A stretch of 64,000 bases of DNA from an uncultured Thermoplasmata archaeon. Lineage in GTDB: Archaea; Thermoplasmatota; Thermoplasmata; UBA10834. Positions 1 to 64,000 of this stretch are shown in pieces. A program made the position numbers and the translations under genes. The notes beneath the pieces were generated by a model that was not told where the DNA came from, searched no databases, and was given only the letters and a program-made list of their open reading frames with translations. Every line of letters starts with the position of its first letter. Within the stretch, counting starts at the first letter, position 1. Location of the stretch: assembly GCA_964644565.1 (NCBI GenBank), contig CAZXWO010000003.1, forward strand, positions 4,613 to 68,612, written 5' to 3'.

Positions 1-431
1 CGAGCAACGTGGCACCGGCCAGCGAGGTCGGCGTCGAGATAGACCAGGCGTACCTCGGCTCCTGCACCAACGGCAGGATAGAGGATATGAGGGTCGCGGC
101 CGCAATCCTCAAGGGGAGGAAGGTCAAGGAAGGCGTGAGGTTACTCGTGGTCCCGGCGAGCAAGCAGGTATTCGACCAGGCCTCCGCGGAAGGGCTGTTC
201 AAGGTCTTCTCGGACGCCGGGGCGTTCATATCCGGCCCGACCTGCGGGGCGTGCCTAGGCGGGTACATGGGGGTGCTGGCCCCGGGCGAGAGGTGCGTGA
301 GCACCACCAACAGGAACTTCGTGGGCAGGATGGGGCACAAGGACTCCGAGGTGTACCTCGCGAGCCCCGCGGTCGTCGCTGCCAGCGCGGTCGCAGGAAG
401 GATAGTAGACCCGTCGGAGGTGGTCGGATGA
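1..431 (+). CDS. leuC: 3-isopropylmalate dehydratase / homoaconitase large subunit (aconitase family), C-terminal fragment cut by the window edge
   Basis: The ORF is open to the left edge (track 9..431). It carries the aconitase-family motifs [12 protein letters not shown] and [12 protein letters not shown]. Its TGA overlaps the ATG of the next gene (ATGA). Leu versus homoaconitase paralogy cannot be resolved by eye. Confidence 0.85.
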
Positions 432-925
432 AGGAGCACTTCAAGGGCAGCGCGTGGACCTTCGGAGACAACGTCGACACGGACCAGATCATACCGGCGG
501 AGCACCTCGTCACCATGGACAACAAGGAGCTGGCCAAGTACGCATTCTCCAAGGTCGTCCCAGACTTCCCCCAGAGGGTGAGGATGGGGGACGTCGTCGT
601 GGCGGGCAGGAACTTCGGCTGCGGCTCGAGCAGGGAGCATGCGCCGAGGGCGCTCATGGGCGCAGGGGTGTCCTGCGTAGTCGCGGAGTCGTTCGCGCGG
701 ATATTCTTCAGGAACTCGATCAACATCGGCCTGCCCCTCGTCGAGGCGAAGCTGGCGGCGAAGGACGGGGACGTCGTGAGCGTCAACCTCGGGAAGGGCG
801 TCGTCAGGAACGAGTCGACGGGCGAGGAGGCCGCGTTCGCCAGCTACCCGCCCTTCATCATGATGCTCATAGAGAAGGGGGGCCTGGTCCCCTACACGAA
901 GGAGAGGCTCGGTTGCAGAAGGTAG
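428..925 (+). CDS. leuD: 3-isopropylmalate dehydratase / homoaconitase small subunit
   Basis: Starts at an internal ATG at 428 of track ORF 251..925. [24 protein letters not shown] and [10 protein letters not shown] are typical small-subunit motifs. Confidence 0.88.
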
Positions 926-2034
926 GCGTCATACCCGGGGACGGCATAGGCCCCGAGGTCATCAGAGAGGCCCGGAAGGTGCTGGGCGTCGCGTGCGAGA
1001 GGAGAGGCATAGACATCGACTTCGAAGAGTTCCCGCTGGGTGCGGCGCACCACCTCAGGACCGGCGAGGTGCTCTCCGACGAGACCCTGTCGAGGCTCGG
1101 CGAGAAGGACGCGATACTGTTGGGCGCGATGGGCGACCCCCGCGTGAAGCCAGGGGTCCTCGAGAAGGGCGTCCTCCTCAGGCTCAGGTTCCACTTCGAC
1201 CAGTACGTCAACCTCAGGCCCGTGCAGCTCTTCGAAGGCGTGCCGTGCCCGCTCGCCGGAGGCGACCGGAAGGTCGACATGTTCTTCGTCAGGGAGAACA
1301 CGGAGGACTTCTACGTGGGCCTGGGCGGCAGGGTCGGGAAGGGCAGGTCGCGGACGGAGCTGGAGCTCGTGAGGAGGGCCTACGAGGCGAAGTTCGACGT
1401 CGGCATCGACCTCAGGGACGAGGAGGAGCTGGCGTACCAGATAGGCGTCGTGACCAAGGGCGGCGCGGACCGGGTCGTGGACTTCGCGTTCCATCTGGCG
1501 AAGGAGAGAGGGCTGGACCTCGTCACATCCGTGGACAAGGCGAACGTCCTCACCGAGGTGTACGGGCTCTGGCGCGAAGCGGTCGAGCGCGCGTCCAAGA
1601 GATACGGGATCGCCAAGGAGTTCCTCTACGTCGACGCGGTCGCGCTCCACATGGTCAGGAACCCGGAGCGGTTCAAGGTGCTCGTGACGCCGAACCTCTT
1701 CGGGGACATACTCACGGACCTGGGGGCGGCGCTGCAGGGGGGCCTCGGGTTCGCCCCTTCGGGGAACATCAACCCCAAGGGGATCAGCATGTTCGAACCC
1801 GTCCACGGCTCCGCCCCAGACATCGCAGGCAAGGGACTCGCCAACCCGGTCGGGGCGATACTGTCCTCGGCCCTGATGCTCCAAACCCTGGGGCACAGGG
1901 AGGCCGCTGCTGAGGTCGAGCGCGCCGTCCGGGAGGTGCTGGCGGGCGGGAAGCACATGACCGCGGACATAGGGGGAAGGACTTCGACCTCCGCGGTGGG
2001 CGACGCGGTGGCGGCGAGGCTGAAGGCGTTCTGA
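913..2034 (+). CDS. leuB: 3-isopropylmalate / homoisocitrate dehydrogenase family protein
   Basis: Homology within track ORF 454..2034 begins at [27 protein letters not shown] lies near the C-terminus. The proposed TTG start at 913 overlaps the leuD end, and the exact start is uncertain. Confidence 0.82.
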   Translation: MQKVGVIPGDGIGPEVIREARKVLGVACERRGIDIDFEEFPLGAAHHLRTGEVLSDETLSRLGEKDAILLGAMGDPRVKPGVLEKGVLLRLRFHFDQYVNLRPVQLFEGVPCPLAGGDRKVDMFFVRENTEDFYVGLGGRVGKGRSRTELELVRRAYEAKFDVGIDLRDEEELAYQIGVVTKGGADRVVDFAFHLAKERGLDLVTSVDKANVLTEVYGLWREAVERASKRYGIAKEFLYVDAVALHMVRNPERFKVLVTPNLFGDILTDLGAALQGGLGFAPSGNINPKGISMFEPVHGSAPDIAGKGLANPVGAILSSALMLQTLGHREAAAEVERAVREVLAGGKHMTADIGGRTSTSAVGDAVAARLKAF

Positions 2035-2121
2035 CCGACGTATGGGCGTCCACTGGCCTCAGGCGCACAAGGATAAGTACGAGCTCGCCCTAAGGATTGG
2101 GCAGAGCGTGGGGGAGGTAGC

Positions 2122-3300
2122 ATGAAGGTACTTGTGGTCGGCGCGTCCGGACAGATGGGCGCCATGACGGTGAAGGACCTGGTGGAGTCGTACGGTGCGG
2201 ACGTGGTCGCTGGAGACCTAAGCCTCGAGCGCGCGAGGAGGGTGGCCGAATCGGTGTCGAAGGAGCACGTGACCCCGGTCAAACTGGACGCCACGGACAA
2301 GGACGACCTCAGGAAGGCCGCCAAGGGCGCGGACGTGGTCCTAAACTCAGCGTGGTACGAGCTGAACATCAAGGTCATGCCCGTCGCCATCGACCTCGGG
2401 GCGCACTACGGCGACCTCGGCGGGTTCTACGACTTCACCTTCCAGCAGCTCAAGTACGACAGGAAGGCCAAGGACGCCGGCGTCACGTGCGTCCTGGGCA
2501 TAGGCTCCTCCCCCGGCATCACCAACATATGCGGAGCGGCCGGGGCGAAGAGGCTGGACACGGTCGACACCATCAACATATACTGCACGTGGGGGACCAG
2601 GGCCAGGAGCGACAGGGCGGCCATGCCCTCCTACTCTGTCAGGACCGTGCTCGACGAACTGACCCAGGAACCGCCCGTCGTCAAGGACGGCGTCAAGACA
2701 AGGATGCCCGTGCTGTCAGGGGGGACGGAGGTCTGGATGCCGGAGCCAGCGGGGAAGGTGACGGCCTACTACATCAAGCACTCCGAGCCGGCCACGATGG
2801 CGGACTTCATCGGCAAGGGGACCAAGAACGTCAGCTTCAGGATTGGCTTCCCGCCGAACGACTTCGCGACCTTCAAGACGCTGGCCCAGCTCGGCTTCGG
2901 GAGCGAGAAGGACATAGACGTCCGGGGGAAGAGGGTGTCCCCCAAGGAGTTCATCACCTCGATGTACCTGGACGCGGTCGCGTCATCCAGGGACTCGGCG
3001 GAGGTGGTCGACGAGTACGACTTCTTCAGGGTGGACGTGCTTGGGGAGAAGGACGGCACCCCTGCAGAGGCCACCTACTTCGTCAAGACCTGGAACGACA
3101 GGAAGACGGGTGCCCCCTCGGGCAGGGACACCGCGGTCCCCCCCTCGATCACCGCCCACTGGCTCGCCAAGGGCAAGATCAAGGCGAGGGGCACGCTGCC
3201 GCCCGAGGCATGCATTGAACCAGAGCCGTTCTTCAGGGAGCTCGGCAAGCGGGGCATACAGGTGGAGGAGGAGGTCCAGTCCTCCCGCCGGTTCTACTGA
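2122..3300 (+). CDS. saccharopine dehydrogenase-like NAD(P)-binding protein
   Basis: Has an MKVLVVGASGQMG Rossmann start and a saccharopine-dehydrogenase-like layout. A purine-rich gggggagg sits just upstream of the ATG. Confidence 0.75.
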   Translation: MKVLVVGASGQMGAMTVKDLVESYGADVVAGDLSLERARRVAESVSKEHVTPVKLDATDKDDLRKAAKGADVVLNSAWYELNIKVMPVAIDLGAHYGDLGGFYDFTFQQLKYDRKAKDAGVTCVLGIGSSPGITNICGAAGAKRLDTVDTINIYCTWGTRARSDRAAMPSYSVRTVLDELTQEPPVVKDGVKTRMPVLSGGTEVWMPEPAGKVTAYYIKHSEPATMADFIGKGTKNVSFRIGFPPNDFATFKTLAQLGFGSEKDIDVRGKRVSPKEFITSMYLDAVASSRDSAEVVDEYDFFRVDVLGEKDGTPAEATYFVKTWNDRKTGAPSGRDTAVPPSITAHWLAKGKIKARGTLPPEACIEPEPFFRELGKRGIQVEEEVQSSRRFY

Positions 3301-3397
3301 TGTCCCGATGCGCGACTCCTCAAACCCCTTGTTCGCACTATTCTGAGCATACTTCTAAATAGCCATAACTCGTTTTGAATTAAAAAGGGCAGTAGAG

Positions 3398-4858
3398 GTG
3401 GATGGGATGTCACCGCAGGTTTTGCCAGTTCAGAAGCAGAAGGCCACAGAGATCGGGGAGTTCCTCACGAACAACGTGTCGAGGGCCGTCGTGTACGCGC
3501 TCCTGCACAGGCAGCCGCTCACGAGGAGGGAGATCGAGCGCGACCCGATGACAGACTCGATGAGGAGGCTGTCCCTGAGCGCACAGACCAGGTCCCTCAA
3601 GGACAAGTCGACCGTCCAGATGAGGACCCTGCTGGCGAAGGGCGTCGACTGCGGCGTCCTCCTCCCCGTCACCTCCAAGAGGCAGAACTACTACTTCCTC
3701 AACTCCGACCTCAGGATCGAGCCCGCACCCGTGCGCGACGCCAGCGAGGAGGAGGACGAGGTCGCCCTCAACGTCTTCCTGGACAGGACCTTCGCCCACA
3801 CGCCCGGGCAGGCGGTGCTGCCCGCGTGGGGCACGGCGGCGGACCACACCATCCTCCCGGTGCCGTTCATCGACTCGCCCAAGACCTTCGTCCTGTGGCT
3901 GAGCTGGTTGATCACCCCCACGAGGAGGAAGGTGCTGAGCTACATCGGCCACCACGGCGAGGTCACCAGGCCCGAGCTGCGGAAGGACCTGGGGTTCTGG
4001 GCGGACAGGATAGTCTCGAAGGAGGGCGTCCCGAGCGGTGTGCTGGAGAGGACGGACGGCAAGATACGCTACCAGTTCTCCGAGTTCTCGTTCTCGAAGC
4101 TCAAGGTCAAGAGGGAGGACGAACCAGGCAAGAGGAAGCCGTGGACCACCTACCCGCCGTCCTTCTGGATGACCAGGTCCTATGAGCCGATCCGCTGCAT
4201 CATGGGGGCGTCCAGGTACCTGGGCGACTCCAAGCCCAACGCAACCCCGGCCCAGGTCCTCGAGGAGATGGCCAAGGGGGACCTCACCATCGTGGACAGG
4301 AACAGGAAGGAGTTCCTCGAGGTCAACTTCCTGGAGAGGATGAGCTTCTACGCGATCTACCACTCGTCGGGCGACCCCGCGGTCAAGATCTCCGCGGAGA
4401 CCCTCGTCCCCGAGAAGGTGACCTTCAACTCCCCCGAGCACCCGATGCTCTGGGTCATGAGGACCGACGAGGAGCACGCCGGGGCGAGGCTCCAGTTCAA
4501 GGACGAGGCGGCCAAGATGCTCCTGTCCAAGAAGACGAAGGAGGAGCAGGTCGCGTTCCTGGAGAAGATGATGCTCGACATCGCGATGGAGCGCATAGGC
4601 AAGAGGCTGGAGGCGCACGAGGCCGCCCTTGCAGGGGACCTGGACAAGCTCAGGATGGAGTCGTTCGGGCTCGGTGCTGAGTCGATCGGGGCGGTGGCGA
4701 ACCTGGAGAACGAGAGGGAAAGCGTCCTGAGGGAGAAGATGTACTTCGAGAAGTTCATGAACATATTGCTCCCTGGCTCCATCAAGAAGTCGAAGAAGAA
4801 GACGCCCGAAGAGGAGATCTCGGAGATAGACAGGGAGCAGGGAAGGGGCTCTGAGTAG
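3398..4858 (+). CDS. hypothetical protein with two winged-helix-like modules and a charged coiled-coil C-terminus
   Basis: Amino-acid composition is balanced, whereas the antisense ORF 3410..4897 is R/G/P/H-rich. It contains the wHTH-like segments VVYALLHRQPLTRREIERD and RRKVLSYIGHHGEVTRPELRKDLG. An AT-rich spacer lies upstream. Confidence 0.6.
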   Translation: MDGMSPQVLPVQKQKATEIGEFLTNNVSRAVVYALLHRQPLTRREIERDPMTDSMRRLSLSAQTRSLKDKSTVQMRTLLAKGVDCGVLLPVTSKRQNYYFLNSDLRIEPAPVRDASEEEDEVALNVFLDRTFAHTPGQAVLPAWGTAADHTILPVPFIDSPKTFVLWLSWLITPTRRKVLSYIGHHGEVTRPELRKDLGFWADRIVSKEGVPSGVLERTDGKIRYQFSEFSFSKLKVKREDEPGKRKPWTTYPPSFWMTRSYEPIRCIMGASRYLGDSKPNATPAQVLEEMAKGDLTIVDRNRKEFLEVNFLERMSFYAIYHSSGDPAVKISAETLVPEKVTFNSPEHPMLWVMRTDEEHAGARLQFKDEAAKMLLSKKTKEEQVAFLEKMMLDIAMERIGKRLEAHEAALAGDLDKLRMESFGLGAESIGAVANLENERESVLREKMYFEKFMNILLPGSIKKSKKKTPEEEISEIDREQGRGSE

Positions 4859-4987
4859 GCGACCCCCCTCCCCCGCCAAGGACAACTTACGGTTCACGAG
4901 GTCCTATAAGCGGTCGCCGACTGCACATCTGGCCTCCGTCCGAAACGGTATTGTACGACGACAACAATTAGGGAACCGGAACGCCAA

Positions 4988-5037
4988 ACATAAGCACACA
5001 TAAGCAAACATAAGTCGACACTAATATCTCACTTATG
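4988..5037 (+). promoter_or_regulatory. three 10-bp-phased ACATAAG(C/T) direct repeats plus an inverted CTTATG copy flanking a TATA-like TAATAT, upstream of the wHTH gene
   Basis: ACATAAGC occurs at 4988-4995 and 4998-5005, and ACATAAGT at 5008-5015. TAATAT lies at about 5022-5027 and CTTATG at 5032-5037. The ATG is at 5049. Confidence 0.5.
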
Positions 5038-5048
5038 AGTGTGGATCC

Positions 5049-5429
5049 ATGACACTTACGGACCGAGAGAAGCACATCGTGGAGATACTGAGACGCGGCA
5101 TCAACTCCCCCACCCTCCTCGCATCGGAGCTGAAGATAACCCAGTCGGGGGCCACCCAGGCGTTGCAGAAACTAGAGAGGAAGGGGGTGGTCAGGAGGGC
5201 GAAGGTCGGCCGACACGCCCTCTACAGGCTCACCGAGGAGAAACCGGCGGAGGAGCCATCGCCCCTGGACGAGGACCTGGAGCTCATCAAGGAGTCGTAC
5301 CACGCCCTCTCGAAGGTCTGGTCCCACCTCCTCAGGCTGGACCTCTCCCACGAGGAGCTTAAGAAGGTCAGGGATGCGAGGAACCTGCTGGAGGAGATAC
5401 TGGTCAGGCGCGGCAAGAGCCTCGAGTGA
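5049..5429 (+). CDS. small winged-helix (MarR/ArsR-like) transcription regulator
   Basis: KHIVEILRRGINSPTLLASELKITQSGATQALQKLERKGVVRRAKVGRHALYRLT has a classic wHTH layout. The C-terminus is helical. Confidence 0.7.
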   Translation: MTLTDREKHIVEILRRGINSPTLLASELKITQSGATQALQKLERKGVVRRAKVGRHALYRLTEEKPAEEPSPLDEDLELIKESYHALSKVWSHLLRLDLSHEELKKVRDARNLLEEILVRRGKSLE

Positions 5430-5471
5430 GGCGTCTGGCCACCCCAATACGTTGCGGGGAAGCCGTCCCGC

Positions 5472-5849
5472 CTATCTCAGCGCCTCATCAGCCTTCTTCC
5501 GGTTGTCGACGGTCATCACCATCTCGGTGTGGCCGGCGTCCTTGCTGAGGATGAAGATGGAGTCGACGTTCACCATCGCCCTGGCCAGCTTCTTGGCGAC
5601 CTTGCCGAGCTCGCCGGGCTTGTCCGGCAGCCTTATCGAGATGACGTCCCTGAGTTCGTAACTTATCCCGGACCGGGTCAGGGCGGCCTTCGCCGTGGCC
5701 TCGTCGTCGGTCACGACCCTGATCAGGGGCCTCGAGTTGTTCCGCTCGCTGGCGATGCCCTTGATGTTCACGCCGTTGTTCCCGAGGAGTTCGCACACCT
5801 TGGCCAGCTCGCCAGGCTTGTCCTGGACGAAGACATCGAATTCCTTCAA
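5472..5849 (-). CDS. tandem ACT-domain protein
   Basis: Two repeats of the (V)xDKPGEL(A/G)KV pattern are each followed by a beta-alpha-beta-like segment, which is typical of ACT domains. Confidence 0.7.
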   Translation of the reverse strand: MKEFDVFVQDKPGELAKVCELLGNNGVNIKGIASERNNSRPLIRVVTDDEATAKAALTRSGISYELRDVISIRLPDKPGELGKVAKKLARAMVNVDSIFILSKDAGHTEMVMTVDNRKKADEALR

Positions 5850-5925
5850 GTTCCCAGTCCTCGACGTACCTATGACCGAAGCTAGTTAAAAATGGTTCCG
5901 GCACCGATTCCCGCGCCCCGGAAGG

Positions 5926-7056
5926 CTACCCGCCCTTGGGGAGGTGGACCCACCGATTGACCCACCAGTATGCGAGGTATGTCGAGTTCACGGTCACGAG
6001 GGCGAGGACCGCACCGTACCAGAACAGCATGCTGCTGTCCATCCCTCCGAGGGAACCGACGACCGTCGCGATGGTGTTCGGCACCAGCACCGCGGTGCCC
6101 AGGATGGTCAGCCAGGTTATGGTCATCGTCATGCGGTTGTTGAGGGTCTGCAGCTGGTTGTTGTAGAGCGCCTGGAGGACCTCGAGCCCCGATGCCAGGA
6201 CCTCGGACATGTGCTCGCTCAGGGCGATCTGCCTGTTCACGTCCTCCACGAGGAGGCCGACCTTGGCCAGCGTCTTCGGGTTGTCGGCGATGAGCTCCGC
6301 GTCGCCGTACCGGAGCGAATGGAGGACGTCCATGGTCCTCCAGAGCGTGTTCAGGTATGTGATTAGCGCGTGCTTGAGCTCGTAGATCTTCTTGCCGATC
6401 TCCATCCTCGGGGACTCCGGGTTCAGGAGGAGCTCGCTCATGGCGTCCGCCTGCTCCTCTATCTCCCTGACGTGCTCGAAGTTGTGGGAGTTGTTCTCGT
6501 CCAGTATCCTCACGAGCATCAGGGTGAGACGGTCGCTCAGGGGCATGTTCTCAGGGAGCCTCCTCATGAATGAGTCGGCGTACCTGGAGAACAGCACGAG
6601 CCTCTCGACGTCCTTGCTGTGGATCGTGACTATGAGGTCCTTCCGCACCATTATGATGAGCGGGAACGCCTCTACCTTCAGCCCGGACACCTTGACCGCG
6701 GGGACCATGATGCCCATCTCGGTGTCCAGGTCCTCGAAGGACGCGTAGTATCCCTTGAGGAGCGTCGGGACGAGGGAGCCGCTGAACCCGAACTTGACCG
6801 CGAGCTCCGATGCGTCCTTCTCGAGGTCGTCCGCGGTGAAGTTCACCCAGCCGAGGCTCGAGCCCTGGAGGGTCGAGATGAACTCCGCGGGGTTGTTCCC
6901 GTAGATCTTGACTGGCTTGCCCTTGTGTGGCAGGGCGACGCAGATGCCCCTGTACGTCTTTGCCCTGCAAACGTCTTCGTGACCGCGGTCCTTGGAATCA
7001 GGTGCCGCGGTCGCCGCAACAGAATCGGCGCTGTCCTGCAACTGAGTGCCTCCCAT
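5926..7056 (-). CDS. CorA-like divalent cation transporter with non-canonical GMD loop
   Basis: Has a long cytoplasmic domain plus two C-terminal TM helices in the CorA topology. The loop reads GGMDSS instead of YGMN. The start is taken at the internal MGGTQ (7056), and the track ORF extends to 7137. Confidence 0.65.
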   Translation of the reverse strand: MGGTQLQDSADSVAATAAPDSKDRGHEDVCRAKTYRGICVALPHKGKPVKIYGNNPAEFISTLQGSSLGWVNFTADDLEKDASELAVKFGFSGSLVPTLLKGYYASFEDLDTEMGIMVPAVKVSGLKVEAFPLIIMVRKDLIVTIHSKDVERLVLFSRYADSFMRRLPENMPLSDRLTLMLVRILDENNSHNFEHVREIEEQADAMSELLLNPESPRMEIGKKIYELKHALITYLNTLWRTMDVLHSLRYGDAELIADNPKTLAKVGLLVEDVNRQIALSEHMSEVLASGLEVLQALYNNQLQTLNNRMTMTITWLTILGTAVLVPNTIATVVGSLGGMDSSMLFWYGAVLALVTVNSTYLAYWWVNRWVHLPKGG

Positions 7057-7184
7057 CTGCCGTGTCGGACTGGAACCTGTATGGCCCCACGTCCATGTAT
7101 ATTTCGCTCCCTCCCGGGCGCCTGGGGGGACATGCATCCTTTTAATACGGGCCTCGTCATTTCAACGGCGGTTAGGCGGTTAAG

Positions 7185-9023
7185 ATGAGGGTACTCCTCA
7201 TTCACGCGGACAGGTTCGAATACGAGATCAAAGACCCGACCAAGATGGCGGAGGAGCTGCCGCAGGGGGCTCCCAGGAAGCACGCGTTCCAGGAGCCTCT
7301 GGTTGTCTTCACCACGGTCGAGTCCTCGGATGCCAACGCCGAGGCGGTCGCGGAGGTCGCGGCGTCCGACGTCGCGGAGGTCTTCTCCAAGGTGGAGGCG
7401 AGGAGCGTCGTCCTCTACCCTTACGCGCACCTGAGCTCTGACCTTGCTGGACCCGCGCAGGCCATCTCGGTCCTGAAGGCCACGGAGGCGGCCATCTCCT
7501 CGAAGGGCATCGATGTCCACAGGTCTCCGTTCGGCTGGTACAAGGGCTTCGAGATCAAGTGCAAGGGCCACCCGCTCTCGGAGCTGTCGAGGGAGTTCGG
7601 CGCCGAGCCTGGGAAGACGAGGGAGGACGTCGTCGAGAAGATCACGAGCGAGCTGTTCGTCCTCACGCCCGAGGGCGAGGAGCTCCCCTTGGACCTCGAG
7701 AACGTCGACTCGATGACGTTCCTGGACAAGTACCCGTCCCTGAAGACTTTCATCATCTCCGAGGAGGTGGGGAGGTCCAAGGGCGTGGAGCCACCGTCCA
7801 TCAAGGCCATGCAGAGGCTCGAGCTCGTCGACTACGAGGAGGCGAGCGACAGGGGCCACTTCAGGATGTTCCCGAAGGGGCACCTGATATTCAGCCTCCT
7901 CGAGAGCTGGGCCGAGGAGATAGCCCTGGACAGGATCGGCGCGGTCCAGATAGACACGCCCATCCTGTACGACTGGTCCATGCCCGACATCAGGAGCCAG
8001 GGCATGTCGTTCCACGAGAGGCACTACACCCTCAAGACGGACGAGAAGAGGGAGTTCGTGCTGAGGTTCGCCGGCGACTTCGGCCTGTTCAGGATGCTCA
8101 AGGGCGCCACCCTGAGCTACAGGAACCTCCCCCTGAGGGTCTACGAGTTCTCCAAGAGCTTCAGGCTGGAGCAGAGGGGCGAGCTCACCGGCCTCAAGAG
8201 GCTCCGGGCGTTCCACATGCCGGACGTGCACTGCTTCGTCGCCGACATCGACGACGGGTGGAAGGAGTACATGCTCCTCTACCGAAGCTACGCGGACCTC
8301 GCGGACGCCACCGGCGTCGAGTACGCGGTCGCGTTCAGGATCGTGAAGGAGTTCTACGACAAGTACAAGCAGAACATCGTCGAACTCCTGAAGTACTCGG
8401 AGAAGCCGGCCCTGATCGAGGTCCTGTCCGAGATGAAGCACTACTGGGCGGTGAAGCACGAGTTCCAGGGCATAGACTCCGTCGGCGGGGCCGTCCAGCT
8501 CAGCACCGTCCAGCTCGACGTCGAGGACGCCGAGAGGTACGGCATCGTCTACACGGACGCCGATGGGAAGAAGCGCGGCTGCATCATCACACACTCGTCG
8601 ATAGGCTCGATAGAGCGCTGGATGTACGTCCTGCTCGAGGAGGCTCTCAAGCACGAGAAGCCCAGCCTGCCGTTCTGGCTCTCCCCCACCCAGGTGAGAC
8701 TGATACCGGTGAGCAAGGACTTCGTGGCCGACTGCAACGCGCTCGCCGACTCCCTCCCAGGCAGGGTCGACATAGACGACACCGACGACAAGGTCGGGAA
8801 GAAGATCAGGGGCGCGGAGATGGAATGGGTCCCGATGATCGTGGTCCTGGGCGAGAAGGAGAGGGCCTCCGAGAAGATACCCGTGAGGCTGCGCTCGGGC
8901 GAGGTCAGGGATATGACCAGGGCCGAGATCGTCGGGGAGATGGAGGCGCTGACCAAGGGCTACCCGAAGGCCAGGCTCCCGCTCCCGAGGTTGCTCTCGA
9001 AGAGGCCCGTGTTCAGGGGCTGA
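7185..9023 (+). CDS. thrS: threonyl-tRNA synthetase, archaeal type with N-terminal editing domain
   Basis: MRVLLIHADRFEYEIKD is the archaeal ThrRS editing-domain N-terminus. It is followed by a class II core (FRLEQRGELTGLKRLRAFHMPD) and a C-terminal anticodon-binding domain. Confidence 0.95.
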   Translation: MRVLLIHADRFEYEIKDPTKMAEELPQGAPRKHAFQEPLVVFTTVESSDANAEAVAEVAASDVAEVFSKVEARSVVLYPYAHLSSDLAGPAQAISVLKATEAAISSKGIDVHRSPFGWYKGFEIKCKGHPLSELSREFGAEPGKTREDVVEKITSELFVLTPEGEELPLDLENVDSMTFLDKYPSLKTFIISEEVGRSKGVEPPSIKAMQRLELVDYEEASDRGHFRMFPKGHLIFSLLESWAEEIALDRIGAVQIDTPILYDWSMPDIRSQGMSFHERHYTLKTDEKREFVLRFAGDFGLFRMLKGATLSYRNLPLRVYEFSKSFRLEQRGELTGLKRLRAFHMPDVHCFVADIDDGWKEYMLLYRSYADLADATGVEYAVAFRIVKEFYDKYKQNIVELLKYSEKPALIEVLSEMKHYWAVKHEFQGIDSVGGAVQLSTVQLDVEDAERYGIVYTDADGKKRGCIITHSSIGSIERWMYVLLEEALKHEKPSLPFWLSPTQVRLIPVSKDFVADCNALADSLPGRVDIDDTDDKVGKKIRGAEMEWVPMIVVLGEKERASEKIPVRLRSGEVRDMTRAEIVGEMEALTKGYPKARLPLPRLLSKRPVFRG

Positions 9024-9032
9024 CCCCCGACC

Positions 9033-9662
9033 TCACCTGTTGTCCTCTTCCCCCCAGATGATCTTGTGAAGCTGGGGCATGACGCGGACGTCCAGGTTGT
9101 CCTTGATGGCGTTCTCGGCCAGCCACTTCAGGTCCTTCCCGCCGACGGGGGTGAGTATGACGTCGCACGTGGGGGGGTGCTCCCTGATGACCTTCTTCGC
9201 GTACTCGTAGTCGGCCTCGTCCGAGACCACGAACTTCAGCTGGTCCGTCGGGCCGAGCATCTCCAGGTTCTCGAAGAGCATCTTGCCGGCCTCCCCGGAC
9301 GAGGGGCACTTGATGTCCATGCTGATGGAGAGGTTGTCGTCGCAGGGCATCTCGTCCAACGGCATCGCCCCGTTCGTCTCCACCACGACCTTGTATCCCT
9401 CCCCCAGCAGCTTGCCGATCAGCGAGGGCGCGTCCTTCTGGACCAGCGGCTCGCCCCCCGTTATGCAGACATGGCGCGCCCTGTGCGTCCTCACCTCCTT
9501 CATGATGGACTCGACGCTCATGATGGAGCCCTCATCGTACGCCTGCTTCGTGTCGCAGTAAGTGCACCTCAGCGGGCAGCCGGACGTCCTCACGAACGTC
9601 GTCGGCGCCCCCATGGTCCTGCCCTCTCCCTGGATCGACTTGAATATCGAGTACACCTTCAC
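9033..9662 (-). CDS. queE: 7-carboxy-7-deazaguanine synthase (radical SAM)
   Basis: Contains the IFKSIQGEG and CPLRCTYCDT motifs. The GTG start at 9662 is preceded by GGTGAGGA and overlaps the queC stop (GTGA). The upstream part of the track ORF is a spurious extension. Confidence 0.9.
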   Translation of the reverse strand: MKVYSIFKSIQGEGRTMGAPTTFVRTSGCPLRCTYCDTKQAYDEGSIMSVESIMKEVRTHRARHVCITGGEPLVQKDAPSLIGKLLGEGYKVVVETNGAMPLDEMPCDDNLSISMDIKCPSSGEAGKMLFENLEMLGPTDQLKFVVSDEADYEYAKKVIREHPPTCDVILTPVGGKDLKWLAENAIKDNLDVRVMPQLHKIIWGEEDNR

Positions 9663-10345
9663 GTCCTCACCTCGTAGTCCAGCGGGTCCTCCGCGCCGGC
9701 CTGCCTGAAGCCCTCGAGCCTGAGCAGGCAGGAGTCGCACCTCCCGCAGGCCCTGTCGCCCCCCTTGTAGCAGCTCCATGTGAGCCCCACGGGCACCTCG
9801 AGCCTCAGCGCCTCGCGCACTATCTGGGCCTTCGTCATCCCTATCACGGGCGCCTCGACCCTGATCGGCCTGCCCTCCCTCCCGGCCTTGGTGCCGACAT
9901 CCAGCACCTGCTGGAACGCGCCGATGAACTCCGGGGTGCAGTCCGGGTAACCGCTGAAGTCCACGGAGTTGGCCGCGATGTACACGGCCTCCGCCCCGAC
10001 GCTCTCCGCGATGGAGGCCGCAATGCTGAGGAAGACTATGTTCCTGGACGGGACGTAGGTGCTGGGCACGCCCTCGGCGATCTCCGGCCTCGACCGTCCC
10101 TCCGGGACGGAGCGGTCGGCGTGGGTGAGGGAGCTGTCGAGCAGGGGGCCGAACGGCAAGGACACGACCACGTGCTCGCCGGCCCCGAGTGCTTCGGCGA
10201 CGGCCCTGGCGGACGCGACCTCCCTGTCGTGCCTCTGGCCGTAGTCGAAGGTCAGTGCCAGGACGTCGTGCCCCCTCTCCCTCGCGATTGCCAGCACCGT
10301 GGACGAATCGAGGCCTCCGGACAGCAGCACGACAGCCTTGGGCAT
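9659..10345 (-). CDS. queC: 7-cyano-7-deazaguanine synthase
   Basis: MPKAVVLLSGGLDSSTVLA (PP-loop) is at the N-terminus and CGRCDSCLLR (zinc site) at the C-terminus. The ATG is at 10345, inside the longer track ORF. Confidence 0.95.
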   Translation of the reverse strand: MPKAVVLLSGGLDSSTVLAIARERGHDVLALTFDYGQRHDREVASARAVAEALGAGEHVVVSLPFGPLLDSSLTHADRSVPEGRSRPEIAEGVPSTYVPSRNIVFLSIAASIAESVGAEAVYIAANSVDFSGYPDCTPEFIGAFQQVLDVGTKAGREGRPIRVEAPVIGMTKAQIVREALRLEVPVGLTWSCYKGGDRACGRCDSCLLRLEGFRQAGAEDPLDYEVRT

Positions 10346-10362
10346 GGAATGTCTCCCCCGAC

Positions 10363-10830
10363 TCAGAGGTCCCGGGAGGTCCAGACGCCCTGGCCCCTCC
10401 CCTCGTCGACGCCGATCTCCACCCTCTTGACGTTCTCCGGGAACTGGACCCTCTCGAGGAGGCGCCGTATGACCCACTCCGAGATCTCCTCGGCCGACGT
10501 CACGGAGACGTCCAGCAGGACGCAGTCCGACCGGGGGAACTCGTAGGACTTCCCGCCGGCGGAGTACCTCACGGACTCGCCGCTGGGGACCACCGAAGGG
10601 TCGTTCCCGGGGACGAGGACCTTGTGGTCCAGCTCCGCTGCCACGTTCCTCAGGAACTCCTTGACGCTGATGAAGTCCATTATGACGCCGTCCCTGCCGA
10701 TCTCCCCTTCTATGACCGCGTTTATCGCATAATCGTGGCCGTGCAGCCGGCCGCACTTCGAGTGCCCTGCGATCAGGTGGGTCGCGGAGAACGTTATCTT
10801 CGAGACCCAGCCGTTTATCTCCAGCCTCAT
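10363..10830 (-). CDS. queD: 6-carboxy-5,6,7,8-tetrahydropterin synthase
   Basis: FSATHLIAGHSKCGRLHGHDY is a PTPS/QueD signature. Confidence 0.9.
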   Translation of the reverse strand: MRLEINGWVSKITFSATHLIAGHSKCGRLHGHDYAINAVIEGEIGRDGVIMDFISVKEFLRNVAAELDHKVLVPGNDPSVVPSGESVRYSAGGKSYEFPRSDCVLLDVSVTSAEEISEWVIRRLLERVQFPENVKRVEIGVDEGRGQGVWTSRDL

Positions 10831-10865
10831 CGGATTGGGATAGCTCGGGAGGCCTTAAAATAGTT

Positions 10866-11633
10866 TCACGGCCGACGCCGGCCGACGCGCTGGGCCAGGC
10901 CAGCGGCGAGCATCACGGCGTCCGAGAAGTCCGCCTTCGCCCGAGTGGTGTCCACGAAGACCCTCGCCAGGTTCACGATGGGGGCGCCGTAGGCCTCGCA
11001 GCCGCCTACCAGGTGTAGGGTCCTGAACATCAGGTTGCCGGAGACGCCGTCCGGGGCCACCACGAGGTCCCGCTCGGCCACGGCCTGCTCCACGAGTATC
11101 GCGTAGTGCCTCGCGTCCAGCCCCGACCGGGCCAGGTCGGACGCGAGCCTCTCCCCGTCCTCCAGGCTGCTCCGTATTTCCTCGCCCCTCCCAACGTCCT
11201 CGGCCCTGCCCTTCGAGAGCACGCCGACGCTCAACCTCCAGCCGACCTGGCCGAAGTACTCCGAGGCGCTGAGGACCAGCCTCAGCCTCGCCCCCGGGTC
11301 CCTCCCCTCGTCGATGCCCACCGGGGCGAGCAGGAAGGGCCGCCTCATCCTGTCGGCCAGGACGGCCACGCGCATGACCTCCTCCAGGCCGAAGACTTCC
11401 TTGAGCTGCGAAAGCGCGTCGGAGGACGACAGGGTCCCGCGCACCGCGGCGTCCACCCTGCCCTCGCTGAGGGCGAGCATCAGTTCCCGGGCGGAGTCGA
11501 AGCGCTCCAGCCTGACGCCGCAGCCCAGCCCCCTGAGCCTCGCGGCGGTCGCGACCAGGAGGTGCTCCGGCACCCCTATGCCCACGACGGACCCGCTCGA
11601 GCACCCGCAGGACATGAGACCGGGGACATCCAT
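10866..11633 (-). CDS. phosphotransacetylase-fold protein, MtxX / methanogen-marker-4-like
   Basis: Only the last 255 codons of track ORF 10866..12470 look coding. The Pta-like motifs are VRGTLSSSDAL, APDGVSGNLMFRTL and FVDTTRA. The ATG at 11633 lies 14 nt after the dph2 stop. Confidence 0.6.
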   Translation of the reverse strand: MDVPGLMSCGCSSGSVVGIGVPEHLLVATAARLRGLGCGVRLERFDSARELMLALSEGRVDAAVRGTLSSSDALSQLKEVFGLEEVMRVAVLADRMRRPFLLAPVGIDEGRDPGARLRLVLSASEYFGQVGWRLSVGVLSKGRAEDVGRGEEIRSSLEDGERLASDLARSGLDARHYAILVEQAVAERDLVVAPDGVSGNLMFRTLHLVGGCEAYGAPIVNLARVFVDTTRAKADFSDAVMLAAGLAQRVGRRRP

Positions 11634-11647
11634 CGGGACAGCACCGC

Positions 11648-12658
11648 CTACTGCTCGTCCTCGGTCATCTGGTCGAAGACGTAGTTCTCCCATTTCCTGA
11701 CGCCGAGGACGATCTCCAGCTCCTGAGGGGTCAGCAGCGGCTTGTCGTACATCATCACGTCGTCGATCGCGATCCTGGGGCAGGCGGTGGACACGTACGC
11801 GTCGAACCCCAGCGACTTCAGCTTCTCCGGGTCGAACTTGTCCATCATTATGAGCACCGCGTCCCTGCGCTTCCACCTCAGCAGTTTGCGCAGTTCCCTG
11901 GCACGCCTGAGCCTCCTCTGGCCGACCTTCTCCCCTATGATTATGCCGAAGGTCCTGGCCCTCTGCGCCCTCTCTATGACGGCGTGCCTCTGCCGCAACA
12001 CCTTGTCCTTGACCTGGTCTATCTCCACCGGGTCGTCCAGGTGCGGGTCGAGGATCACGACCTTCTTGCCGGTGGCGAGGTGCACCCCGAGGGCGTGGAA
12101 GGTGCCGCTGCCGATCAGGAGGTAGCTGTTGACGTCCTTGATGATGGAGTGGGCGGAGGAGTAGTTGCACCCGAGGACCTCGCCCGCGTGCGATATCCTG
12201 CCGTCCCCCTCCCCCAGGCGCACCTTGAGGCCCAGGCTCTCGAGCCCCTCGACGACGCCGTCCAGCTCGGTCAGGTGGGGGGTGGTCGCCAGCACTCCCA
12301 CGGGTTCCTTGAGCAGGTCCACGGACTTCTTCAGCTGGTCGCCCATCGGCGCCTTGGAATGGGCCGAGACGAATATCACGGGCTTCGAGAACCTCAGCGA
12401 CGGGATGGGCGAGTGGCCGATGTGGACGACCGCGTCGACCATGTCGAACAGCGAGCTCGGGACGTCGCACGCGCCGAAGCAGGGCTCGGCGACCACGACG
12501 ACCTCAGATCCCGAGTTCTTCTCTATGTCCTCGGCGTACTGGTAGGCCCTCCTCTTCAGCCCCTCCGGGACCTGCAGGGCCACGACCCTCGCCTTGATCC
12601 TCTTCAGTTCCGCTATCGCGCCGGCGAGGTCCACATCGAACACGTCCTCTTCCCCCAC
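11648..12658 (-). CDS. dph2: 2-(3-amino-3-carboxypropyl)histidine synthase (diphthamide synthesis, radical SAM-like Dph2)
   Basis: LQVPEGLKRRA, EPCFGACD and GSGTFHALG are Dph2 family patterns. The start is a GTG. Confidence 0.88.
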   Translation of the reverse strand: MGEEDVFDVDLAGAIAELKRIKARVVALQVPEGLKRRAYQYAEDIEKNSGSEVVVVAEPCFGACDVPSSLFDMVDAVVHIGHSPIPSLRFSKPVIFVSAHSKAPMGDQLKKSVDLLKEPVGVLATTPHLTELDGVVEGLESLGLKVRLGEGDGRISHAGEVLGCNYSSAHSIIKDVNSYLLIGSGTFHALGVHLATGKKVVILDPHLDDPVEIDQVKDKVLRQRHAVIERAQRARTFGIIIGEKVGQRRLRRARELRKLLRWKRRDAVLIMMDKFDPEKLKSLGFDAYVSTACPRIAIDDVMMYDKPLLTPQELEIVLGVRKWENYVFDQMTEDEQ

Positions 12659-12724
12659 CTCCCCTGCAGACGGCCGACCGCGGCCCTAGCGGGAGGGACA
12701 TGGGGGTGTACAGTAGCCCTTCGT

Positions 12725-12730
12725 AAAAAA
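12725..12730 (-). terminator. oligo-T tract (T6 on minus strand) about 30 nt downstream of rpl10e
   Basis: The plus strand reads AAAAAA at 12725-12730. Archaeal terminators are oligo-T runs. The tract also lies in the dph2 upstream spacer. Confidence 0.35.
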
Positions 12731-12760
12731 CATTGTGCGGTGCGGGCCCGACGGGGAGGC

Positions 12761-13288
12761 TCACTCGGCGGGTGCGACGACCTTCTTCGGGGCCCTCTCG
12801 ACGTCGATGTAGCACGGGGTAGGGAGCTTTATCGCGGCCCTCTTCAGAGCCTGCTTGGCCGTGGCGATGTGCGCGGCGGTGGTCTCCAGGGTGATGAGCC
12901 CCTGGTCGGGCTTGATCCTTGCCGCGGTGCCGATGGGCTTGCCGAACGCGGCCCTCATCCCCTCGGAGATACGGTCAGCGCCTGCGCCCGTCGCGATCTT
13001 GTTCTCGCGGAGGACGTTGTGCGGATACACCCGGATCTTCAGGTGGTACCCCGTGGTGCCGATCTTCTTCGCGAGCAGCCTGTTGGCCGAGATACGGGCG
13101 GCCTCGAGCGCTATGTGCCTGATCTGGCACTGCTCGACCGCCTTGAGCGTCATGCGGACGGGGTAGTCCCCCTTGACCCCGTGCTCGAACTGGGTGATCC
13201 TGTTGGCGGGAACCCCTCCCATGTACTCCCTGCGGCAGTAGGCCTGCCCCTTGATCTCCCTGTACATGCTTCCGGGTTTCCGAGTCAT
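12761..13288 (-). CDS. rpl10e: 50S ribosomal protein L10e (uL16)
   Basis: MTRKPGSMYREIKGQAYCRREYMGGVP is a canonical L10e N-terminus. Confidence 0.95.
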   Translation of the reverse strand: MTRKPGSMYREIKGQAYCRREYMGGVPANRITQFEHGVKGDYPVRMTLKAVEQCQIRHIALEAARISANRLLAKKIGTTGYHLKIRVYPHNVLRENKIATGAGADRISEGMRAAFGKPIGTAARIKPDQGLITLETTAAHIATAKQALKRAAIKLPTPCYIDVERAPKKVVAPAE

Positions 13289-13454
13289 ATGACCACAACT
13301 GGTGGTAGGCTGATACCAGGTCTGCGGGATAAAGGTAGTCGTATATAAAACTCACTGACCCGGGGAAGTTGGCGGTGTGGGGCGCCCGGGAGCCCCTGGC
13401 ACCGCTGGCCGGAGGGCAGGAGTATATCTATGCCCAAGCCCTTGACAACCGCGC

Positions 13455-13775
13455 ATGGCCCGCAGGCACGTGAGCAAGAGAGGGGCGAAGGACATCGCCG
13501 AGGAGAGGGTCGACATACTCTTCGGCGAGGCCGCGGCGGAGGCCCGCAGGGGCGACGACGCCAGGGCCAGGAGGTACGTCGGGCTCGCCCTCAGGATGAG
13601 CGAGAGGCACAAGGTGAAGGCCAGCCACAAGAGGACCTACTGCCCAGAGTGCCACACGTACTTCGTCCCACCGAGGAACGTCCGGGTGAGGACGGGCTCC
13701 GGGAGGGTGTCGATGACCTGCCTGTCGTGCGGGCACGTGCTCAGGTATCCCATGAAGGCCAAGGGGAGGGTGTGA
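13455..13775 (+). CDS. rnp4: RNase P protein component 4 (Rpp21/Rnp4)
   Basis: Has a helical N-terminal half (IAEERVDILFGEA...RRYVGLALRMS) and a zinc ribbon (CPECHTYF...CLSCGH). Confidence 0.85.
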   Translation: MARRHVSKRGAKDIAEERVDILFGEAAAEARRGDDARARRYVGLALRMSERHKVKASHKRTYCPECHTYFVPPRNVRVRTGSGRVSMTCLSCGHVLRYPMKAKGRV

Positions 13776-13779
13776 CGCG

Positions 13780-14037
13780 ATGGACAAGAAGAGGAAGGCG
13801 CAGCTGAAGGGGGCCGCCCAGCACATCGACGCCACGGTGTACGTCGGGAAGGACGGCGTCACCGCGGAGGTCGTGGGCGAGGTCGTGAAGCAGCTGAAGC
13901 GGAAGCGGCTCGTTAAGGTGAGGCTCCTCCCGTCGATGGAGCAGGAGAGGCACGAGGCGGCGGAGAAGCTTGCATCGGCGGCGGCCGCGGTCCTCGTTGA
14001 GGTGCGCGGCAGGACCGCGGTGCTGGCGAGGGACTGA
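13780..14037 (+). CDS. YhbY/CRM-domain RNA-binding protein
   Basis: LKGAAQHIDATVYVGKDGVTAEVVGEVVKQLKRKRLVKVRL matches the YhbY pattern. Confidence 0.8.
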   Translation: MDKKRKAQLKGAAQHIDATVYVGKDGVTAEVVGEVVKQLKRKRLVKVRLLPSMEQERHEAAEKLASAAAAVLVEVRGRTAVLARD

Positions 14038-14100
14038 GCCCCCTGCTCAGGGTTTATATACGGACATGCACGTTGACAAACGGTCCGAAGGTGTCCAGGC

Positions 14101-15363
14101 ATGCTAGACGCGAGGTACATCCGGGATAACGAGGCGGCCGTGAGGCAGGCCCTGAAGGACAGGAGGTCCGACGAGTCCGTCCTCGACCGGTTCGTGGAGC
14201 TCGACTCCAGGTGGCGCTCCCTCACGGAGGAGGGTAACGCCCTCAGGCGGCACAGGAACGAGGTCTCGGAGCAGGTGCCGAAGCTGCCCAAGGAGGAGAA
14301 GCAGGCCAAGATCACCGAGATGAAGGCCACCGCCGAGAGGATCAGGGTGATCGAGGCGGAGGTCAAGAAGATAGAGGGCGAGAGGGACGACCTCCTGCTC
14401 AACATACCGAACATGCCGGACCCGAGCGTGCCCGTCGGCGACCTCGACGCCGGCGATGTGTTCCTCCGCACATGGGGGACGAAGAGGGACTTCGACTTCA
14501 AGCCGCTCCCCCACTGGGAGATCGGGGAGAAGCTGGACATCCTCGACTTCGACCGCGGGGTCAAGGTCACCGGGACGGGGTTCTACGTCCTCAAGGGGGA
14601 CGGGGCGAGGCTCGAGAGGGCGCTCATCAACTTCATGCTCGACCTGCACCACGCGCAGGGCTACAGGGAGGTGTTCCCCCCGGCCATCGTCAACCGCAAG
14701 AGCTGCATCGGCACGGGCCAGCTGCCCAAGATGCAGGACGACATGTACTGGGTGGAGAGGGACGACCTCTGGCTCAACCCGACGGCGGAGGTGCCCGTCA
14801 CCAACCTGTACTCGGACGAGATATTCGACATGAGACAGCTCCCGGTCTACCACACGGCGTACCTCCCCTCGTTCAGGCGCGAGGCGGGGAAGCACATAGA
14901 GACCAAGGGGATTGCCAGGGTGCACCAGTTCAACAAGGTGGAGCTGGTCAAGTTCGTCGTGCCTGAGACCTCGCAGCAGGAGCTGGAGACGCTCCTCGCC
15001 GACGCTGAGGCCGTGACAAAGGCGCTCGAGCTCCCCTACAGGATCAGGCTCCTCTGCACCGGGAGCGTGGGGTTCCACTCGTCCAAGACCTACGACATCG
15101 AGGCCTATGCGCCGGGCATGGACCAGTGGCTCGAGGTCTCGTCGTGCAGCGACTTCAAGGAGTTCCAGGCCCGGAGGGCGATGATCAAGTTCAGGCGGGA
15201 GCCGCACCTGAAGAGCGAGTTCGTCCACACCCTGAACGGGTCGGGCATAGCGCTGCCCAGGACGATGGCGGCCGTGCTCGAGAACTACCAGAACAAGGAC
15301 GGGACCGTGACGGTGCCCGAGGTTCTCAGGCCCTATATGAAGGGGACCGAGCTCATAGGCTGA
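14101..15363 (+). CDS. serS: seryl-tRNA synthetase
   Basis: Has the N-terminal coiled coil MLDARYIRDNEAAV, the class II motifs FRREAG and GSGIALPRTMAAVLENYQ. Confidence 0.95.
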   Translation: MLDARYIRDNEAAVRQALKDRRSDESVLDRFVELDSRWRSLTEEGNALRRHRNEVSEQVPKLPKEEKQAKITEMKATAERIRVIEAEVKKIEGERDDLLLNIPNMPDPSVPVGDLDAGDVFLRTWGTKRDFDFKPLPHWEIGEKLDILDFDRGVKVTGTGFYVLKGDGARLERALINFMLDLHHAQGYREVFPPAIVNRKSCIGTGQLPKMQDDMYWVERDDLWLNPTAEVPVTNLYSDEIFDMRQLPVYHTAYLPSFRREAGKHIETKGIARVHQFNKVELVKFVVPETSQQELETLLADAEAVTKALELPYRIRLLCTGSVGFHSSKTYDIEAYAPGMDQWLEVSSCSDFKEFQARRAMIKFRREPHLKSEFVHTLNGSGIALPRTMAAVLENYQNKDGTVTVPEVLRPYMKGTELIG

Positions 15364-15718
15364 GCCAGCGGCCCTGGTAGGTCGGGCCGCCGCGGGGCCG
15401 TCTTCGCACGGTTGAGAATCACCGCTGATTGCCAGACGTCCCCCTTTTATACCCTCGCGGACAGGATATCGACTCAGTAACAAGGGAAAGGGTCCGCGAT
15501 GAAGAAGGACACGCGCTTCGCGCTACTGGTCGGGAAGGCCTTCCTCAAGGAGATTGAGGACGGCCACAGGGATACCGCGATCGCCTTCGGACGGGCGTTC
15601 CTGCTGGCGTTGGGCCGACAAGGCCCTGACGCAGGCGACGACTTCGATGCGCTGAACGGCAGGGGCCACTCGCACGCCATGGCGATGGCGCACAACTGAC
15701 CGGGCAAGGCCACATTTC

Positions 15719-16942
15719 TCAGATGCCGAACGGCTTGTGCCCGCCGCGCCTCAGTGTGTACTTCAGTATCGGCGGGGTCACCAGCGCGGTGGCGAGGCCC
15801 ATGAACACCACCACGGAGTAGACGTCCCCCAGTATTATTCCAGTGGACAGGCCGTAATACGCGATGATGAAGGCGATCTCGAGCCTCGGCATCATGCCCA
15901 CTCCCACCGAGACGGCGTCCCACTTCGACATCCCAGAGAAGCGGGCGGGCAGGGCGCAGCCCAGGACCTTGGACAGGAGCGCAGCGACCGTCAGGACTAC
16001 GCCGAAGATGATGGAGTCCCAGATGTCGCCAAGGTTCACGGCGGTGCCCAGCGACACGAAGAATATGGGGACGAACAGGGCCTCCAGGTACTGAGTCCCC
16101 TTCCTGAAGCCGTCCCTGAGGGCCGAGCCCGAGAAGGCCGTGCCCGCCACGAACGCCCCGACTATGGCGGATATCTGTATCGTCTCTGCGATGAACGCGT
16201 ACAGGAACGCGATGGCCAGCGCGAGGATGAACCCGCTCATGGGCATCTTCCTCCTGTAGCCTGAGATCTGGACGTCGAACACGAGCTTGGCGAGGAACCT
16301 CGACCCGACATACGCCCCGATGACGACGAACAGGACCGCGCCGACCATCAGCAGGCCTATACCAACTGCGTCGAACTCCCCAGAAGCCATGCCCTTCGAG
16401 ATGCCCAGGACGACCATGCCCAGTATGTCGTCGACGACCGCAGCGCCGACGATGGCGTACGCGACTGGGGTGCCGATGAGCCCCAGCTCGGACAGGACGC
16501 TCGCGGTCACGGCCACGCTCGTCGCCACGAGGGTGGCGCCGATGAACACCGCGTCCGCGCCGTACCCGAACAGGTGGGCGACGCCGAACCCGAACACCCA
16601 GGGGATGACCACTCCGCCGAGCGCGATGGAGATCGACTTCCGGGTGTAGATCTCCTTGAGGTCGCACTCGAGGCCGATCATGAAGAGGAGTATTATGGCC
16701 CCCATCTCCGAGAGCATCATGATGGTCTCGGGGAGGCCTGAGGTGCCGCCCGTGCCCTCCCCGATTATGCCGAGGACGCTCGGGCCTATGACCACGCCGA
16801 TGACGATGTACCCTATGACCTTCGGCTGCCCGAACCTCGCGAACAGGAATGCCGCGATGAGCGATACCGCGAGCAGGAAGGTGAGCTCGAACCACACCTC
16901 CTCAAGGAGGGTGTCGAGTATGGACTCCAGTACGACCGACAT
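15719..16942 (-). CDS. cation:proton antiporter (CPA2, Kef/NapA-type), paralog A
   Basis: About 12 TM helices. Contains the GPSVLG, LLFMIGLE and AAVVDDILG motifs of Na+/H+ exchanger family proteins. Confidence 0.88.
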   Translation of the reverse strand: MSVVLESILDTLLEEVWFELTFLLAVSLIAAFLFARFGQPKVIGYIVIGVVIGPSVLGIIGEGTGGTSGLPETIMMLSEMGAIILLFMIGLECDLKEIYTRKSISIALGGVVIPWVFGFGVAHLFGYGADAVFIGATLVATSVAVTASVLSELGLIGTPVAYAIVGAAVVDDILGMVVLGISKGMASGEFDAVGIGLLMVGAVLFVVIGAYVGSRFLAKLVFDVQISGYRRKMPMSGFILALAIAFLYAFIAETIQISAIVGAFVAGTAFSGSALRDGFRKGTQYLEALFVPIFFVSLGTAVNLGDIWDSIIFGVVLTVAALLSKVLGCALPARFSGMSKWDAVSVGVGMMPRLEIAFIIAYYGLSTGIILGDVYSVVVFMGLATALVTPPILKYTLRRGGHKPFGI

Positions 16943-16995
16943 CTAGTATCTGCCCTCGGATGCGATAGCAGCACTTAGAATTTTCTAGGGGAGGC

Positions 16996-19900
16996 TCAGG
17001 GCCCGTAGACGCACCCCTTCACGAGCCACAGGTCGACCGTGTCGCCCGTGTCCTTGAGGAGAAAGCCCGAGACGTACTCCCTCGGCACCCTCTCCAGGTA
17101 CACGCCGAAGTCGACGCGCCACTGCCCCCAGTCCTTGCCGACCAGTCTGCCGAGGCACGGTATGTTCGGCCCGATGGTGGCGACGCACGTGAGTCTCTGC
17201 TCGAGTTCGCTGGTTACTCCCAGGGCAGCGACCATCCTCGGCGTACCTATCTCCCAAAGGACGTCGAAACGCACGTAGAGGCCAGCGAAGAACTCGGTGG
17301 GGAAGGCGGGGTACGCGACGGGGTTGCCCGCCCTGCCTATGTTGACGATGAAGGTCGCGACGGAGTGGATCAGCCACCTGAGCAGGTCCACGATCGCCTC
17401 CCCCGTCACCGCGAAGGAGGCCCGGACCCCGATGCCCGCCGCCCCGGCGGCGTCCCCGAACACGACCTTCACGTACAGGGTGACCTCGTGTACGACGTCC
17501 TTCACGATGGATATCAGGTTCTCGATGAAGTGGTGGAGCACCCGCTTGGCGAGGAGGACCACGAAGTCCAGCGAGGCTGTCACCTCCGAGAGCCTCGTCT
17601 CGTCGAAGGCCTCCTTGAAGGCGGTGAAGAGCGCCTGCGCGATGAAGTCCGAGGTCGCCAGGAGAACGGGCGCGCCGTTCGACAGGCCCTTCGTGCCCTC
17701 CTTGAGGGACCAGCGCGGCCCGCCGTCCCAGGTCCTCTGGTGCGTCCTCCCGTCGTTCTCGTCGTCGCACAGGGTGGGCGTGACGTCCACCGTCTTGCCC
17801 GAGGCGTCCACGAGCACCAGCGAGTCGCCGTCGTTGAGCGGGTCCCCCGGGTAGCCGTTGTCGATGGCCGTCTCGGGGAATGTGAACACGAGCCTGCCGT
17901 TCGGGGGGAGGGTCCCGTAGACCTGCATCTCGTGGCCCTCGCCGTGCATGGTCCTCAGCGTCCACCCGTCCACGCACCTGGTCTCGTCCAGGGGGTTGTA
18001 CAGCTCGACCCATTCCGCGCCCGAGTCGTCCCCCTTCGGGTTCGCCTCGAACTCGTTCACGACGATGTCCGTCGGGAACGGCGGCGAGTACTTGAGCCTC
18101 AGGCCGGCCTCGACCGACGCGCTGAGGCCGAGCATCGGGATGGGTATGTTGGAGAGTAGCGCGCCTGCCCCCGGCAGGTCCGCCGTGCTCACCTCGGCGG
18201 TCTCGTAGGGCTCGGCCTCCGGCATCACCATGTCCAGCGCCCAGCTCTCGGTCCTGCCGTGGACCTCGACCAGCCTGCGCAGCACGGTCATGAGGGGGTC
18301 GACGACCACCTCCACCGACCCCGAGTCGAACGTGAGGGTCCCGTTCACCACCACGTCGAACCTGCCGTCGGAGATCTTGGCGATCCTGAACCCGAACGCT
18401 ATGCCGGGGCCGAACCTGTCCGTGCAGACTATGATGCGGACGAGGTCCTGGGACTTCTTGAAGAGGAGGTCCGGGAGGTTGGTCCTGACGATGAGGGTGA
18501 GGCCGTACATCGACATGCGCAGCTCGACGTTCCCCACGAGGTCGACGAACACCCCCACGGCCTTGCCGAGGACCGAGTCCGCGAACTTGTGCAGGTACTC
18601 CTGGAGGGTCTCGACCATCGCCTGGACGCACCTCGCGATGACCTTCATCACCTTCGTCGTGAAGCTGGCCAACGTCCTGAACGCGTCCTGGACGAAATGG
18701 TAGATCGCCTCGAGGCCGTCCTTGACCCAGCCCAGGGCCGGCTCCAGCTTGTCCCAGAGGTAGTCGCAGAACTTGGCGGCGACGTCCAGGGCGTCTGAGA
18801 AGACCGTGTTGGTCGGGTTGTATTCCACGCCCTCCAGGGGCCACGCGGAGTGGACGACCACCGGGACGCAGACCGACACCAGGACCGGTGTCTCGACGAC
18901 CGGCTCAGGTTCCATTGACGAGACCAGGTATGAGTCGCTGGAGCTCGTCCTCACCTGCACCAGCGCCCTGACGGAGACCTGCCACTGCGTCGCGTACGGG
19001 GCCGCCGAGGCCTCCGCGAGGGAGGTGAGGTGGAGGTTGGGGTACGCGCCCGCGGACCGGTCGTGGTCCCAGGGCCGCTTGACCTGGACGAGGACCTCGT
19101 CCGAGGGGAACATGGATGCCAGCGAGGCGTAGCCTGAGTCGGGGGCGTACGGCACGACGGTCAGGGGCGGGAGGCCACCCGGGACCTCCACGGACAGGGT
19201 GGTGTCGAGGACCGACCCCGACGACTGGGCGGCGTCCAGGTCACCGTCCCAGAACCCGAAGGTGCCGCCGAGGTCGACGTACGCGGACTGCTTGTAGGAC
19301 GACATGCGCTTCTGGGCGAGGGCGGCCTTCGCGAACGCGCCAAGCGCCTGCTCCGCCACCTGCGGGAGCCCGGGGAATGCCGCCGACCCGGTGACCAGCG
19401 CGGCCGCGACCGAGTCGACCATGGGGCCGGCGAACCGGTCGTCGGTCTCGTTCACCGACGCGGTGACTGCCCTGGACAACCCCTGCAGAGCGCACCCGAA
19501 TATGAATCCGAACAGCCCGGACGCCTGAGCGCCGACGCCCCACTCGGAGCTGTCCTCGAGGTCGTTCCTGACGATCTCCCCGAGCTGCTGCTCGATGGGC
19601 ACCCCGAGGTCGGGTATGTACGGGAACTTGGCGCTGGTCATCACGTCATCCGCCACGCCGTCGTACATGGAGTCGAGGAGGGCCTCCGGGACCATCTCGC
19701 CGCCGCGCGACGCGACGAACGACGCGAACGCCTCCGCGAGCCCGTACTGTGCGCTGAACAGCGGGAGCGTGGCGCCGGACGAGAGCACGGCCTCGGGGGA
19801 GAATGACACCTGCACCTCGCCGGCCCGCTCCGACATGGCCGTGAAGAGGTCCACCCCGTCCGCTGGGTCGAAGGCCATGCCCGAGAGCTCGATGGTGCAG

Positions 19901-21429
19901 GTCGACGCGATGTCGAAAGCGACCCGCTTGAGGCTGTCGTATACCAGGTCCGTCAGGGAGCTCTGTCGTTCCTTGAAGTCTGGGTAGAAGTCCTCCCACG
20001 GTCCGTGGGACAGGAGGTCGTGGGCGGGGACGTCGACGGACACCAGCACGCCTCCCACCCAGACGGGGTAGAGCTCGCCGGCGGCGTTCTCCACGAAGTA
20101 CTGTCTCTCCGGGACCAGGACGTTGAAGTCCGGGTCGACCCCGAACACGGTGGTGTGCGATTCTGGGATTGCGCTCGACAGCTCGAGCGTCCTCCTTATC
20201 CATGTCAGGACGGACTCCAGGGACTCGTCCTCGCCCGTGAGGTACTCGACGAAGGAGTCGACCGCCTCCCCCACGGCCTCAATGGCCTGGTCGGCAAGGT
20301 CGAGCGCGCCGAGCCAGCCCATGTAGTCCATCATCCTGATGACCAACTGGTCCGCCATGCCTGAGACCGCCTGTGCCACGAGCATCCTCGGGTCGAGCGC
20401 GGGCTCCGTCTTGCCGAGGAACCAAAGGAACAGCTCCGCGGGGTCCAGGTACCTCCCGTGCGAGCCCTCCAGCGCGGCGAGGCCGAGAGTCCCGCCCCCG
20501 CAGACGGAGGCGACCTCGCGGGCGAACGACTCGTCCACGTCCCTGAAGAGCCTCGCCTGCTCGATCAGGAGGGAGACGGCGACGGCCCTGTACGCGTCCT
20601 CCTCGGTGAGGATGGAGGGTGTGTCCAGGCCGGTGTAGGTCGGGATCCCGTACCCCTCTATCGCCCTCAGCTGGGCCAGGGTCGTCAGCATGTAGCCTAC
20701 GAGCCTGCCCATGTCCGAGAACTCGCCTTCCGAGGCCGCCTCGAAGGCCCTCAGCCGGGCCTCCAGGAACGGAAGCGCCGATATGATCGGCCTGTCGAAC
20801 GAGAGGTCCTTGGAGAGGGACGCGGTCTCCGACAGCGCGACGACGGAGAAGCTGCCCAAGGCAACGAAGTATGGGTTCGCGGTGGTCACTGCGAGTTCGT
20901 CCGTCGTCGGCGCCGGTGGCCGCTCGTACTCCATCTCGGTCCCGTCCAGCACCACGCTGTCCGCTTCGGGTTCCTCCGGGGACACGATGTCCATCGTCTG
21001 CTTCTCGACGAAGAACAGGGACCCGGACCAGTTGGACACATCGAGGGAGTAGCCGCCCAGGGCCCGGGGGAACGTGCCGTCCAAGTAGGCCTGCACCGAG
21101 GAGGAGTACCGCATGGACAACTTCGTCTCGTTGACCGGGTACTCATCCCATCGGGACACGAGGCCGTTGGCCTCCGCGGCCCCGAGCAGGCTCAGCTCCA
21201 GCCTGACCTCCTCGATCGAGGACTCCATGCACGACAGCAGCCTGTCGCGCCTGGCGTCCTCCGCCTTGTCGATCTCCTTCTTGGTGAAGTACGCCCCCGA
21301 CGCGGTGGCGAGCAGCAGCACCGCCACTGCCACCACCGAGAAGGACACTTGGGCCCTGTCGTCGGACGCGAGCCGCTTGAGCGGGCCCGCTCCCATGCTC
21401 CCAGTTAACAGCGCTCCGGACACAGCCAT
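16996..21429 (-). CDS. orphan 1,477-aa surface protein with prepilin-like N-terminus and lamin-tail domain
   Basis: A single uninterrupted ORF with realistic composition. The alternative-frame and antisense ORFs across the same region are R/G/P/H-rich. See the sub-features at 21295..21369 and 17695..18069. Confidence 0.85.
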   Translation of the reverse strand: MAVSGALLTGSMGAGPLKRLASDDRAQVSFSVVAVAVLLLATASGAYFTKKEIDKAEDARRDRLLSCMESSIEEVRLELSLLGAAEANGLVSRWDEYPVNETKLSMRYSSSVQAYLDGTFPRALGGYSLDVSNWSGSLFFVEKQTMDIVSPEEPEADSVVLDGTEMEYERPPAPTTDELAVTTANPYFVALGSFSVVALSETASLSKDLSFDRPIISALPFLEARLRAFEAASEGEFSDMGRLVGYMLTTLAQLRAIEGYGIPTYTGLDTPSILTEEDAYRAVAVSLLIEQARLFRDVDESFAREVASVCGGGTLGLAALEGSHGRYLDPAELFLWFLGKTEPALDPRMLVAQAVSGMADQLVIRMMDYMGWLGALDLADQAIEAVGEAVDSFVEYLTGEDESLESVLTWIRRTLELSSAIPESHTTVFGVDPDFNVLVPERQYFVENAAGELYPVWVGGVLVSVDVPAHDLLSHGPWEDFYPDFKERQSSLTDLVYDSLKRVAFDIASTCTIELSGMAFDPADGVDLFTAMSERAGEVQVSFSPEAVLSSGATLPLFSAQYGLAEAFASFVASRGGEMVPEALLDSMYDGVADDVMTSAKFPYIPDLGVPIEQQLGEIVRNDLEDSSEWGVGAQASGLFGFIFGCALQGLSRAVTASVNETDDRFAGPMVDSVAAALVTGSAAFPGLPQVAEQALGAFAKAALAQKRMSSYKQSAYVDLGGTFGFWDGDLDAAQSSGSVLDTTLSVEVPGGLPPLTVVPYAPDSGYASLASMFPSDEVLVQVKRPWDHDRSAGAYPNLHLTSLAEASAAPYATQWQVSVRALVQVRTSSSDSYLVSSMEPEPVVETPVLVSVCVPVVVHSAWPLEGVEYNPTNTVFSDALDVAAKFCDYLWDKLEPALGWVKDGLEAIYHFVQDAFRTLASFTTKVMKVIARCVQAMVETLQEYLHKFADSVLGKAVGVFVDLVGNVELRMSMYGLTLIVRTNLPDLLFKKSQDLVRIIVCTDRFGPGIAFGFRIAKISDGRFDVVVNGTLTFDSGSVEVVVDPLMTVLRRLVEVHGRTESWALDMVMPEAEPYETAEVSTADLPGAGALLSNIPIPMLGLSASVEAGLRLKYSPPFPTDIVVNEFEANPKGDDSGAEWVELYNPLDETRCVDGWTLRTMHGEGHEMQVYGTLPPNGRLVFTFPETAIDNGYPGDPLNDGDSLVLVDASGKTVDVTPTLCDDENDGRTHQRTWDGGPRWSLKEGTKGLSNGAPVLLATSDFIAQALFTAFKEAFDETRLSEVTASLDFVVLLAKRVLHHFIENLISIVKDVVHEVTLYVKVVFGDAAGAAGIGVRASFAVTGEAIVDLLRWLIHSVATFIVNIGRAGNPVAYPAFPTEFFAGLYVRFDVLWEIGTPRMVAALGVTSELEQRLTCVATIGPNIPCLGRLVGKDWGQWRVDFGVYLERVPREYVSGFLLKDTGDTVDLWLVKGCVYGP
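17695..18069 (-). other. lamin-tail domain (LTD) within the giant protein (aa ~1121-1245)
   Basis: DIVVNEFEANPKGDDSGAEWVELYNPLDETRCVDGWTL...GDSLVLVDASGKTVD matches the LTD signature. Confidence 0.7.
21295..21369 (-). other. candidate class III (type IV prepilin-like) signal peptide of the giant protein (aa 21-45)
   Basis: The sequence is ASDDR-A-Q-VSFSVVAVAVLLLATASG: a charged residue, a small residue and Q, followed by about 20 hydrophobic residues. Confidence 0.45.
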
Positions 21430-21519
21430 CCTCGGGGTGCCGAGCGCGCCCGCATGAGTTGACGCTTACAGTTACATGCAGTCTACGTGGCCGTCCAGGC
21501 CTCCGCCCTATCGTTAAAT

Positions 21520-22815
21520 ATGCCAGATGGTATTCAAGTGCTCGGATGGGATGCGTTGGGCACTGACGAGACCCTCCTCCTGATATTCGTCGCGTTCCTC
21601 GCGGCCAAGGTGGGCGGCGAGATCATGGAGAGGATGAAGTTGCCTGCGGTAGTGGGCGAGCTCTTGGCAGGCGTAGCCCTCGGCCCGTCGATCCTCAACC
21701 TGATCACGGAGGACCAGACCTTCCTGGACGTGCTCGCCCAGCTCGGAGCGACCTTCCTCCTCTTCTCCGTCGGGATGGAGACTAAGCTCTCGGAGCTCAG
21801 GCGGGTGGGCCTCGTGGCGGCCTCCGTCGCCGTGCTCGGGGTGGTCACTCCGTTCATCCTCGGCTACTACGTCTCCGTCCTGCTCCTCATGTCGTCGGTC
21901 GAGGCGATGTTCGTGGGCGCCGCCCTCGTCGCGACGAGCGTCGGCATCACCGCGAGGGTCCTCCAGGACATGGGGATGATCAACACGACGGAGGCAAAGA
22001 TAATCCTCGGCGCGGCGGTCGTCGACGACATCTTGGCCATGATAGTCCTCACGATAGTCTCGGGCAGCGCCACCGGCAACCTGGACACGTTCCACATCGC
22101 GATCGTGATCGCGGAGGCCCTGTGCTTCGTCGCCATCGTCACGATACTGGGCACCAGGATGGTGAGGTACGCCTCCGGCAAGCGCGAGGTCCGGGGGGAC
22201 CGGATGGTGAACGGCACCTACGCCATCCACTACCGCACGAGGGCGTTCAGGAGGGACAGCTGGTTCGAACGGCTAGTCCAGAAGGAGGCACCCTTCGTGG
22301 TGGTCCTGATAGTCCTGTTCGGCCTCTCGGCCATGGCGTCTTACGTCGGCCTCGCCGCGATCATCGGGGCGTTCTTCGCGGGACTGATATTCTCCGACTC
22401 CAAGGAGACCTACGAGCTCGAGCACAAGTTCGAACCCCTGAACGTCCTCCTGGTCCCCTTCTTCTTCGTCGTCATGGGGGCGAAGGTCGGCTTCGCGGAC
22501 CTCTGGGAGGTCGTGCCCCTGGCGATCGTCCTGACGGTGGTCGCGATACTCAGCAAGCTCATCGGGTGCTCCCTGGGGGCCATCAGGCGCGGCGAGCGGA
22601 CGGCGCTGATAGTCGGCGCGGGCATGGTCCCGAGGGGGGAGGTCGGTATCGTCGTGGCCATGATCGGCCTGAACATGGGGACGATCGGCACCAACATCTA
22701 CTCGGTCATCGTCCTGGTGTCGATCGTGACGACCATCTACGCCCCGTTCCTGATCAAGACCGTGATAAAGGCCGAGTCGAAGAAGGCCAAGAGGGCCCAG
22801 GAGCCCTTCCGCTAG
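21520..22815 (+). CDS. cation:proton antiporter (CPA2), paralog B with an extra basic cytoplasmic loop
   Basis: GPSILN, LLFSVGME and AAVVDDILA align with paralog A. The start is ATG 21520 or the upstream GTG 21487. The stop shares the palindrome CTAG with the convergent trmB gene. Confidence 0.85.
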   Translation: MPDGIQVLGWDALGTDETLLLIFVAFLAAKVGGEIMERMKLPAVVGELLAGVALGPSILNLITEDQTFLDVLAQLGATFLLFSVGMETKLSELRRVGLVAASVAVLGVVTPFILGYYVSVLLLMSSVEAMFVGAALVATSVGITARVLQDMGMINTTEAKIILGAAVVDDILAMIVLTIVSGSATGNLDTFHIAIVIAEALCFVAIVTILGTRMVRYASGKREVRGDRMVNGTYAIHYRTRAFRRDSWFERLVQKEAPFVVVLIVLFGLSAMASYVGLAAIIGAFFAGLIFSDSKETYELEHKFEPLNVLLVPFFFVVMGAKVGFADLWEVVPLAIVLTVVAILSKLIGCSLGAIRRGERTALIVGAGMVPRGEVGIVVAMIGLNMGTIGTNIYSVIVLVSIVTTIYAPFLIKTVIKAESKKAKRAQEPFR

Positions 22816-23558
22816 GGCCTCTTCTCCGACATGATCCTGAGGAACTCGTCCAGGTGCGCCGCCAAGGTCTCGTTGTCGGTGTAGCCGCAGGCTGACAGGT
22901 CCGGCGCGGCCAGGAGGGCGGCCTTCCCGTCGCTCACCACGTCGGTCGCTATGAGCCCCTCCCTCCTGACCGCCTCGGTCCCCTTTGGGACCTTCACGAA
23001 GGGGCTGGTGATGACGATCATGCGCACCCCCCTGCTCGCCGCCGCGGCGAAGTGCTTCCCCAGGCGCCTCCTGAGGCCCGTCACGGAGGGGGAGGATATC
23101 ACGAACGTGTGCTCGGACCTGTCCAGCATCTCCCCGATCTTCTCGAACACCCGCTCCTTGCCCATTATCGTGTAGACCAGCTGGGGGACCCCCCTCTCGG
23201 ACAGGATGTTCTTGACCGATCCTATCCTCTCGAACGACTCGCGCACCTCGGTCACCACGCGCACGGATATGTCCGAGGGCTCGACCGGGGAGAACGAGCG
23301 GGGCCTGCCCGGCTTCGACTGCGCGAAGCCCTTGGATTCGAGGGACTTCATGACCTTGTAGGCAGATGTCCTCGGAATCTGTGCCACCTCAGCTACAAGA
23401 TTCGCCGTTCCTGAGCCGAGCGCCACGAGCGCGACGTACCCCCTCGCCTCGTAGTCGGATAGGCCGAGCCTGAGGAGCACCCTGGATATCTTCCCGTACT
23501 CCTGCAGCAGGTCCTCCGCGTCGAGGCCCATCTTCGATATCACCGACTTCAGGTCCAT
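22812..23558 (-). CDS. TrmB-family transcription regulator
   Basis: LGLSDYEARGYVALVALGSGTANLVAEVAQIPRTSAYKVMKSLESKGF is a TrmB N-terminal wHTH. The C-terminal domain is TrmB-like. Confidence 0.85.
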   Translation of the reverse strand: MDLKSVISKMGLDAEDLLQEYGKISRVLLRLGLSDYEARGYVALVALGSGTANLVAEVAQIPRTSAYKVMKSLESKGFAQSKPGRPRSFSPVEPSDISVRVVTEVRESFERIGSVKNILSERGVPQLVYTIMGKERVFEKIGEMLDRSEHTFVISSPSVTGLRRRLGKHFAAAASRGVRMIVITSPFVKVPKGTEAVRREGLIATDVVSDGKAALLAAPDLSACGYTDNETLAAHLDEFLRIMSEKRP

Positions 23559-23559
23559 T

Positions 23560-23590
23560 TGTAGCGTGATAAGCTACATAAGATTTAAAT
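23560..23590. promoter_or_regulatory. divergent promoter: perfect inverted repeat TGTAGC-n7-GCTACA next to a palindromic TATA-like ATTTAAAT
   Basis: TGTAGC is at 23560-23565, GCTACA at 23573-23578 and ATTTAAAT at 23583-23590. The trmB start is at 23558 and the tes ATG at 23630. Confidence 0.45.
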
Positions 23591-23629
23591 TATCGCCTGA
23601 GGAATTAACCTCAAGGGAGTGGGAGTCAC

Positions 23630-25183
23630 ATGCTCACCAAGGATTCTGCGCTGGCCGTAGGTCTCCCTAAGAAGACGGAGAGCCTCTGCCCTGAATGCCT
23701 GACCGTGATAGAAGCGACGATGCGCGAGGAGAACGGCAAGGTCGTGATCGAGAAGACCTGCCCGAAGCACGGGGACTTCAAGGACGTCGTGTGGTCGGAC
23801 GTCAAGACCTACCTGAGGGTCGAGAAGTGGGCCAAGGACGGCATCGGCGTCGAGTCGCCCGCCATACCGAAGGCGAAGCAGTGCCCGTTCGACTGCGGCC
23901 TCTGCGACCTCCACCTCAGCCACACCGCGCTCTCGAACGTCGACCTGACCAACAGGTGCAACCTCAAGTGCCCGATATGCTTCGCGAACGCGAACGCGGC
24001 AGGGTACGTCTACGAGCCGGACTTCGACACCGTCGTCGCTATGCTCAAGATGCTCAGGGACCAGAGGCCCGTCCCGTGCCCCGCGGTGCAGTTCTCCGGC
24101 GGGGAGCCGACGATCTACCCCCGGTTCTTCGACATCATAAAGGCGGCCAGGGACATGGGTTTCGCCCAGGTCCAGGCCGCGACGAACGGCATCGAGTTCG
24201 CGAAGAGCATCGACTTCTGCAGGAAGGCGAGCGAGGCCGGCCTGAACACGATCTACCTCCAGTTCGACGGGCTCCGCCCGGAGATATACGAGAGGGCCAG
24301 GGGCAAGAACCTGATGGACGTCAAGCAGAAGGTCGTCGACAACCACAGGCAGCTGGCCAACCACCCGTCGATAGTCCTGGTGCCCACGGTCGTCAAGGGC
24401 GTCAACGACGACCAGGTCTGGCCCATACTCGAGTACGCCATCAAGAACAACGACGTCGTGAGGGGTGTCAACTACCAGCCCGTGGCCTTCACCGGGAGGA
24501 TCACCACCGAGGAGCTGGAGAAGGGGAGGTACACCCTGACGGACCTGATACACGACATAGAGAGGCAGTCCGCGGGCAGGGTCCGGGCGACCGACTGGTA
24601 CCCCGTCCCGACCGTCGTCGCGGTGTCCGAGCTGGTCGGCGCCATCGCGGGCCGGAACATGGTCACCTTCACCAACCACGTGCACTGCGGGCTCGCCACC
24701 TACCTGTTCGTCAAGGACGTCGACAACATCGTGCCGGTGACGAGGTTCATCGAAGTCGACGACCTCTTCGCGGAGATGTACGAGCTCGCGAAGAAGAGCA
24801 GCGGGAAGAGAATCCAGGCGTTCACGAAGGTCAAGGCCTTCAACCTGTTGAAGAAGTACATGAAGAAGGACGAGGTCCCCGACGGCATGGACACGATGCA
24901 GTTCCTCAAGGTCCTCGGCAGGGTCTTCTCCGAGGACACCAAGAAGGGCCTGTCGAAGTTCAGCTGGAACATGATGTACATCGGCGCGATGCACTTCATG
25001 GACGCGTACAACTACGACATCGAGAGGGTGAAGAGGTGCAGCATCCACTACACCACCCCGGACATGAAGCTGATACCGTTCTGCGCCTACAACTCCGGAC
25101 CCGTGTACAGGACGGGCGTGGAGAAGAAGTTCTCCATACCGCTGGCGGAGTGGAGGAAGAGGCACGGGGACCAGTACACGTGA
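23630..25183 (+). CDS. tes: tetraether lipid synthase-like radical SAM enzyme (Tes / GDGT-MAS family)
   Basis: The radical SAM core CNLKCPIC is at 23957-23980. An additional CPFDCGLC cluster is at 23882-23905. The N-terminus has a CPEC...CPKH zinc-ribbon-like motif. Length is 517 aa, and the gene is followed by ferredoxin and GGR as in Methanosarcina. Confidence 0.8.
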   Translation: MLTKDSALAVGLPKKTESLCPECLTVIEATMREENGKVVIEKTCPKHGDFKDVVWSDVKTYLRVEKWAKDGIGVESPAIPKAKQCPFDCGLCDLHLSHTALSNVDLTNRCNLKCPICFANANAAGYVYEPDFDTVVAMLKMLRDQRPVPCPAVQFSGGEPTIYPRFFDIIKAARDMGFAQVQAATNGIEFAKSIDFCRKASEAGLNTIYLQFDGLRPEIYERARGKNLMDVKQKVVDNHRQLANHPSIVLVPTVVKGVNDDQVWPILEYAIKNNDVVRGVNYQPVAFTGRITTEELEKGRYTLTDLIHDIERQSAGRVRATDWYPVPTVVAVSELVGAIAGRNMVTFTNHVHCGLATYLFVKDVDNIVPVTRFIEVDDLFAEMYELAKKSSGKRIQAFTKVKAFNLLKKYMKKDEVPDGMDTMQFLKVLGRVFSEDTKKGLSKFSWNMMYIGAMHFMDAYNYDIERVKRCSIHYTTPDMKLIPFCAYNSGPVYRTGVEKKFSIPLAEWRKRHGDQYT

Positions 25184-25184
25184 G

Positions 25185-25391
25185 GTGTTCATATTGGACA
25201 AGGACAGGCTCGACGAGCTGGAAGTGGACATAGACAGGTGCATGCACTGCGGGGCTTGCGTAGGCTCGTGCCCGCGCAACGCGATCACGCTGAGGGAGGT
25301 CCTCATCGAGTTCAACGACGACTGCAACCTCTGCAAGAGGTGCATCAAGGCGTGCCCGGTCGGCGCGATAAGCCTCGTGGAGGATGACTGA
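25185..25391 (+). CDS. 2x[4Fe-4S] ferredoxin
   Basis: Contains two classic clusters, CMHCGACVGSCP and CNLCKRCIKACP. It starts 2 nt after the tes stop and overlaps the GGR start. Confidence 0.9.
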   Translation: MFILDKDRLDELEVDIDRCMHCGACVGSCPRNAITLREVLIEFNDDCNLCKRCIKACPVGAISLVEDD

Positions 25392-26580
25392 GATGAAGCG
25401 CGATTACGACGTCGTCGTGGTGGGCGCTGGCCCGGCCGGCTCCATGACCGCGAAGTGGGCGGCCAAGAAGGGCGCCAAGGTGCTCATGATAGAGAAGAGG
25501 CAGGAGATCGGCTCCCCGGTGAGGTGCGGGGAGGGAATATCGAGGTCGTGGCACGACTCCGTCGGGCTCAAGCTCGACAAGAAGAGCGTGGCTTGGGAGG
25601 TCAAGGGCGCGAAGCTCGTCTCCCCCAACGGTTCGACGTTCTACCTCTCCGAGAAGATGGCCGGCGACGAGGTCGGCTTAGTCATCGACAGGGTGTTCTT
25701 CGACAAGCTCCTGGCGAGGGACGCCATCAAGGCCGGCTCAGACCTCCAGCTCAAGACCTCCGCGACGAAGCTCCTCAAGTCGGGGAACAAGGTCGTCGGG
25801 GTCAGGGTCAGGTCGATGGAGGGGACCAGGGACATCACGTGCGGGTGCGTCGTCGCCGCGGACGGGTTCGAGTCCCAGGTCGGGCGGTGGGCCGGGATCG
25901 ACACCAGCCTGGCGCCGAGGGACATCACGAGCTGCTTCCAGTACAGGCTCACCAACATAGACCAGGACTTCGACTACTGCGAGTTCGTCCTGGGCAGCAA
26001 GGCCCCGGGCGGGTACATCTGGATATTCCCCAAGAACAAGGACACGGCCAACGTGGGCATAGGCATGCAGCTGACCAAGCTCAGCCGCCCCGCTGACGTG
26101 AAGAAGCAGCTGGACAAGTTCATACAGGGGGACCCGAGGCTCAGGAAGGGCAGGCCCCTGGAGCTCGTGAGCGGCGCGGTGTCGATATGCGCCCCCATCG
26201 AGAAGACCGTGGGCGACGGCATACTCCTCGTGGGCGACGCAGCGAGGCAGATCGACCCCATCACTGGCGGAGGCATATCCAACTCGTGCAAGGCCGGCAA
26301 GGTCGCGGGCGAGGTCCTCGCGAAGGCCACCAAGGAGAACGACTTCAGCGAGAAGTCCCTCGGCAGGTACGAGAAGGGCTGGCGCGACCTCCTCGAGAAC
26401 CAGCTCTACAGGAACTGGCTCGCGAAGGAGAAGCTCGTGACCCTAAGCGACGAGACCTTCGACAAGGTCATCACGACTCTCAACGAGGTCGGCGTGGAGA
26501 AGATGTCCACCTTCGCGATACTCAAGGCCATAAAGACGAGGTACCCGGAGCTCGTGAAGGAGTTCGAGGAGTTCCTCTGA
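25384..26580 (+). CDS. geranylgeranyl reductase (digeranylgeranylglycerophospholipid reductase family)
   Basis: YDVVVVGAGPAGS is the FAD-binding motif. RCGEG and GDAARQIDPITGGGI are also present. Confidence 0.92.
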   Translation: MTEMKRDYDVVVVGAGPAGSMTAKWAAKKGAKVLMIEKRQEIGSPVRCGEGISRSWHDSVGLKLDKKSVAWEVKGAKLVSPNGSTFYLSEKMAGDEVGLVIDRVFFDKLLARDAIKAGSDLQLKTSATKLLKSGNKVVGVRVRSMEGTRDITCGCVVAADGFESQVGRWAGIDTSLAPRDITSCFQYRLTNIDQDFDYCEFVLGSKAPGGYIWIFPKNKDTANVGIGMQLTKLSRPADVKKQLDKFIQGDPRLRKGRPLELVSGAVSICAPIEKTVGDGILLVGDAARQIDPITGGGISNSCKAGKVAGEVLAKATKENDFSEKSLGRYEKGWRDLLENQLYRNWLAKEKLVTLSDETFDKVITTLNEVGVEKMSTFAILKAIKTRYPELVKEFEEFL

Positions 26581-26638
26581 ACCGTCATGCTCAATAGGCG
26601 GCCCGCGCTTCCCCGTCCGAGGGTGAAGGAGTGAACCG

Positions 26639-28174
26639 ATGAGTGTGCTCGCCAGCCTCACCGAGACCAGGCGGAGGACCCTCATCACCTTCCTGCTGAT
26701 ACTGGCCCTCGCTGCCGCGATAAGGCTCTACAACATCGGCTGGAGCTTCTCCAACAACGGCGTGGACGAGGGGGTGATGCTCCAGAGGGCTCTCCTCATC
26801 AGCAGGGACTTCGACCTCTACACCGACATACCCTGCGACCAGGCGCCCCTGGCGTTCTACTTCGGCGCCCTCCTCAAGGGGGACGTGGTCACGCTCAGGG
26901 CCCTGAACGCGGCGCTGTCCATCGGGGCGATCGCCGCGTGCATGTTCGTGGCCAGGAAGATCGGCGGCGACATCGCCATGGCCGCCACGGGCCTCTTCCT
27001 GGCGGTCGACTTCGCCTTCGTCAGGGAGGCCAGGCTGTTCTCCCTGGACGGGATGGCGACCTACATGCTCGCGTTCGGCCTGCTGTCGTTCTACTTCTAC
27101 GCGAAGAGGCGGGACAGGCTCGCGATCTTCCTCACAGGGCTGTTCATCGGCCTCGCCACCGCGGTGAAGCTCCTGGGCGGGCTCGGCCTCCTGGCCCTGG
27201 TCCTGTTCTTCGCGGTAGAGGCCCTGAAGGACAGGTCGTTCAAGGCGTCCAGGGCGGCGGACCTCGCCCTGATGGTCGGGGCGGCGGCCGTCCCCATGGC
27301 GGTCTTCCTCTTCACCCTCGGCCCGTCCGAGATGCTGCAGGGCATGGTCTTCGACCAGGCGCACAGGGAGTTCGAGCCGCTGTTCAAGCTCTCCATACTG
27401 GCGTACCTCGGGCTCAACCTCACATACATCCTCCCCCTGATGTACGCGCGCGACCTCTGGGCCATCGGGCCCGAGGTGAGGTACCTCGTCCTGGTGACGG
27501 CCGTGGTCCTCGCCTTCATGATACTGCAGCCCCTCGTGTTCTTCCACCACATGGTCCTCATGAGCCCCGCCCTCGCGATCCTCGCGGGGTTCGTGACCTC
27601 CGAGACGGTCAAGTTCAAAAAGGGTCAACATAAGAAGAGCCACCTATACTATGTGCTCAAAAAGGATGTCACCCTCAGGCGCTTCGCCACCCTGGTCATC
27701 ATGGTGGACCTCGCCGCGTCCACGGGGCTCGCGTTCTACGGCATGGCGATGCAGGGCGAGCCCTCGGAGATCGTGTACGCCGAGAGGCTCGCGGAGATCA
27801 CGGACCAGGACGATTGGGTCATAACGGGGGACCCGCTCATAGCGACCTACGCCGACCGGCAGGTGCCGCCGGAGGTCGTGAACGTCGCGTACAGGAGGTA
27901 CCCGCAGCTCACCCTCGAGGGCCTCCAGGACGCGATAGAGAAGTACAACGTCTCCGTGGTCGTGGTCTGCTTCAGGCTCAAGGACATCGAGGGGTTCGTC
28001 CAGTACCTCCGCGAGAACGACTTCGCCATGGTGGTCCCGTGGTGGGTGGGGCAGGGCGACGACACGGTCCTGGACCTGTTCGAGGGGAGCATAGACCCCA
28101 CCTACTTCTACGTCAAGTACGACGTCGCTGCCATGTACGACATACCGATCATAAACCCTAAGTCCGCGACTTAG
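26639..28174 (+). CDS. GT39/PMT_2-type (ArnT-like) polyprenyl-phosphate-sugar-dependent glycosyltransferase
   Basis: Multi-TM N-terminal part with a DEG motif in the first loop (NNGVDEGVMLQRA), plus a C-terminal soluble domain. Confidence 0.75.
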   Translation: MSVLASLTETRRRTLITFLLILALAAAIRLYNIGWSFSNNGVDEGVMLQRALLISRDFDLYTDIPCDQAPLAFYFGALLKGDVVTLRALNAALSIGAIAACMFVARKIGGDIAMAATGLFLAVDFAFVREARLFSLDGMATYMLAFGLLSFYFYAKRRDRLAIFLTGLFIGLATAVKLLGGLGLLALVLFFAVEALKDRSFKASRAADLALMVGAAAVPMAVFLFTLGPSEMLQGMVFDQAHREFEPLFKLSILAYLGLNLTYILPLMYARDLWAIGPEVRYLVLVTAVVLAFMILQPLVFFHHMVLMSPALAILAGFVTSETVKFKKGQHKKSHLYYVLKKDVTLRRFATLVIMVDLAASTGLAFYGMAMQGEPSEIVYAERLAEITDQDDWVITGDPLIATYADRQVPPEVVNVAYRRYPQLTLEGLQDAIEKYNVSVVVVCFRLKDIEGFVQYLRENDFAMVVPWWVGQGDDTVLDLFEGSIDPTYFYVKYDVAAMYDIPIINPKSAT

Positions 28175-29261
28175 GGCGCATGTCCGCCTCGAAGGTCCAC
28201 AGGGCGTTGGCGAAGAAGTTGAAGGTGCTCACGAGGAATATGCACAGCAACTGCGCAGAGACCTGGTACAGGCTCGCCTTGTCCTCGACGAGGCCGAGCG
28301 CGGGGAACAGGTGGTCCGTGAAGGCCGAGTACAGGATGATGTTGAGCATCAGCCCGTCGAAGCTGACCACCAGGAACTGGGGGTACTGGAAGTGGACCTT
28401 CCCCTTCGACCTGAAGGTCCACCACCTGTTCCAGATGAAGTTGTTGGTGTCGGCGACGACGAAGGCCAACGCGATCGCCAGGATCTCGTTGACGTAGAAG
28501 ACCTCGATCGAGGTCCAGAATATGGCGAGGTTGATCAGGGTCCCTATCCCGCCGACGAACGCGAACTTGAGGTACTTCGCGAGCCAGGGCTTCCGGTGCT
28601 CGTAGAGCGAGATGCAGTGGTCGATGTACTTGAGCGTCACGGAGGCGCCCAGCTTGCTCTTGCCGGCCTTCCGGTCCGCGAAGGTGATGGGGACCTCCTC
28701 CACCTTGGAGACCTTCCCCTTGACCAGTATCTCGAGGGCGATCTTGTACCCTATGGGGTTCAGCTCCACGCCCTCCACGACCTCGCGCTTGATGGCGAAG
28801 AAGCCGCTCATGGGGTCCTTGACCTTCGTGAGGCCGCGGGCCAGCAGCGTCGCCGACTTGGACATCAGCCTCCTGCGGAACGGCCAGTTCTCGACGTGGC
28901 CGCCCTCGACGTACCTGCTGCCTATCACCATGTCGGCGCCGCCCTTGGTTATGCGCTCCACCATCTCGGAGATCTTCTCTGGCGGGTGGCTCAGGTCGGC
29001 GTCCATGACCACCAGGACGGAGCCCGACGCGGCCTCGAACCCCTCAAGGACCGCCGTCGACAGGCCCAGCTTGCCCGCCCTGTGGACGACCTTCACACTG
29101 AAGCTCTTGCCGAGCTTCTCGGCGAGGTCCCCGGTGCCGTCGGGGCTGTTGTCGTCCACGATGATGATCTCGTGGCCCATGCGGGTCGCAGAGCAGGCGG
29201 CGCTCGTCCTGCGCACGAGCTCCTCGATGTTGTCCTTCTCGTTGTAGGTCGGGATGATCAC
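28158..29261 (-). CDS. dolichyl/polyprenyl-phosphate hexose synthase-type GT2 fused to a GtrA-like 4-TM domain
   Basis: IIPTYNEKDNIEELV, IIVDDNSPDGT and DADLSHPP are GT2 motifs. The C-terminal FAFVGGIGTLINLAIFW region is GtrA-like. There is no ATG at the onset of homology. The proposed GTG at 29261 forms a GTGA overlap with the dedA stop. The rest of track ORF (to 29603) is a spurious extension. Confidence 0.8.
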   Translation of the reverse strand: MIIPTYNEKDNIEELVRRTSAACSATRMGHEIIIVDDNSPDGTGDLAEKLGKSFSVKVVHRAGKLGLSTAVLEGFEAASGSVLVVMDADLSHPPEKISEMVERITKGGADMVIGSRYVEGGHVENWPFRRRLMSKSATLLARGLTKVKDPMSGFFAIKREVVEGVELNPIGYKIALEILVKGKVSKVEEVPITFADRKAGKSKLGASVTLKYIDHCISLYEHRKPWLAKYLKFAFVGGIGTLINLAIFWTSIEVFYVNEILAIALAFVVADTNNFIWNRWWTFRSKGKVHFQYPQFLVVSFDGLMLNIILYSAFTDHLFPALGLVEDKASLYQVSAQLLCIFLVSTFNFFANALWTFEADMRPKSRT

Positions 29262-29803
29262 TGAGATCGTGGGAGCTCCCCCCTCCGGCGAAGCCGTCTC
29301 TTGTAGATTAATGATGCTACGATGCTGGCGACGATGACTACGGCGACGGCGCCCAGCGCGACCCACGGGGCGAGCTCCTGCCTCAGGTTGTCGTAGCTGA
29401 GCCACGAGAGGACCACCACCACCGACGACTTGGCCAGCGCCCCGACTATGAGGTACAGGGCGCACTTCCGGAGGTCCCAGTCGCACACGGCTATGAACGC
29501 CCCGGTGTAGGGCACGATGGGCGCAACCCTGTTGAGCAGCAGGAGGCGCTCGTCCTTGACGATGAGGAAGTCGGTGTACTGCTTCATGCGCCTGCTGATC
29601 CACTTCGGGAGCCGCGCCGCCTTCACGAGGGAGTAGAGTATGAAGTTGCCACCCAGGCTCGCGAGGCTCGACACGACGACCACCAGGACGCCCCAGGTGA
29701 AGGAGTCGGGGTTGGCCCCGAATATGAAGACCATCCAGACCTCAGGCAGCGTGGGGAACCCGGTCCCGTCTATGAGTATGATGACCACGAGCGCCAGCAG
29801 CAT
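29258..29803 (-). CDS. DedA / VTT-domain membrane protein
   Basis: GFPTLPEVWMVFIFG and the later LNRVAPIVPYTG are DedA-type patterns. In-frame upstream codons (SLFASLGDYG) also look DedA-like, so the true start may be a non-ATG codon upstream of 29803. Confidence 0.72.
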   Translation of the reverse strand: MLLALVVIILIDGTGFPTLPEVWMVFIFGANPDSFTWGVLVVVVSSLASLGGNFILYSLVKAARLPKWISRRMKQYTDFLIVKDERLLLLNRVAPIVPYTGAFIAVCDWDLRKCALYLIVGALAKSSVVVVLSWLSYDNLRQELAPWVALGAVAVVIVASIVASLIYKRRLRRRGELPRSQ

Positions 29804-29855
29804 CCCGTAGTCGCCGAGCGAGGCGAACAGCGAGATGATGTCCTCACCGAGCAGG

Positions 29856-30890
29856 CTACGACCTCCCCTTCGCGAGCCCCTCGTAGAGCTCCTTGAGCAT
29901 GGCGGCCGTCTTCCTGATGTCGTGCTCCCCGGCCAGGTCGCGCGCCCCCTGGACCATCCTGCCGCGGAGCTGCGCGTCGTCGACGAGCGACTCGAGCTTC
30001 TGCGCGAACTCGGCGTCCGTCCTGGCCTTGAGGCAGTGGACGCCGTCGTGCACCCACTCCTCGTACACCGGTATGTCCCGGATCAGGAGCGGGCAGCCGC
30101 AGCTCGCGGCCTCCAGCATCACGTTGCCGTAGCTCTCCGCCCTGGTTGGGAACACGAAGACGTCCGCGGCGGAGTACACGCCCACGATGTCCTGGAACGG
30201 GACGTGCCCCGGGAAGAGGACGTTGCCCCTGTCCAGCCCGTCCAGAGCGTCCTCCAGGAGCGGCTCGCTCTCGCCGACCCAGACGAACCTGATGTCATCC
30301 CTCTTCGAGAGCATCGACGAGAGGTTCACGAACGTGTCCACGCCCTTGCGCGGTATGCGGAGGCCCACGCTGACCACCAACTTCTCGTCCGGGCTCACGC
30401 CCCACCTCTCCCTGAACTCCGCCCCCCGCCTCTCGTCCCTCACGAAAACCTCGCGGTTGATGCCGTTTGGGATGACCCTGAACGGCCCCTTGACGCCGTC
30501 CCTCGCGAGGGACTTGGCCACGTAGGGGGTCGCCCCCAGTACGACGTCGCCCAGGTTGTAGAAGTAAACGGAGTACCAGCGCACGAACGGGTAGAAGAAC
30601 GCGCCGCCCTTGAACCCGCCCTTGATCAGCTCGGGCAGGTGGCGCCCGTGGACCACCAGTGGCTTCCCAGACATGTGCCGCCTCAGGGCCCACGCGAAAG
30701 AGTTCGGGAGGGGGCTGTGGACGTGGAGGACGTCGCAGTCCTCCTCGGGCCTGTTGAAGACCACCCTGCAGCCGAGCCGCTCGAGCTCCTTCGCGACCAT
30801 CGGGGCGTTCGTCCCCATCCCGCCGGGGTTCTTGTACGGTATGATGCCCTTGTACGACTCCAGCTCAGTGAGCATGCATACCGAGACCAT
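29856..30890 (-). CDS. GT4-family glycosyltransferase
   Basis: The C-terminal half has the GT4 pattern (VVSVGLRIPRKGVD, FVFPTRAESYGNVMLEAASCGCPLL). Confidence 0.85.
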   Translation of the reverse strand: MVSVCMLTELESYKGIIPYKNPGGMGTNAPMVAKELERLGCRVVFNRPEEDCDVLHVHSPLPNSFAWALRRHMSGKPLVVHGRHLPELIKGGFKGGAFFYPFVRWYSVYFYNLGDVVLGATPYVAKSLARDGVKGPFRVIPNGINREVFVRDERRGAEFRERWGVSPDEKLVVSVGLRIPRKGVDTFVNLSSMLSKRDDIRFVWVGESEPLLEDALDGLDRGNVLFPGHVPFQDIVGVYSAADVFVFPTRAESYGNVMLEAASCGCPLLIRDIPVYEEWVHDGVHCLKARTDAEFAQKLESLVDDAQLRGRMVQGARDLAGEHDIRKTAAMLKELYEGLAKGRS

Positions 30891-31022
30891 CGGAGGACCG
30901 ACCTGCCGGCGGGACGTTTCACTCGTCCTCGACCGGCTCCCGCGAGCATCCCCCTGCGTGGATAAATAAATACCTAGGAGGTTCGGGACCGCGGGCCGCG
31001 CCGTGCCTGGCCCGTCCCGGAA

Positions 31023-31502
31023 ATGTATTTATACACACCCGATTCTGGCCCAGTCGTGGAGCGGAAGACCTTGGCCTCTTTGGCATTGATGTTCGCACTC
31101 GGGACTTTCGTACTGTGGGGCACGACGAACTTCCTCATAGCCTACGGGGAGAAGAACCTGGAGATCGACCCCAAGACCTTCACCGCCGTCATGTGGCTCA
31201 CCATGGGTGGGCTGGGCGCCTGCCTGCTCGCGTACCTCTGGTTCACGCACAGCATCGAGCCGCTCGGGGGGAACATAATCTACCCCGTCGCCGCCGGGGC
31301 GTGTCTCGGGATAGGCATCCTCTCGTTCGTCTACGCCATGTCGCACTCGGACATGAGCACGGGAGCGACCGCGGCCGTGGCCACCTCGAACGCCGTCTTC
31401 ACGACCATGCTCGCGTTCCTCATACTGCGGGAGCAGATGAGCGTCAAGGAGTGGGTGGGCATCGCCACCGTCGTGGCCGGAATAATAATCCTGAGGATCT
31501 AG
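31023..31502 (+). CDS. small EamA/DMT-like membrane protein
   Basis: Has 4-5 TM helices and ends in an EamA-like WVGIATVVAGIIILRI. The start is uncertain. Confidence 0.6.
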   Translation: MYLYTPDSGPVVERKTLASLALMFALGTFVLWGTTNFLIAYGEKNLEIDPKTFTAVMWLTMGGLGACLLAYLWFTHSIEPLGGNIIYPVAAGACLGIGILSFVYAMSHSDMSTGATAAVATSNAVFTTMLAFLILREQMSVKEWVGIATVVAGIIILRI

Positions 31503-32770
31503 AGCCTGGGGGCCGGGCCCTTCCGCCATACGACCTTGCCGTCCTTCATGACTAGCTCGCATAGGTTCGTCCCGAACCTGCACGGGATCATCGAGTGCGA
31601 CGGGACCCCCATCACGATCACGTCCGCCCTCTTGCCTCGCTCGAGGGTGCCGACCTTCTTCTCGAGCCCCACCGCCGCGGCGGCGTTGACGGTCGCGGCC
31701 GTCACGGCCTCGGCCTGGGTCATGCGCATCTTGTAGCACGCGAGGCTCATCGTGAACTGCATCGACTCGTTCCAGCAGTTGGGGTTCAGGTCGGTGCCCA
31801 GCGCGACGGGGACGCCCAGGTCTATGAGCCTCCTCGCGTCCGGGTACGAGCCGGCCATGGACGTGTACGGGGTCCCGGGGAGCATCACGCCGACGATGTC
31901 CTTCCTGGCCATGGCCATGATCCCGTCGTCCGAAGGCCTGGCCAGGTGGTCCGCGGACGCTGCCCCCATCTCGGCGGCCAGCTCCGCCCCGCCCGAGGAC
32001 GTGAACTCGTCGGCGTGGACCTTGACGCCCATGCCGAGCGCCTTCGCGGCCTCCAGCACCGTCCTCGACTGGGCCTGGTCGAACACACCAGACTCGCAGA
32101 AGACGTCGCAGAACCTCGCGAGGCCCTCGCGTGCCACCGCCGGCAGGACCTCCTGTGACACGAAGCGGACGTAGTCGTCGGGGCGCCCCTGGAACTCGGG
32201 CGGCACCGCGTGGGCGCCCATGAAGGTGGGCACGAGGTCGACGGGGTAAGCCTCGTCCAGCCTCCTGACGGTCCTCAGGATCCTGAGCTCGGCGTCCCTG
32301 TCCAGGCCGTAGCCGGACTTCGCCTCGACGGTCGTCGAGCCATGGGCGACCATCGACTCCAGCCTGGCAGCCGACTGGTCGAACAGCTCGTCCTCCGACG
32401 CGGCCCTGGTGTCCCTCACCGTCCTCAGTATGCCTCCGCCCGCGGCGAGGATCTCGAGGTACGTCCTCCCCTTGAGCTTCAGCTCGAGCTCGAACTCCCT
32501 GGACCCCGCGAAGACGAGGTGGGTGTGCGGGTCCACGAGGCCCGGCATGACGACCTTCCCGGTGGCGTCGATGCGCTCCACGCCCGTGGCACCGTGCTCC
32601 CTGAGGACGGATTCGGTCCTGCCCACGTCCGCTATGGCGCCCTCCGAGACCACGACCGCGCCGTCCGGTATTATGGACAGCTCGGACATCTCCGACTTCG
32701 TCCTGGACCTCTTCGGGCCCCTGAGCGTCAGCAGCTCCGACGCGTGCATGATGATGGTCGTCTCGGGCAT
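31499..32770 (-). CDS. hutI: imidazolonepropionase-like amidohydrolase
   Basis: GLVDPHTHLVFAGSR, KSGYGLD, VKVHADEF, ADHL and GTDLNP are metal-dependent hydrolase / HutI motifs. Confidence 0.8.
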   Translation of the reverse strand: MPETTIIMHASELLTLRGPKRSRTKSEMSELSIIPDGAVVVSEGAIADVGRTESVLREHGATGVERIDATGKVVMPGLVDPHTHLVFAGSREFELELKLKGRTYLEILAAGGGILRTVRDTRAASEDELFDQSAARLESMVAHGSTTVEAKSGYGLDRDAELRILRTVRRLDEAYPVDLVPTFMGAHAVPPEFQGRPDDYVRFVSQEVLPAVAREGLARFCDVFCESGVFDQAQSRTVLEAAKALGMGVKVHADEFTSSGGAELAAEMGAASADHLARPSDDGIMAMARKDIVGVMLPGTPYTSMAGSYPDARRLIDLGVPVALGTDLNPNCWNESMQFTMSLACYKMRMTQAEAVTAATVNAAAAVGLEKKVGTLERGKRADVIVMGVPSHSMIPCRFGTNLCELVMKDGKVVWRKGPAPRL

Positions 32771-32815
32771 GGTCGGAGCGGTAATCGGGCTCTCCGCCTA
32801 TAAACGAATCGAAGC

Positions 32816-34408
32816 TCAGGCGCGCTTGCCCACGAGCTCGTTCACGACGTACTGGAAGGTGTCCTGCGGGTTGAGCATGGACCTGAAGTGCCGGTAGTCC
32901 GCCCGGTCCAGCTCGCCCAGGAGGTAGGCCGCGGCGCCGTACACGGACACGCCGAGGACCGCCAGGAATATGAGGGCGAGCCATCCCACGCTCGGGACGA
33001 CCAGCCAGTCGGCCACGTACATCGTGCCGACCATTACTATCGCGCACACGAGGTGCTTGAAGGACCTGGAGTTGGGCAGGATGCGCCCGATCCTCCAGGC
33101 CATGTACCTCAGGGTGAAGAAGTAGTAGACCGAGGTGACGAGGAGCGCCACCGCCGCGCCGAGGCCCTTCAGCCCGAAGACCTTCACCCCCAGCAGTGTG
33201 TCCGGCACGAGGACCAACATCAGCGCGAGCTGTATCGACAGGCCCCCGATGTTCACCATGAAGAGGTTAGTGGGCTTGCCGACCCCGACGATGACCGAGC
33301 GCAGCGGGAGGACCAGCGCGAGCACGGCGGCGGCGATCACCAGGACGTCCATGGTCGTGACCGCCGGGGAGAACTCGCCCGTTAGGAAGGTCCTGATGAT
33401 GTCAGACCCGTAGAGGAGGTAGAACGCGGCGGTCGGGATGACGACGAGGGAGACGTACCGCTCGGCCTGGTTGACGACCTCCCAGCTCGCGACGACGTCC
33501 CTCTTGATGAAGTACGTCGTCACGGACGGGAGTATCAGCGTCGCGACCGAGAGCGAGAACACGCCCACGAAGACGGCCATGCGCTGGACGCCGAAGTAGA
33601 GGCCGAGCTCGACGTCACCCCAGAAGTAGCCGACCACCAGCTTGTCCAGGAACAGGTCCAGGATGATCGTCATCGACACTATGAACACGGGGAGGAGGGA
33701 CCTGATGTAGCTCATGATGGTGAGCCTGTCCGGGATGGCTATCTCGTAGGACCTCATGAGCAGGGCGACCAACAGGACCGATGCGATCATGCCGGCCGCG
33801 TACGCCGTCGCGAGGAGGGCGGGGCCGTTGACGGTGTCGGCGAGCGGGGACGTGGCCACGAACACGACGAAGGAGACCCTGACGACCAGCTCGAGTATCG
33901 CCGGCACTTGCACCTTCGCCATGGAGTCGAGGGCGTCGAACGTGTGCGTGGCGATCTGGCTGATTCCCAGGAGCACGTAGTACACCAGGAAGATGTACAT
34001 CGAGTCGACGAGCTGGCCCAGGACGACCTGGTCGCCGGGCATCTCCGCGCCGACGACCCCGTCCTTCCACATCTCTATGATCACCAGGGTGACCGCGGAG
34101 AATATGCCCAGGAGGACGAGGCGTATCGCGGCGTACGCGCCGATGCACTTGCCCACGTCGACGGAGTGCTTGACGTGCGTCCTGTGGACGGAGCCCATGC
34201 CGAAGTCGGACAGGAAGCTCAGGACGCCCATCGCGGCCATGGCGTAGCCGAGTATGCCGAGCGCGGAGGGGCCCATGTTCTGGGCGATGAAGACCAGGGC
34301 GGTGGTGCCGAGCAGGGCGCCTGCGACGTTGTTCACCACCGAGAGGGTCGCCTTGGGGCTCATGAGCCTTGCAGCGTCCGAGGCCACGCTGGCGTCCTCG
34401 ACCGGCAT
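32816..34408 (-). CDS. MOP-superfamily polysaccharide/oligosaccharide flippase (Wzx-like)
   Basis: A 530-aa protein with about 14 TM helices and the composition of the polysaccharide biosynthesis protein family. Confidence 0.78.
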   Translation of the reverse strand: MPVEDASVASDAARLMSPKATLSVVNNVAGALLGTTALVFIAQNMGPSALGILGYAMAAMGVLSFLSDFGMGSVHRTHVKHSVDVGKCIGAYAAIRLVLLGIFSAVTLVIIEMWKDGVVGAEMPGDQVVLGQLVDSMYIFLVYYVLLGISQIATHTFDALDSMAKVQVPAILELVVRVSFVVFVATSPLADTVNGPALLATAYAAGMIASVLLVALLMRSYEIAIPDRLTIMSYIRSLLPVFIVSMTIILDLFLDKLVVGYFWGDVELGLYFGVQRMAVFVGVFSLSVATLILPSVTTYFIKRDVVASWEVVNQAERYVSLVVIPTAAFYLLYGSDIIRTFLTGEFSPAVTTMDVLVIAAAVLALVLPLRSVIVGVGKPTNLFMVNIGGLSIQLALMLVLVPDTLLGVKVFGLKGLGAAVALLVTSVYYFFTLRYMAWRIGRILPNSRSFKHLVCAIVMVGTMYVADWLVVPSVGWLALIFLAVLGVSVYGAAAYLLGELDRADYRHFRSMLNPQDTFQYVVNELVGKRA

Positions 34409-34456
34409 GCGACCTAAAGATATGGGTAGCCATATAATACTACTGGAGGGGGCGTC

Positions 34457-35599
34457 TCAGATGCCTTCGGCCACTTCCTTGACGATGTCAAGGCCCTTCT
34501 CTATGTTCTCCTCCGAGTTGGCGTAGGAGAACCTCAGATGCCCTTCCCCGAGGGAGCCGAACGCGGCTCCGGGAGCGCATATCACTCCCCTCTTGAGTAT
34601 GCGCATCGCGAACTCCTCCGAGCCGATGCCCTGCGAGTAACCGGGGAAGACGTAGAACGCCCCGGTCACCGGGGCCGTGGTGAAGCCCGGTATCTGGGCC
34701 ATCTTCCTCATGGCGAGGTCCCGCCTGCCCCTGAAGAGCTCGAGCAGCTGCCTCCTGTAGGGGGTCTCCATCCTCAGCCCCTCGAGCACCGCGTACTGGG
34801 TTGCGGTCGGGGGACACGCCAGGGTGTAGTACTGGACCTTGGACAGCTGCTGGACGATCTCCTTGGAGGTCGCGACGTAGCCTATCCTCCAGCCAGTTAC
34901 CGCGAAGGTCTTCGAGAACGAGTCGACTATGACCGTGTCGTCGTGGAAGCGCGCGAACGAGCAGTGCTCCCCCTCGTACACGAAGTTGTGGTAGACCTCG
35001 TCGGAGAGTATGTACAGGTGTGCGTCCGTGGCGACCTCGGCGAGGGCCTTCACCGCCTCCTTGGGGAACACCGTCCCGGTCGGGTTGGACGGCGAGTTGA
35101 CTATGATGGCCTTGGTCCTGGGTGTTATGAGGGACTTGATCTCCTCGATGTCCGGGAGGTAGTTGTTCTCCTGGCGCAGCGGATACTCCACAGGCCGGCC
35201 GCCGGCGAGGGCCACGTCTGGCCCGTATATGATGAACCCCGGGTTGGGCACCAGGACCTCGTCCCCCTCGTCGACTATCGTCTCGCAGGCGATCATCATG
35301 CCCTCCGTCGCGCCAGCGGTGACAATGATGTTCTCGAAGACGACGTCCTTCCGGAACCTCTTCAGGCTCTTGGCTATGGCCTCGCGCAGCTCCTTCACCC
35401 CGGCGCTCGGGCCGTACTTGTTGTAGCCCTTGTCCAGGGCCGCCTTGTACGCGTCGATCATCTCCTGGGGGGGCTGGACGTCCGGTTCACCCAGGCCGAG
35501 GTTGATGGAACCCGGTGGGGCGGCCTCGAAGAGCTTCCTTATCCCGGATACCTTCAGTGATGCCACTCGCGGCGGGAACATCGCCATGGTGATGTACAT
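34457..35599 (-). CDS. class I/II pyridoxal-phosphate aminotransferase (aspartate aminotransferase-like)
   Basis: Contains SGIRKLFE, LGLGEPD, NSPSNPTG and SFSKTFAVTGWRIGY (PLP lysine motif). Confidence 0.9.
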   Translation of the reverse strand: MYITMAMFPPRVASLKVSGIRKLFEAAPPGSINLGLGEPDVQPPQEMIDAYKAALDKGYNKYGPSAGVKELREAIAKSLKRFRKDVVFENIIVTAGATEGMMIACETIVDEGDEVLVPNPGFIIYGPDVALAGGRPVEYPLRQENNYLPDIEEIKSLITPRTKAIIVNSPSNPTGTVFPKEAVKALAEVATDAHLYILSDEVYHNFVYEGEHCSFARFHDDTVIVDSFSKTFAVTGWRIGYVATSKEIVQQLSKVQYYTLACPPTATQYAVLEGLRMETPYRRQLLELFRGRRDLAMRKMAQIPGFTTAPVTGAFYVFPGYSQGIGSEEFAMRILKRGVICAPGAAFGSLGEGHLRFSYANSEENIEKGLDIVKEVAEGI

Positions 35600-35725
35600 A
35601 TTCGACCATTAATAGTCCGGGGCTACAAGCCCGGAGCACAAGACGTGCTAGCAACTCGCACGAGGGCCCCAGGGGCCCCGACCTCGACGCTTTGAAATAA
35701 GCACCAGAACAATCAGCCGTGGAAG

Positions 35726-37228
35726 ATGAGAGACCCTCGCACCAGGAGGAAGCCGCTCAAGACCTTCATCGGCGGCTTCGAGATGTTCGGGGCGGAGATA
35801 GTGGATCTCGCCCCCTCGTTCTTCAAGCCCTTCGCCAGGCTCTCCAAGCTCACCCAGAGGTCCATCAAGCTGTCCCTGCCGTTCGCGTTCCTGGTCATAC
35901 TGACCGTGGCCCCGCTCGGACTCGACCAGCAGGTGCAGCACGCCCTCGCCATATTCGTCTGCATCTCGATGCTGTGGACCTTCGGGGCGCTGCCCCTCCC
36001 CGTCACGGCGCTACTGGTCCCCGTCCTCCTGACGTTCTACGGCATCTTCCCGACGGCGGACGCGCTCGTGCCGTTCGCGGACCCGGTCGTGTACCTGCTA
36101 ATGGGCGGCCTCATACTCGCCGAGGCCTTCAGGAAGCACGGCCTCGACAGGCGGCTGGCGTTCTCGGTCGTGTCGAGGTTCGGGGGAAAGGTGAGCATGA
36201 TCCTCCTCTCATTCATGCTCGTCTCCGCCGTGCTGTCCATGTGGATATCCAACACGGCGACGGTGGCCCTTCTCATCCCGGTCGTCCTGGGCATAGCCGC
36301 CCGCGCAGAGAAGGAGAAGGGGCGCCTGTCCGTCCTCTTCCTGCTCGGGGTCGGCATCGGGTCCGCCATCGGCGGCATGGCGACCGTGACGGGCTCTGCC
36401 CCGAACGCGGTCGCGTCCGGGCTCCTCGCGAGGGAGACGGCATGGAGCTTCGTCGACTGGATGATCGTGGGCCTCCCCACGAGCCTGATACTCCTGGTGC
36501 TCGCGTGGGCGCTCCTCCAGAAGGTCTTCCCCATCCAGACGAAGTCCCTCGAGATCGCGCCCGTGAGCAAGGAATTGAAGGAGATGGGCGCGCTGAGCGC
36601 GGGCGAGAAGAAGACCCTGGGCATCTTCGTCCCCACCGTCGCGCTCTGGATCGCCGGGGCGGACATCGGGGCGCTGTTCGGCGTGCCGCCCAGCTTCATG
36701 AGCGCCACCATTGTGGCCCTGGGCGCGGCCGTCCTCCTCTTCGCCACCAAGACGCTCGAATGGCAGGACGCGAGGACCATATCGTGGGACATCTTCCTCG
36801 TGATAGGCGCGGGACTCGCCCTCGGGGAGGGGCTCCAGGAGTCCGGGGCGGCGCAGTGGATGGCCGACCAGATCACTTCGGTGACCGGGGACTTCCACGT
36901 CCTCGTGATCATGCTGATAGTCGCCGCGGTCTCGGTCGTGCTCTCGAACTTCATGAGCAACACAGCGACCGCCGCGATACTCGCCCCTGTGCTGATAGGC
37001 ATGTCCTCGTCCCTGGGGATCGACCCCAAGTTCCTGGTCCTCGCCTGCGCCTTCAGCGTCTCCCTCTCGTTCATCACCCCCATAGGCACGCCGCCTTTCA
37101 CCCTCATATTCTCCACGGGGTTGGTGTCGAGGCGCGACATAGCCCTGGGAGGCATCCGGGTCACCCTGCCCGCGATGCTCATAGTCGTAGGCATGGTGTA
37201 TCTGATGATCGAGTTCGGGATCGTATGA
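35726..37228 (+). CDS. DASS/SLC13-type anion:sodium symporter family permease
   Basis: Carries two SNT motifs (WISNTATVALLIPV and FMSNTATAAILAPV) and many TM helices. Confidence 0.85.
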   Translation: MRDPRTRRKPLKTFIGGFEMFGAEIVDLAPSFFKPFARLSKLTQRSIKLSLPFAFLVILTVAPLGLDQQVQHALAIFVCISMLWTFGALPLPVTALLVPVLLTFYGIFPTADALVPFADPVVYLLMGGLILAEAFRKHGLDRRLAFSVVSRFGGKVSMILLSFMLVSAVLSMWISNTATVALLIPVVLGIAARAEKEKGRLSVLFLLGVGIGSAIGGMATVTGSAPNAVASGLLARETAWSFVDWMIVGLPTSLILLVLAWALLQKVFPIQTKSLEIAPVSKELKEMGALSAGEKKTLGIFVPTVALWIAGADIGALFGVPPSFMSATIVALGAAVLLFATKTLEWQDARTISWDIFLVIGAGLALGEGLQESGAAQWMADQITSVTGDFHVLVIMLIVAAVSVVLSNFMSNTATAAILAPVLIGMSSSLGIDPKFLVLACAFSVSLSFITPIGTPPFTLIFSTGLVSRRDIALGGIRVTLPAMLIVVGMVYLMIEFGIV

Positions 37229-37238
37229 GGAGGTGTAA

Positions 37239-37592
37239 GTGTTGAGAGTCTTGGTTGTGGGCGCTGGCAGGCTGGGCGTGCAGGTGATCGAGCAGCTCAG
37301 GAAGAACCCTGAGATAGAGGTGGTCGTCGCCGACCCGCACGAGAACCCGGAGGCCCTTGCGAGCGGGGTCATAGACAAGGTGGACCTCAGGGTGCACATG
37401 ACCGCGCTCAACTGCGCCGAGGTGGTGGAGGCCGTGAAGCCAGACATCGTCTTCCTGGCCCGGACCCTCGACGACTGGGAGAAGGCGGACACGCCCATGG
37501 GCACCCAGTTGGTCATGGGCATGGAGAAGGAGCTGACGAGGGCGTGCGTGCCGGTCATCCCAGTCTGCGAGGACGTGATGGGGACGCGCTGA
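37239..37592 (+). CDS. stand-alone Rossmann-type (TrkA-N-like) NAD-binding domain protein
   Basis: A GTG start is preceded by GAGGAGGTG. The N-terminus reads LRVLVVGAGRLGVQVIEQL (GxGxxG). It starts 11 nt after the transporter stop. Confidence 0.55.
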   Translation: MLRVLVVGAGRLGVQVIEQLRKNPEIEVVVADPHENPEALASGVIDKVDLRVHMTALNCAEVVEAVKPDIVFLARTLDDWEKADTPMGTQLVMGMEKELTRACVPVIPVCEDVMGTR

Positions 37593-37618
37593 ACGCGCCG
37601 GGACGACGCCGCCCCCGG

Positions 37619-38500
37619 TCAGACCGGCCCCAGGTGGCCCGACATCAGCACGGAGTCCGAGAACGGGCGCACCGGTCCGGACGAGCGCGACAGGCGGACT
37701 ATCCCTGCCTTGGCGACCGTGAACCCGCAGGAGCTGACGACCGCAGCCGCGACCTCGTTTGAGACAGGGGCCATTATGTCCACCCTCTTCGCAGGCACAC
37801 GTGACAGGAGCATGTGCATCATCGCCCCGGCGCTCGCGCGGTCCGGGCGGTCCATGAACCATGGCCCTGCGGCGTTCAGCTTGACCGCGGTCCTCGAGAG
37901 GAGGAGGGCGGTCGCGCGCCCCCCCTCGCGTCTCGCCAGCACCAGGTCAGGCGGAATCCTCCTGATGGCGTTGTCTATGTCTGGTTCCGGGTACCCGGTC
38001 GCGCGGGACAGTGCCTCCGAGACCCCCTCGAGGTCGCCTGGGGGCATCTGCTCGAAGGACTCCTGGCCGTCGGCGGAGGGGCCGGGTTCGTGGGGCGGAT
38101 CCTTGGAGTAGAACGACACGTCCTCGACCCTCCTGAACGAGAACTGGTCGTAGAACCGGACCGCCTCTGGGTTGGCGTGCAGCTCGACGGTGGGGACCCC
38201 CCGGGAGTCGAGTCCGGCCAGGACCTCGCCCATCATGCGCACCCCCACGCCCTTCCGCCTCCAGCCCTTCTTCACGATGACATGGACTATGAAGGCGACC
38301 GCGCCGAAGTCTACGCAGGTGACGAGGCCGACCATGTCCCTCCCGTCGAGCGCGACGACGGAGCTCGCCTGGTCGAGCCTGTGGATCTGCTGTATCTCGG
38401 TGAACTCCCACCCCCAGTTCTCCCGGTCAATAAGCGAGAAGACCTCACTGAGGTGGTGCTCACCCATGCGGACGATGTGCAGATCCCTTCCTTCGACCAT
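37619..38500 (-). CDS. GNAT-family N-acetyltransferase (two-domain)
   Basis: IVKKGWRRKGVGVRMMGEVL is an acetyl-CoA binding motif. The start is taken at MVEGRD, and the track ORF extends to 38545. Confidence 0.78.
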   Translation of the reverse strand: MVEGRDLHIVRMGEHHLSEVFSLIDRENWGWEFTEIQQIHRLDQASSVVALDGRDMVGLVTCVDFGAVAFIVHVIVKKGWRRKGVGVRMMGEVLAGLDSRGVPTVELHANPEAVRFYDQFSFRRVEDVSFYSKDPPHEPGPSADGQESFEQMPPGDLEGVSEALSRATGYPEPDIDNAIRRIPPDLVLARREGGRATALLLSRTAVKLNAAGPWFMDRPDRASAGAMMHMLLSRVPAKRVDIMAPVSNEVAAAVVSSCGFTVAKAGIVRLSRSSGPVRPFSDSVLMSGHLGPV

Positions 38501-38634
38501 GCGGCTGACCCCTACATGCTGGCGCGGTTGCGGGGGAATCCGCAACGGGAGGTTAAAGGTTGGGGGACCTGCGCCCTAAGGGGACAGGTATGAGTATCCG
38601 GCGCGCATAGTGGTCACCGGAGCACGGTGCGTCC

Positions 38635-38862
38635 ATGTTCACCAGGTGCCCCGGGGCGGGGCCGTTCGCCGAGCCCGTCCCCGAGGTGTTCAGGTGCCCT
38701 CACTGCGGGAGGGAGGTCGAGATATTCACGAACGAGCCGTACCTCAGGTGCTACCACTGCGGCGGGATGGTCACCAAGGGCAAGACCCCGAGCTGCTTCG
38801 ACTGGTGCAAGTACGCGGACAAGTGCAAGAAGGAGATCGAGGCGCAGAGGGCCCGCAGGTAG
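38635..38862 (+). CDS. small Cys-rich zinc-ribbon protein
   Basis: Contains CPHCG...CYHCGG followed by CFDWCKYADKC, with a basic C-terminus. Confidence 0.5.
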   Translation: MFTRCPGAGPFAEPVPEVFRCPHCGREVEIFTNEPYLRCYHCGGMVTKGKTPSCFDWCKYADKCKKEIEAQRARR

Positions 38863-38874
38863 GCTGCCCTTCTC

Positions 38875-39987
38875 TCAGAGCGGTTTGGCATAGAATGTGA
38901 AGGTCCTCCGGGTGGTGAAGCCGACCTTCGCGTAGACCCTCATCGCCCTGCTCCTGTTCTCCACCTCCGTGTCGAGGGTCACTTCCTCGACACCCATATC
39001 CCTCAACTGCTTCAACGAGCAGGTCATCAGGTATGTGGTGATTCCTTTTCTGCGCCAGTCCTCCCTGACGCAGATCCTGTTGCTGTGAGCGACCCTCCTG
39101 CCGTACGTGGCGCACTCCTCCTCGTTGACGTAGTTCTCCACCACCCCGACGACCTTGCCCCCCGCTCGCGCGACCCTGCACAGGTCCGGGCGGAAGTTAG
39201 GGGAGCGGAGCCACTCCCCGTACACCTCCTCGGACCACCTCTCCTGGGAGGACCATTGCTCCATCGAGAAGCACTCCCGGAAGAGCGCCCAGACCGCGCC
39301 GTACTCCTCCGGGCGCAGCGGTCCGTAGTCCAGGCCAGCCGGCTCAGGGACATCCCGCACCGAGCCGAGGTCCTTTTGGACCATCTCCAGTAGGTGCCAT
39401 ATGGGGGAATACCCCGATGACTCGACCTTCGTCTTCCAGTCGTTGGGGCCGTCGAACGCCCAGAGCTTGATGTACGGCCGTCCGGAGACCGGGTGGGCCG
39501 ACGAGACCTCCCGGAGACGGGACTCGTTGCTCTCGAACACCGCCTCCATGATCCCCCTGCCTCGCCACTCCGGGAGCAGGTGGACCGAGTGGCCGTAGTA
39601 CTTGGGGTCCGCGTCCCTGGAGTCCCAGGCCAGCTCTGAGTAGCCCACGACCTCGCCGTCCACCTCGACCATCAGGACGTCGGACCTGTGGTCGTGGTCC
39701 GACCGGTCCTCGAGCCATGAGGCGTTGTCCTCCGGCGCCGTCATCCACTCGACCCCGTCAGCCTTCCAGCTGAGGTGGCTTATCCGGGACATCGCCGCGA
39801 TGTCGGATGCATCCCTGAAGCCTCGGAACGACAGGCCCGGGACCTGGGCGCGTATGCGTCCCAGGTGCGGGCATTCGAGCCAGTCAGAAAGTGACATGTC
39901 GGGACACCAATCGGGGACGTATGCCATATTCCTTTCTGGTGACTGGTTCTGCATGAAATCGAGTGCTGCATGTAGGGCGAAGCGCAA
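38875..39987 (-). CDS. tandem GNAT-domain acetyltransferase (MshD-like architecture)
   Basis: Has two GNAT cores (HLLPEWRGRGIMEAV and VREDWRRKGITTYLM). The start is uncertain. Confidence 0.78.
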   Translation of the reverse strand: MRFALHAALDFMQNQSPERNMAYVPDWCPDMSLSDWLECPHLGRIRAQVPGLSFRGFRDASDIAAMSRISHLSWKADGVEWMTAPEDNASWLEDRSDHDHRSDVLMVEVDGEVVGYSELAWDSRDADPKYYGHSVHLLPEWRGRGIMEAVFESNESRLREVSSAHPVSGRPYIKLWAFDGPNDWKTKVESSGYSPIWHLLEMVQKDLGSVRDVPEPAGLDYGPLRPEEYGAVWALFRECFSMEQWSSQERWSEEVYGEWLRSPNFRPDLCRVARAGGKVVGVVENYVNEEECATYGRRVAHSNRICVREDWRRKGITTYLMTCSLKQLRDMGVEEVTLDTEVENRSRAMRVYAKVGFTTRRTFTFYAKPL

Positions 39988-40223
39988 GTACCAAGCGCCA
40001 TGATCGGTCCCCTCATGCCCGATGAGGCATGAGAGCGGGCCGGAGCCGAACTGGACGAGTCACCTGTCGAAGTGGTCAGAAGGGTTACCACCCGACTCTT
40101 GACAGAACCCTGGTGACTAATCATCGGAAGGGTACTTTCACAGCTCTCCCTCCGATACCGAGATTATCCTGGTGAGACATTCGGGCAGAGGCCGGGTCAG
40201 ATGACCCGGCGAGGCAGGAGCGT

Positions 40224-40580
40224 GTGGACATGAGGAAGGAGGATGTGCGAACGGAGAAGGACGTCTTGGAGTACCTCGAGGGCAAGTCGGACTTCGAGAA
40301 GGCGGTTTATCTGGCCACGTTCAGGATCCCGAAGGGTAAGGTCAGCACGTACGGCCGGGTCGCGAAGGCCATAGGGAGGCCGCGCGCCTCCAGGGCGGTC
40401 GCCAACACCCTGCACAACAACCCTCTCTGGCCGGTCGTGCCCTGCCACAGGGTCGTCTGCGCGGACGGCCGGTTCGGCGGACCGAGGGACCAGGCGAACG
40501 GCAGGATGCGGCATGTCATCGAGGAGGGCACTCCGGTGGTCGACGGGAAGGTTGTCCTCACGAAGGACACGCTCGTCTGA
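40224..40580 (+). CDS. ogt: methylated-DNA-protein-cysteine methyltransferase family protein (DNA-binding/active-site domain only)
   Basis: IPKGKVSTYGRVA...NPLWPVVPCHRVV includes the PCHRV active-site motif. Confidence 0.82.
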   Translation: MDMRKEDVRTEKDVLEYLEGKSDFEKAVYLATFRIPKGKVSTYGRVAKAIGRPRASRAVANTLHNNPLWPVVPCHRVVCADGRFGGPRDQANGRMRHVIEEGTPVVDGKVVLTKDTLV

Positions 40581-40612
40581 GCTGGACCGTAACCGATGCG
40601 CATCGCACAGGC

Positions 40613-41443
40613 TCAGCCCGGGACCAGCCGGTCGGCGCCCATGGCCATGACCTCGCGGTGGATCTCGTCGAACCACTGCCGCGCAGAGGCGTACTTCCTG
40701 GCGAGGTCCTCCATGTCCCTCACGAAGTAGAGCCCCTCCAGCCTCTCCGTGACATCCGGCGGCAGCTCGCTGTACAGGTACCTGGTCTGGAACTCGTGGT
40801 GGACGGGGTTGTACCTGACCCTCAGGAGCTCCGTCAGCGACCCGAGCACCACCGCCCTGTACGCGTCGACCGCCTCGATCGCGTGCCCCCTGTTCATCTC
40901 CTTCTGGACGAACACCTGGAACATGTCCATCCTCAGGCGGAGCCTATGGACGCGCTTGGCGACCTTCTCCCTCAGCGCGACCCTGTCGAGCACCGGGACG
41001 GGGACGTCCGTCCCCTTCCTGAACAGGAAGTGCGGGGCGCCATGCGTCTCCTCCTCGAGGAACTTGTCCGGGGCGCCCATCGTCACGACCGCGACGTCCA
41101 GCACCAGGAACTCGCTCGTCTGCTCCAGGCGGTAGAAGGCCTGGTGCACACCAGGGTGCGGCGTCGGGCCGATGTCGTATTTGACAGCGATCGGCGAGAG
41201 GGATTCCAGCGCGCCCTCTATCGCAGCGAAGGCGTCCGCCACCCGGTCATCGTCCACCAACAAGTAGAGGTCCACGTCGGACCACTCGTCCAGCCTGCCG
41301 TAGCCTATCGCGCCCCCTTCCCAGAGCGCGCGGACGTACTCCAGCCGCTCCAGCGAGGACGAGAGACGATCGAGGATGTCCGTCCGGCTCACCCTGCCCT
41401 CCGTGGTCATGCGATGGTCCCGGGAGGCCATGCATCCCCACAC
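40613..41443 (-). CDS. nucleotidyltransferase-domain protein (Pol-beta superfamily) with helical C-terminal domain
   Basis: GGAIGYGRLDEWSDVDLYLLVDD matches the G-x-n-DxD NTase motif. The start could be 41431 (MASRD). Confidence 0.68.
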   Translation of the reverse strand: MWGCMASRDHRMTTEGRVSRTDILDRLSSSLERLEYVRALWEGGAIGYGRLDEWSDVDLYLLVDDDRVADAFAAIEGALESLSPIAVKYDIGPTPHPGVHQAFYRLEQTSEFLVLDVAVVTMGAPDKFLEEETHGAPHFLFRKGTDVPVPVLDRVALREKVAKRVHRLRLRMDMFQVFVQKEMNRGHAIEAVDAYRAVVLGSLTELLRVRYNPVHHEFQTRYLYSELPPDVTERLEGLYFVRDMEDLARKYASARQWFDEIHREVMAMGADRLVPG

Positions 41444-41529
41444 CTATGAACCCTGCGGACGGCGTCCACTGGCCGGCCGGCAAAAAGAACCAAGTAAGAC
41501 CGCGCCCTATCCCGTCAGGGGGACACGCT

Positions 41530-42690
41530 ATGGAGGTCGTGCAACTCGGATGCGGTGTCTGCGGACTGGTGTGCGCAGAGCACCTGGCCAGGAACAGCAA
41601 GGTCGAGCGCCTGATACTGGCGGACTCGAGGGTCTCGGGCGCCAAGGCCCTCCGGGACAGGTTGGACATGGAGAAGGTGTCCGTGATCGAGGTGGACGGC
41701 AGGGACAGGTCCGCCGTCACGGACCTGCTCAGGGGCCGGGACGTCGTCGTCGCCACGATGCCATGGCGCATGAACCGCATGGTGATGGAGGTGGCCGCGG
41801 AGACCGGGACCGACTACGTGGACTTCGGCATGCCGTTCGACAGCACCGGCCCCGACTTCGACCGTTACTCGGCCATGTGCCGCGACGCGGGGATATCCGC
41901 GCTGGTGGGCATGGGCGAGGAGCCGGGCATGTCCGACGCCTTCGCGATGCACGCGGCGGCCATGCTGGACAGGGCAGACGAGGCGCACATCCATGACGGC
42001 GACACGGCGACCGTGGACGGTGTGGACAACTTCTCGCTCTGGTCCCCGGTTGACCTGCTGGACGAGACCAGCGTGCCCGCAGCGGTGTTCAGGAACGGCA
42101 GGATCGAGTTCATACCCCCGCTCAGCGCCAGGAAGGTGTATGACTTCCCGCCGCCGGTCGGTCCGCTGCCCGTCTACAGCACCAACCACGACGAGACCTA
42201 CTTCATGCCCATGGGCATCAAGTCGCTGAGGGAGGCCTCGTTCAACATCGGCATCGACGACAGGTTCGCCCATGCCGCAGAGGTATTCCGCAGGTGGGGC
42301 CTCCTTAGCAAGGAGCCTGTCGACGTGAAGGGGGTCGAGGTCAGGCCGCTGGACGTCGTCGCGGCGATGCTCCCGCCTCCGTCCACTTTCGGCGACAGGG
42401 TGAAGGGAGACACCTGTTTCGTCGTAGACGTCACCGGGGTGAAGGACGGCAGGAGGACCGCCGTCAAGGTGTGGACCATGCTCTCGCACGAGAGGGCGTA
42501 CGAGCTCGCCCGGACGAACGCCGGGGCCTACCTGGTCGGCACCGGCGGCGCGGTCGCCACCGAGATGCTCATCGACGGGCATGTCAAGGACAAGGGCATA
42601 GTGATACCTGAGCAGCTGGACCCCGAGGAGTTCATCAGGCGACTGAGGGAGAAGAAGGTAGTGGTCAAAGAGGAAGTGCGCAGCTTGTAG
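41530..42690 (+). CDS. saccharopine dehydrogenase-like protein (second paralog)
   Basis: The Rossmann start MEVVQLGCGVCGLVCAEHL begins at the internal ATG 41530 of track ORF 41446..42690. Confidence 0.75.
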   Translation: MEVVQLGCGVCGLVCAEHLARNSKVERLILADSRVSGAKALRDRLDMEKVSVIEVDGRDRSAVTDLLRGRDVVVATMPWRMNRMVMEVAAETGTDYVDFGMPFDSTGPDFDRYSAMCRDAGISALVGMGEEPGMSDAFAMHAAAMLDRADEAHIHDGDTATVDGVDNFSLWSPVDLLDETSVPAAVFRNGRIEFIPPLSARKVYDFPPPVGPLPVYSTNHDETYFMPMGIKSLREASFNIGIDDRFAHAAEVFRRWGLLSKEPVDVKGVEVRPLDVVAAMLPPPSTFGDRVKGDTCFVVDVTGVKDGRRTAVKVWTMLSHERAYELARTNAGAYLVGTGGAVATEMLIDGHVKDKGIVIPEQLDPEEFIRRLREKKVVVKEEVRSL

Positions 42691-42703
42691 AACGCGCCGC
42701 CTC

Positions 42704-43444
42704 TCAGGCCTTTCCACTGCGTGACTTCCTCACTGGAGGGGACAGCGCGTCGGTGAGGTAGTTGAGGAACCTGACGAGGGACCAATCGTCGGTCCAGAAC
42801 GCGGTCAGCTCCTCGACGTCCTTCCCCTCGCGGTACTCGCTCGCGAAGAGCATGGTCTTCCGGTCCGCCCTCACGAACAGTATCCTGGGGGGACGGTCGT
42901 CCTGTAGCTTGACGTGGTACCGCGGGTTCATTATCTTTCCTAGCTTCGAGAGCTCTGAGATCTTCTCCGGCTCCATGCACGCGAAGACCACCTCGACCTT
43001 GCGGGCCCGCGCCTTCCTCCACGCGTCCGTGAAGGCGAGCATGTGTTCCGGGGTCCCGGCCACGAAGAGTTCCTTCTTGGCCGAACCTGCGATGTCCTCC
43101 AGCCTGTCCTGCACCCTAGCCTTGCCCCTGACGATCCAGATGTGGACGTCTGAGGCCTCCCTGTGAGGGGTGGACGCAAGCGCCTCGAGGCCCGTCCTGG
43201 CGTCCCTCACGGCGTCGAGGACCCCTGACTCAATCCTGGAGATCGCCAGCTTCGGAGGGAGGGCCCTGAACTTCTTCGGCCTTCCCGTCGAAGTCTCGAT
43301 CACGCCGCGACGCTCTAGCTTCCCGAGGACCCCGTAGACCGCCGACCGGGGAACCCCCGCGACGGCGAATATCTCCCCCACGCTGGCCTCGCCAAGGCTG
43401 GTGAGGGCGGAGAATACTTTAGCCTCATAGGCTGTCAAACCCAA
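42704..43444 (-). CDS. TrmB-family transcription regulator (second copy)
   Basis: GLTAYEAKVFSALTSLGEASVGEIFAVAGVPRSAVYGVLGKLERRGV is a TrmB-type wHTH. Confidence 0.85.
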   Translation of the reverse strand: MGLTAYEAKVFSALTSLGEASVGEIFAVAGVPRSAVYGVLGKLERRGVIETSTGRPKKFRALPPKLAISRIESGVLDAVRDARTGLEALASTPHREASDVHIWIVRGKARVQDRLEDIAGSAKKELFVAGTPEHMLAFTDAWRKARARKVEVVFACMEPEKISELSKLGKIMNPRYHVKLQDDRPPRILFVRADRKTMLFASEYREGKDVEELTAFWTDDWSLVRFLNYLTDALSPPVRKSRSGKA

Positions 43445-43533
43445 GACGATGAGCCTTTCAACGACGTTCTGATGGGCGGCCGTCGAACTCCCCCTTCGAT
43501 ACGCTCACGTAATGCAAGTCCGAAATGGATATA

Positions 43534-43568
43534 TGTTAGTAGCGGTTTAACGGCCGTTCTGTTAGTAG
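43534..43568. promoter_or_regulatory. direct repeat TGTTAGTAG x2 (26-nt spacing) in the trmB/MMPL divergent spacer
   Basis: Copies lie at 43534-43542 and 43560-43568. A TATA-like GATATAT sits just upstream. The MMPL ATG is at 43599. Confidence 0.4.
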
Positions 43569-43598
43569 GAAGATAACAACAAGCACGGAGATGAGGAC

Positions 43599-46559
43599 AT
43601 GATATTCAAGAGGCTCGCCGATACGGTCGTCCGGCACCACAAGCTGATAATCGTCCTATGGGCCTTAGCCCTCCTCTACATCGCCCCCGCGATCACTGGC
43701 GTGAACGACGTGCTCGTCTACCAGGAGACGGAGATGGTCGAGGGGGAGATGGAGTCCCTCGAAGCCCAGAAGATAATCGACGAGCAGTTCCCATCCACGC
43801 TCGCGAACAGCACACTCATGATAGTGCTCATCGGCCCTGACGTCGGTTCCCCTGAGGCGAGGGACTTCTGCATAGACCTCGGGGACACGATCAACGGCGG
43901 GGGCAACCTCACGTACTTCGAGGACTACACGTCAGTCTACTCCGTCTACGAGGGGATGGTCTATTCCCTGGCGGCGGAGCTGGGCCCCGCGACCCACGAG
44001 ACCGAATACCAGGTCAGCCTCGCCACATCCCTGCTCTACGGGGTGCCTGCCGCCTACCTCGGCAGCTGGATGTACACGGACCCCCTGCTCACCGTGACCG
44101 AGAGGGACTACCAGGCGTACCTTGCCACCATGGCGGTCCTCCCGACACTCCTGGAGTCTGCCGACGCAGACCAGGTCCAGCTGACGTACCACTACTTCTC
44201 CGCGTTCACCGCCGCATGGAACTCCACCGCGGCCAACTCCACGCTCGTCAACGACCCGCAGCTGAGGGCGGAGGTCGCTATAGGGACAGCCGCGCCGCAG
44301 TTCATCGCCAGCCTCCCGTACCCGGATGACCAGAAGGCGATCATGTACGCCGCGCTCTCGTCGTTCGACATGTCGGACTTCTCGAACCTCACGCTCATCC
44401 ATGCGTTCTCGGTCTCGACCGTCGCCGCATATGCTGGAATCGCCGACCTGGGGTTCGTCGAGGAGACATACGCCCTCGGCCCGGAATACACCCCCGAAGA
44501 GCTCGCGGTCTTCTCGAGGACCGTGGTCAGCTCCAACTCGCTGTCCACTCTCCCGGTCCAGCTCCCTCCCGAGTACCTCTCGAGCCTCGTGAGCCCTGAC
44601 AACAGCGCGACTCTCATCATACTCAGCTTCTCGGTGGAGTCCGGCTACACGCTGTCGGACGGCGAGAAGCCCATCGTCGAGAATGTCAGGGCCGTCAGGG
44701 AGATGGTCGCTGAGTCGGAGGAGCTCTTCCTGACGTCCGAGTACCAGACGTATGTGACAGGCGACGCCGCCCTGACCGCGGACATGGAGGAGTCGATGAT
44801 GGACGAGCTCTCCCTCATCGAACCCATCACGATAGTCATAATCATAGTCCTCATGGGGATCTTCTTCCGGTCCGTCGTGGCCCAGTTCCTCCCCCTGGGA
44901 GGGGTCATGGTCGCCCTGGGCGTGAGCCAGGCGGTAGTCTTCGCCATAGGGACCCTCGTGGCGGACATCCACTTCTCGGTCGTCACCATGCTCTTCAGCA
45001 TACTGATGGGCGTCGGCACGGACTATGCCATATTCATCGTTGCGAGGTACCGCGAGGAGCGCATCAAGGGGCACAACCGAGAGGAGTCCGTGCGGACATC
45101 GGTCACCTGGGCGGGGGAGAGCATCACCACGAGCGGGGCGACCGTCATGATCTCGTTCTTCGCCCTGGGGATCGCCGACTTCTCCATGATAAAGACGATG
45201 GGGCTGGTGCTCGGCATCGCGATCGCCATATCGCTCCTCGTCGCGCTGACGCTCGTCCCCTCGCTGATCATGCTCCTGGGGAACAGGATATTCTGGCCCA
45301 CCAGGGGCGCGCGGTGGTACAGGTTCGCAGAGAGGACCATGGAGAGGAGGGCGCAGGGGCACCGCGGCTACTTCTACAAGGCCGCCAACTTCTCGATCAA
45401 GCACTCCAAGGCCGTGCTCGTCGCGGCCCTCCTGATCTCCGTTCCGACCACCTACGTGTTCCTGGAGGCGGAGACGAGCTTCGACTTCATAGGCGGGATG
45501 GCGTCCGGAGTGGAGAGCGGCGACGGGATAGCCGCGATGACAGACGCCTTCGGCGCGGGGCGCATAATGCCCACGCAGATAGCTGTCGTCTTCGACGGAC
45601 CCGTCTACTCGGAGGGCAGCTTCAACATCAGCAGGCTCCGCGCCATAGACGGCATCACAGCAGTCCTGGCAGGGACTGAGAACGTGAAGCTGGCGACGGG
45701 CGTGACCAACCCGACGGGGGCCCCGGTCGACTACGTGAACCTCAGCGCGATGTCGCCCGATGCCAGGGCGGCGCAGGAGGCGCAGATGCTCCCGATGGTC
45801 GGGGTCGACGGGCGCACCGTCCTCTTCACCGTAGTCATGGAGGCCGGTCCGATGACGCCCGAGTCGATGGACGCGGTCAAAGTCATCAGGGACGACCTGG
45901 CAGACCTGAAGGCCAGGGACGCGGCCTTGTCGTCCGCCGAGATCTACGTCGGCGGGTCCTCCGCGGTCATATACGACCTCAAGATCGACCTGGACAGACA
46001 GTTCGCGACCATGGAGATAATAGTGGTCATAGGCATATTCATCGTCCTGCTGATAGTGCTTGGCGCGGTGCTCCTGTCCCTGTTCGCGATAGTGTCCATC
46101 ATGCTCAGCATCACGTGGGCGTTCGCCGCGACCGTGGGAGTCTTCGGCTACGCGCTGGGGGAGCCCATACTCTGGATCATACCCCTCATACTGTTCATCA
46201 TGCTGATGGGGATCGGGATGGACTACAACGTCTTCATCCTGACCAGGATACGCGAGGAGATCCACAAGGGGAAGAGCGACAAGGACGCGATCGTCGAATC
46301 ACTCGACTGGACCGGGGGCATCATCACCGCACTCGCCGTCATAATGGGCTCCGCGTTCAGCATGATGATGATCTCCAGCACTATGATGCTCAAGGAGATC
46401 GGGTTCGCGCTGGCTTTCGCGATACTCCTCGACGCGATGGTGGTCAGGACGTACATCGTTCCGGCGATGATGACCACCCTCGGCAAGTGGGGATGGTGGG
46501 CGCCTGGACCGCTCCAGAGGGAGAGGAGAGGCACGAAGAGCGGTTCGCACGAGGAGTGA
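43599..46559 (+). CDS. MMPL/RND-superfamily lipid-type exporter
   Basis: The protein is 986 aa with a 2 x 6 TM layout and two large loops. It carries duplicated MMPL signatures GVGTDYAIFIVARYREER and GIGMDYNVFILTRIREE. Confidence 0.9.
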   Translation: MIFKRLADTVVRHHKLIIVLWALALLYIAPAITGVNDVLVYQETEMVEGEMESLEAQKIIDEQFPSTLANSTLMIVLIGPDVGSPEARDFCIDLGDTINGGGNLTYFEDYTSVYSVYEGMVYSLAAELGPATHETEYQVSLATSLLYGVPAAYLGSWMYTDPLLTVTERDYQAYLATMAVLPTLLESADADQVQLTYHYFSAFTAAWNSTAANSTLVNDPQLRAEVAIGTAAPQFIASLPYPDDQKAIMYAALSSFDMSDFSNLTLIHAFSVSTVAAYAGIADLGFVEETYALGPEYTPEELAVFSRTVVSSNSLSTLPVQLPPEYLSSLVSPDNSATLIILSFSVESGYTLSDGEKPIVENVRAVREMVAESEELFLTSEYQTYVTGDAALTADMEESMMDELSLIEPITIVIIIVLMGIFFRSVVAQFLPLGGVMVALGVSQAVVFAIGTLVADIHFSVVTMLFSILMGVGTDYAIFIVARYREERIKGHNREESVRTSVTWAGESITTSGATVMISFFALGIADFSMIKTMGLVLGIAIAISLLVALTLVPSLIMLLGNRIFWPTRGARWYRFAERTMERRAQGHRGYFYKAANFSIKHSKAVLVAALLISVPTTYVFLEAETSFDFIGGMASGVESGDGIAAMTDAFGAGRIMPTQIAVVFDGPVYSEGSFNISRLRAIDGITAVLAGTENVKLATGVTNPTGAPVDYVNLSAMSPDARAAQEAQMLPMVGVDGRTVLFTVVMEAGPMTPESMDAVKVIRDDLADLKARDAALSSAEIYVGGSSAVIYDLKIDLDRQFATMEIIVVIGIFIVLLIVLGAVLLSLFAIVSIMLSITWAFAATVGVFGYALGEPILWIIPLILFIMLMGIGMDYNVFILTRIREEIHKGKSDKDAIVESLDWTGGIITALAVIMGSAFSMMMISSTMMLKEIGFALAFAILLDAMVVRTYIVPAMMTTLGKWGWWAPGPLQRERRGTKSGSHEE

Positions 46560-46604
46560 GCATCGGAAGAGAGTTCACCCCCGACGGACATTCCCTGTCG
46601 AAGC

Positions 46605-47654
46605 ATGCTAGTCGATGAGATAAACAGGATGGTCGACGAGTCCGCGAACCGCCTGCTCCAGAGCTCCTCCCCGTCGATGAGGTACTGGGTACTGAAGGAC
46701 ATCCTCAAGAGGGACCGCGAGGACCTGAGGGTCCAGCGGGCCCTGCACGAGTGCGAGATGTACCCTCCGAGGCTCCGTCTCCTCGAGAAGATGAACCCAG
46801 ACGGCACCTGGCCGACGCCGCCGGTGAAGGAAGGAGGCGACCCCTCCCGCGGCCTCGGCTACCTCGTGCACGTGACCATGCTGAAGAACCTCCTGAGACT
46901 CCTCCACTTCGTCACCCCGCCTGGAGACATGCGCGTGGAAGCCTCATTGGAGAGATTGCTCAGCTGGCAGGCTCCCGACGGACGCATCCGGGGCCCGATG
47001 ACGCACGGCCTCCCCCAGCCGCACTACGACGGCTACGCCCTCTACGTGCTGGTCGGGTTGTCCGCCGAGGAGGGCGAACGACTGAACAGGCTCGCGAAAT
47101 GGCTCATGTCCAACCAGAGGAAGGACGGTGGGTGGAACATGCCCTACCTCCAGGATGTGAGGTACCTCCCGCAGTACAGGAACATCGGCATGGACGAGTT
47201 CACCGCGCTGATGCGGACGGAGGAGAGGGAGAGGCACGACCCCGGAGAGCTCCGGGACGTCCCGAGCTGCCACTGGACCACCATGATGGTCCTCTGGGGG
47301 CTGAACGAGATGATGTGGACCAGGAAATCGAAGTGTGTCGAGAGGGGAACCGACTTCCTTCTGAGCAGGTTCTTCCAGAGGAACCCGCACTCGAACTTCT
47401 ACGAGAGCGAGAAGAACTGGACAGCGGTCAAGTACCCGCACAACAAGTGCAGTGGCCTCGCCGCGCTGGACGTGCTCACAAAAGCGGGCAGAGGCCCCGA
47501 CGACCCGAGGATGGAGAAACCGATCCGATGGTTGATGTCCTCCAGGTACCGCGACGGTTTCTGGACAGACTCGGACAGGCCTCACACCGAGACGGGCCAG
47601 TGGATCACACTACTGGCCCTTTGGGTGCTCAACCAGTACGCTGAGAAACTATGA
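46605..47654 (+). CDS. prenyltransferase/terpene-cyclase-like alpha-alpha toroid repeat protein
   Basis: Four repeats of the L-x3-Q/N-x-x-DG-x-W type are present: LLEKMNPDGTWP, LLSWQAPDGRIRG, LMSNQRKDGGWNM and LMSSRYRDGFWTD. Confidence 0.6.
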   Translation: MLVDEINRMVDESANRLLQSSSPSMRYWVLKDILKRDREDLRVQRALHECEMYPPRLRLLEKMNPDGTWPTPPVKEGGDPSRGLGYLVHVTMLKNLLRLLHFVTPPGDMRVEASLERLLSWQAPDGRIRGPMTHGLPQPHYDGYALYVLVGLSAEEGERLNRLAKWLMSNQRKDGGWNMPYLQDVRYLPQYRNIGMDEFTALMRTEERERHDPGELRDVPSCHWTTMMVLWGLNEMMWTRKSKCVERGTDFLLSRFFQRNPHSNFYESEKNWTAVKYPHNKCSGLAALDVLTKAGRGPDDPRMEKPIRWLMSSRYRDGFWTDSDRPHTETGQWITLLALWVLNQYAEKL

Positions 47655-47716
47655 CGCCGTCCCATGGGGCAAGCGGGCGGACCCGATGACGAACAGTTCT
47701 TAACCGCGGAACGGAT

Positions 47717-48352
47717 TTGGTGGCCCCGGACGCATCCATGACGACCGGGAAGAAGGACCCCAGGCCGGACAGACTGGTCAGGGCCGCCAAGGAGCTCGGG
47801 GCGGACGAGGCGAAGATCGTCGACACCGAGCGCATCGTGGTGGACGAGAGGGTCAGGCTGAAGTGCCTCGTCCCCGTCTGCGACAGCTACGGGAGACACC
47901 TCATGTGCCCCCCGAATCTCATGTCCGTCAAGGACTTCGCCCAGGTCCTGAGACGGTACAGGAAGGCGCTGATATTGCAGGTCGAGGCGGACTACGACTC
48001 GTACGGCAAGGCCGGAAGGCACCTCAGCAAGAGGACCTGCGACGAACTGGAGAGGGCGACGAACACGCGTGAGTGGAAGACCACGCTGCACGAGCTGGTC
48101 AACCGGGTCGAGGCGGCCGCCTTCAAGGAGGGGTACTACCTCGCCGCGGGACTGATAGGCGGCAGCTGCGCCCTCTGCCCCGAATGCGTATCTCACCAGA
48201 GCGGCGAACCGTGCAGACGCCCGTTCGAAGCGAGGCCGTCGATGGAGGCGATGGGGATTGATGTGCTCAAGACCTGCGAGAACGCCGGTCTCCCGCTCTC
48301 CCTGTCGTCGAAGGAGAAGGTCAGGTGGACCGGGCTCGTCCTGCTCGACTGA
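47717..48352 (+). CDS. Cys-rich predicted metal-binding protein (DUF2284-like)
   Basis: Contains CLVPVCDSYGRHLMCPP and GGSCALCPECV...PCRRPFEARPSMEAMGIDV. The start is TTG 47717 or ATG 47738. Confidence 0.6.
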   Translation: MVAPDASMTTGKKDPRPDRLVRAAKELGADEAKIVDTERIVVDERVRLKCLVPVCDSYGRHLMCPPNLMSVKDFAQVLRRYRKALILQVEADYDSYGKAGRHLSKRTCDELERATNTREWKTTLHELVNRVEAAAFKEGYYLAAGLIGGSCALCPECVSHQSGEPCRRPFEARPSMEAMGIDVLKTCENAGLPLSLSSKEKVRWTGLVLLD

Positions 48353-48483
48353 ACGCTCACTCTGGATCACGCCAAATCGGCACAGAACCCGACTCGCGCC
48401 GCGACCAGCACGTCGGTGGGCCTCGGATGCCGTCGAGGGGTGGACCCCGAGGTCGATGCAATCCGTCGGAATCTGCGACCGGT

Positions 48484-49521
48484 TCATTGTCCTTCGGCGA
48501 GATTGATTGCGATCTCGGCTATGTCCGACGAGTACCCACCAGTCCTCTCGATGCTCTCAATCACGAAAGCCAGCCCGACCGCGACCCTCCCACGCCTCTT
48601 CATCGTCTCGTCGAGGAACGCATCCGCCTTCTCCCTCAGGACGGCTGTCCGCTCGATGCAGTCGTTCGCCAATTCGGAGTCCCTCTTGAACAACGCCTCG
48701 ACGCTCCTGTCCATGATCGATGAAGCCTCTCCGCCGAGCTGTTCCAGTGCCTTCATCGTGTCACCATCGACCCTCGAATCGCCAAGCATCCCGACGCTGC
48801 GTGCGATCCTGGTCGCGTGATCGGCAATCCTCTCGATAGCCTTCGATGCCAGAAGCATGGAATCGGACTCGAGCCAGGTCGTCTTCATCTTGGCAGCGAA
48901 GGATATGTTCCGTCGTATCATGGCGTGCTGCTTCTCGACGAACCAATGAAGGCGGTCCACCTCATCATCGCGGGATATCACGCCCTCGGCCATACCCTTG
49001 TCGAGATCCATCACGGCCCTCACGGACTCCTCCAGCATGTTCTTCGACATCAGGTGCATCCTCCGCACGACCTTCCTCATGTCCAGGTCGGCGTGATCCG
49101 CGACGTCTTGGAGGACCACCAGGTTGGAGCTCTCCTCCACGACCTCCGGGCCGATGACACGGCGGGAGAAGTCCTGGATGGTGCGCCTCAGCTCAGGGGT
49201 GATCCGGCCCTTGCTGCGTATCTCGATGACGTCCCACCCCGTGACATATGACCCGACCAGCTGCCTGAGCAGGGTCTTCGAATCCGTCGCATGGGTCACT
49301 TCGATGACCTTGACCAACCTCTCGGACTCTCGCGGGACGTGCGGATCGACCGTCAGAGTGCCGTCGCCGGTCACGCTCAAGGCGACCTGGTCGCCCTTCC
49401 TCAGTCCGCTGGTCTGAATCCACTTCTTGGGAAGAGACACGACGTATGTGGACCCACCTGTCTTCTGTATCTTCCTAGTCTCTTGCATGCCAGACCTCTC
49501 CACCCGGTGTTCTTCGTTCAT
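48484..49521 (-). CDS. AbrB/SpoVT-domain + PhoU-domain phosphate uptake regulator (archaeal type)
   Basis: RKIQKTGGSTYVVSLPKKWIQTSGLRKGDQV is the AbrB-like swapped hairpin. Two PhoU-like helical repeats follow. Confidence 0.85.
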   Translation of the reverse strand: MNEEHRVERSGMQETRKIQKTGGSTYVVSLPKKWIQTSGLRKGDQVALSVTGDGTLTVDPHVPRESERLVKVIEVTHATDSKTLLRQLVGSYVTGWDVIEIRSKGRITPELRRTIQDFSRRVIGPEVVEESSNLVVLQDVADHADLDMRKVVRRMHLMSKNMLEESVRAVMDLDKGMAEGVISRDDEVDRLHWFVEKQHAMIRRNISFAAKMKTTWLESDSMLLASKAIERIADHATRIARSVGMLGDSRVDGDTMKALEQLGGEASSIMDRSVEALFKRDSELANDCIERTAVLREKADAFLDETMKRRGRVAVGLAFVIESIERTGGYSSDIAEIAINLAEGQ

Positions 49522-49560
49522 CTCAGTACTCTGCGCCGACTTCAGTCTTATGTATGATTA

Positions 49561-49578
49561 CTATATACATCTATATAC
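49561..49578. promoter_or_regulatory. tandem CTATATAC repeats (10-bp phase) in the phoU-abrB / pstS divergent spacer
   Basis: CTATATAC occurs at 49561-49568 and 49571-49578, in the only AT-rich patch of the spacer. These may be TATA boxes and/or an operator. Confidence 0.4.
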
Positions 49579-49805
49579 TTATCAACGTGCCATTCTTTGA
49601 CAGCCACCTCTACACACCCAATGCTCTTCTGCGCCCACGACCACTCTCCGGGTGAGAAGAGATGAGAGAGATGAGACAAAGGTCCGTGAGAGAACCGCAG
49701 ACACTTGCAGATATCGAGGACCGGAAGTTGTTCGACGAAGTACCAGAAGACCTTGCCGCTGAGCTACGGTCGAAGTGAGTGAACTGAAGTAAGGTTGAGA
49801 GTGAG

Positions 49806-50981
49806 ATGAACATGAACGAGACGAGGAAGGACAACGGAAGAAACGGGGAACGACCAACGGTCATGCCCCACAGGGGAGGGAGCAATATGATCTACGTCGG
49901 CGCCGCAATCGCGGTCGTCGCGATAGTGATCGTCGCCGCCTTTGCGATGGGCATACTATCAACGGGGTCGAGGGAGAGCGTATCATTGACTGGCGCGGGC
50001 GCGACGTTCCCCATGCCCCTCATACTGAAGTGGGCTGATGAATACTACAACGTCACCGACGGGGCAGTCAAGATAAACTACGGCGGAGGCGGCAGCGGTG
50101 CGGGTATCACGCAGATCAAGGAGAAGCAGGTGGACTTCGCAGGGACTGATGCGCCGCTGAGCGCCACTGAGTCGTCTACCTACGGCCTTGTGCACATACC
50201 GGAGACGCTCGGGGCCGTGGTAGTCGCATACAACCTGCCGGGCATCACCTCCCTGAGACTGGACGGGGACACCATGGCGAAGATCTTCATGAAGGACATC
50301 AGCGTCTGGAACGATCCGGCTATCGCCGCGCTCAACCCGGGCGCGACGCTCCCCGATGAGTCCATAGCGACGGTCGTCCGGTCCGATTCCTCCGGGACGA
50401 CGTTCGTGTTCACCGGATACCTCGTCATAGTCAGCCCAGTGTTCGAGGAGCTGTACGGACAGGGGAAGACGGTGGCTTGGCCCAACGGCACGCTTGCGCA
50501 GTCAGGCAACTCCGGCGTGGCCCAGGCCGTCCAGGGGACGAGCTACTCCATAGGGTACATAGAACTCGCATACGCACTTGAGAACGACATATCGTTCGCG
50601 CAGGTGGAGAACCACGACGGACAGTTCATCACGGCGTCCCTGGACACGACAGCGGCCGCGGCAGCGGCGGCGGTCCCTGCCCTACCGGCGGGCGACGGGG
50701 ACTGGTCCGAGGTGCATGTCCTGAACGCACCAGGGTCCGACTCATACCCCATAGTCACCTTCACGTACATCCTGATCTACAAGGAACTGTACAACGAGGA
50801 GACCGAGATGAACAAGACGGCGGCCGAGACCCTCCTGGACTTCATCTGGTGGGCGGTCCACGACGACGGACAGGCGCTGGCGGGTCCGCTCCAGTATGCG
50901 CCTCTCCCCGACGCGGTCGTGGAGCTCAACGAGGAGACGCTCAGGTCGATCACCTACCAGGGCGAACCCCTGATGGACTGA
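49806..50981 (+). CDS. pstS: phosphate ABC transporter substrate-binding protein
   Basis: An N-terminal TM anchor is followed by LTGAGATFPMP, GGGSGAG and SDSSGTTFVFT PstS motifs. The start may be an internal ATG. Confidence 0.9.
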   Translation: MNMNETRKDNGRNGERPTVMPHRGGSNMIYVGAAIAVVAIVIVAAFAMGILSTGSRESVSLTGAGATFPMPLILKWADEYYNVTDGAVKINYGGGGSGAGITQIKEKQVDFAGTDAPLSATESSTYGLVHIPETLGAVVVAYNLPGITSLRLDGDTMAKIFMKDISVWNDPAIAALNPGATLPDESIATVVRSDSSGTTFVFTGYLVIVSPVFEELYGQGKTVAWPNGTLAQSGNSGVAQAVQGTSYSIGYIELAYALENDISFAQVENHDGQFITASLDTTAAAAAAAVPALPAGDGDWSEVHVLNAPGSDSYPIVTFTYILIYKELYNEETEMNKTAAETLLDFIWWAVHDDGQALAGPLQYAPLPDAVVELNEETLRSITYQGEPLMD

Positions 50982-51065
50982 GGCGACGAAACACCGTAAA
51001 CCCTTTCATGAAACCCCTGCCCGGCGGGACTAGGACCCTGGCGGGAAGGGGGATAGGGCGGCGCA

Positions 51066-52031
51066 ATGATGGGCTGGTCAAAGGGAAAGCAGGGAAGGAA
51101 GAGGGGCAGGGCATCCCTCGAGGACAAGTTGTTCAAGTATGCGGTCATGGGGGTCGCAGCCCTCGTGCTGGCCCTGCTATGGGCACTCGTCTCCAAACTG
51201 GTGCTGGACGCGCTACCCTCGATGGAGGCCTTCGGGATCGGGTTCCTCACGAGCACGGTATGGGACCCCAACCGAGAGCTGTACACTGCCCTTCCATTCA
51301 TCTTCGGGACCCTGGTGACCTCCGCGGTCGCGATTGCCATCGGCGTGCCCATCAGCATAGGCATCGCGATATACCTCTCCGAACTGGCGCCCGCGTCCGT
51401 ACGCGAGCCGCTGTCGTTCCTGATCGAACTCCTGGCCGCTGTCCCCAGCGTCATATACGGACTCTGGGCGATATACACGCTCAGACCGTTGCTCACCGGT
51501 TCGGTGGAGCCGTTCCTGATCGACACACTGGGCTGGACACCCTTCTTCGAGGGTGCGGCCTTCGGCATCGACAAGCTGGCCGCCGGGATCATACTCGCGA
51601 TCATGATCATACCAACCGTCGCCTCCGTCTCCAAGGAGAGCATGATGGCCGTGCCCGACTCGCAGAGGGAGGCCGCCCTGAGCCTCGGGGCCACGAAGTA
51701 CGAGACCACGCGCATAGCGGTCCTGAGCTACGCGCGGTCCGGGATATTCGGGGCGACGATACTGGGCCTCGGGAGGGCAGTGGGGGAGACGATGGCCGTG
51801 ACGATGACCATAGGGAACGCGAACATCATCTCCTGGTCCCTGCTCGACCCCGGCCAGACCATGGCTAGCGTCATCGCGAACAACTGGGGCGAGGCGGACG
51901 GGCTGATGCTCTCGTCCCTCATCGAGATCGGGGTCGTGCTGTTCGTCGTGGCGCTGATGGTGAACGTCTTCGCTCGCCTCATGATAGGCCGCGTCATGAA
52001 GGCGGTCCCGATGACCGGAGGGGGACTATGA
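51066..52031 (+). CDS. pstC: phosphate ABC transporter permease PstC
   Basis: Contains the EAA-loop region REAALSLGATKYETT and 6 TM helices. Confidence 0.9.
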   Translation: MMGWSKGKQGRKRGRASLEDKLFKYAVMGVAALVLALLWALVSKLVLDALPSMEAFGIGFLTSTVWDPNRELYTALPFIFGTLVTSAVAIAIGVPISIGIAIYLSELAPASVREPLSFLIELLAAVPSVIYGLWAIYTLRPLLTGSVEPFLIDTLGWTPFFEGAAFGIDKLAAGIILAIMIIPTVASVSKESMMAVPDSQREAALSLGATKYETTRIAVLSYARSGIFGATILGLGRAVGETMAVTMTIGNANIISWSLLDPGQTMASVIANNWGEADGLMLSSLIEIGVVLFVVALMVNVFARLMIGRVMKAVPMTGGGL

Positions 52032-52912
52032 AGGGCTATAACGTCCGAAGGTGGAAGGACAGGACTGCTTCCCTGCTCGCCCTCGGGTGTGTCCTAGTAG
52101 CCCTGGTCCCCCTCATCTCCATACTGATTGAAGTCATCACCAGGGGGGCTCCCGCGGTCGACTGGACGTTCCTCACCGAAAGGACCAAGAGCGCTGGCTC
52201 GACCGATTCCGGCATAGGGAACGCGATACTCGGGTCAGTCCTGTTGGTGGCCTGGGCGAGCCTCATAGGGCTCCCCCTGGGGGTCCTGACAGGCATATAC
52301 GTGTCCGAGTATGGCGACAACTGGTTCGGGAGGACGGTCAGGTTCTTCAACGACATCCTCGCCAACTTCCCCTCCATCGTGATCGGGCTCTTCGCGTACT
52401 CCCTCATCGTGACGGTCGTGGGCTTCTCGATGATCTCAGGGGCGTTCGCGCTCGCCATCATCATGATACCCATAGTGGCCAACACGACCGAGGAGTCGCT
52501 CAGGATGGTCCCGAACTCGCTGAGGGAGGCCTCCCTGGCGCTGGGCGTCCCCAGGTGGAGGACAGTACTCAAGGTCATGGTGTCCAACGGCAGGGCGGGC
52601 CTGGTCACGGGGGCGCTGCTCGCGATAGCCAGGGTGGCCGGCGAGACCGCCCCCTTGATACTGACTGCGTTCGGTAACAACTTCTGGGAGACCGGTCTCA
52701 CTGAGCCGGTCGCGGCTCTGCCGTTGGTGATATTCAGGAACGCGATGTCCCCGTACGCGGACCTGCAGGAGCAGGCATGGGGGGCGGCGCTCGTCCTCAT
52801 AATGATGGTGCTCTCCCTGAACGTCGTCGTGAGGCTCCTGACCAGGAAGAGGTTGAAGAGCTACAAGGCGGTGAAGAAGACATGGAAGGCAAGGTTGTCG
52901 CTGAGCGGTTGA
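52028..52912 (+). CDS. pstA: phosphate ABC transporter permease PstA
   Basis: Contains [15 protein letters not shown] and has an ATGA overlap with pstC. Confidence 0.9.
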
Positions 52913-53640
52913 ACGCGTTCTTCGGCGAGGTGCACGCGGTGAAGAACATCAACATGGCCGTCCCAGCCAACGCCATAACGGCCATAATAGGGCCCTCAGG
53001 CTGCGGGAAGTCCACCCTGATAAGGTGCTTCAACAGGATGCACGAGGTCGTCAAGGGAGCGAGGGTGGCCGGCAGGGTCCTCCTGGACGGGGAGGACATC
53101 TACGGCCCTGGGACGGACCCCGTCGAGATCCGGAGGAAGGTCGGCATGGTGTTCCAGAAGCCGAACCCGTTCCCGACCATGTCCATCTACGACAACGTCG
53201 TCGCTGGACAGAGGCTGAACGGGGAGAAGGACTGGCAGAAGCTGGACGAGGCCGTCGAGAGGAGCCTCAAACTCGCGGCCCTGTGGGACGAGGTGAAGGA
53301 CCACCTCGACGCGTCCGGCGTGAGCATCTCGGGCGGGCAGCAGCAGAGGCTGTGCATCGCGAGGGCGCTGGCAGTCCAACCAGAAGTGCTCCTGCTCGAT
53401 GAGCCGTGCTCAGCCCTGGACCCCATCGCCACCGCCAAGATAGAGGACCTGCTCTTCGACCTCAAGGACAAGTACACGATAGCCATCGTGACACACAACA
53501 TGCAGCAGGCCGCGAGGATCGCAGACTTCACGGCATTCATGTACATGGGCGAGCTGATAGAGTTCGGGGAGACGAAGAGGCTGTTCGAGAACCCTGAGGA
53601 AGAGCTGACGGAGAAGTACATCACCGGGAGGTTCGGTTGA
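52882..53640 (+). CDS. pstB: phosphate ABC transporter ATP-binding protein
   Basis: GPSGCGKST is Walker [16 protein letters not shown] is the ABC signature and [11 protein letters not shown] is Walker B. The ATG at 52882 lies inside the longer track ORF. Confidence 0.95.
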
Positions 53641-53641
53641 G

Positions 53642-54298
53642 ATGAGTCCGAGGAAGGTCTACATGAACGAGCTCGCAGAGCTTGACGAACTTGTGACGGT
53701 CATGGCCAGGAAGACCAGTGAGGCGATCGAACTGGCCGTGAGGTCCTTTGAGAAGCGCGACCTGGAGATGGTAGAGCGCGTCGAAAGGCTCGACAAGGAG
53801 CTGTACGAACTGAACATAGACATCGAGAAGAGGTGCCTGGAAATCATCGCACTTCAGTCCCCGGTCGCCAAGGACCTCAGGACCATCGGGACGTATCTCA
53901 AGGTCATCACCGATTTCGACAGGATAGGCAGATACGCCTGGGACATCGCAGAGGTCACCGCGCACTCCATCGAGACCGCCCATTTCAAACCCCTCGTCAG
54001 CATCCCGCACATGGCGCAGATGGCTGAGGAGATGGTCGACCTGTCGGTCAAGGCATTCCTCGAGAGGGACACTGCGCCCACCGAGAAGGTCTTCGAACTC
54101 GAGGACAGGGTCGACTCGCTCTATGACGAGATCTTCAGGGAGGTCATCACATACATGATGGAGGACTCGAAGAAGATCACGCCTGGCATCAACTACATGC
54201 TGGTCGCCAGGTATCTTGAACGAATCGGGGACCACGCCTGCAACATCTCGGAGCGGGTGATCTACATGGTGACCGGGGAGAGGGTCGTCAAGGAGTAG
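53642..54298 (+). CDS. phoU: phosphate transport system regulator PhoU
   Basis: Has two PhoU repeats with ExxxD motifs, ending in RYLERIGDHACNISERV. Confidence 0.9.
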   Translation: MSPRKVYMNELAELDELVTVMARKTSEAIELAVRSFEKRDLEMVERVERLDKELYELNIDIEKRCLEIIALQSPVAKDLRTIGTYLKVITDFDRIGRYAWDIAEVTAHSIETAHFKPLVSIPHMAQMAEEMVDLSVKAFLERDTAPTEKVFELEDRVDSLYDEIFREVITYMMEDSKKITPGINYMLVARYLERIGDHACNISERVIYMVTGERVVKE

Positions 54299-54418
54299 GC
54301 CCGCCGTTGAGGCCGGCGGCTGTGCGTCCCAGCCCAGCGTCCGCTAGTGGTCAGAGGCTGAACCGAGCCTTATGACGGAAGCCGATTGCCGTCCCTGTAC
54401 TGGCCTTCCCGTCCCCGG

Positions 54419-55834
54419 TCAAGGACCGCGTATCTTCCTCGCCGCGTTCTCAGCGGCCTTGATCAACGGGTAGGCGGTCGGAGGGGCGGTCAGCAGCGGG
54501 TGGGTCCCGATCTGGGAACTCAGTATCGAATCGACGGTCATCCTGTTCTGGATCATGAACCCGATCAGGTTGACCAGCTCACCCGCGCTGGCCCCCGATA
54601 GGACCTCGCCGCCCAGGACGGCGCCCGAGTCCCTCGCGACGACCAGTTTTATCAGCTGCCTGTGGACTCCCGGCAGCGTGCTCGGGTGCTTGTCGACGCC
54701 GTCGAAGACGCCCGTCACGATCTCGAACCCCTCACGCTTGGCGACAGACTCCGTCAGTCCGGCCGAGCCGAACCCATGGTCCCCTATCGCCGTGGAGAAT
54801 ATCGCGATGGTCCCTCTGAACGTCTTGACGACCGAGAGCCCGAAGAGGTTCATGCCGGCGATCCTGGCCTCGGTGGACGCAGTCGAAGCGAGCATCAGTC
54901 CGGAGACCTTCCTAGTCGAGAAGTCCCGCTTCTCCGCACAGTCTCCCACAGCGAATATGTTCGGGTCTTCTGTCCGCATGTACTCGTCGACGCGGATGAA
55001 GCCCATCTCGTTGAGTGGTATCTTCGAGAGATCGGCGACGGAGGTGTTGGGTTTGTACCCCATCGCGAGTATGACCGCCTCGGCATCCAATCTCTCGCCG
55101 TTCTGCAGCAGCACACCCTCGACACGCTCCTTCCCGACGATCTCCTTGACACCTATGCCAGTCCTGAGCTTCACTCCCCTCTCGACCACGATCTTCTCGA
55201 TCTCAGTCGCGAGGTCCTTGTCGAATGCCAGGCCGAGTATGTGAGGCAGGATCTCGACTATCGTCACTTCCTTGCCGGCCTTGTTGAGTTCGTCGGCCAG
55301 CTCGACGCCGATGAAGCCCCCGCCCACGACGACGACCTTCCTCAGCTTGTCGAGCGAGGCGAACAGCATGTCGAGGTACTCCTTCTCCTTCTTTATCACG
55401 TGGACGTTCTTGAGCTCCGCGCCCTTGAGCCACTTTGGCACCACGGGATATGACCCCAGCGCCAGCACGAGGCGGTCATAGCCGAGTTTCGATCCGTCCA
55501 CCATCTCGCACACCCGGGCCCCCCTGTCGATGGACTTCAGCTCGCCCGTGAGAAGCCCGATGCCAGCCTTCGTCAGCCTGTCGTTGGGGAGCAGGTTCTT
55601 CTCGACCCCGTTCAGGGTCCCGAAGATGTACGGGATGCCACAGGGGACCATCGAATGGTTCTCGTTGCTGACAATCACGAACTCCTTGTCCGGGAAGCTG
55701 GCCTTGCCCGTCATCGCCGCGAGGCTGCCAGCCGGTCCGCCGCCTACAACTAGGACGTCTGTCTTCTTCAAGGTATCACCGGGCAGGCCCTGGCCCAGGA
55801 GGACACAACAATCCTCCCCTGAGGGCGCTGCCAT
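54419..55834 (-). CDS. pyridine nucleotide-disulfide oxidoreductase (NADH oxidase / CoA-disulfide reductase family)
   Basis: VLVVGGGPAGS is the FAD motif, VPCGIPY the redox Cys, VVVVGGGFIGVE the NAD motif and FAVGDC is also present. The N-terminal start is uncertain. Confidence 0.85.
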   Translation of the reverse strand: MAAPSGEDCCVLLGQGLPGDTLKKTDVLVVGGGPAGSLAAMTGKASFPDKEFVIVSNENHSMVPCGIPYIFGTLNGVEKNLLPNDRLTKAGIGLLTGELKSIDRGARVCEMVDGSKLGYDRLVLALGSYPVVPKWLKGAELKNVHVIKKEKEYLDMLFASLDKLRKVVVVGGGFIGVELADELNKAGKEVTIVEILPHILGLAFDKDLATEIEKIVVERGVKLRTGIGVKEIVGKERVEGVLLQNGERLDAEAVILAMGYKPNTSVADLSKIPLNEMGFIRVDEYMRTEDPNIFAVGDCAEKRDFSTRKVSGLMLASTASTEARIAGMNLFGLSVVKTFRGTIAIFSTAIGDHGFGSAGLTESVAKREGFEIVTGVFDGVDKHPSTLPGVHRQLIKLVVARDSGAVLGGEVLSGASAGELVNLIGFMIQNRMTVDSILSSQIGTHPLLTAPPTAYPLIKAAENAARKIRGP

Positions 55835-56135
55835 CGGTTCGATGAGGATTTCAATCTTAAACTATTCGGCTGACATGTAATCCGTGAGCGGCCTCCGCGG
55901 CAGTGCTGGCGACCTGCATATCCACGGGGAGGGGCGCAGGGGTACGTCTCACCTCATGAGGCTGGGACAATAGCAGGCGTGAGCAGCATAACCGCGACGA
56001 ATCGAACTGACGATTCTGAGGCAGCGAGAACGAGACGCCAGGCCGGGCGGATCTGCAGTCGGGTTGGAAAATCGTGAAAAGGGTTTACGAATCAATACGA
56101 ATTGAACGAATAATTCATGAAAATGAACTGAACGA

Positions 56136-56321
56136 TCAGAACGTGTCTCTTCGCGGGGGTCTGTGCTTCTGGAAGCAGGTCTGGCAGTATACAGGTCTTC
56201 CCTCTGTAGGCTTGAAGGGTACCTCTGACTCTGCGCCGCAGTCGGAGCACTTTATCTTGTGCATCTCCCTGGGGCCAGAGTCGTATCTGCGGCTGCCGCC
56301 TCCGTACGAGCCGTAACTCAT
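56136..56321 (-). CDS. CxxC-x17-CxxC zinc-finger domain protein with Gly/Ser/Tyr/Arg-rich N-terminus
   Basis: The sequence is CSDC-(GAESEVPFKPTEGRPVY, exactly 17 residues)-CQTC. The start is taken at MSYGSYGG (56321), and the track ORF extends to 56366. Confidence 0.72.
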   Translation of the reverse strand: MSYGSYGGGSRRYDSGPREMHKIKCSDCGAESEVPFKPTEGRPVYCQTCFQKHRPPRRDTF

Positions 56322-56583
56322 TGCTTTATCTCTCCTTTCTTGCCTGTGAGCGCAATCTGCACTCACTGCGATTGAGTCTTAGCAAGTTCAACTACAAGTA
56401 ATGATGCCTGCCACATAGATATCAGGAGGCGAGAACGATGGCGCTGATGTCCACGCGGTCCAAAGAGCGCTCACGTCCTATCCTTCTTCGAACGCTCGAA
56501 TCAAGCTGGAGAAGGACCGCGCACGGGGGCTCTTCCATCCCGTGCCGGAGAGAGCCACCGAAAGCAGATCCTGTCATCCATAG

Positions 56584-56909
56584 AGACTGTGCGCGTATGC
56601 ACGGCTGGTGCCGACCGTGAGCCAGTCGACATCATCCATCAAGTATGGATGCATCAGCAAGGACGGTTCCGCGTACCTCAGGTGGGTCCTCACGGAGTCC
56701 GTCCACGTCCACACGCGATACGAACCAGTATCACAACTCTCGCGATCCATGCGAAGGTCGCGAAGCGGCGAGGAAGGCGCGTTGCCACCGTTGCGGCCTC
56801 GAGGAAGCTCCTCCGGGTCATCTACTGGATGCTCCCGCCTCGGTTCCGTGGCGTCCCCGCGCACAATTCGATGCATCTCTCCGAAGTTCCTAACGCCGAT
56901 GACTATTAA
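56584..56909 (+). pseudogene. IS110-family transposase C-terminal remnant (5'-truncated and frameshifted)
   Basis: One frame reads AYARLVPTVSQSTSSIKYGCISKDGSAYLRWVLTESVHVHTRY. Another frame continues with HAKVAKRRGRRVATVAASRKLLRVIYWML. A stop lies at 56581 and there is no N-terminal DEDD domain. Confidence 0.6.
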
Positions 56910-56944
56910 TGACCGCGGTCCGATTTCCCTAACGGTAATCGGAG

Positions 56945-57862
56945 ATGTGGTCACCGGACGACCTCGACATCCGGATCATCAAACTGATGGCTTCCCCGCA
57001 CTCGTTTCAGTGGGACGTTCGAATTTCCTATGCGAACGTGGCCAAAGATCTAGCCATAGACGAGGAGACGGTCCGGAACCGGCTGCGGCGAATGAGCGAG
57101 GCAGGGTTCCTGCAGGGGTGGCAGCTCATCCTCAACCCGATTCTGCTTGGTCGGGAGGCGGCCATCGTGGAGCTGGAAGTCAACGGTCCGGAAACGAAGG
57201 CCGAGGTGATTCCGCGACTCGGCTCCCTGGAGGGCGTGACGCTCATCAATGACTTCTATGGCAGTGAACTCGCAGTCCACCTCTTGTACGAGAGTGAAGA
57301 CGCCCTGACGAGACAGGTCCAACTGATTGCCTCCTTATGCCGTTGCCCGACCCCGGTTTGGTGGAGACTCGGCTTCCCTTCTTGCGAGCTGACCCCCACG
57401 AAGGCGGACTGGAGAATCGTCCAAGCACTGCGGATGAACGCGAGAGGTAGTCTGTCGGACGTCGCCCACAGCCTGCAACTCTCGCCTCGGACCGTCAAGA
57501 GGCGCATGAAGAGAATGGTGGAAGGAAACGCATTCTACCTCGACCCTCTGCTGAACGTGGGGATGGTCGGCGGTGTGCGATGCCGGTTCTGGATCGTCTG
57601 CGATGCGGGCAAGAAGCAGGCAGTCGACGCGAAGGTCATGTCTACACTCAAGAGGATTATCTCGACCCACACGGCGCCGCAGGAATACTCACTTTTCGTC
57701 GTCCACTGCGCAAATGCCTCGGAGCTACAAGAGATTTCGCTATGGCTGAGAAAGCAGGACGGTGTCAAGGAAGTCCGGTCGAATATCGATGTGGAGCATG
57801 TACACGTTCAAGGATGGATTGCCGGGGAGATTGAGAAACGGCTGTCGACGCCGGCGATCTAG
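56945..57862 (+). CDS. tandem Lrp/AsnC-type transcription regulator (two HTH + two RAM-like modules)
   Basis: The two HTH modules are DIRIIKLM...ANVAKDLAIDEETVRNRLRRMSEAGFL and DWRIVQALRMNARGSLSDVAHSLQLSPRTVKRRMKRMVEGNAF. Confidence 0.75.
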   Translation: MWSPDDLDIRIIKLMASPHSFQWDVRISYANVAKDLAIDEETVRNRLRRMSEAGFLQGWQLILNPILLGREAAIVELEVNGPETKAEVIPRLGSLEGVTLINDFYGSELAVHLLYESEDALTRQVQLIASLCRCPTPVWWRLGFPSCELTPTKADWRIVQALRMNARGSLSDVAHSLQLSPRTVKRRMKRMVEGNAFYLDPLLNVGMVGGVRCRFWIVCDAGKKQAVDAKVMSTLKRIISTHTAPQEYSLFVVHCANASELQEISLWLRKQDGVKEVRSNIDVEHVHVQGWIAGEIEKRLSTPAI

Positions 57863-58218
57863 CGTGCACATCGATTCTACAGGAAGCCCGCCGGACAACC
57901 TTTGACAGGGAGTTTGTGTATCAATGACAAGGTAGGTCGGAACAACCTCACGCAATCACATCAAATCCGAATCCAGCTCAATCCGAGAGAAGATGAAGAG
58001 GAGAGAAGCAAGAAAGGAGTCTGGCCCGTTTGCTGGTTCCCAATATTGATGGTTCTTGGTGCAGACAAAGTGAGCCCGCAGTGGTAGCTTCATGGAATAG
58101 ACTTATCTCCTGCAGAAGGGATGACCGGACGAAGGAATTGAAGTAAACGAGATGCTCGAGGCAGAAGACACGACAGTTGAAAGAGCATAATCGTTGGAGA
58201 AGAGGAAACGTCAGAGAG

Positions 58219-58428
58219 ATGATCGATATGAGCGACAGGCAAAAGATAGTCTCTATGCTCAGCATCGTTGACGGAGAAAGAGAGAGCATAGAAACGATAG
58301 TTGAGACAATAGAGAAATTCTTCGAAGACCTCCATCTTGAGATTGAGGATTGGAAGATCTCTATGGAAGATTTCAGCGAAGGCACCCGTGTCTTCGTCCG
58401 GTTTCAGATAATCGTGAAGAAGCGGTGA
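58219..58428 (+). CDS. small Trp-centred acidic protein, paralog 1 (amphi-Trp-domain-like)
   Basis: Paralogous to 61225..61416 (EIEDWKISMEDFSEGTRV vs EMEQWKFSIDDTKEGLRV). GGAGAAGAGGA lies upstream. Start options are 58177 (TTG), 58219 and 58228. Confidence 0.55.
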   Translation: MIDMSDRQKIVSMLSIVDGERESIETIVETIEKFFEDLHLEIEDWKISMEDFSEGTRVFVRFQIIVKKR

Positions 58429-59243
58429 TTTTCTTGACCCCTGAAGCAAGGAAGAAAAGAGGTAAAGAACCCCAAGAAGAAGAGGCAGCCACACCTGATC
58501 ATATTCGCCTCAACCCCGAGGATTGGGAAGACCCAGCCGGGCGGAGAATCATTGAATGCCACAAGAACAGTACCCATGAGACCGATGCGAAGAACGAGTC
58601 CGATCTCGATGCATTTCAGCAGGAGTGGAATACTAAGAGAGGCGGTCAAACCGCTAGTGAATATCACAAACAGGGCGCACCCTATATGGAACCTCAGTCA
58701 GTAGAGGAAGGCCGTGAACCCCGAACGAAGGTCGCTAGCAGTGACAGTGATAGGCCACGCGACGTCCACGTAGCGACCGACTCGCATCGCAGTCAATCGT
58801 TGACCAGACAGCCATTCTTGAAGCGGGTCTTGGATATCTCCACTATCGAAGTGATGGCGTTCACTGTCTTCCGAGCGATGTTCGGGAAGGGTGTCCGGGT
58901 ACCATTGAAGATCGAAGGCTCCATGGACATGGATATCGTGGTGAAGGACACCGATGTCGTCATCAATACCAACAATGTCACATTCCAGCCGCCGAAACTG
59001 CAGGTCTGGCATTTCATCTTTGCCTACAAAGGCAAGCCTGTGCTGGAGTACGGTCGCGGTATCGAACGTGTCAAGGTTCACTACTACCACGCATTCGTTA
59101 TGCTTGTTGCGATGTGGTGGGGCGGCAAGAAGAAGAGGAGAGCCGAGAAGAAGGCCGACGAAGCAAGAGATGTGGAATTGACCCGCTACGCTGCAGGTAA
59201 CGAAAGGCCAGATGAAGAGAATGGTACAGGTCGAGACCAGTGA
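58425..59243 (+). CDS. hypothetical protein (charged N-terminal half, beta-rich C-terminal half, short hydrophobic helix and basic tail)
   Basis: The frame is open from 58350. A GTG at 58425 overlaps the upstream stop (GTGA), and its own TGA overlaps the kinase GTG (GTGA). An alternative ATG is at 58686. No family was recognised. Confidence 0.45.
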   Translation: MIFLTPEARKKRGKEPQEEEAATPDHIRLNPEDWEDPAGRRIIECHKNSTHETDAKNESDLDAFQQEWNTKRGGQTASEYHKQGAPYMEPQSVEEGREPRTKVASSDSDRPRDVHVATDSHRSQSLTRQPFLKRVLDISTIEVMAFTVFRAMFGKGVRVPLKIEGSMDMDIVVKDTDVVINTNNVTFQPPKLQVWHFIFAYKGKPVLEYGRGIERVKVHYYHAFVMLVAMWWGGKKKRRAEKKADEARDVELTRYAAGNERPDEENGTGRDQ

Positions 59244-60079
59244 TTGCCGCACCGACAGTAATTCCAGGTATCGAGACCCGCCGTGCATTCTTCCGCAAAG
59301 CCCTCCATTGTATCCGCCAGATAATGGCTGAGGAATACGGAATGAAGGATGTCTCGATCCGGCCAACCGATGCGAATGCCGCCCGACTTTCCATACCCAT
59401 AACGATCTCAGGTCAGGACAGGAATGGCGAAGAGGTCCGTTATTTCGGCAAGATCATCGGTAGCAGCGACAACTTGTCCGCCCGCTCATTCCAGTTCTTC
59501 AAGAACGTCTATCTAGAGATCAACGCCCAATACCCCATCTTCGAGACCTATCAGACGTCAGAGGACATGGCCCGGGACCAGTTCACGATGATGAAGGCAA
59601 TTCACAACTGCGGAATACCGACACCCCACCCCTATGGATATCATTGGATAAGTGGTAGCCTGTGGTTGATAGCGATGGAATACCTCGATGCAAAACCTAT
59701 CTCTGCATTCAAGGAGTTGGAGACTGATCAGATCGACACGGTCTTCCAATATCTGAAGAAACTACATCATGAGAAGGTATATCATGGAGACCTCAAACCG
59801 GATAATATCATGATTGGGAAGGAGATCTACATCCTCGACGTTGGGCACTTGCGAAAGAGCGCCTCCGCCGCCAGGAAACAGGCCTACGATCTCGCCTGCT
59901 TGCTGTGCTCATTCCTGGAGTATCAGAAGGTCGAGGAAATCGTTCGGATAGCTCAGCAACACTATTCCCCCAAGAATCTCCAAGCCGCCAGTGCATACAT
60001 CGAGCTTGTTCAGATGCGACCAGACATCCATTTCAGTGACGAGACCAAGAAGAAGTTGCTCGTTCACTTGAGTGGCTGA
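59240..60079 (+). CDS. atypical protein kinase-fold protein (RIO/Bud32/Kdo-kinase-like, no activation loop)
   Basis: The catalytic loop YHGDLKPDNIMI is at 59783-59806 for HGDLKPDN. The metal-binding motif is ILDVG (DVG for DFG), and a candidate beta3 Lys is in RYFGKIIG. Confidence 0.7.
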   Translation: MIAAPTVIPGIETRRAFFRKALHCIRQIMAEEYGMKDVSIRPTDANAARLSIPITISGQDRNGEEVRYFGKIIGSSDNLSARSFQFFKNVYLEINAQYPIFETYQTSEDMARDQFTMMKAIHNCGIPTPHPYGYHWISGSLWLIAMEYLDAKPISAFKELETDQIDTVFQYLKKLHHEKVYHGDLKPDNIMIGKEIYILDVGHLRKSASAARKQAYDLACLLCSFLEYQKVEEIVRIAQQHYSPKNLQAASAYIELVQMRPDIHFSDETKKKLLVHLSG

Positions 60080-60226
60080 TCACACCCCTGCACGATCATG
60101 TCCCCTCACGGGGCGATTCCATTGAACGATCATCTGCTGCTGTACAGTGATTGAACCCGCCTTTCGACGACCTGCGCAACGACCGGCCAACAGACGAGCC
60201 TCTGGGCAAATTCATCAGAGGCCGGG

Positions 60227-60778
60227 TCACTGTTGCTTTGGCTGCTGTGAGTAAGAAAGTCGCCCAAGGCGCTGACTGAGCAGCTCCTGCAGATTGTTGG
60301 GGTGGGAAATCGTCTCGATCTTGAGCATGTCTTCACCGGTGTCAATCTCGAGGGTTCCGAAATGTAGCACGCGCTCGAGGAGGTTCTGACGAAGGTCGAC
60401 ACTCTTGAACTGGGTATAGGGGACCATCTGTGTTCTCTTGCTCAGGATTCCGTCCTTGCGGACGACCTTGTTGTCTGTGATCAAATACAGCGTAGTCAAG
60501 CGCTTCAGCTCGCCACCGATTAAGCACAAGAGAGCGATGAAGAGGAAGAATAGCGCGACAACTACGTCAAGGGAAAGTCCCATTACGGAGTTCTCCACAT
60601 CGATGTAGTCCTTGATCGGGCTGAGAAGCAAGATGCCCACCGCCAGGGCCAAGGAAATGAACATCAGCAGGTAGTACTTGAACCCGATTAGCCGCGTGGG
60701 CCGAATCCTGTCCAGAGTCTTCTCATCGCCATGGACTGGTTCTTGGACCGTTGCGGGTGTCGAGGTCGGAGAGCTCAT
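60227..60778 (-). CDS. bacterial-type PH (bPH_2/YdbS-like) domain membrane protein
   Basis: Two TM helices are followed by LYLITDNKVVRKDGILSKRTQMVPYTQFKSVDLRQNLLERVLHFGTLEIDTG. Confidence 0.75.
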   Translation of the reverse strand: MSSPTSTPATVQEPVHGDEKTLDRIRPTRLIGFKYYLLMFISLALAVGILLLSPIKDYIDVENSVMGLSLDVVVALFFLFIALLCLIGGELKRLTTLYLITDNKVVRKDGILSKRTQMVPYTQFKSVDLRQNLLERVLHFGTLEIDTGEDMLKIETISHPNNLQELLSQRLGRLSYSQQPKQQ

Positions 60779-61171
60779 GGATATGATACATCACCCAGAC
60801 TGTCATAAAGGTTCTCCTACGCTGCTCCGCCGATTCGGTCGCCATGGCAACAGCCCAATCCTGCGCATTACATCAACCTCACAGAACACACTCGTCAAAC
60901 CTCTGGATCCGGTCGATTCGAAATGTAGGTTCCGCGGTCGCGGCGACTATCGCCATTACGCTCACGCGCCAGTTCATTGTCACCTTCCCCACCTCAATTG
61001 CACCTAGAACCTATGGGCTTCGCTTCAGTTTCCTAGCGCATGCGAGGCTCGAAATGGCACCGTGACATTCCGAGACTATCAGACAAATCGTACGTCGCGA
61101 GACCTGGAAGCATCATCAGGAAGTCTAGAGCATCTTCAAGGAGGACAAATCGATGAGATGAAGTGAACACA

Positions 61172-61196
61172 CCGTCTGCAATGTGTGCAGACACGG
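61172..61196 (-). terminator. hairpin (GTCTGCA-n5-TGCAGAC, extended by CC/GG) about 30 nt downstream of the small paralog 2 gene
   Basis: The sequence ccgtctgca atgtg tgcagacacgg spans 61172-61196. A T-rich stretch follows on the minus strand. Confidence 0.3.
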
Positions 61197-61224
61197 AAAG
61201 CCAGAGAGTGCAAACCGGGCGTTC

Positions 61225-61416
61225 TCACTTTCTCTTCGGCGTATTCTTCGGTGTATGTTTAAAGAGAGACACAGCGTGAAGTTCCACACGTAGGCCCTCT
61301 TTCGTGTCATCAATGGAAAACTTCCACTGCTCCATCTCCGCGTTCATATCCTTGAACATCTTCTTCAGCTCTACGCTCTTCGCCCTGAGTCTGTTTGCCA
61401 TACTTACGTCTGCCAT
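61225..61416 (-). CDS. small Trp-centred protein, paralog 2 (amphi-Trp-domain-like)
   Basis: The sequence is MADVSMANRLRAKSVELKKMFKDMNAEMEQWKFSIDDTKEGLRVELHAVSLFKH, with a basic tail. It aligns with 58219..58428. Confidence 0.55.
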   Translation of the reverse strand: MADVSMANRLRAKSVELKKMFKDMNAEMEQWKFSIDDTKEGLRVELHAVSLFKHTPKNTPKRK

Positions 61417-61689
61417 AGTAGAATCCTCTGCCGGCTAAAGACTGAAGGGATTCTTCATTCTTAAGGATTTTGAGCATTGGAGTGAGGGATACGATTGAAT
61501 CTTCACCTGAATTGCAGCGTTTGTGCATATGATTTCCACCGCCCTCCCCAAGACAGTTGAAATAAGACCTCGTCGCTATTCGGAACACAAAATCGAACGA
61601 TGAAAAGGAATCACGGGCACGATTGGATGCTATGCAATTTCAAGGAGCGTTCATCGTTGGTCAAGAAGAACCACTTCGGGGGGAATTGA

Positions 61690-62184
61690 ATGGAGAGAGA
61701 CACCGAATTGGACGAGGAGGAAATTGACCGCATAGCAGGCCGAGTTGTCAAAGAGATTGAGGGAGCAAGCTCCAAGGACATGTCAAAGGCGACTTACGCA
61801 AGGAAGATACTGATTCTGACCGACCTCCATTACACGACAAGGCTACTCGATGAGGTGGCCACTGCTCCGTCTGAAGAAAGAGCTTTGATTGAGAAGAAAG
61901 CGGTGATCAAAGCACTTCTGCTTTCAACATGGATACAGAGACTGTATTTCATTATCAGAACTCTATATATGTCAATCATCGGTACGGTAATCACTGTTGC
62001 CTACATCATGTATTTCGGCAAGATAGGCACCTTCTTGGGACTGGTACTCGGAGTCATAACATTCGTGATATCAATGATGGTCACACGATTGTTCGATGCG
62101 CATATGGCCCGTGCCACACAGTACATCGTTCAGAAATTGAGCAAACACAAGAAGCTCAGGGATTTCATCATGAATCACTTCTGA
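61690..62184 (+). CDS. hypothetical membrane protein (acidic N-terminus, about 3 hydrophobic helices)
   Basis: It is the only sizeable ORF in the region. The hydrophobic segments are LLLSTWIQRLYFIIRTLYMSIIGTVITVAYIMYF and FLGLVLGVITFVISMMV. Confidence 0.5.
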   Translation: MERDTELDEEEIDRIAGRVVKEIEGASSKDMSKATYARKILILTDLHYTTRLLDEVATAPSEERALIEKKAVIKALLLSTWIQRLYFIIRTLYMSIIGTVITVAYIMYFGKIGTFLGLVLGVITFVISMMVTRLFDAHMARATQYIVQKLSKHKKLRDFIMNHF

Positions 62185-62403
62185 GTCAACTGCAAGAAGG
62201 CTCGAACCGACTCTGAACGACGGTATTGGTTTCTTCTTCGACGAGCACACCAACATCGGCAGTCGGTTCAAGCGCGCTCTGCCGGTCCTCTTGAGGCTTG
62301 AGTGCCCAGCGTGAATCGGGGGAGGGGTGAGGACGCCTTCATTCTTCACTGGTGAAATGCGGTCGCTGGAGGTTCTGTGGTACAGAGTCCGCGCATATCT
62401 TCT

Positions 62404-62440
62404 TGAATCCCGCCCCCCCCCGATTGCTACGGGGGATTCA
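62404..62440. repeat. hairpin TGAATCCC-n21-GGGATTCA enclosing a C9 homopolymer (62413-62421)
   Basis: Read directly from the sequence. It lies in the 290-nt spacer between two membrane-protein genes. Confidence 0.6.
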
Positions 62441-62475
62441 GTTAATATGGCCGAAACAGATGCAGGCTAGCTTTC

Positions 62476-63171
62476 ATGGCATCTAAGATTCAGGAGCCAA
62501 TTCAGAAACTTGAGCGGAAGTTCGGCAGACTTCGGCTCACACTTGCAATCCTCTTGATCGGGTTCGTAATCGCCGGGACAGTCGAGTCGTACAACGCCAT
62601 CAACCACACCTATCCATTGCCTTTTGCGTCCTCCGTATTCATCATCGGCCCTTTCGTTACACTGACCGGGCTTGCCATACTCTGGATCGGCCGCTCTGAG
62701 TGGGATGAACACACCAGTCGACGATTCCGACTCGCTGAAAGGGTGTTTGGCCTCAGCCTCATCGCCATTGCACTGGCCGGCCTTACGGTGCTCTACTACG
62801 GTTTACATCCCGCCACAACGATTCCTTCGTTCGTGGAATGGGAATTCGGGGCTGCGATTGTGGCCATACTGGTCCTAAACTTTGTGATCTATGTTCTAGT
62901 TGCCTTTGATCTGACGGAGGTGTTCGGCAAAGTCCTTCTCCTCATCGCTCTCGCTTGGGCCTGTGTCGTTTCCATCTTCCTCGGACAAGCTCTTGCTGAG
63001 CAGCTCGAGACGATTGTCCTAGCCATCCGGGAGCACACTTTCAATTTCAGACCAGTCAGCTCCTCGGTTTCCGGCATAGAGTCCTATTTCGTGGTGGCTT
63101 ACATTCTGCTGACGATTGTATACCTGGACGCGTACCGTAGGTCAGGTGCGAGAGCTACAAAGGCATCCTAG
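62476..63171 (+). CDS. hypothetical integral membrane protein (about 6 TM)
   Basis: Hydrophobic helices occur regularly throughout the 231 aa, and there is no competing ORF. Confidence 0.55.
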   Translation: MASKIQEPIQKLERKFGRLRLTLAILLIGFVIAGTVESYNAINHTYPLPFASSVFIIGPFVTLTGLAILWIGRSEWDEHTSRRFRLAERVFGLSLIAIALAGLTVLYYGLHPATTIPSFVEWEFGAAIVAILVLNFVIYVLVAFDLTEVFGKVLLLIALAWACVVSIFLGQALAEQLETIVLAIREHTFNFRPVSSSVSGIESYFVVAYILLTIVYLDAYRRSGARATKAS

Positions 63172-63216
63172 AACACATTTCAGTGAATGTTCCCGACAGG
63201 TGTGAATAGGGTGCGG

Positions 63217-63286
63217 GGGCCCGGATATTGACCCGGAATCTACCGGCGATTGAAGCTGCCAGCTACACCTACCGGTACGTAACTGG
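63217..63286. repeat. direct repeat R1, copy A (23-nt identical core GGGCCCGGATATTGACCCGGAAT plus about 47 nt of imperfect similarity)
   Basis: The core at 63217-63239 is identical to 63713-63735. The extension is roughly three-quarters identical by eye. Confidence 0.75.
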
Positions 63287-63334
63287 CGGTCCTCCTCACC
63301 TCTTTTCCTGCTGGTAGACAATTGGCTCGTCCTC

Positions 63335-63357
63335 CTCCCCTATGGTCTTTTCCGAGG
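63335..63357. repeat. direct repeat R2, copy A (CTCCCCTATGGTCTTTTCCGAGG)
   Basis: Matches 63692-63714 (CTCCCCCATGGTCTTTTCCGCGG) with 2 mismatches. Confidence 0.7.
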
Positions 63358-63429
63358 CTCAGGACTAGATTGGAGCACGTCGCTCTGTTTATATCCGCCC
63401 GCCCCCCTTCTGTTGATTGATGTGAGCGC

Positions 63430-63687
63430 ATGATTGAGAAGAGGCGGAAGAAGCCAAATACTGAATCCGAGGAGCTCGTCAATGATGAGGATACGAAGCC
63501 CGAGGACATCTACGATGATGATTCCAGGCAGGAGATGCTCGAGGATGACAAGATCACTGCTTCAGAGGAGGGGTTCATGCGCGGCTGGGACGGCACCGTG
63601 GAAGGTGGAAAGAAGCATAAGAAGGATAGCGACCACAAGGACATGGCATCTGTCGAGCTGGTCAAGGAACAGTACAAAGAGGATTAG
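63430..63687 (+). CDS. small highly acidic/lysine-rich hypothetical protein
   Basis: An 85-aa ORF bracketed by the R1/R2 repeats. An antisense ORF (63562..63861) competes with it, so coding status is uncertain. Confidence 0.35.
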   Translation: MIEKRRKKPNTESEELVNDEDTKPEDIYDDDSRQEMLEDDKITASEEGFMRGWDGTVEGGKKHKKDSDHKDMASVELVKEQYKED

Positions 63688-63691
63688 GGGT

Positions 63692-63714
63692 CTCCCCCAT
63701 GGTCTTTTCCGCGG
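63692..63714. repeat. direct repeat R2, copy B
   Basis: See copy A. This copy directly abuts and overlaps R1 copy B. Confidence 0.7.
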
Positions 63715-63782
63715 GCCCGGATATTGACCCGGAATATACCCCCAATTAAAGCTCCAGCCAATAATTACCGGTAAAGAATGGT
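63713..63782. repeat. direct repeat R1, copy B
   Basis: See copy A. Confidence 0.75.
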
Positions 63783-64000
63783 TACCCGAGAACGGCCAGA
63801 AAACCGGCCGGATTCTGTCCTGAATGACATCAGAAAAGATTATGAATGCCCTCCGCTTCACGGAAGACCGCAGGTGATGAAGCTCACCTTCAACTGCCCG
63901 GTGCGGGGCTGATAGCTTCTACCAACGCGTCGCACCATGTCATGATGTGGATATGACGAATTGAAGGTGAGAGGATGATAGACGCTCCAATCCTGCTTGT

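What the first reader, a model, noticed from the sequence alone, without database searches (positions are those of the whole stretch)
16996..21429. Orphan 1,477-aa surface giant with a prepilin-like (class III) signal and a lamin-tail domain
Seen in the sequence: this is the largest gene in the window, and the protein is acidic with few Cys and no obvious internal tandem repeats. The N-terminus reads ...KRLASDDR-A-Q-VSFSVVAVAVLLLATASGAYF, which is a charged residue, a small residue, Gln, and then about 20 hydrophobic residues. Residues ~1121-1245 (nt 17695-18069) read DIVVNEFEANPKGDDSGAEWVELYNPLDETRCVDGWTL...GDSLVLVDASG. Long amphipathic helical stretches (about aa 880-960 and 1260-1365) flank this beta-rich part. 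Established knowledge: archaeal type IV pilin-like proteins carry [K/R]-[G/A]-cleavage-[Q/A/S] followed by a hydrophobic helix, processed by PibD/FlaK-type peptidases. The second motif block matches the lamin-tail-domain signature (NE-x-NP-x-G-x-D-x-EW-[VI]-EL-[YF]-N ... G-W). Inference: a pilin-like anchored or pilus-associated giant adhesin or surface factor. No assembly ATPase, platform protein or prepilin peptidase is nearby. I cannot name a family for the roughly 1,300 non-LTD residues.
Basis: partly seen in the sequence, partly recalled or inferred. Interest (0 to 1): 0.7.

Follow-up and report, generated by a model that had tools for sequence, protein, structure and literature searches.

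The report
Conserved giant archaeal envelope protein
This 1,477-residue gene is not an orphan: it belongs to a conserved, uncharacterised family of giant membrane-anchored surface proteins in wall-less Thermoplasmatota archaea (including relatives of gut methanogens), with a prepilin-like N-terminus, a lamin-tail Ig domain and about 1,100 residues matching no known fold.

Summary
The sequence observations hold. The ORF at 16996-21429 (-) is real, acidic (pI 4.4) and free of repeats. It has one N-terminal hydrophobic helix. Residues 1120-1245 are a genuine lamin-tail domain by Pfam (above threshold) and by fold.

The label "orphan" is wrong. Full-length orthologues (49-98% identity, about 1,477 aa) fill at least 99 protein clusters. 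A profile of residues 1-1119 finds 441 representative clusters. Every named member is Thermoplasmatota, including Methanomassiliicoccales. Gene order is conserved across this divergence: GGR, ferredoxin and tetraether synthase Tes, then TrmB, the giant, a CPA2 antiporter or MscS channel, then SerRS.

The "class III signal" reading is partly supported. The window site R-A|Q-V has the same form as listed archaeal prepilin sites. A small residue at -1 occurs in 84 of 85 divergent relatives, after short charged leaders. Against it, -2 is not conserved, and +1 is often Arg or Lys outside this family. No pilus gene lies near any of the roughly 50 loci examined, and at least one Methanomassiliicoccus genome has no pilus ATPase.

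My best reading is an N-terminally anchored extracellular envelope or adhesion scaffold, not a pilus subunit. Its function is unknown, and residues 1-1119 match no solved or viral structure.

The parts
16996..21429 (-). Whole gene, 1,477 codons plus stop
   Evidence: ORF list, translation and GC3 of 0.94. Full-length orthologues exist.
21352..21429 (-). Variable charged leader, residues 1-26. An alternative start at Met12 would give a 15-residue leader.
   Evidence: Mean identity to orthologues is 0.30, the lowest of any region. pLDDT is below 50.
21340..21363 (-). Conserved N-terminal motif D-D-R-A|Q-V-S-F, residues 23-30; putative prepilin-type site between Ala26 and Gln27
   Evidence: D-x-x-[A/G]-Q-V-S-F occurs in 84 of 84 orthologues. 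G/A at -1 holds in 84 of 85 divergent relatives. Compare the RAQI and KGQV sites in PMC4371748.
21286..21351 (-). Single hydrophobic helix, residues 27-48; membrane anchor
   Evidence: This is the top Kyte-Doolittle window (2.14). The model places it at the start of one continuous helix, residues 30-92.
20170..21285 (-). N-terminal module shared by the whole superfamily, residues 49-420: stalk helix, beta-sheet 122-215, helical domain 219-420
   Evidence: Alignment A6 of 17 divergent members has invariant F30, G192, P220, Q253, R255, G259, D278, R296, D329, Q353 and D360. In the profile search, many of the more distant superfamily members match best over this module (best matched stretch within about positions 1-450 of the query profile). 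pLDDT is mostly 80-95.
18835..20169 (-). Middle region, residues 421-865: second helical domain (477-710) and a beta-rich domain (711-865) carrying the invariant Y-P-N-x-H-L-T motif
   Evidence: Model secondary structure. Invariant columns P786, N798, H800, T802 and W816 hold across both families. Foldseek found no match with E-value 0.001 or better.
18535..18807 (-). Long amphipathic helix of about 90 residues, 875-965
   Evidence: Both overlapping models agree. Confidence is low over residues 934-962.
18073..18525 (-). Beta domain, residues 969-1119, immediately before the LTD
   Evidence: Model strands 969-1114. Mean identity to orthologues is 0.69.
17695..18072 (-). Lamin-tail domain (Ig-like), residues 1120-1245
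   Evidence: Pfam PF00932, E 1.7e-9, above the gathering score. Foldseek matches lamin A/C, B1 and B2 Ig folds at probability 1.00. The domain is absent from the roughly 1,275-aa sister family.
16999..17667 (-). C-terminal module, residues 1255-1477: helices, a hairpin and a beta-sheet, with no membrane segment and no sorting signal
   Evidence: Model of residues 860-1477. Mean identity is 0.62-0.69. It aligns to the C-terminus of the LTD-less family.
15719..16942 (-). Downstream co-directional CPA2 cation:proton antiporter, 53 bp after the giant gene; possible operon partner
   Evidence: Pfam Na_H_Exchanger and NCBIfam CPA2. It holds the same position in all family-1 loci that extend that far. 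An MscS channel replaces it in Methanomassiliicoccaceae and in family 2.
21487..22815 (+). Upstream divergent CPA2 antiporter, a paralogue 33-35% identical to the downstream one
22812..23558 (-). TrmB-family regulator, co-directional with the giant gene; directly upstream of it in Methanomassiliicoccales
23630..26580 (+). Membrane-lipid genes: tetraether lipid synthase Tes (23630-25183), 2x[4Fe-4S] ferredoxin (25185-25391) and geranylgeranyl reductase (25384-26580); conserved neighbours of the giant gene
   Evidence: NCBIfam NF045702, 649 bits against a cutoff of 450. ORF list. Synteny in more than 40 loci.

Best explanation
The gene encodes a single-copy, vertically inherited cell-envelope protein of wall-less Thermoplasmata.

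Shown:
- A short variable leader and one hydrophobic N-terminal helix are followed by about 1,430 acidic residues.
- These residues form conserved alpha and beta modules with no known fold, with a lamin-tail Ig domain inserted at 1120-1245.
- The family is conserved along its whole length, across a phylum, in a stable chromosomal neighbourhood.

Inferred:
- The protein is exported with its N-terminus in the cytoplasm and its bulk outside the cell, and it stays attached through the N-terminal helix.
- The invariant G/A residue in front of that helix is probably a recognition site for a PibD/FlaK-type prepilin peptidase. That enzyme would remove the leader and leave the helix as the anchor. Many archaeal surface proteins with class III signals that are not pilins are processed this way.
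- The ectodomain then acts as a structural or adhesive surface scaffold. The LTD serves as its ligand- or membrane-binding module.
- In relatives, the same N-terminal module instead carries PKD or Big domains, or transglutaminase-like or papain-like domains.
- The protein is not a fibre-forming pilin.
For: Family size and conservation:
- The ORF is real and has one hydrophobic segment.
- At least 99 orthologue clusters share nearly the same length. The wider superfamily has 441 representative clusters, 211 of them at E<=1e-30.
- Every named member is Thermoplasmatota or Methanomassiliicoccales.
- Conservation is even along the protein and highest in the C-terminal third.
- The gene is single-copy in this window.

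Neighbourhood:
- Gene order is kept in more than 40 loci while the giant protein falls from 77% to 25% identity.

Evidence for an outside location:
- The LTD is confirmed by HMM and by fold.
- Relatives carry PKD, Big_5, TSP3, TGase_elicitor and Peptidase_C39_2 modules.
- Three N-x-S/T sequons are conserved in 15 of 15 aligned orthologues.
- A glycosylation gene cluster lies next to the lipid genes.

N-terminal site:
- [A/G]-Q-V-S-F occurs in 84 of 84 orthologues.
- G/A at -1 holds in 84 of 85 divergent relatives, with leaders mostly 7-13 residues.
- The site form matches listed archaeal processing sites, and most predicted PibD substrates are not pilins (PMC4371748).

No pilus genes were found nearby.
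Against: - Nothing here measures location, processing or function.
- The -2 position is not the usual K/R in most orthologues.
- The +1 position is Arg or Lys in 39 of 85 superfamily members. This fits a plain positive-inside signal anchor as well as, or better than, a cleavage site.
- The leader from the annotated start is 26 residues, which is long for a class III signal.
- Only four sequons in 1,477 residues is few for an archaeal surface glycoprotein.
- Models have only moderate confidence (mean pLDDT 69 and 75), and the protein could be folded only as two tiles.
- Conserved polar residues in the N-terminal module (Q253, R255, D278, R296, D329, Q353, D360) could mark an enzyme or binding site rather than a scaffold.
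Confidence: 0.55

Rival explanations
1. It is a true type IV pilin-like subunit. A prepilin peptidase cleaves between Ala26 and Gln27. A pilus machinery encoded elsewhere in the genome then incorporates it, probably as a giant tip or minor pilin that presents the LTD as an adhesin.
For: - The R-A|Q-V site has the same form as EppA/FlaFind sites, and EppA requires Gln at +1.
- G/A at -1 is invariant and leaders are short across the superfamily.
- The model shows a 63-residue N-terminal helix followed by an antiparallel sheet.
- In one distant relative (L090), two small upstream genes have similar N-termini, for example D-E-K-A-Q-A-S-L-F plus a hydrophobic run.
- Pilin genes are often unlinked from their assembly genes.
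Against: - No ATPase, platform or peptidase gene lies in the window or beside any homologue examined.
- Ca. M. intestinalis has no VirB11-type pilus ATPase, yet Methanomassiliicoccus genomes carry the family.
- Foldseek gave no pilin or archaellin match.
- The -2 and +1 positions are atypical across the family.
- There is no Glu at +5.
Confidence: 0.17
2. It is a plain type II membrane protein. The N-terminal segment is an uncleaved Sec/YidC signal anchor. The conserved G/A-x-V-[S/P]-F motif is a structural feature at the membrane interface, not a cleavage site.
For: - Arg or Lys sits immediately before the hydrophobic run in 39 of 85 relatives, which is the positive-inside pattern.
- The hydrophobic run is 21 or more residues long and ends in a nearly invariant Tyr47.
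- The model shows one continuous helix from residue 30 to 92.
- There is no pilus context (calls as above).
Against: An ordinary anchor does not require a small residue at one fixed position in 84 of 85 members that are otherwise 20-25% identical. Short charged leaders followed by G/A define the class III architecture.
Confidence: 0.2
3. It is a mechanical or osmotic envelope element that works together with the adjacent channel or antiporter and with membrane-lipid synthesis. On this reading it is a tension-bearing surface tether or sensor of wall-less cells.
For: - The gene directly downstream and co-directional, 30-53 bp away, is an MscS channel in two different genomic contexts. One is family 2 (PstSCB, giant, MscS). 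The other is Methanomassiliicoccaceae (TrmB, giant, MscS, SerRS).
- In family 1 the same position holds a CPA2 antiporter.
- Tes, ferredoxin and GGR stay next to the gene from family 1 to Methanomethylophilaceae.
Against: - SerRS, L10e and Dph2 stay in the same block, so the whole segment may simply be slow to rearrange.
- MscS is missing in many Methanomassiliicoccales loci and in L093.
- No direct evidence of co-transcription or interaction exists.
Confidence: 0.08

Closest known systems
Lamin-tail domain (Pfam PF00932) proteins of bacteria and archaea, for example the extracellular nuclease ExeM
   Same: Residues 1120-1245 are a bona fide LTD by HMM and by fold. As in other prokaryotic LTD proteins, the host protein is membrane-associated or extracellular (PMC6085458).
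   Different: The LTD is under 9% of the protein and sits between modules unrelated to any known LTD partner; no hydrolase, OB-fold or repeat array is present. A sister family has the same scaffold without the LTD. The role of prokaryotic LTDs is itself unresolved.
Archaeal class III (prepilin-like) signal-peptide proteins: archaellins, Epd/Pil/Ups/Aap pilins and non-pilin PibD substrates
   Same: A charged leader, G/A at -1, Gln at +1 and a 21-residue hydrophobic helix. R-A-Q-V resembles RAQI and KGQV.
   Different: It is 1,477 residues against about 130-550 for typical pilins. The -2 residue is not conserved, and +1 is Arg or Lys in many relatives. There is no Glu at +5, no linked assembly genes and no pilin fold match.
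Pfam DUF7286 (PF23957), an uncharacterised family modelled at about 1,000 positions
   Same: It is the only Pfam family hit repeatedly by the N-terminal module of the superfamily: 9 of 17 divergent members, best E 3.9e-4, covering the N-terminal motif and up to 270 profile positions.
   Different: All hits fall below the gathering score (16-18 bits against 27). The window protein gives no hit at E<=0.1. No paper in the library mentions DUF7286 or its numbered neighbours.
Modular type IV pilins and large pilus-tip adhesins (recalled from memory: S. sanguinis PilB/PilC; cited: PilY1-like DUF2341 proteins of archaeal clade-1 loci)
   Same: The general idea is shared: a pilin-type N-terminal helix carrying bulky binding modules (PMC4858521 discusses large pilus-associated proteins).
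   Different: Those proteins are encoded inside pilus loci, and this one never is in the loci seen. It has no DUF2341 domain.

Membership tests
Lamin-tail domain (PF00932) | Match to the Pfam HMM above the gathering score | tested here: met
   38.5 bits against 34.3, E 1.7e-9, residues 1120-1216. Orthologues score up to 50 bits.
Lamin-tail domain (PF00932) | Ig-like beta-sandwich fold of the lamin globular tail | tested here: met
   Foldseek matches 3gef, 3jt0, 1ifr and 2lll at probability 1.00, target TM 0.53-0.64.
Archaeal class III signal peptide / type IV pilin-like | Short charged leader, then G/A at -1 | tested here: met
   Ala26 follows K18, R19 and R25. A/G holds in 84 of 84 orthologues and 84 of 85 superfamily members. 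Leaders are mostly 7-13 residues in relatives; here the leader is 26, or 15 from Met12.
Archaeal class III signal peptide / type IV pilin-like | Charged residue (usually K/R) at -2 and an allowed residue at +1 | tested here: inconclusive
   The window has R at -2 and Q at +1, like RAQI and KGQV. But -2 is R in only 17 of 84 orthologues, and +1 is R/K in 39 of 85 superfamily members. FlaFind itself could not be run.
Archaeal class III signal peptide / type IV pilin-like | About 20 hydrophobic residues directly after the site | tested here: met
   Residues 28-48, VSFSVVAVAVLLLATASGAYF. The Kyte-Doolittle maximum is 2.14.
Archaeal class III signal peptide / type IV pilin-like | Cleavage by a PibD/FlaK/EppA peptidase encoded in the same genome | not testable with these tools
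   Only 64 kb of the genome is available. No Peptidase_A24 gene is among the genes scanned.
Type IV pilus system component | Genomic or functional link to an assembly ATPase and a platform protein | tested here: not met
   None is present in the window or in any homologue locus examined. Ca. M. intestinalis has no such ATPase. Unlinked machinery elsewhere in this genome cannot be excluded.
Type IV pilin fold | N-terminal helix packed on an antiparallel sheet, recognisable against solved pilins or archaellins | tested here: inconclusive
   The model has helix 30-92 and a sheet at 122-215. Foldseek returned no pilin or archaellin among its best matches and nothing at E<=1e-3. The 1,119-residue model was searched whole (Foldseek aligns locally); the N-terminal part could not be searched as a separate model.
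DUF7286 (PF23957) | Match to the Pfam HMM above the gathering score (27 bits) | tested here: not met
   The window protein has no hit at E<=1 for the whole protein or at E<=0.1 for its N-terminal module. Relatives score 15-18 bits.
Characterised adhesin or S-layer families | Any Pfam or NCBIfam model of an S-layer, adhesin or sorting signal (PGF-CTERM or similar), or a C-terminal anchor | tested here: not met
   Only the LTD is found in Pfam, and nothing meaningful in NCBIfam. There is no second membrane segment.

The most novel reading that the evidence does not exclude
The family could be the main envelope scaffold of wall-less Thermoplasmata, including Methanomassiliicoccales. On this reading it is a giant ectoprotein held in the tetraether membrane by a prepilin-type helix. 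A prepilin peptidase would process that helix in lineages that have lost pili. The protein would work together with the adjacent MscS or CPA2 transporters, and with Tes/GGR lipid synthesis, to bear or sense membrane tension. That would be a previously unrecognised kind of archaeal envelope component built from new folds.
Probability: 0.1. Interest if true: 0.8.

Novelty: new variant of a known kind. Interest (0 to 1): 0.5.

Why it matters
Thermoplasmatota mostly lack a cell wall, and little is known about what organises their surface. The phylum includes the Methanomassiliicoccales of the human and animal gut. Here is a phylum-wide, single-copy protein of about 160 kDa. Roughly 1,100 of its residues match no Pfam family with a known function and no solved or viral structure. 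It always lies next to the tetraether-lipid genes, and often next to a mechanosensitive channel. That makes it a concrete candidate for an envelope or adhesion factor.

Its N-terminus also offers a clean test of whether prepilin-type processing is used for non-pilus proteins in lineages with few or no pilus ATPases. If it proves to be an ordinary anchored surface protein, the value is more modest: a new domain family to name and a corrected "orphan" label.

Tried and rejected
- NCBIfam scan of the protein gave only noise.
- PDB sequence searches with the family profiles A2 and A6 returned only helical-bias hits with E>1e-6 and no biological sense.
- Foldseek of the C-terminal tile also listed porins, but with TM about 0.1 and rmsd above 20 Å. 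I rejected these as long-strand noise.
- Foldseek of the N-terminal tile against the PDB and the viral BFVD library found nothing at E<=1e-3. This gives no support for a viral-fusion-like or tail-fibre-like reading.
- tblastn of the LTD-less relative against plasmids found no match.
- The third homology search, using the divergent N-module profile, returned only four fragments and added nothing.
- The genome scan with the mixed alignment A3 failed for lack of a conserved stretch. The repeat with A1 used LTD peptide patterns, so LTD-less relatives were not sampled, and about half of the 80 loci are unrelated LTD proteins.
- Literature searches for DUF7286 and DUF7283-7289, and for lamin-tail domains in archaea or Methanomassiliicoccales, found nothing on this family.
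- An internal duplication of the two helix-plus-sheet halves flanking the LTD was rejected (hhalign probability 2%).
- A Sec signal peptide cleaved after A-S-G45 was considered and judged less likely. The hydrophobic run is 21 or more residues, ends in a conserved Tyr, and continues as one helix in the model.
- My recollection that DUF7286 sits in a haloarchaeal pilus-like operon could not be checked and is not used. The only trace is an insignificant DUF7287 hit (E 0.15) on a small gene upstream of a distant relative.
Full report

Yes. ORF 16996..21429 on the minus strand encodes 1,477 residues from an ATG. Its GC content at codon positions 1/2/3 is 0.63/0.44/0.94, the pattern of every credible gene in this 64%-GC window. 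It is the largest gene there; the next is a 986-aa MMPL transporter.

The protein is acidic (203 D+E against 104 K+R, pI 4.42) and has 13 Cys. Tandem Repeats Finder finds nothing in the gene. A profile-profile test of the two helix-plus-sheet halves that flank the LTD gives a probability of 2%, so there is no internal duplication.

The N-terminus reads as quoted. The strongest hydrophobic stretch is residues about 26-48. The only other window above threshold, near residue 844, is a beta-strand in the structure model.

Pfam places a lamin-tail domain at 1120-1216 (E 1.7e-9, 38.5 bits, gathering score 34.3). An AlphaFold2 model of residues 860-1477 (70-sequence alignment, mean pLDDT 69) matches the Ig folds of lamins A/C, B1 and B2 with Foldseek probability 1.00 and target TM 0.53-0.64. 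The predicted helices are at 875-965. The second stretch reads as helix 1260-1277, helix 1287-1312, a hairpin, then helix 1343-1363.

**2. It is not an orphan.**

A search of 5.8 billion proteins returns at least 99 clusters of full-length relatives at 49-98% identity. Nearly all are 1,440-1,506 residues, and all carry the LTD. Where named, they are called "lamin tail domain-containing protein" or "hypothetical protein" from Thermoplasmata or Thermoplasmatota MAGs.

One hit at 26% identity (P0101, 1,275 aa) leads to a sister family of about 20 clusters. It aligns from N- to C-terminus but lacks the LTD.

A profile of residues 1-1119 built from both families was searched against 1.84 billion representatives. 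It finds 441 clusters at E<=1e-3 and 211 at E<=1e-30, with lengths up to 2,145 residues (most full-length members about 1,250 or more, plus shorter partial sequences).

Every member with a source name is Thermoplasmatota, including Methanomassiliicoccaceae and Methanomethylophilaceae. More distant members keep the first 400 or so residues but carry other modules further along: three PKD domains plus Big_5, Peptidase_C39_2, or TSP3 repeats plus a transglutaminase-elicitor domain.

The shared N-terminal module has invariant F30, G192, P220, Q253, R255, G259, D278, R296, D329, Q353 and D360 across members only 20-27% identical.

**3. Context.**

In the window the gene lies between two paralogous CPA2 cation:proton antiporters. 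One is 53 bp downstream and co-directional. The other is divergent, 57 bp upstream.

Beyond the upstream antiporter come four further genes. These are a co-directional TrmB regulator, tetraether lipid synthase Tes (NCBIfam NF045702, 649 bits against a cutoff of 450), a 68-aa ferredoxin and a geranylgeranyl reductase. A glycosylation cluster follows. On the other side are SerRS, L10e and Dph2.

I compared these proteins by tblastn with 52 fetched loci. The order GGR, ferredoxin and Tes, then TrmB, the giant, and SerRS is kept from close relatives to Methanomassiliicoccales. There the giant protein is only 25-30% identical, while SerRS and Tes remain at about 60% (gene calls in 14, 39, 41).

The gene immediately downstream is a CPA2 antiporter in this family. 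It is an MscS channel in Methanomassiliicoccaceae. It is also MscS in the LTD-less family, whose surroundings are otherwise different (PstSCB upstream; amino-acid permease, an Arf-like GTPase and FtsZ downstream). One locus of that family has lost the channel.

No pilus ATPase, platform protein or prepilin peptidase appears in the window genes scanned or in any of these loci (and those above).

**4. The N-terminus.**

Within the orthologue family, every one of 84 sequences with an intact N-terminus has D(-4)-x-x-[A or G](-1)-Q(+1)-V-S-F-[S/A]-V-[I/V]-A. The residues before this motif are poorly conserved, at 30% identity.

I then examined 85 divergent representatives. The search pattern left the -1 and +1 positions free. 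The -1 residue is G (51) or A (33) in 84 of 85. Leaders are 5-39 residues, mostly 7-13. This is the layout of a class III (prepilin-type) signal.

A review table of archaeal pilins lists processing sites RAQI, KGQV, KGQL and KGQI for the Methanococcus EppA substrates, which require Gln at +1. It lists KAIS, RALS, RAVS and DAVS for PibD substrates. The window's R-A|Q-V has the same form (PMC4371748). The same review notes that most predicted PibD substrates are not pilins: 47 in Haloferax volcanii, of which six are the adhesion pilins.

Several points count against a canonical site.
- The -2 residue is Arg in only 17 of 84 orthologues, against Ser in 20 and Ala in 16.
- Across the superfamily, -2 is R/K in 37 of 85.
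- The +1 residue is Arg (31) or Lys (8) in many members. That looks like the positive-inside flank of a plain signal anchor.
- There is no Glu at +5.

The published census of archaeal type IV pilus systems reports pilus-type ATPases missing from Methanomassiliicoccus. Its Table S3 lists zero for Ca. M. intestinalis, and one clade-4 ATPase each for Ca. Methanomethylophilus alvus and strain BRNA1 (PMC4858521). The giant family is present in Methanomassiliicoccus and Methanomethylophilaceae genomes.

Processing at the G/A site therefore remains plausible; I put it near 45%. Assembly into a pilus is unlikely for the family as a whole.

**5. Structure.**

The model of residues 1-1119 (mean pLDDT 75; 738 residues at 70 or above) has these elements in order:
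- a disordered leader;
- one helix from residue 30 to 92;
- a short helix and a sheet of long strands (122-215);
- a helical domain (219-420) carrying the superfamily's invariant polar residues;
- a second helical domain (477-710);
- a beta-rich domain (711-865);
- a helix of about 90 residues (876-965);
- another beta domain (969-1114).

Foldseek finds no match at E<=1e-3 in the PDB or in the BFVD viral library. Sequence-profile searches of the PDB find nothing meaningful. The LTD therefore remains the only recognisable part.

The only Pfam family hit repeatedly by the N-terminal module is DUF7286 (9 of 17 members, best E 3.9e-4). All these hits fall below threshold, the window protein itself gives none, and nothing has been published on that family.

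**6. What it most likely is and does.**

I read it as an N-terminally anchored, extracellular envelope or adhesion scaffold of wall-less Thermoplasmata, vertically inherited and under even purifying constraint.

Mean identity to orthologues is 0.45-0.60 in the N-terminal modules and 0.62-0.69 in the C-terminal third including the LTD. This pattern does not suggest a diversifying adhesin.

The outside location is inferred from four lines of evidence:
- the single N-terminal helix;
- the LTD and the extracellular-type modules in relatives;
- three sequons conserved in 15 of 15 aligned orthologues;
- the acidic composition.

What the LTD binds is unknown. For prokaryotic LTDs in general, the only proposal is targeting to membranes or membrane-associated structures (Mans et al. 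2004, as summarised in PMC6085458).

The neighbourhood of lipid-synthesis genes and a channel or antiporter is suggestive. It may only reflect a slowly rearranging block, because housekeeping genes stay in it too. The one signal that survives a change of surroundings is the giant-then-MscS pair, seen in two different contexts.

**7. Comparison and novelty.**

- LTD membership: met.
- Class III signal features: met for the leader, the -1 residue and the hydrophobic helix; inconclusive for -2 and +1; untestable for the peptidase.
- Pilus linkage: not met.
- DUF7286 membership: not met.
- No adhesin or S-layer family applies.

The protein is thus a variant of a known kind, an archaeal surface protein with a prepilin-like anchor and an Ig-type binding domain. 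Its roughly 1,100-residue core is a new, unnamed domain architecture.

**8. Verdict.**

The sequence features are real. The "orphan" label is wrong, and "pilus-associated" is unsupported. The gene marks a phylum-wide family of unknown function that deserves experimental attention in cultured Methanomassiliicoccales. Interest is 0.5.

Noticed in passing
window 23630-26580 (+): An operon-like trio lies two genes from the giant gene. It comprises tetraether lipid synthase Tes (NF045702, 649 bits), a 68-aa 2x[4Fe-4S] ferredoxin (25185-25391) and a geranylgeranyl reductase. The trio stays next to the giant gene from this lineage to Methanomethylophilaceae.
   Followed up: yes
L003 5454-6836, L006 13886-15292, L092 9829-11214, L007 14169-15485; also L032-L036 and L042: An MscS-type mechanosensitive channel gene follows the giant gene co-directionally, within 30-46 bp in the loci with gene calls (L003, L006, L007, L092) and about 120-170 bp by tblastn match edges in L032-L036 and L042. 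This occurs in two otherwise different genomic contexts: the LTD-less family and Methanomassiliicoccaceae. In the window's family a CPA2 antiporter holds that position.
   Followed up: partly
window 15719-16942 (-) and 21487-22815 (+): Two CPA2 cation:proton antiporter paralogues, 33-35% identical to each other, bracket the giant gene. This arrangement is conserved in most family-1 loci.
   Followed up: partly
window 26639-34408: A glycosylation cluster lies beside the lipid genes. It contains a PMT-family glycosyltransferase, GT2 with a GtrA domain, GT4, an EamA transporter, an amidohydrolase and a polysaccharide-biosynthesis (flippase-type) protein. The PMT gene keeps its position in the family-1 loci.
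   Followed up: partly
L090 8899-9976 (+): Two small genes (162 and 194 aa) lie directly upstream of a distant 1,478-aa relative. The 194-aa gene has a pilin-like N-terminus (...TEDEKAQASLFDALMFFTVMLIASMLIF); the 162-aa gene has a charged leader followed by a hydrophobic run. The 162-aa gene gives an insignificant DUF7287 hit (E 0.15).
   Followed up: partly
L089 2096-8560 (-) and 10001-15778 (+): Two paralogous giants of the superfamily (2,154 and 1,925 aa) lie in divergent orientation, about 1.4 kb apart with one 320-aa gene between them, near an AglB/STT3-containing protein. Some lineages therefore carry more than one copy.
   Followed up: no
window 56000-64000: GC content drops from about 0.63 to 0.51-0.57. 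The genes there include a double-HTH AsnC-type regulator, a RIO/kinase-like protein, a bPH_2 protein and several ORFs with no Pfam match. This may be a horizontally acquired segment.
   Followed up: partly
window 63864-63928 (+): A fluoride riboswitch (Rfam RF01734, 48.2 bits, E 2.7e-10) sits at the edge of the window. It is the only Rfam match, and no tRNA genes were found anywhere in the 64 kb.
   Followed up: no
window 43599-46559 (+): A 986-aa MMPL/RND-type transporter (PF03176, E 1.6e-109) is the second-largest gene in the window.
   Followed up: no
window 21430-21520: A TATTTAA element lies about 85-90 nt upstream of the giant gene's ATG, inside the 5' end of the divergent antiporter ORF as called from GTG 21487. 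The antiporter's true start, or the giant gene's (Met12 at 21396), may therefore differ from the longest-ORF calls.
   Followed up: no

What the first reader, a model, noticed from the sequence alone, without database searches (positions are those of the whole stretch)
55835..64000. Abrupt low-GC, low-density accessory island beginning after the oxidoreductase gene and running off the window
Seen in the sequence: spot counts of single 60-nt lines give 27/60 (58201) and 19/60 (61921) G+C in this region, versus 36/60 (9061) and 40/60 (20401) in the core. Intergenic spacers jump from tens of nt to about 250-450 nt. An IS110 transposase remnant lies near the left edge. Apart from a tandem Lrp regulator, the genes are small, membrane-associated or unassignable. 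No integrase, tRNA target, capsid or replication gene is visible, and the right boundary is not in the window. Inference: horizontally acquired DNA, either an integrated-element remnant or a genomic island, carrying a possibly coherent signalling or conflict module (see the separate findings).
Basis: partly seen in the sequence, partly recalled or inferred. Interest (0 to 1): 0.6.

Follow-up and report, generated by a model that had tools for sequence, protein, structure and literature searches.

The report
Foreign gene stack behind tRNA-Leu
The low-GC stretch is a real patch of about 11 kb of foreign DNA that an uncultured Thermoplasmata archaeon has accumulated behind a leucine tRNA gene 2.7 kb past the window; part of it consists of small gene cassettes bounded by copies of the tRNA's tail, related archaea have the same hotspot, and four of their genomes or contigs also carry the likely inserting enzyme there (truncated in one).

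Summary
From 55,835 onward GC falls from 63.8% to 53%. These are the lowest-GC and most tetranucleotide-deviant windows of the whole 1.78-Mb MAG. GC3 drops from 0.84-0.91 to 0.57-0.76.

On the parent contig the island ends at extrapolated window position 66,663, at the 3' end of tRNA-Leu(CAA). Three 100-120-nt direct repeats lie at about 63.21, 63.71 and 65.62 kb. Each is a conserved arm plus a copy of the tRNA's last ~16-22 nt. They cut the tRNA-proximal 3.5 kb into three units of one or two genes:
- an 85-aa ORF;
- a fluoride riboswitch with a CPA2 antiporter and Usp;
- a membrane protein.

The distal block (55.8-63.2 kb) holds the kinase operon, membrane proteins, a tandem Lrp, an IS110 stump and a zinc finger. 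It has no detectable outer att.

The same tRNA carries such repeat arrays in at least five related Thermoplasmata MAGs. A Xer-like tyrosine integrase sits directly 3' of this tRNA in four genomes or contigs (truncated in one). In two of them it heads 30-41-kb elements that end in the same arm. One relative holds a cassette duplicated exactly core to core at 99.6% identity.

G000 has no such integrase. This is an integrase-less accretion island, a new variant of a known kind.

The parts
53642..54298 (+). phoU, last gene of the pst operon; the conserved far frame of the variable region
   Evidence: In G001 a degenerate repeat abuts phoU directly. pst has the same orientation relative to tRNA-Leu in G004. 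GC3 is 0.85.
54419..55834 (-). Pyridine-nucleotide-disulphide oxidoreductase with native composition, probably relocated here
   Evidence: PF07992, E 1e-60. GC3 is 0.84. Within the genus it occurs only in G001 and G005, at other loci: between TBP and ABC genes in G001, and 45 kb from tRNA-Leu in G005.
56136..56366 (-). CxxC-x17-CxxC zinc-finger mini-protein
   Evidence: TIGR04272 70.9 bits and PF23477. GC3 is 0.64.
56589..56909 (+). Frameshifted C-terminal stump of an IS110-family transposase
   Evidence: PF02371 Transposase_20, E 9e-4, 20 bits against a cut-off of 21.3, for 56608-56800. No N-terminal part is present.
56945..57862 (+). Tandem Lrp/AsnC-type regulator
   Evidence: Two HTH_AsnC stretches. 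It has no homologue at E<=1e-15 in 20 relatives. GC3 is 0.74.
58177..60079 (+). Three-gene operon: small protein, protein of about 300 aa, and atypical RIO/Bud32-like kinase
   Evidence: PF01163 and PF00069 on the kinase. The same 68-aa/303-308-aa/279-aa order occurs on other Thermoplasmatota contigs at 73-76% identity. It is absent from 30 relatives.
60227..60778 (-). bPH_2-domain membrane protein
   Evidence: PF03703, E 4e-12.
61225..61416 (-). 63-aa paralogue of the small operon protein
   Evidence: Shared motif, read from the translations. A small minus-strand ORF sits at the same place after the kinase in L069 and L071.
61690..63171 (+). Two membrane proteins without family (164 aa at 61690-62184, 231 aa at 62476-63171)
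   Evidence: ORFs. They have no significant Pfam family.
63207..63324 (-). Repeat r1: conserved arm plus a copy of the tRNA-Leu 3' end (1 mismatch in 16)
   Evidence: the repeat finder D1/D2; nhmmer E 4e-20; core match.
63430..63687 (+). Unit 2: acidic 85-aa ORF between r1 and r2
   Evidence: ORF; no family.
63707..63822 (-). Repeat r2, the most degenerate core
   Evidence: nhmmer E 2e-16.
63864..63928 (+). Fluoride riboswitch 47 nt upstream of the antiporter gene
   Evidence: RF01734, 48.2 bits against a gathering score of 34, E 2e-11. It is conserved in G001.
63975..64000 (+). Start of unit 3, a CPA2-type cation/proton antiporter that runs off the window. The rest of the island lies beyond the window; coordinates are extrapolated, window = C3 - 4612. 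Antiporter to 65087; Usp 65093-65536 (+); repeat r3 65620-65717 (-); unit 4 membrane protein 65796-66635 (+); tRNA-Leu(CAA) 66664-66749 (-), the integration target and right border.
   Evidence: Antiporter: PF00999, E 2e-40, TIGR00932, with an 81%-identical orthologue next to phoU in G001. Usp: PF00582, E 2e-31. r3: its last 19 nt are identical to the tRNA end and trailer, nhmmer E 4e-26, and its arm is 89% identical to the distal arm of the integrase-bearing element of G006. mp279: only two distant hits in 40 relatives. tRNA: ARAGORN, Rfam 56.8 bits, and MetAP linkage conserved in all 7 relatives' loci examined.

Best explanation
The island is a mosaic accretion island at the 3' end of tRNA-Leu(CAA).

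How it works: foreign DNA circles carry an att site, a conserved arm of about 70-100 nt followed by a mimic of the tRNA's last ~16-25 nt. A Xer-like tyrosine integrase recombines this site with the tRNA's 3' end, or with a copy of it already in the array. Each insertion regenerates the tRNA and leaves an arm-plus-core copy at the far end of the insert. Successive insertions therefore stack up, separated by direct repeats.

In this genome the three tRNA-proximal units are small and integrase-less. They are a membrane protein; a fluoride riboswitch with antiporter and Usp; and an 85-aa ORF. I read them as non-autonomous cassettes that a helper element's integrase moves in trans.

The distal block (55.8-63.2 kb) holds the kinase operon, membrane proteins, Lrp, the IS110 stump and the zinc finger. 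It is older or separately acquired foreign DNA whose outer att has been lost, probably along with the IS110-associated rearrangement that also brought the oxidoreductase next to phoU.

Since no cognate integrase exists in the assembly, the array is at present stranded.

Shown: composition, borders, repeats, the hotspot in relatives, the integrase at the same tRNA elsewhere, and core-to-core cassette duplication in a relative.
Inferred: that this integrase acts on these sites, trans-mobilisation, and the history of the distal block.
For: The DNA is foreign.
- It has the lowest GC and the most deviant tetranucleotide use in the MAG, with a GC3 shift.
- The kinase, Lrp and mp279 are absent from 20-40 relatives.

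The tRNA is the target.
- tRNA-Leu(CAA) sits exactly where GC recovers.
- r1-r3 lie in the same orientation as the tRNA's 3' end.
- They occur nowhere else in the assembly.

The hotspot is shared.
- Arrays of 2-8 such repeats follow the same MetAP-linked tRNA-Leu in G001, G003, G004, G005 and G016.
- About 30 further stretches in Thermoplasmata MAGs carry the repeat.
- Median spacing is 1.77 kb over 51 intervals.

The repeats are recombination sites.
- In G004 a two-gene cassette occurs at array positions 2 and 8.
- The copies are 99.6% identical (2130/2139) exactly from core to core.
- Identity is 72% in the upstream arm and 24% downstream.

There is a candidate enzyme.
- An orf215-plus-integrase pair lies directly 3' of tRNA-Leu(CAA) in G006, G033 (74% identity), L076 (88%) and, truncated, G005.
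- The G006 and G033 elements run about 30 and 41 kb to a distal arm-plus-core copy.
- That arm is 89% identical to r3.
- A member at 66% identity sits behind tRNA-Ser, as expected of a tRNA-targeting integrase family.

G001 has the same riboswitch-antiporter unit as its last unit, with its repeat abutting phoU.
Against: - No repeat or tRNA fragment marks the left end of the island. Site-specific origin of the 55.8-63.2 kb block is therefore not shown.
- No integrase of the family, nor a remnant of one, exists in G000. Only a XerA-like gene at 29% identity and two other PF00589 hits were found, on contigs C76, C52 and C61. The MAG is only 81% complete.
- 17 of 20 array-bearing genomes lack the integrase. 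Its link to the small units therefore rests on a shared site and position, not on co-occurrence.
- The first unit of G005 contains a truncated integrase. Decay by deletion therefore also produces small units.
- The repeats show no conserved secondary structure beyond the T-arm-like hairpin.
- Assembly integrity could not be checked with reads.
Confidence: 0.75

Rival explanations
1. Only stumps: each small unit is the deletion remnant of a once-large, integrase-bearing element of the 30-41 kb type. Cassettes as such are never mobile, and the array is a graveyard.
For: Full-size elements with the same distal arm exist at this tRNA. The tRNA-proximal unit of G005 is 2.2 kb and keeps orf215 plus an integrase cut at about residue 215, a decay intermediate. 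Most arrays have no integrase.
Against: Unit sizes are tight: median 1.77 kb, and 78% are at most 2.5 kb. Apart from that one G005 unit, no integrase fragment lies in the small units examined. Random deletion does not predict that the arm side is always kept. The G004 cassette is duplicated exactly core to core at 99.6% identity with unrelated flanks, which requires movement of a small unit.
Confidence: 0.25
2. The distal block (55.8-63.2 kb) did not arrive by the tRNA-site mechanism at all. It came by IS110-mediated or homologous recombination and merely landed in an already permissive, variable locus.
For: There is no outer att. An IS110 stump lies inside the block. A native-composition oxidoreductase has been moved in beside it. 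The kinase module sits in non-array contexts elsewhere, near tRNA-Asp in L069 and beside the CCA-adding enzyme in L071.
Against: The block lies between r1 and the phoU frame, exactly where the oldest insert of an accretion array should be. In G001 the corresponding position holds a degenerate terminal repeat, so loss of such a repeat is plausible.
Confidence: 0.35
3. Assembly or binning chimera: the low-GC piece belongs to a co-occurring lower-GC relative and was joined at the conserved tRNA-Leu or repeat sequences.
For: Members of the same genus, G004 to G006, have about 50% GC around this locus. The bin holds a second MetAP copy at 83% identity on a 1.8-kb contig. Reads could not be consulted.
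Against: High-GC relatives G003 and G001 also have low-GC DNA behind this tRNA. G001 independently links the antiporter unit to phoU. The antiporter diverges from G001's copy (81% aa) about as much as the core genes do (83-88%). No repeat exists at the left junction to cause a false join. None of the 30 relatives encodes the kinase.
Confidence: 0.07
4. Vertically inherited native region whose low GC simply reflects small membrane genes and long spacers.
For: The antiporter-Usp unit is shared with G001 at core-like divergence.
Against: Third codon positions, the sites least constrained by protein sequence, drop by 0.1-0.3 in GC. The genes are absent from relatives. G011 has core genes directly after phoU and no island.
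Confidence: 0.03

Closest known systems
Genomic islands in tRNA/tmRNA genes made by tyrosine integrases, including tandem arrays (Islander; PMC4383910); archaeal example PYG1 of Pyrococcus yayanosii (PMC5126054, as described in PMC9897764)
   Same: An intact tRNA stands at one end and displaced 3' tDNA fragments occur as direct repeats. The integration site is in the T-stem-to-3'-end region. The composition is foreign. Full-size integrase-bearing relatives sit at the same tRNA.
   Different: Islander requires an integrase and a fragment per island, and it found only 4 tandems of three or more in 2168 genomes. Here there are up to 8-9 cores per array, units are mostly 1-2.4 kb, and most have no integrase. 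The repeat also includes a conserved non-tRNA arm of 70-100 nt.
Tycheposon-built islands of Prochlorococcus (bioRxiv 10.1101/2020.12.28.424599)
   Same: [quoted passage not shown] Partial tRNAs and degenerate remnants are scattered through the island. Cargo consists of nutrient-uptake and stress genes. Here the cargo includes pst, Amt, MntP and a fluoride-regulated antiporter.
   Different: The host is an archaeon. The integrase is a different, Xer-like one with an orf215 partner. The single-gene units are regular, with long conserved arms. No replication module has been seen.
CIMEs (cis-mobilizable elements) and site-specific accretion in Streptococcus ICE/IME families (review PMC5704250; also PMC7563491)
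   Same: att-flanked units lack recombination genes and lie in tandem with, or at the site of, related integrase-bearing elements. They are expected to move only with a helper's integrase.
   Different: This is a bacterial, conjugation-linked concept and CIMEs are usually single. Here long arrays are conserved as a locus across a lineage, and trans-mobilisation is untested.
Integrons and integrase-less attC clusters (CALINs), including archaeal integrons (PMC9668308)
   Same: These are arrays of mostly one-gene cassettes, each with its own recombination site. The cassette content is strain-specific. Many arrays lack a neighbouring integrase.
   Different: There is no IntI: TIGR02249 scores 54 bits against a cut-off of 265. 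There is no attC-type folded site. The docking site is a tRNA 3' end. Genes occur in both orientations in G004. When present, the integrase rides on a 30-41 kb element rather than a fixed platform.
Genomic islands integrated at the tmRNA gene ssrA of Dehalococcoides (PMC3146451, abstract seen; details from my own knowledge)
   Same: Adaptive operons are mobilised site-specifically into one small-RNA gene. Several islands are stacked there and separated by short direct repeats of the gene's 3' end.
   Different: The host is a bacterium, the target is tmRNA and the islands are larger.

Membership tests
tDNA genomic island (Islander-type) | Intact tRNA gene at one end of the island | tested here: met
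   tRNA-Leu(CAA) at extrapolated window 66664-66749. GC recovers beyond it.
tDNA genomic island (Islander-type) | Direct-repeat fragment of the tRNA 3' end at the far end of each inserted element | tested here: met
   r1, r2 and r3 lie in the orientation of the tRNA 3' end, and r3 shares 19 identical nt with it. This holds for the three proximal units only.
tDNA genomic island (Islander-type) | tRNA fragment at the outermost (left) border of the whole island | tested here: not met
   A profile search of the whole assembly and a BLAST of all 29 tRNAs against 54.0-66.7 kb found none. The phoU-oxidoreductase spacer has none either.
tDNA genomic island (Islander-type) | Integrase gene inside the island | tested here: not met
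   There is no PF00589 hit on contig C3, no tblastn hit of the G006 integrase in the island, and no Pfam hit on the island ORFs.
CIME-like non-autonomous unit | att sites of the same family as those of an integrase-bearing element using the same target | tested here: met
   The r3 arm plus core is 89% identical to the distal junction of the 30-kb integrase-bearing element of G006 at the same tRNA.
CIME-like non-autonomous unit | Excision and integration when a helper integrase is supplied in trans | not testable with these tools
   There is only indirect support: a core-to-core duplicate of a cassette in G004.
Integron / CALIN | IntI-type integrase | tested here: not met
   The associated integrase scores 54 bits on TIGR02249 (cut-off 265). 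Its best match is archaeal XerA, at 162 bits against a cut-off of 220.
Integron / CALIN | attC-type imperfect palindromic site that folds | tested here: not met
   RNAalifold on 9 repeats finds only the 7-bp T-arm-like hairpin and no compensatory changes.
Fluoride riboswitch (RF01734) | Covariance-model score above Rfam's gathering threshold, upstream of a transporter gene | tested here: met
   48.2 bits against 34, E 2e-11, over the full model 1-64, 47 nt upstream of the CPA2 gene.
IS110 family | Transposase_20 C-terminal domain and DEDD N-terminal domain | tested here: inconclusive
   Only a C-terminal fragment is present, at 20 bits against a cut-off of 21.3. There is no N-terminal domain.

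The most novel reading that the evidence does not exclude
Soil and sediment Thermoplasmata run a gene-capture platform that works like an integron but is built from different parts. The 3' end of tRNA-Leu(CAA) serves as the docking site. One- or two-gene cassettes each carry an arm-plus-core site of about 100 nt. A Xer-like integrase, with an orf215 partner, is delivered only transiently by 30-41 kb integrative elements and shuffles cassettes in trans. Related integrases serve other tRNAs. The G000 island would be one such array, caught without its helper.
Probability: 0.35. Interest if true: 0.8.

Novelty: new variant of a known kind. Interest (0 to 1): 0.6.

Why it matters
It turns a vague 'low-GC island' into a mapped structure with a target, junctions and a testable candidate enzyme. 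Arrays of small integrase-less cassettes at a tRNA gene appear across a whole lineage of uncultured archaea. Their cargo is adaptive and includes phosphate, ammonium, manganese and fluoride-responsive transport genes as well as toxin-antitoxin-like pairs. My literature searches found no description of such arrays in Thermoplasmata. A candidate integrase sits at the same tRNA, and the arm at the far end of its element matches the cassette arms. This makes the question 'who moves the cassettes' experimentally addressable. It also matters for MAG curation, because such hotspots are places where composition-based binning and assembly are most likely to fail.

Tried and rejected
1. I looked for a fourth repeat or any tRNA fragment at the left border and found none. 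The searches were an nhmmer profile of 26 repeats over the whole assembly, a blastn-short of all 29 tRNAs against the island and inspection of the phoU-oxidoreductase spacer. A 14-nt match to tRNA-Cys at 56047-56060 was judged chance.
2. I looked for the integrase or a remnant of it in G000 (tblastn; PF00589). Only XerA-like and unrelated hits turned up, on other small contigs with no tRNA beside them.
3. A provirus or plasmid reading found no support. There are no PHROG hallmark genes, and the repeat pattern is absent from IMG/VR contigs.
4. A defence-island reading found no support either. PADLOC gives only generic kinase and HTH matches.
5. I tested whether the repeats are structured RNA or attC-like sites, or full tRNA pseudogenes. 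There is no Rfam tRNA hit on r1-r3 and no conserved structure beyond the T-arm-like hairpin.
6. Simple synteny between the oxidoreductase and tRNA-Leu in relatives does not exist. The frame had to be taken from phoU instead.
Cross-genome comparisons therefore used the alignment and search tools.

Full report
**Coordinates.** The window is C3:4613-68612 of a 1.78-Mb assembly of 94 contigs, 64.4% GC and 81% estimated completeness. I extended the view with L001 (C3:60072-80071); window coordinate = L001 coordinate + 55,459. Positions above 64,000 are extrapolated window coordinates.

**1. The observation.**
- GC is 0.638 up to 55,834 and 0.528 from there to the window end.
- Genome-wide, 5-kb windows average 0.646 GC (sd 0.019). 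The ten lowest all lie here, with a minimum of 0.514.
- In tetranucleotide distance, windows of this stretch rank 1, 3, 4 and 5 of 560, with z up to 7.8.
- GC3 separates native from foreign sharply.
  - It is 0.84-0.91 for pstCAB, phoU, the oxidoreductase, MetAP and sucCD.
  - It is 0.57-0.76 for every gene from the zinc finger (56,136) to the last gene before the tRNA.
- Spacers are 147-578 nt and the coding fraction is about 71%.
- The window holds no tRNA, and no island ORF matches an integrase, capsid or replication family.
- The IS110 remnant is only weakly supported, at 20 bits on PF02371.

**2. The right border.** GC stays low for another 2.7 kb and recovers to 0.62 after about 66.7 kb. 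A tRNA-Leu(CAA) gene sits exactly there, at 66,664-66,749 on the minus strand, with its 3' end facing the island. Beyond it lie MetAP, Sua5 and sucCD, all of native composition.

**3. Junction repeats.**
- Three direct repeats lie in the island at about 63,207-63,324, 63,707-63,822 and 65,620-65,717.
- All are in the orientation of the tRNA's 3' end.
- Each has a conserved arm followed by a copy of the tRNA's terminal ATCCGGGCCCTCGCAC. r3 shares 19 identical nt with the tRNA end and trailer.
- The T-loop-equivalent part differs from the tRNA (GGGTCAATATCC against GGTTCAAATCC).
- A profile of 26 such repeats finds only these three copies plus the tRNA end in the whole assembly.
- The repeats delimit three units, read from the tRNA outward.
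  - A 279-aa membrane protein.
  - A unit of fluoride riboswitch, CPA2 antiporter and Usp. The riboswitch scores 48.2 bits on RF01734 (gathering score 34) and lies 47 nt upstream of the antiporter gene.
  - An acidic 85-aa ORF.
- Left of r1 lies a block with no further repeat. It holds two membrane proteins, a 63-aa ORF, a bPH protein, the 68-aa/300-aa/kinase operon, a tandem Lrp, the IS110 stump and a CxxC-x17-CxxC protein.

**4. Relatives.**
- Record titles of matching contigs show that the relatives are uncultured Thermoplasmata MAGs from soils and sediments.
- The MetAP-tRNA-Leu(CAA) linkage holds in all seven relatives' loci examined.
- In G001, G003, G004, G005 and G016 the tRNA is followed by 2-8 repeats of the same family, in two arm subtypes (alignment A1).
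- A pattern that matches the repeat but not the tRNA hits 36 stretches in the species-representative collection. About 30 of them are in Thermoplasmata or Thermoplasmatota MAGs.
- Over 51 inter-core intervals the median spacing is 1.77 kb (IQR 1.2-2.4).
- Cargo in G004 includes the following.
  - A NosD-like protein.
  - A DUF6036 plus HVO_2833_C pair, present twice.
  - Amt.
  - The whole pst operon, in a 7.5-kb interval.
  - MntP.
  - An AAA_14/DUF4143 ATPase.
- High-GC G003 also has a low-GC patch right after its tRNA.
- Island genes are strain-specific.
  - The kinase has no hit in 30 relatives, the Lrp none in 20, and mp279 only two distant hits in 40.
  - The antiporter occurs in G013 and as fragments in G001 and G016.

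**5. The frame and the left border.**
- In G001 the antiporter gene, riboswitch and a degenerate repeat are followed within 70 nt by the end of phoU.
- pst has the same orientation relative to the tRNA in G000 and G004.
- The variable region is therefore framed by tRNA-Leu and phoU. In G000 everything from about 54,300 to 66,663 is variable.
- The oxidoreductase has native GC3. In G001 it lies between TBP and ABC-transporter genes, which sit on other contigs in G000. In G005 it lies 45 kb from the tRNA. I take it as a native gene relocated here, perhaps with the IS110 event; this is an inference.
- In G011 phoU is followed directly by core genes with no island.

**6. The repeats are recombination junctions.** In G004 the DUF6036/HVO_2833_C unit occurs at array positions 2 and 8. 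The two copies are 99.6% identical (2130/2139) exactly from the upstream core to the downstream core. The upstream arms are 72% identical and the downstream flanks 24%. A random segmental duplication would not end at both cores. Excision and re-insertion of a cargo-arm-core circle would.

**7. A candidate enzyme.**
- PF00589 hits lie next to the tRNA in G006 and G005.
- In G006 a 215-aa ORF and a 325-aa tyrosine recombinase start 6 nt after the tRNA.
- G005 has the same pair, with the integrase cut at about residue 215.
- G033 (OY970070) has a 74%-identical integrase about 630 nt after its tRNA-Leu(CAA).
- The metagenomic contig L076 has an 88%-identical integrase in the order Sua5, MetAP, tRNA-Leu(CAA), orf201, integrase.
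- The first distal arm-plus-core copy lies about 30 kb away in G006 and about 41 kb away in G033. The G006 arm is 89% identical to r3 of G000.
- A 66%-identical member with the same partner ORF sits behind tRNA-Ser(TGA).
- The enzyme is Xer-like, not an integron integrase.
- The family is large, with 1452 proteins at E<=1e-40.
- G000 encodes no member, and 17 of 20 array-bearing genomes lack it.

**8. The distal block.** The kinase has 190 homologues in metagenomes. The 68-aa/303-308-aa/279-aa operon, followed by a small minus-strand ORF and a protein of about 170 aa, recurs at 73-76% identity on other Thermoplasmatota contigs. There too it lies in lower-GC patches, one of them close to a tRNA-Asp. 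It is thus a recurrent accessory module and shows no defence or viral signature.

**9. Interpretation.** The data fit serial site-specific insertion at the tRNA-Leu 3' end, as in Islander-type tandem islands and Prochlorococcus tycheposon islands. The special feature is that most units are one- or two-gene, integrase-less and bounded by a long conserved arm plus core. I commit to trans-mobilised non-autonomous cassettes, CIME-like and integron-like in behaviour. The tight size distribution and the G004 duplicate point that way, but decay by deletion also happens (G005). How the distal block arrived remains open.

**Caveats.**
- This is a MAG and carries a second MetAP copy at 83% identity on a 1.8-kb contig.
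- Earlier notes of this scan describe the same kind of array in other Thermoplasmata genomes. I saw them only after reaching this reading and did not use them as evidence. Several say the arrays never carry a recombinase, which qualify.

Noticed in passing
window 63864-63928 (+): A fluoride riboswitch (RF01734, 48.2 bits) lies upstream of a CPA2-family antiporter and a universal stress protein, which together form one att-bounded unit. The same riboswitch-antiporter arrangement is conserved in G001 next to phoU.
   Followed up: partly
G000 contig C91:159-971 (outside the window): A second MetAP gene, 83% identical to the one beside tRNA-Leu, lies on a 1.8-kb contig. This shows that the bin contains fragments of a second related strain or species.
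   Followed up: partly
L015 (G004:C1:137500-157499) 8030-15530: In G004 the whole pst operon with Amt and an AbrB-PhoU gene lies in a 7.5-kb interval between two arm-plus-core repeats of the tRNA-Leu array. More cassettes lie beyond it. G005 has an 8.7-kb interval at the equivalent place.
   Followed up: partly
L016 (G006:C8) 1720-13853; L076 3704-5978: The integrase-bearing elements at tRNA-Leu carry defence-like cargo. G006 has a radical-SAM-like protein, a TcmP-like protein and an IS21 pair. L076 and L077 have a QueC-like protein and a SMODS-domain protein.
   Followed up: no
L069 4000-15443: On another high-GC (65-69%) Thermoplasmatota contig the homologous kinase operon again sits in a low-GC patch of about 10 kb, which ends near a tRNA-Asp. 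No tRNA-Leu-type core is present.
   Followed up: partly
window 54299-54418 and G000 contigs C6, C26, C69: Synteny breaks at phoU. G011 has PPS, TFB, GAPDH and EndA right after phoU, but in G000 these genes lie mid-contig on C6. The G001 neighbours of the oxidoreductase (TBP and an ABC-2 transporter) lie on C69 and C26 in G000. Together these point to rearrangements around the array.
   Followed up: partly
window 56047-56060: A 14-nt exact match to the anticodon-arm region of tRNA-Cys(GCA) lies in the spacer between the oxidoreductase and the zinc-finger gene (E 0.003 in a small search). It is probably chance.
   Followed up: no
L080 1723-3382: A 66%-identical member of the integrase family, with the same upstream partner ORF, sits directly 3' of tRNA-Ser(TGA). 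Subfamilies therefore appear to be specialised for different tRNAs.
   Followed up: no

Follow-up and report, generated by a model that had tools for sequence, protein, structure and literature searches.

The genes A, B and K of an uncultured Thermoplasmata archaeon are real and are part of a larger, undescribed module of the Thermoplasmatota. This compact module is conserved over two or more classes of the phylum and combines a small atypical kinase (K) with three or four dedicated proteins of unknown fold. These are the Trp-centred mini-protein A, its paralogue A2, the scaffold-like protein B and, in one clade, the membrane protein D. To our knowledge, little of the protein phosphorylation in Archaea has been mapped, and partners or substrates are known for very few of the kinases. 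A literature search found no paper on the A-B-K/A2 module. Coordinates refer to the window, the whole stretch of 64,000 nucleotides that was analysed.

Conservation and spread of the module

About 30 genomes of Thermoplasmata and Methanomassiliicoccales share the syntenic arrangement A-B-K with a convergent A2. The A-B-K/A2 order is kept in essentially every locus that is long enough (about 29 species genomes and 7 metagenome contigs), and A2 nearly always lies convergently right after K. One locus (L016) is rearranged, yet it keeps all four genes. Of 27 loci, about 23 have a B stop that overlaps or abuts the K start. Seven loci encode A and the N-terminal arm of B as a single fused ORF (L018, L021, L023, L024, L027 and L037, plus P0166 and similar proteins), and the C-terminal domain of B is then a separate 154-aa gene. 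The sequence-only reading had described a three-gene operon and asked whether the triad is conserved among homologues. A, B and K are indeed co-conserved in these approximately 30 genomes, with B and K tightly coupled, but the unit comprises four to five genes, and A2 and D had been missed. The module is patchy: within the class 4 of 88 genera have it, and within the phylum 11 of the 162 genera sampled.

In the window, the module sits in a low-GC segment of about 11 kb (51-53% GC versus 64.5% for the genome). K is single-copy in this genome and is found in none of the 10 other genomes of the same genus. The module was gained by horizontal transfer here, and both the low-GC segment and the missing K agree with the acquired island that had been proposed. 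Near the module there is a tRNA-Leu gene, as well as a 19-nt repeat that resembles an att site. Two frames of a candidate IS110 remnant had no match in Pfam at E <= 0.001. A comparison with two same-genus genomes (G252 and G294) revealed no clean empty site; synteny of the oxidoreductase flank in these genomes stops at a zinc-finger gene. In most other hosts, the GC content of the module equals that of the genome, which indicates long residence. A gene for a bPH_2 membrane protein (60227-60778, minus strand) is inserted between K and A2 in the window. It adjoins the module in no other locus and is not part of it.

Gene A and its paralogue A2

Gene A (58228..58428, plus strand) encodes a 66-aa Trp-centred mini-protein with a helical N-terminal part followed by EIEDWKISMEDFSEGTRVFVRFQIIVKKR. 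Its start is probably ATG 58228, where the alignment of homologues begins ('MSDRQKIV...'), with ATG 58219 as the alternative. The homologues are typically about 65 aa long (range 57-82 as picked). The small gene had been opened at TTG 58177, giving 83 aa. This start is over-extended, and both homologue lengths and alignment point to ATG 58228 or 58219.

Gene A2 (61225..61416, minus strand) encodes a 63-aa paralogue of A and is convergent with K. The two proteins were linked by BLASTP (E = 8e-9), and E40, W42, K43, S45, G52 and R54 are invariant in their joint alignment. Lys/Arg-rich tails terminate A, A2 and B. Searches with A and A2 of Pfam, NCBIfam, PADLOC and PDB sequences returned zero relatives, and a profile search of 1.84 billion representatives with the A/A2 profile gave 60 clusters only. 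Two candidates, P0180 and P0208, were discarded because they resemble chance repeat matches. P0205, on a single 1.2-kb contig, is a distant variant in which Tyr replaces Trp.

The A/B junction and gene B

The coupling of A to B had been ascribed to a GTGA overlap. On direct reading, GTGA lies at 58425-58428, with the TGA stop of the small ORF at 58426-58428, and the frame from GTG 58425 stays open for 272 codons to TGA 59241-59243. The letters, coordinates and open frame of that claim hold; the overlap itself is a Shine-Dalgarno site, with the start a few bases downstream. GGTG lies on the A stop in 20 of 20 distinct unfused loci. An in-frame TTG or ATG stands 4-7 nt past it in 19 of these, the exception being L013, in which the B frame is broken. 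In roughly half of the unfused loci, the GTG within the motif and the B gene are in different frames. Because GGTG is conserved at the A stop, is followed by a start 4-7 nt on and often holds an out-of-frame GTG, it behaves as a Shine-Dalgarno site. In the window, the Shine-Dalgarno-like site GGTGAT (58424..58429, plus strand) overlaps the A stop, and B most likely starts at TTG 58434, giving 269 aa. The annotation pipeline also calls B from this codon (P0121, 269 aa). GTG 58425 is in frame with B here and, as a less likely start, would give 272 aa. It was set aside as a conserved overlapping start in favour of the Shine-Dalgarno role read from the junctions of the unfused loci. The internal ATG 58686, at which B would have begun had the proposed coupling been wrong, is excluded because the motifs upstream of it are conserved.

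Gene B (58434..59243, plus strand) has 33 homologues, all of which are annotated as hypothetical and carry no Pfam domains. The N-terminal arm of B is disordered; an alpha/beta domain forms the C-terminal part, and a short hydrophobic helix and a basic tail end the protein. The arm holds two short linear motifs (58509..58694, plus strand) with the consensus W...(Y/F)HK, which are LNPEDWEDPAGRRIIECHK at 58509-58565 and DLDAFQQEWNTKRGGQTASEYHKQGAPYMEP at 58602-58694. Both are conserved in the alignment, and the linker is variable. The aromatic position of motif 1 varies among Y, F, C and H, and one subclade lacks motif 2. The conserved C-terminal domain (LDISTIEV...EYGRG..., 58830..59155, plus strand) holds 12 of the 12 invariant and 21 of the 22 nearly invariant residues. 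It is followed by the hydrophobic helix AFVMLVAMWWGG and a KKKRRAEKK tail. The hydrophobic stretch spans about 12-15 residues, which is short for a transmembrane helix.

The AF2 model of B is poor overall (pLDDT 51). Its modelled elements are a helix (residues 135-150), five strands (155-207) and a further, long helix (217-253). Since this model is of low confidence, the scaffold and membrane roles suggested for B are drawn from features of its sequence. B has no match in Pfam, NCBIfam, PADLOC or PDB sequences, and a Foldseek search of the PDB with the model found nothing below E 1. CdvA, with a Foldseek E of 6-9, was rejected as a fold relative because the match is not significant. The impression that B belongs to no recognisable family is thus borne out by sequence and fold searches alike, and A likewise has no known family in the sequence searches.

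Gene K, an atypical kinase

Gene K (59240..60079, plus strand) encodes a 279-aa atypical protein-kinase-like protein. As had been noted, its GTG start and the TGA stop of B share GTGA 59240-59243. This junction was read directly, and tight B-K coupling recurs among the loci. The start at GTG 59240 is supported by the homologues, which begin at the same alignment column, and by residues 10-33, which form a confidently modelled helix in AF2. The pipeline call of 251 aa from ATG 59324 is too short when set against the homologues and this helix.

K71, H182, G183, D184, K186, P187, N189, D200 and G202 are invariant in 62 K sequences, and E108 is nearly so. Lys71 in beta3, Asp200 as the metal ligand and HGDLKPDN as the catalytic loop make up a complete phosphotransfer set in K. 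The homologues of K number about 190. The counterparts of the nucleotide, catalytic and metal loops are RLSIP, HGDLKPDN and ILDVG. In the AF2 model (pLDDT 92.5), a helix at residues 75-94 lies between beta3 (65-73) and the helix at 107-123. Just 9 residues separate D200 from the helix at 210-224, and there is no activation segment. The sequence-only reading had proposed exactly this pairing of an ePK-like catalytic loop with a missing activation segment, and the full catalytic set in the 62 sequences and the model both agree with it. The peptides that it quoted (YHGDLKPDNIMI, ILDVG, RYFGKIIG, the beta-rich stretch and KKKRRAEKK) are all present on direct reading.

Relationship of K to known kinase families

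K constitutes a separate Bud32/RIO-like family. Bud32 (TIGR03724; PDB 8unk_B, 3enh and 2vwb) is its best NCBIfam match, and both are small protein-kinase-like proteins that lack an activation segment. The match reaches 50.2 bits against a cut-off of 125 (E = 2e-13) and covers residues 113-245 only. When the genome was searched with the Bud32 profile, the gene at G000:C4:12758-13351 scored 219.5 bits and K came second with 50.6 bits. In an hhalign alignment of 108 columns, K and this Bud32 are 23% identical. The most compact Foldseek matches to K are Bud32 8unk_B and Rio2 6fdn/1zar, and superposition on 8unk_B gives a TM-score of 0.62 on the target, an rmsd of 4.1 Å and 21% identity. Bud32 and K also each have several small dedicated partners that include a paralogous pair, those of K being read from its genes; in archaeal KEOPS, the pair is Pcc1/Pcc2 (PMC9889334). 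K exceeds Bud32 in length by about 70 residues, carries an added helix at its N terminus and another between beta3 and alphaC, and has HGDLKPDN as its catalytic loop, which is HGDLTTSN in the genome's own Bud32. Unlike the Bud32 of KEOPS, K has no linked Kae1. The sequences of A, A2 and B show no relationship to Cgi121 or Pcc1, and K is accessory where Bud32 is universal.

RIO kinases have a STGKE(A/S) nucleotide loop, an H-x-D-L-S-E-(Y/F)-N catalytic loop and an I-D-x-x-Q metal loop. K carries none of these signatures and is an orthologue of neither Rio1 nor Rio2. It matches Pfam RIO1 (PF01163) with 29.7 bits (cut-off 22) at profile positions 46-149 of 187 only. With the same profile, the genome scan gave 30.2 bits for K, 202 bits for the genome's own RIO1 (contig C50; motifs STGKEG, HSDLSEFN and IDVGQ) and 73 bits for a RIO2-like gene (contig C15). 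The RIO architecture is nonetheless present in the AF2 model of K, as the N-terminal helix, the beta3-alphaC insertion and the missing activation loop are shared with Rio2 (PDB 1zar and 6fdn) and Rio1 (1zp9). Foldseek TM-scores with RIO kinases are about 0.5 over 213-235 columns. In K, the RIO signatures are replaced, the winged-helix domain is missing and there is no link to ribosome-biogenesis genes. K could have been a housekeeping Bud32 or RIO orthologue, but it falls below the Bud32 cut-off, and the genome encodes its own Bud32, RIO1 and RIO2-like proteins elsewhere.

The catalytic residues of ePKs (beta3 Lys, alphaC Glu, H-x-D-x-K-x-x-N and D-x-G) are all found in K, and the DFG...APE activation segment is not. 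The match to Pfam Pkinase (PF00069) is 27.8 bits against a cut-off of 31.7, at residues 164-212 only. Hanks-type Ser/Thr kinases, such as PknB with its phosphatase PstP, share with K a HRDLKPxN-type loop and the complete Lys/Asp set. PknB is the best Foldseek match of K by E-value, and in one clade a protein phosphatase is encoded near K. In contrast to the Hanks-type kinases, K has no DFG...APE segment, GHI helices, or sensor or PASTA-type domain. K superposes on ePKs with an rmsd of 10-12 Å, and the phosphatase linked to it is a DSPc, whereas the partner of PknB is of the PP2C type. Other matches of K are to Kdo kinase (38 bits in NCBIfam; 22.9 bits in Pfam, cut-off 21.3) and to Pfam APH (23.3 bits, cut-off 23.2).

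Membrane and phosphatase neighbours

Gene D (61690..62184, plus strand) encodes a 164-aa membrane protein with a cytoplasmic N-terminal part, hydrophobic helices and a ...RDFIMNHF end. Syntenic copies of D, 49-61% identical, occur in L003/4, L005/6/14, L009, L011, L012 and L015 and in no other locus; D is a member of the module only in the clade nearest the window. No Pfam family reaches threshold for D, and NCBIfam, PADLOC and PDB-sequence searches were also empty. In another clade, a multi-TM protein of 380-440 aa is encoded upstream of A, and it ends in a third A2-like domain in L030, L036 and P0182. The most frequent neighbour family is the DSPc dual-specificity phosphatase, present at 7 of 24 loci with a mutual identity of only 44-47%. 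It is confined to one order-level clade (Methanomassiliicoccales-type loci) and is absent from the genome of the window.

Proposed function and alternatives

The module is best explained as a self-contained, accessory, membrane-proximal phospho-signalling complex built around a new small-kinase family, a tentative explanation whose probability falls a little short of even. The mechanism that we infer would begin with K and B being made together by coupled translation, with B as the scaffold of K. The C-terminal domain, hydrophobic helix and polybasic tail of B would place the complex at the membrane beside D or, in the Methanomassiliicoccales, beside the multi-pass membrane protein instead. 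The disordered arm of B may hold A via the two W...(Y/F)HK motifs, and A and A2 would be regulated subunits or substrates of K; the sequence-only reading had likewise suggested that the partners of the kinase may be a substrate and an adaptor or sensor. Judged from conservation, the likeliest phospho-acceptor would be the invariant Ser of A/A2 (Ser45) in its acidic WK-x-S-x-E-E context, and the dual-specificity phosphatase, where encoded alongside, may reverse the mark. Phospho-signalling is suggested by DSPc as the commonest neighbour family and by the Lys in the catalytic loop, as in Ser/Thr protein kinases. The link to the membrane comes from D in one clade and the multi-TM protein upstream of A in another, and the link between A and B from their fusion. 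A more specific form, possible though held with more doubt, is a mobile, membrane-associated phospho-relay in which K would phosphorylate the arm-held Trp mini-proteins, DSPc would act as eraser in some lineages and the K family would stand between Bud32/RIO and ePKs.

A point against the kinase reading is that the closest families, Bud32 and RIO, serve in cells chiefly as ATPases and less as kinases. Bud32 and Rio2 are described mainly as ATPases within complexes of small proteins (PMC11621456, PMC5815136, PMC9889334). As they are the nearest sequence and fold relatives of K, K may be an ATPase switch in a KEOPS- or RIO-like assembly, with A/A2 resembling Pcc1/Pcc2 and B as an adaptor. The target of such an assembly would be RNA, a ribosomal particle or some other macromolecule, with nucleic acid bound by the Lys/Arg-rich ends of A, A2 and B; genes for ribosomal protein L10e, Nop and PAN flank one module locus. 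This is unlikely, since the module has no linked Kae1-like or RNA-binding domain, the K loop is of the ePK type (D-L-K) rather than Bud32/RIO-like and A and A2 have no detectable similarity to any PDB chain. The neighbours also vary and are mostly unrelated to translation, and a patchy accessory spread fits core RNA processing poorly. That same spread, together with the signs of horizontal transfer, the low-GC segment and the nearby tRNA-Leu and att-like repeat, is what a conflict system would show. Kinases are known defence components. The sequence-only reading had named a signalling or conflict (defence/toxin-like) module as candidate; in an antiviral defence or toxin-antitoxin-like system, the kinase would be effector or sensor and the small proteins inhibitors or triggers. 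K has matches of at most 29 bits to the PADLOC models MkoA, PD-T4-6 and mad6, and a few neighbouring ORFs match mad3 or mad8. The K matches are confined to the generic catalytic loop, and A, B, A2 and D have no match in PADLOC-DB 2.0. Among 149 flanking ORFs from 24 loci, there is no recurrent defence family (the best has 3 members), and the neighbours with an annotation belong to metabolism, transport, the surface or housekeeping. With the long residence indicated by GC content in most hosts and the single copy here, a conflict role is improbable.

The Kdo/WaaP and APH/choline kinases are branches of the fold to which K belongs. K could accordingly be a membrane small-molecule kinase acting on a lipid head-group, glycan or metabolite, with B and D as membrane partners. 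The Kdo and APH profile matches and the membrane proteins linked to the module are consistent with this, as is the lack in K of the protein-kinase activation segment and of the C-lobe elements that bind substrate. The Lys of HGDLKPDN is, however, typical of protein Ser/Thr kinases, the linked DSPc is of the protein-phosphatase type and genes for lipid or glycan synthesis do not recur consistently beside the module. The proposal also leaves the small soluble pair dedicated to the module hard to explain, and it is highly improbable.

Significance

The gene fusion and coupled translation lead to directly testable hypotheses on binding partners, and the module could serve as a tractable minimal model of an archaeal kinase, scaffold and substrate. 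It would define three new protein families, namely A/A2, B and D. Moreover, the labels 'Bud32' and 'RIO1' that pipelines place on K are misleading for inventories of tRNA t6A modification and ribosome biogenesis.

Module composition and gene order

The kinase gene of the window belongs to a conserved four-gene core: A, a Trp-centred mini-protein; A2, its paralogue; B, a scaffold-like protein with a disordered arm and a C-terminal domain; and K, a Bud32/RIO-like atypical kinase of a distinct family with complete catalytic residues. HMMs built from the first loci were run against the six-frame ORFs of all loci. A, B and K, which a sequence-only reading had proposed as a three-gene unit, are conserved together, but they are not the whole unit, as A2 always accompanies them. 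Here A2 lies at 61225-61416 on the minus strand (BLASTP to A, E = 8e-9). Across loci it is 57-63 aa and convergent to K, at distances between a few bases and about 1 kb past the K stop. Each component is present once in this genome. In this genome only, K and A2 have between them a gene for a bPH_2-domain membrane protein (60227-60778, minus strand); no bPH_2 homologue adjoins the module in any other locus examined, and the gene is an insertion in this genome. In the clade closest to the window, A2 is followed by D, a 164-aa membrane protein (61690-62184; 49-61% identity). One related locus, L016, is rearranged, with A2 and K on one strand and A and B on the other, though all four remain together.

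Seven loci encode A together with the N-terminal arm of B in a single ORF, leaving the C-terminal domain of B to a separate 154-aa gene that overlaps K. By the Rosetta-stone argument, this fusion suggests that A interacts with the arm of B. In another locus (L025:3383-4365, from a long-read MAG) the A-arm ORF is split over two frames, a probable frameshift or assembly error.

Gene boundaries and coupling

Direct reading of the sequence bore out the junctions described earlier. A ends in ...AAG CGG TGA, with its stop at 58426-58428 inside GTGA 58425-58428; the frame from GTG 58425 runs to TGA 59241-59243; and at GTGA 59240-59243 the B stop overlaps the GTG from which a 279-aa ORF extends to 60079. 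The peptide motifs quoted were all located as well. The gene boundaries were corrected by comparison with 30-odd related loci. Members of the A family are typically ~65 aa and begin M-(S/G/D)-x-K-(E/D)-K, and their alignment places the A start at ATG 58228, possibly 58219. By the same alignment, TTG 58177 is over-extended.

In the 20 distinct loci where B is unfused, the stop of A is without exception overlaid by GGTG, in the form GGTGA or TAGGTG. B then has an in-frame start, TTG or ATG, 4-7 nt beyond the motif in 19 of them; in the remaining one, L013, the B frame is broken. Only about half of the loci have the motif's own GTG in frame with B. For these reasons, the motif is best read as a putative Shine-Dalgarno site for B. 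The predicted B start homologous to that of the relatives is TTG 58434, in agreement with the B call of the public annotation pipeline (P0121, 269 aa). The proposed coupling of A and B remains tight, with 5 nt from stop to start, but it does not run through a shared GTGA. The alternative B start raised earlier, the internal ATG 58686, is excluded because two conserved motifs lie upstream of it.

At the B/K junction, GTGA is kept in the nearest relatives (L003 and L009), and other loci have ATGA, TTGA, TGATG or other overlaps or abutments instead. B and K overlap or abut in about 23 of 27 loci. The long N-terminus predicted for K (start 59240) is supported by alignment and by the helix that the AF2 model places, with confidence, at residues 10-33. 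The pipeline's K entry (P0001, 251 aa, from ATG 59324) is too short, leaving out window 59240-59323; the 28 missing residues are conserved and modelled as part of the N-terminal helix.

A kinase family separate from Bud32 and RIO

K matches Pfam RIO1 partially (29.7 bits, cut-off 22) and falls below the cut-off of Pkinase (27.8 bits). In NCBIfam it scores best with the Bud32 domain model, reaching 50 bits where the cut-off is 125. The genome encodes a separate Bud32 (219.5 bits, contig C4), RIO1 (202 bits, contig C50) and RIO2-like gene (73 bits, contig C15), to which the K profile aligns in hhalign with only 21-23% identity over 108-121 columns. By these comparisons, K is a family separate from Bud32 and RIO, and not the housekeeping orthologue considered in the sequence-only reading.

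The positions that never vary among 62 K homologues (49-84% identity) are R49, L50, S51, P53, K71, H182, G183, D184, K186, P187, N189, D200 and G202. AF2 models K with high confidence (pLDDT 92.5, pTM 0.88). After the N-terminal helix come three strands, the third of which bears K71; next are an additional helix (75-94), an alphaC-like helix (107-123), two strands, the catalytic and metal loops, and a further helix. Only nine residues separate D200 from this last helix, so the model shows no activation segment, as had been suspected. Foldseek matched K to protein kinases in general; its sole compact superpositions are on Bud32 (8unk_B, rmsd 4.1 Å) and Rio2 (6fdn and 1zar, rmsd about 5 Å), and the query-normalised TM-score never exceeds 0.5.

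Another kinase-like ORF of the genome, about 245 aa long (C11:26106-26432, minus strand), has RGD in place of HxD in its catalytic loop. Its relation to Bud32/RIO models is weak, and hhalign shows it to be unrelated to K.

Partner proteins

A and A2 share the invariant core E-x-W-K-x-S...G-x-R and have no relative in Pfam or PDB. Their profile recovered only 60 clusters from 1.84 billion representative proteins, consisting of stand-alone forms, fusions of A to the B arm, a multi-TM protein with an A2-like end (P0182) and a few distant Tyr-for-Trp variants. In the latter (P0204, P0205, P0207, P0211 and P0213) the central Trp is replaced by Tyr (...Y-K-F-S-V-E-K..E-G...), and some of these domains form the C-terminus of 175-178-aa proteins.

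B has 33 detectable homologues, none annotated. Within its arm are two conserved W...(Y/F)HK motifs with a variable low-complexity linker between them, and its invariant positions all lie within the C-terminal roughly 110 residues. AF2 models this part, at low confidence, as one helix and five strands leading into a long helix that begins with the hydrophobic AFVMLVAMWWGG, followed by KKKRR. No PDB match to B was found by sequence or fold search.

Phosphatase and membrane-protein neighbours

The most common Pfam family among 149 flanking ORFs of 24 loci is a small dual-specificity phosphatase (DSPc), found at 7 loci. They share 44-47% mutual identity and a C-x-x-G-x-D-R-S loop. In Methanomassiliicoccales-type loci, such proteins of 123-149 aa recur upstream of the module, at a distance of a few kb (L029:3192-3572, 43.4 bits against a cut-off of 33.5; L030:844-1242; L032:1032-1415; L033:827-1222; L035:2317-2763; L036:776-1156; L019:2146-2553; L065:5212-5583). 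The usual order there is phosphatase, multi-TM protein, A-B-K and convergent A2, with some elements missing from some loci. The multi-TM protein, divergently oriented upstream of A, is a multi-pass protein of 380-440 aa with no Pfam family (L036:2503-3816, L030:2503-3300, L032:2686-3819 and L019:2626-3804, all minus strand; also P0182). In L036, L030 and P0182 its C-terminal end is a further A2-like domain, the third; in L032 and L019 it ends just short of this domain. Neither the DSPc phosphatase nor this multi-TM protein was found in the window's genome.

Possible function

The module is a kinase with dedicated partners, marked by tight B-K coupling, A-B fusion, recurrent membrane-protein partners and, in one clade, a phosphatase. 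Phospho-signalling is a plausible, if tentative, reading. K and B would form a complex that B would tether near the membrane, and the arm of B would hold A. A and A2 would be regulated subunits or substrates, with their invariant Ser, in an acidic context, as the candidate phosphorylation site.

It is unlikely that the module is an ATPase assembly of the KEOPS/RIO type with RNA or ribosomes as its target. The catalytic loop of K, HGDLKPDN, has the Lys typical of Ser/Thr protein kinases, whereas those of the genome's own Bud32 and RIO1 are HGDLTTSN and HSDLSEFN. A conflict system is improbable. The neighbourhoods are not defence islands, a setting that the sequence-only reading had put up for checking: the annotated genes on either side encode transporters, metabolic enzymes or surface proteins or are housekeeping genes, and no PADLOC family recurs among the 149 flanking ORFs. 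K also scores near the cut-offs of Pfam APH and Kdo; that it is a membrane small-molecule kinase is very improbable. Returning to the module as a kinase with its partners, one kinase family and three partner families are new. No paper on the module was found in the literature, and pipelines label K 'Bud32', 'RIO1 family' or 'serine/threonine kinase', with 'hypothetical' for the remaining proteins. The hosts are uncultured; the anatomy of the module is clear and testable.

Distribution and acquisition

Among sampled genomes, K at E <= 1e-40 is found in 8 of 301 from the class, representing 4 of 88 genera, and in 18 of 401 from the phylum, representing 11 of 162 genera. It is found in none of 10 other same-genus genomes and none of the same-family genomes listed; in genus g15, two genomes have it and one lacks it. 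Module GC follows the host genome in most hosts, from 39% to 66%. Here, the module lies within an ~11-kb segment of 48-57% GC in a genome of 64.5% GC, and window GC goes from 61-67% up to about 56 kb to 51-53% from 58 kb on. This patchy distribution and the low-GC segment indicate that the module is accessory and, in this genome, horizontally acquired. No clean empty site could be demonstrated in same-genus genomes because their flanks are rearranged.

On the left, a treble-clef CxxC zinc-finger mini-protein (56136-56366, minus strand; Pfam zf_Tbcl_2, 70.8 bits) has a counterpart beside an oxidoreductase in the same-genus genome G252 that agrees with it in position and at 97% identity. It is thus a core-genome gene, and only to its right does the acquired segment start. 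Two frames of the candidate IS110 remnant at 56589-57252 (plus strand) gave no Pfam match at E <= 0.001. Toward the right end of the low-GC segment, beyond the window end, is a tRNA-Leu(CAA) gene (C3 c[71276-71361]), and 19 nt of its 3' end recur 1 kb away as an exact direct repeat (C3 70234-70252). The gene and the repeat, spanning C3 70234-71361 (65622-66749 if the window numbering is continued), enclose a 279-aa membrane-protein ORF in an att-like arrangement.
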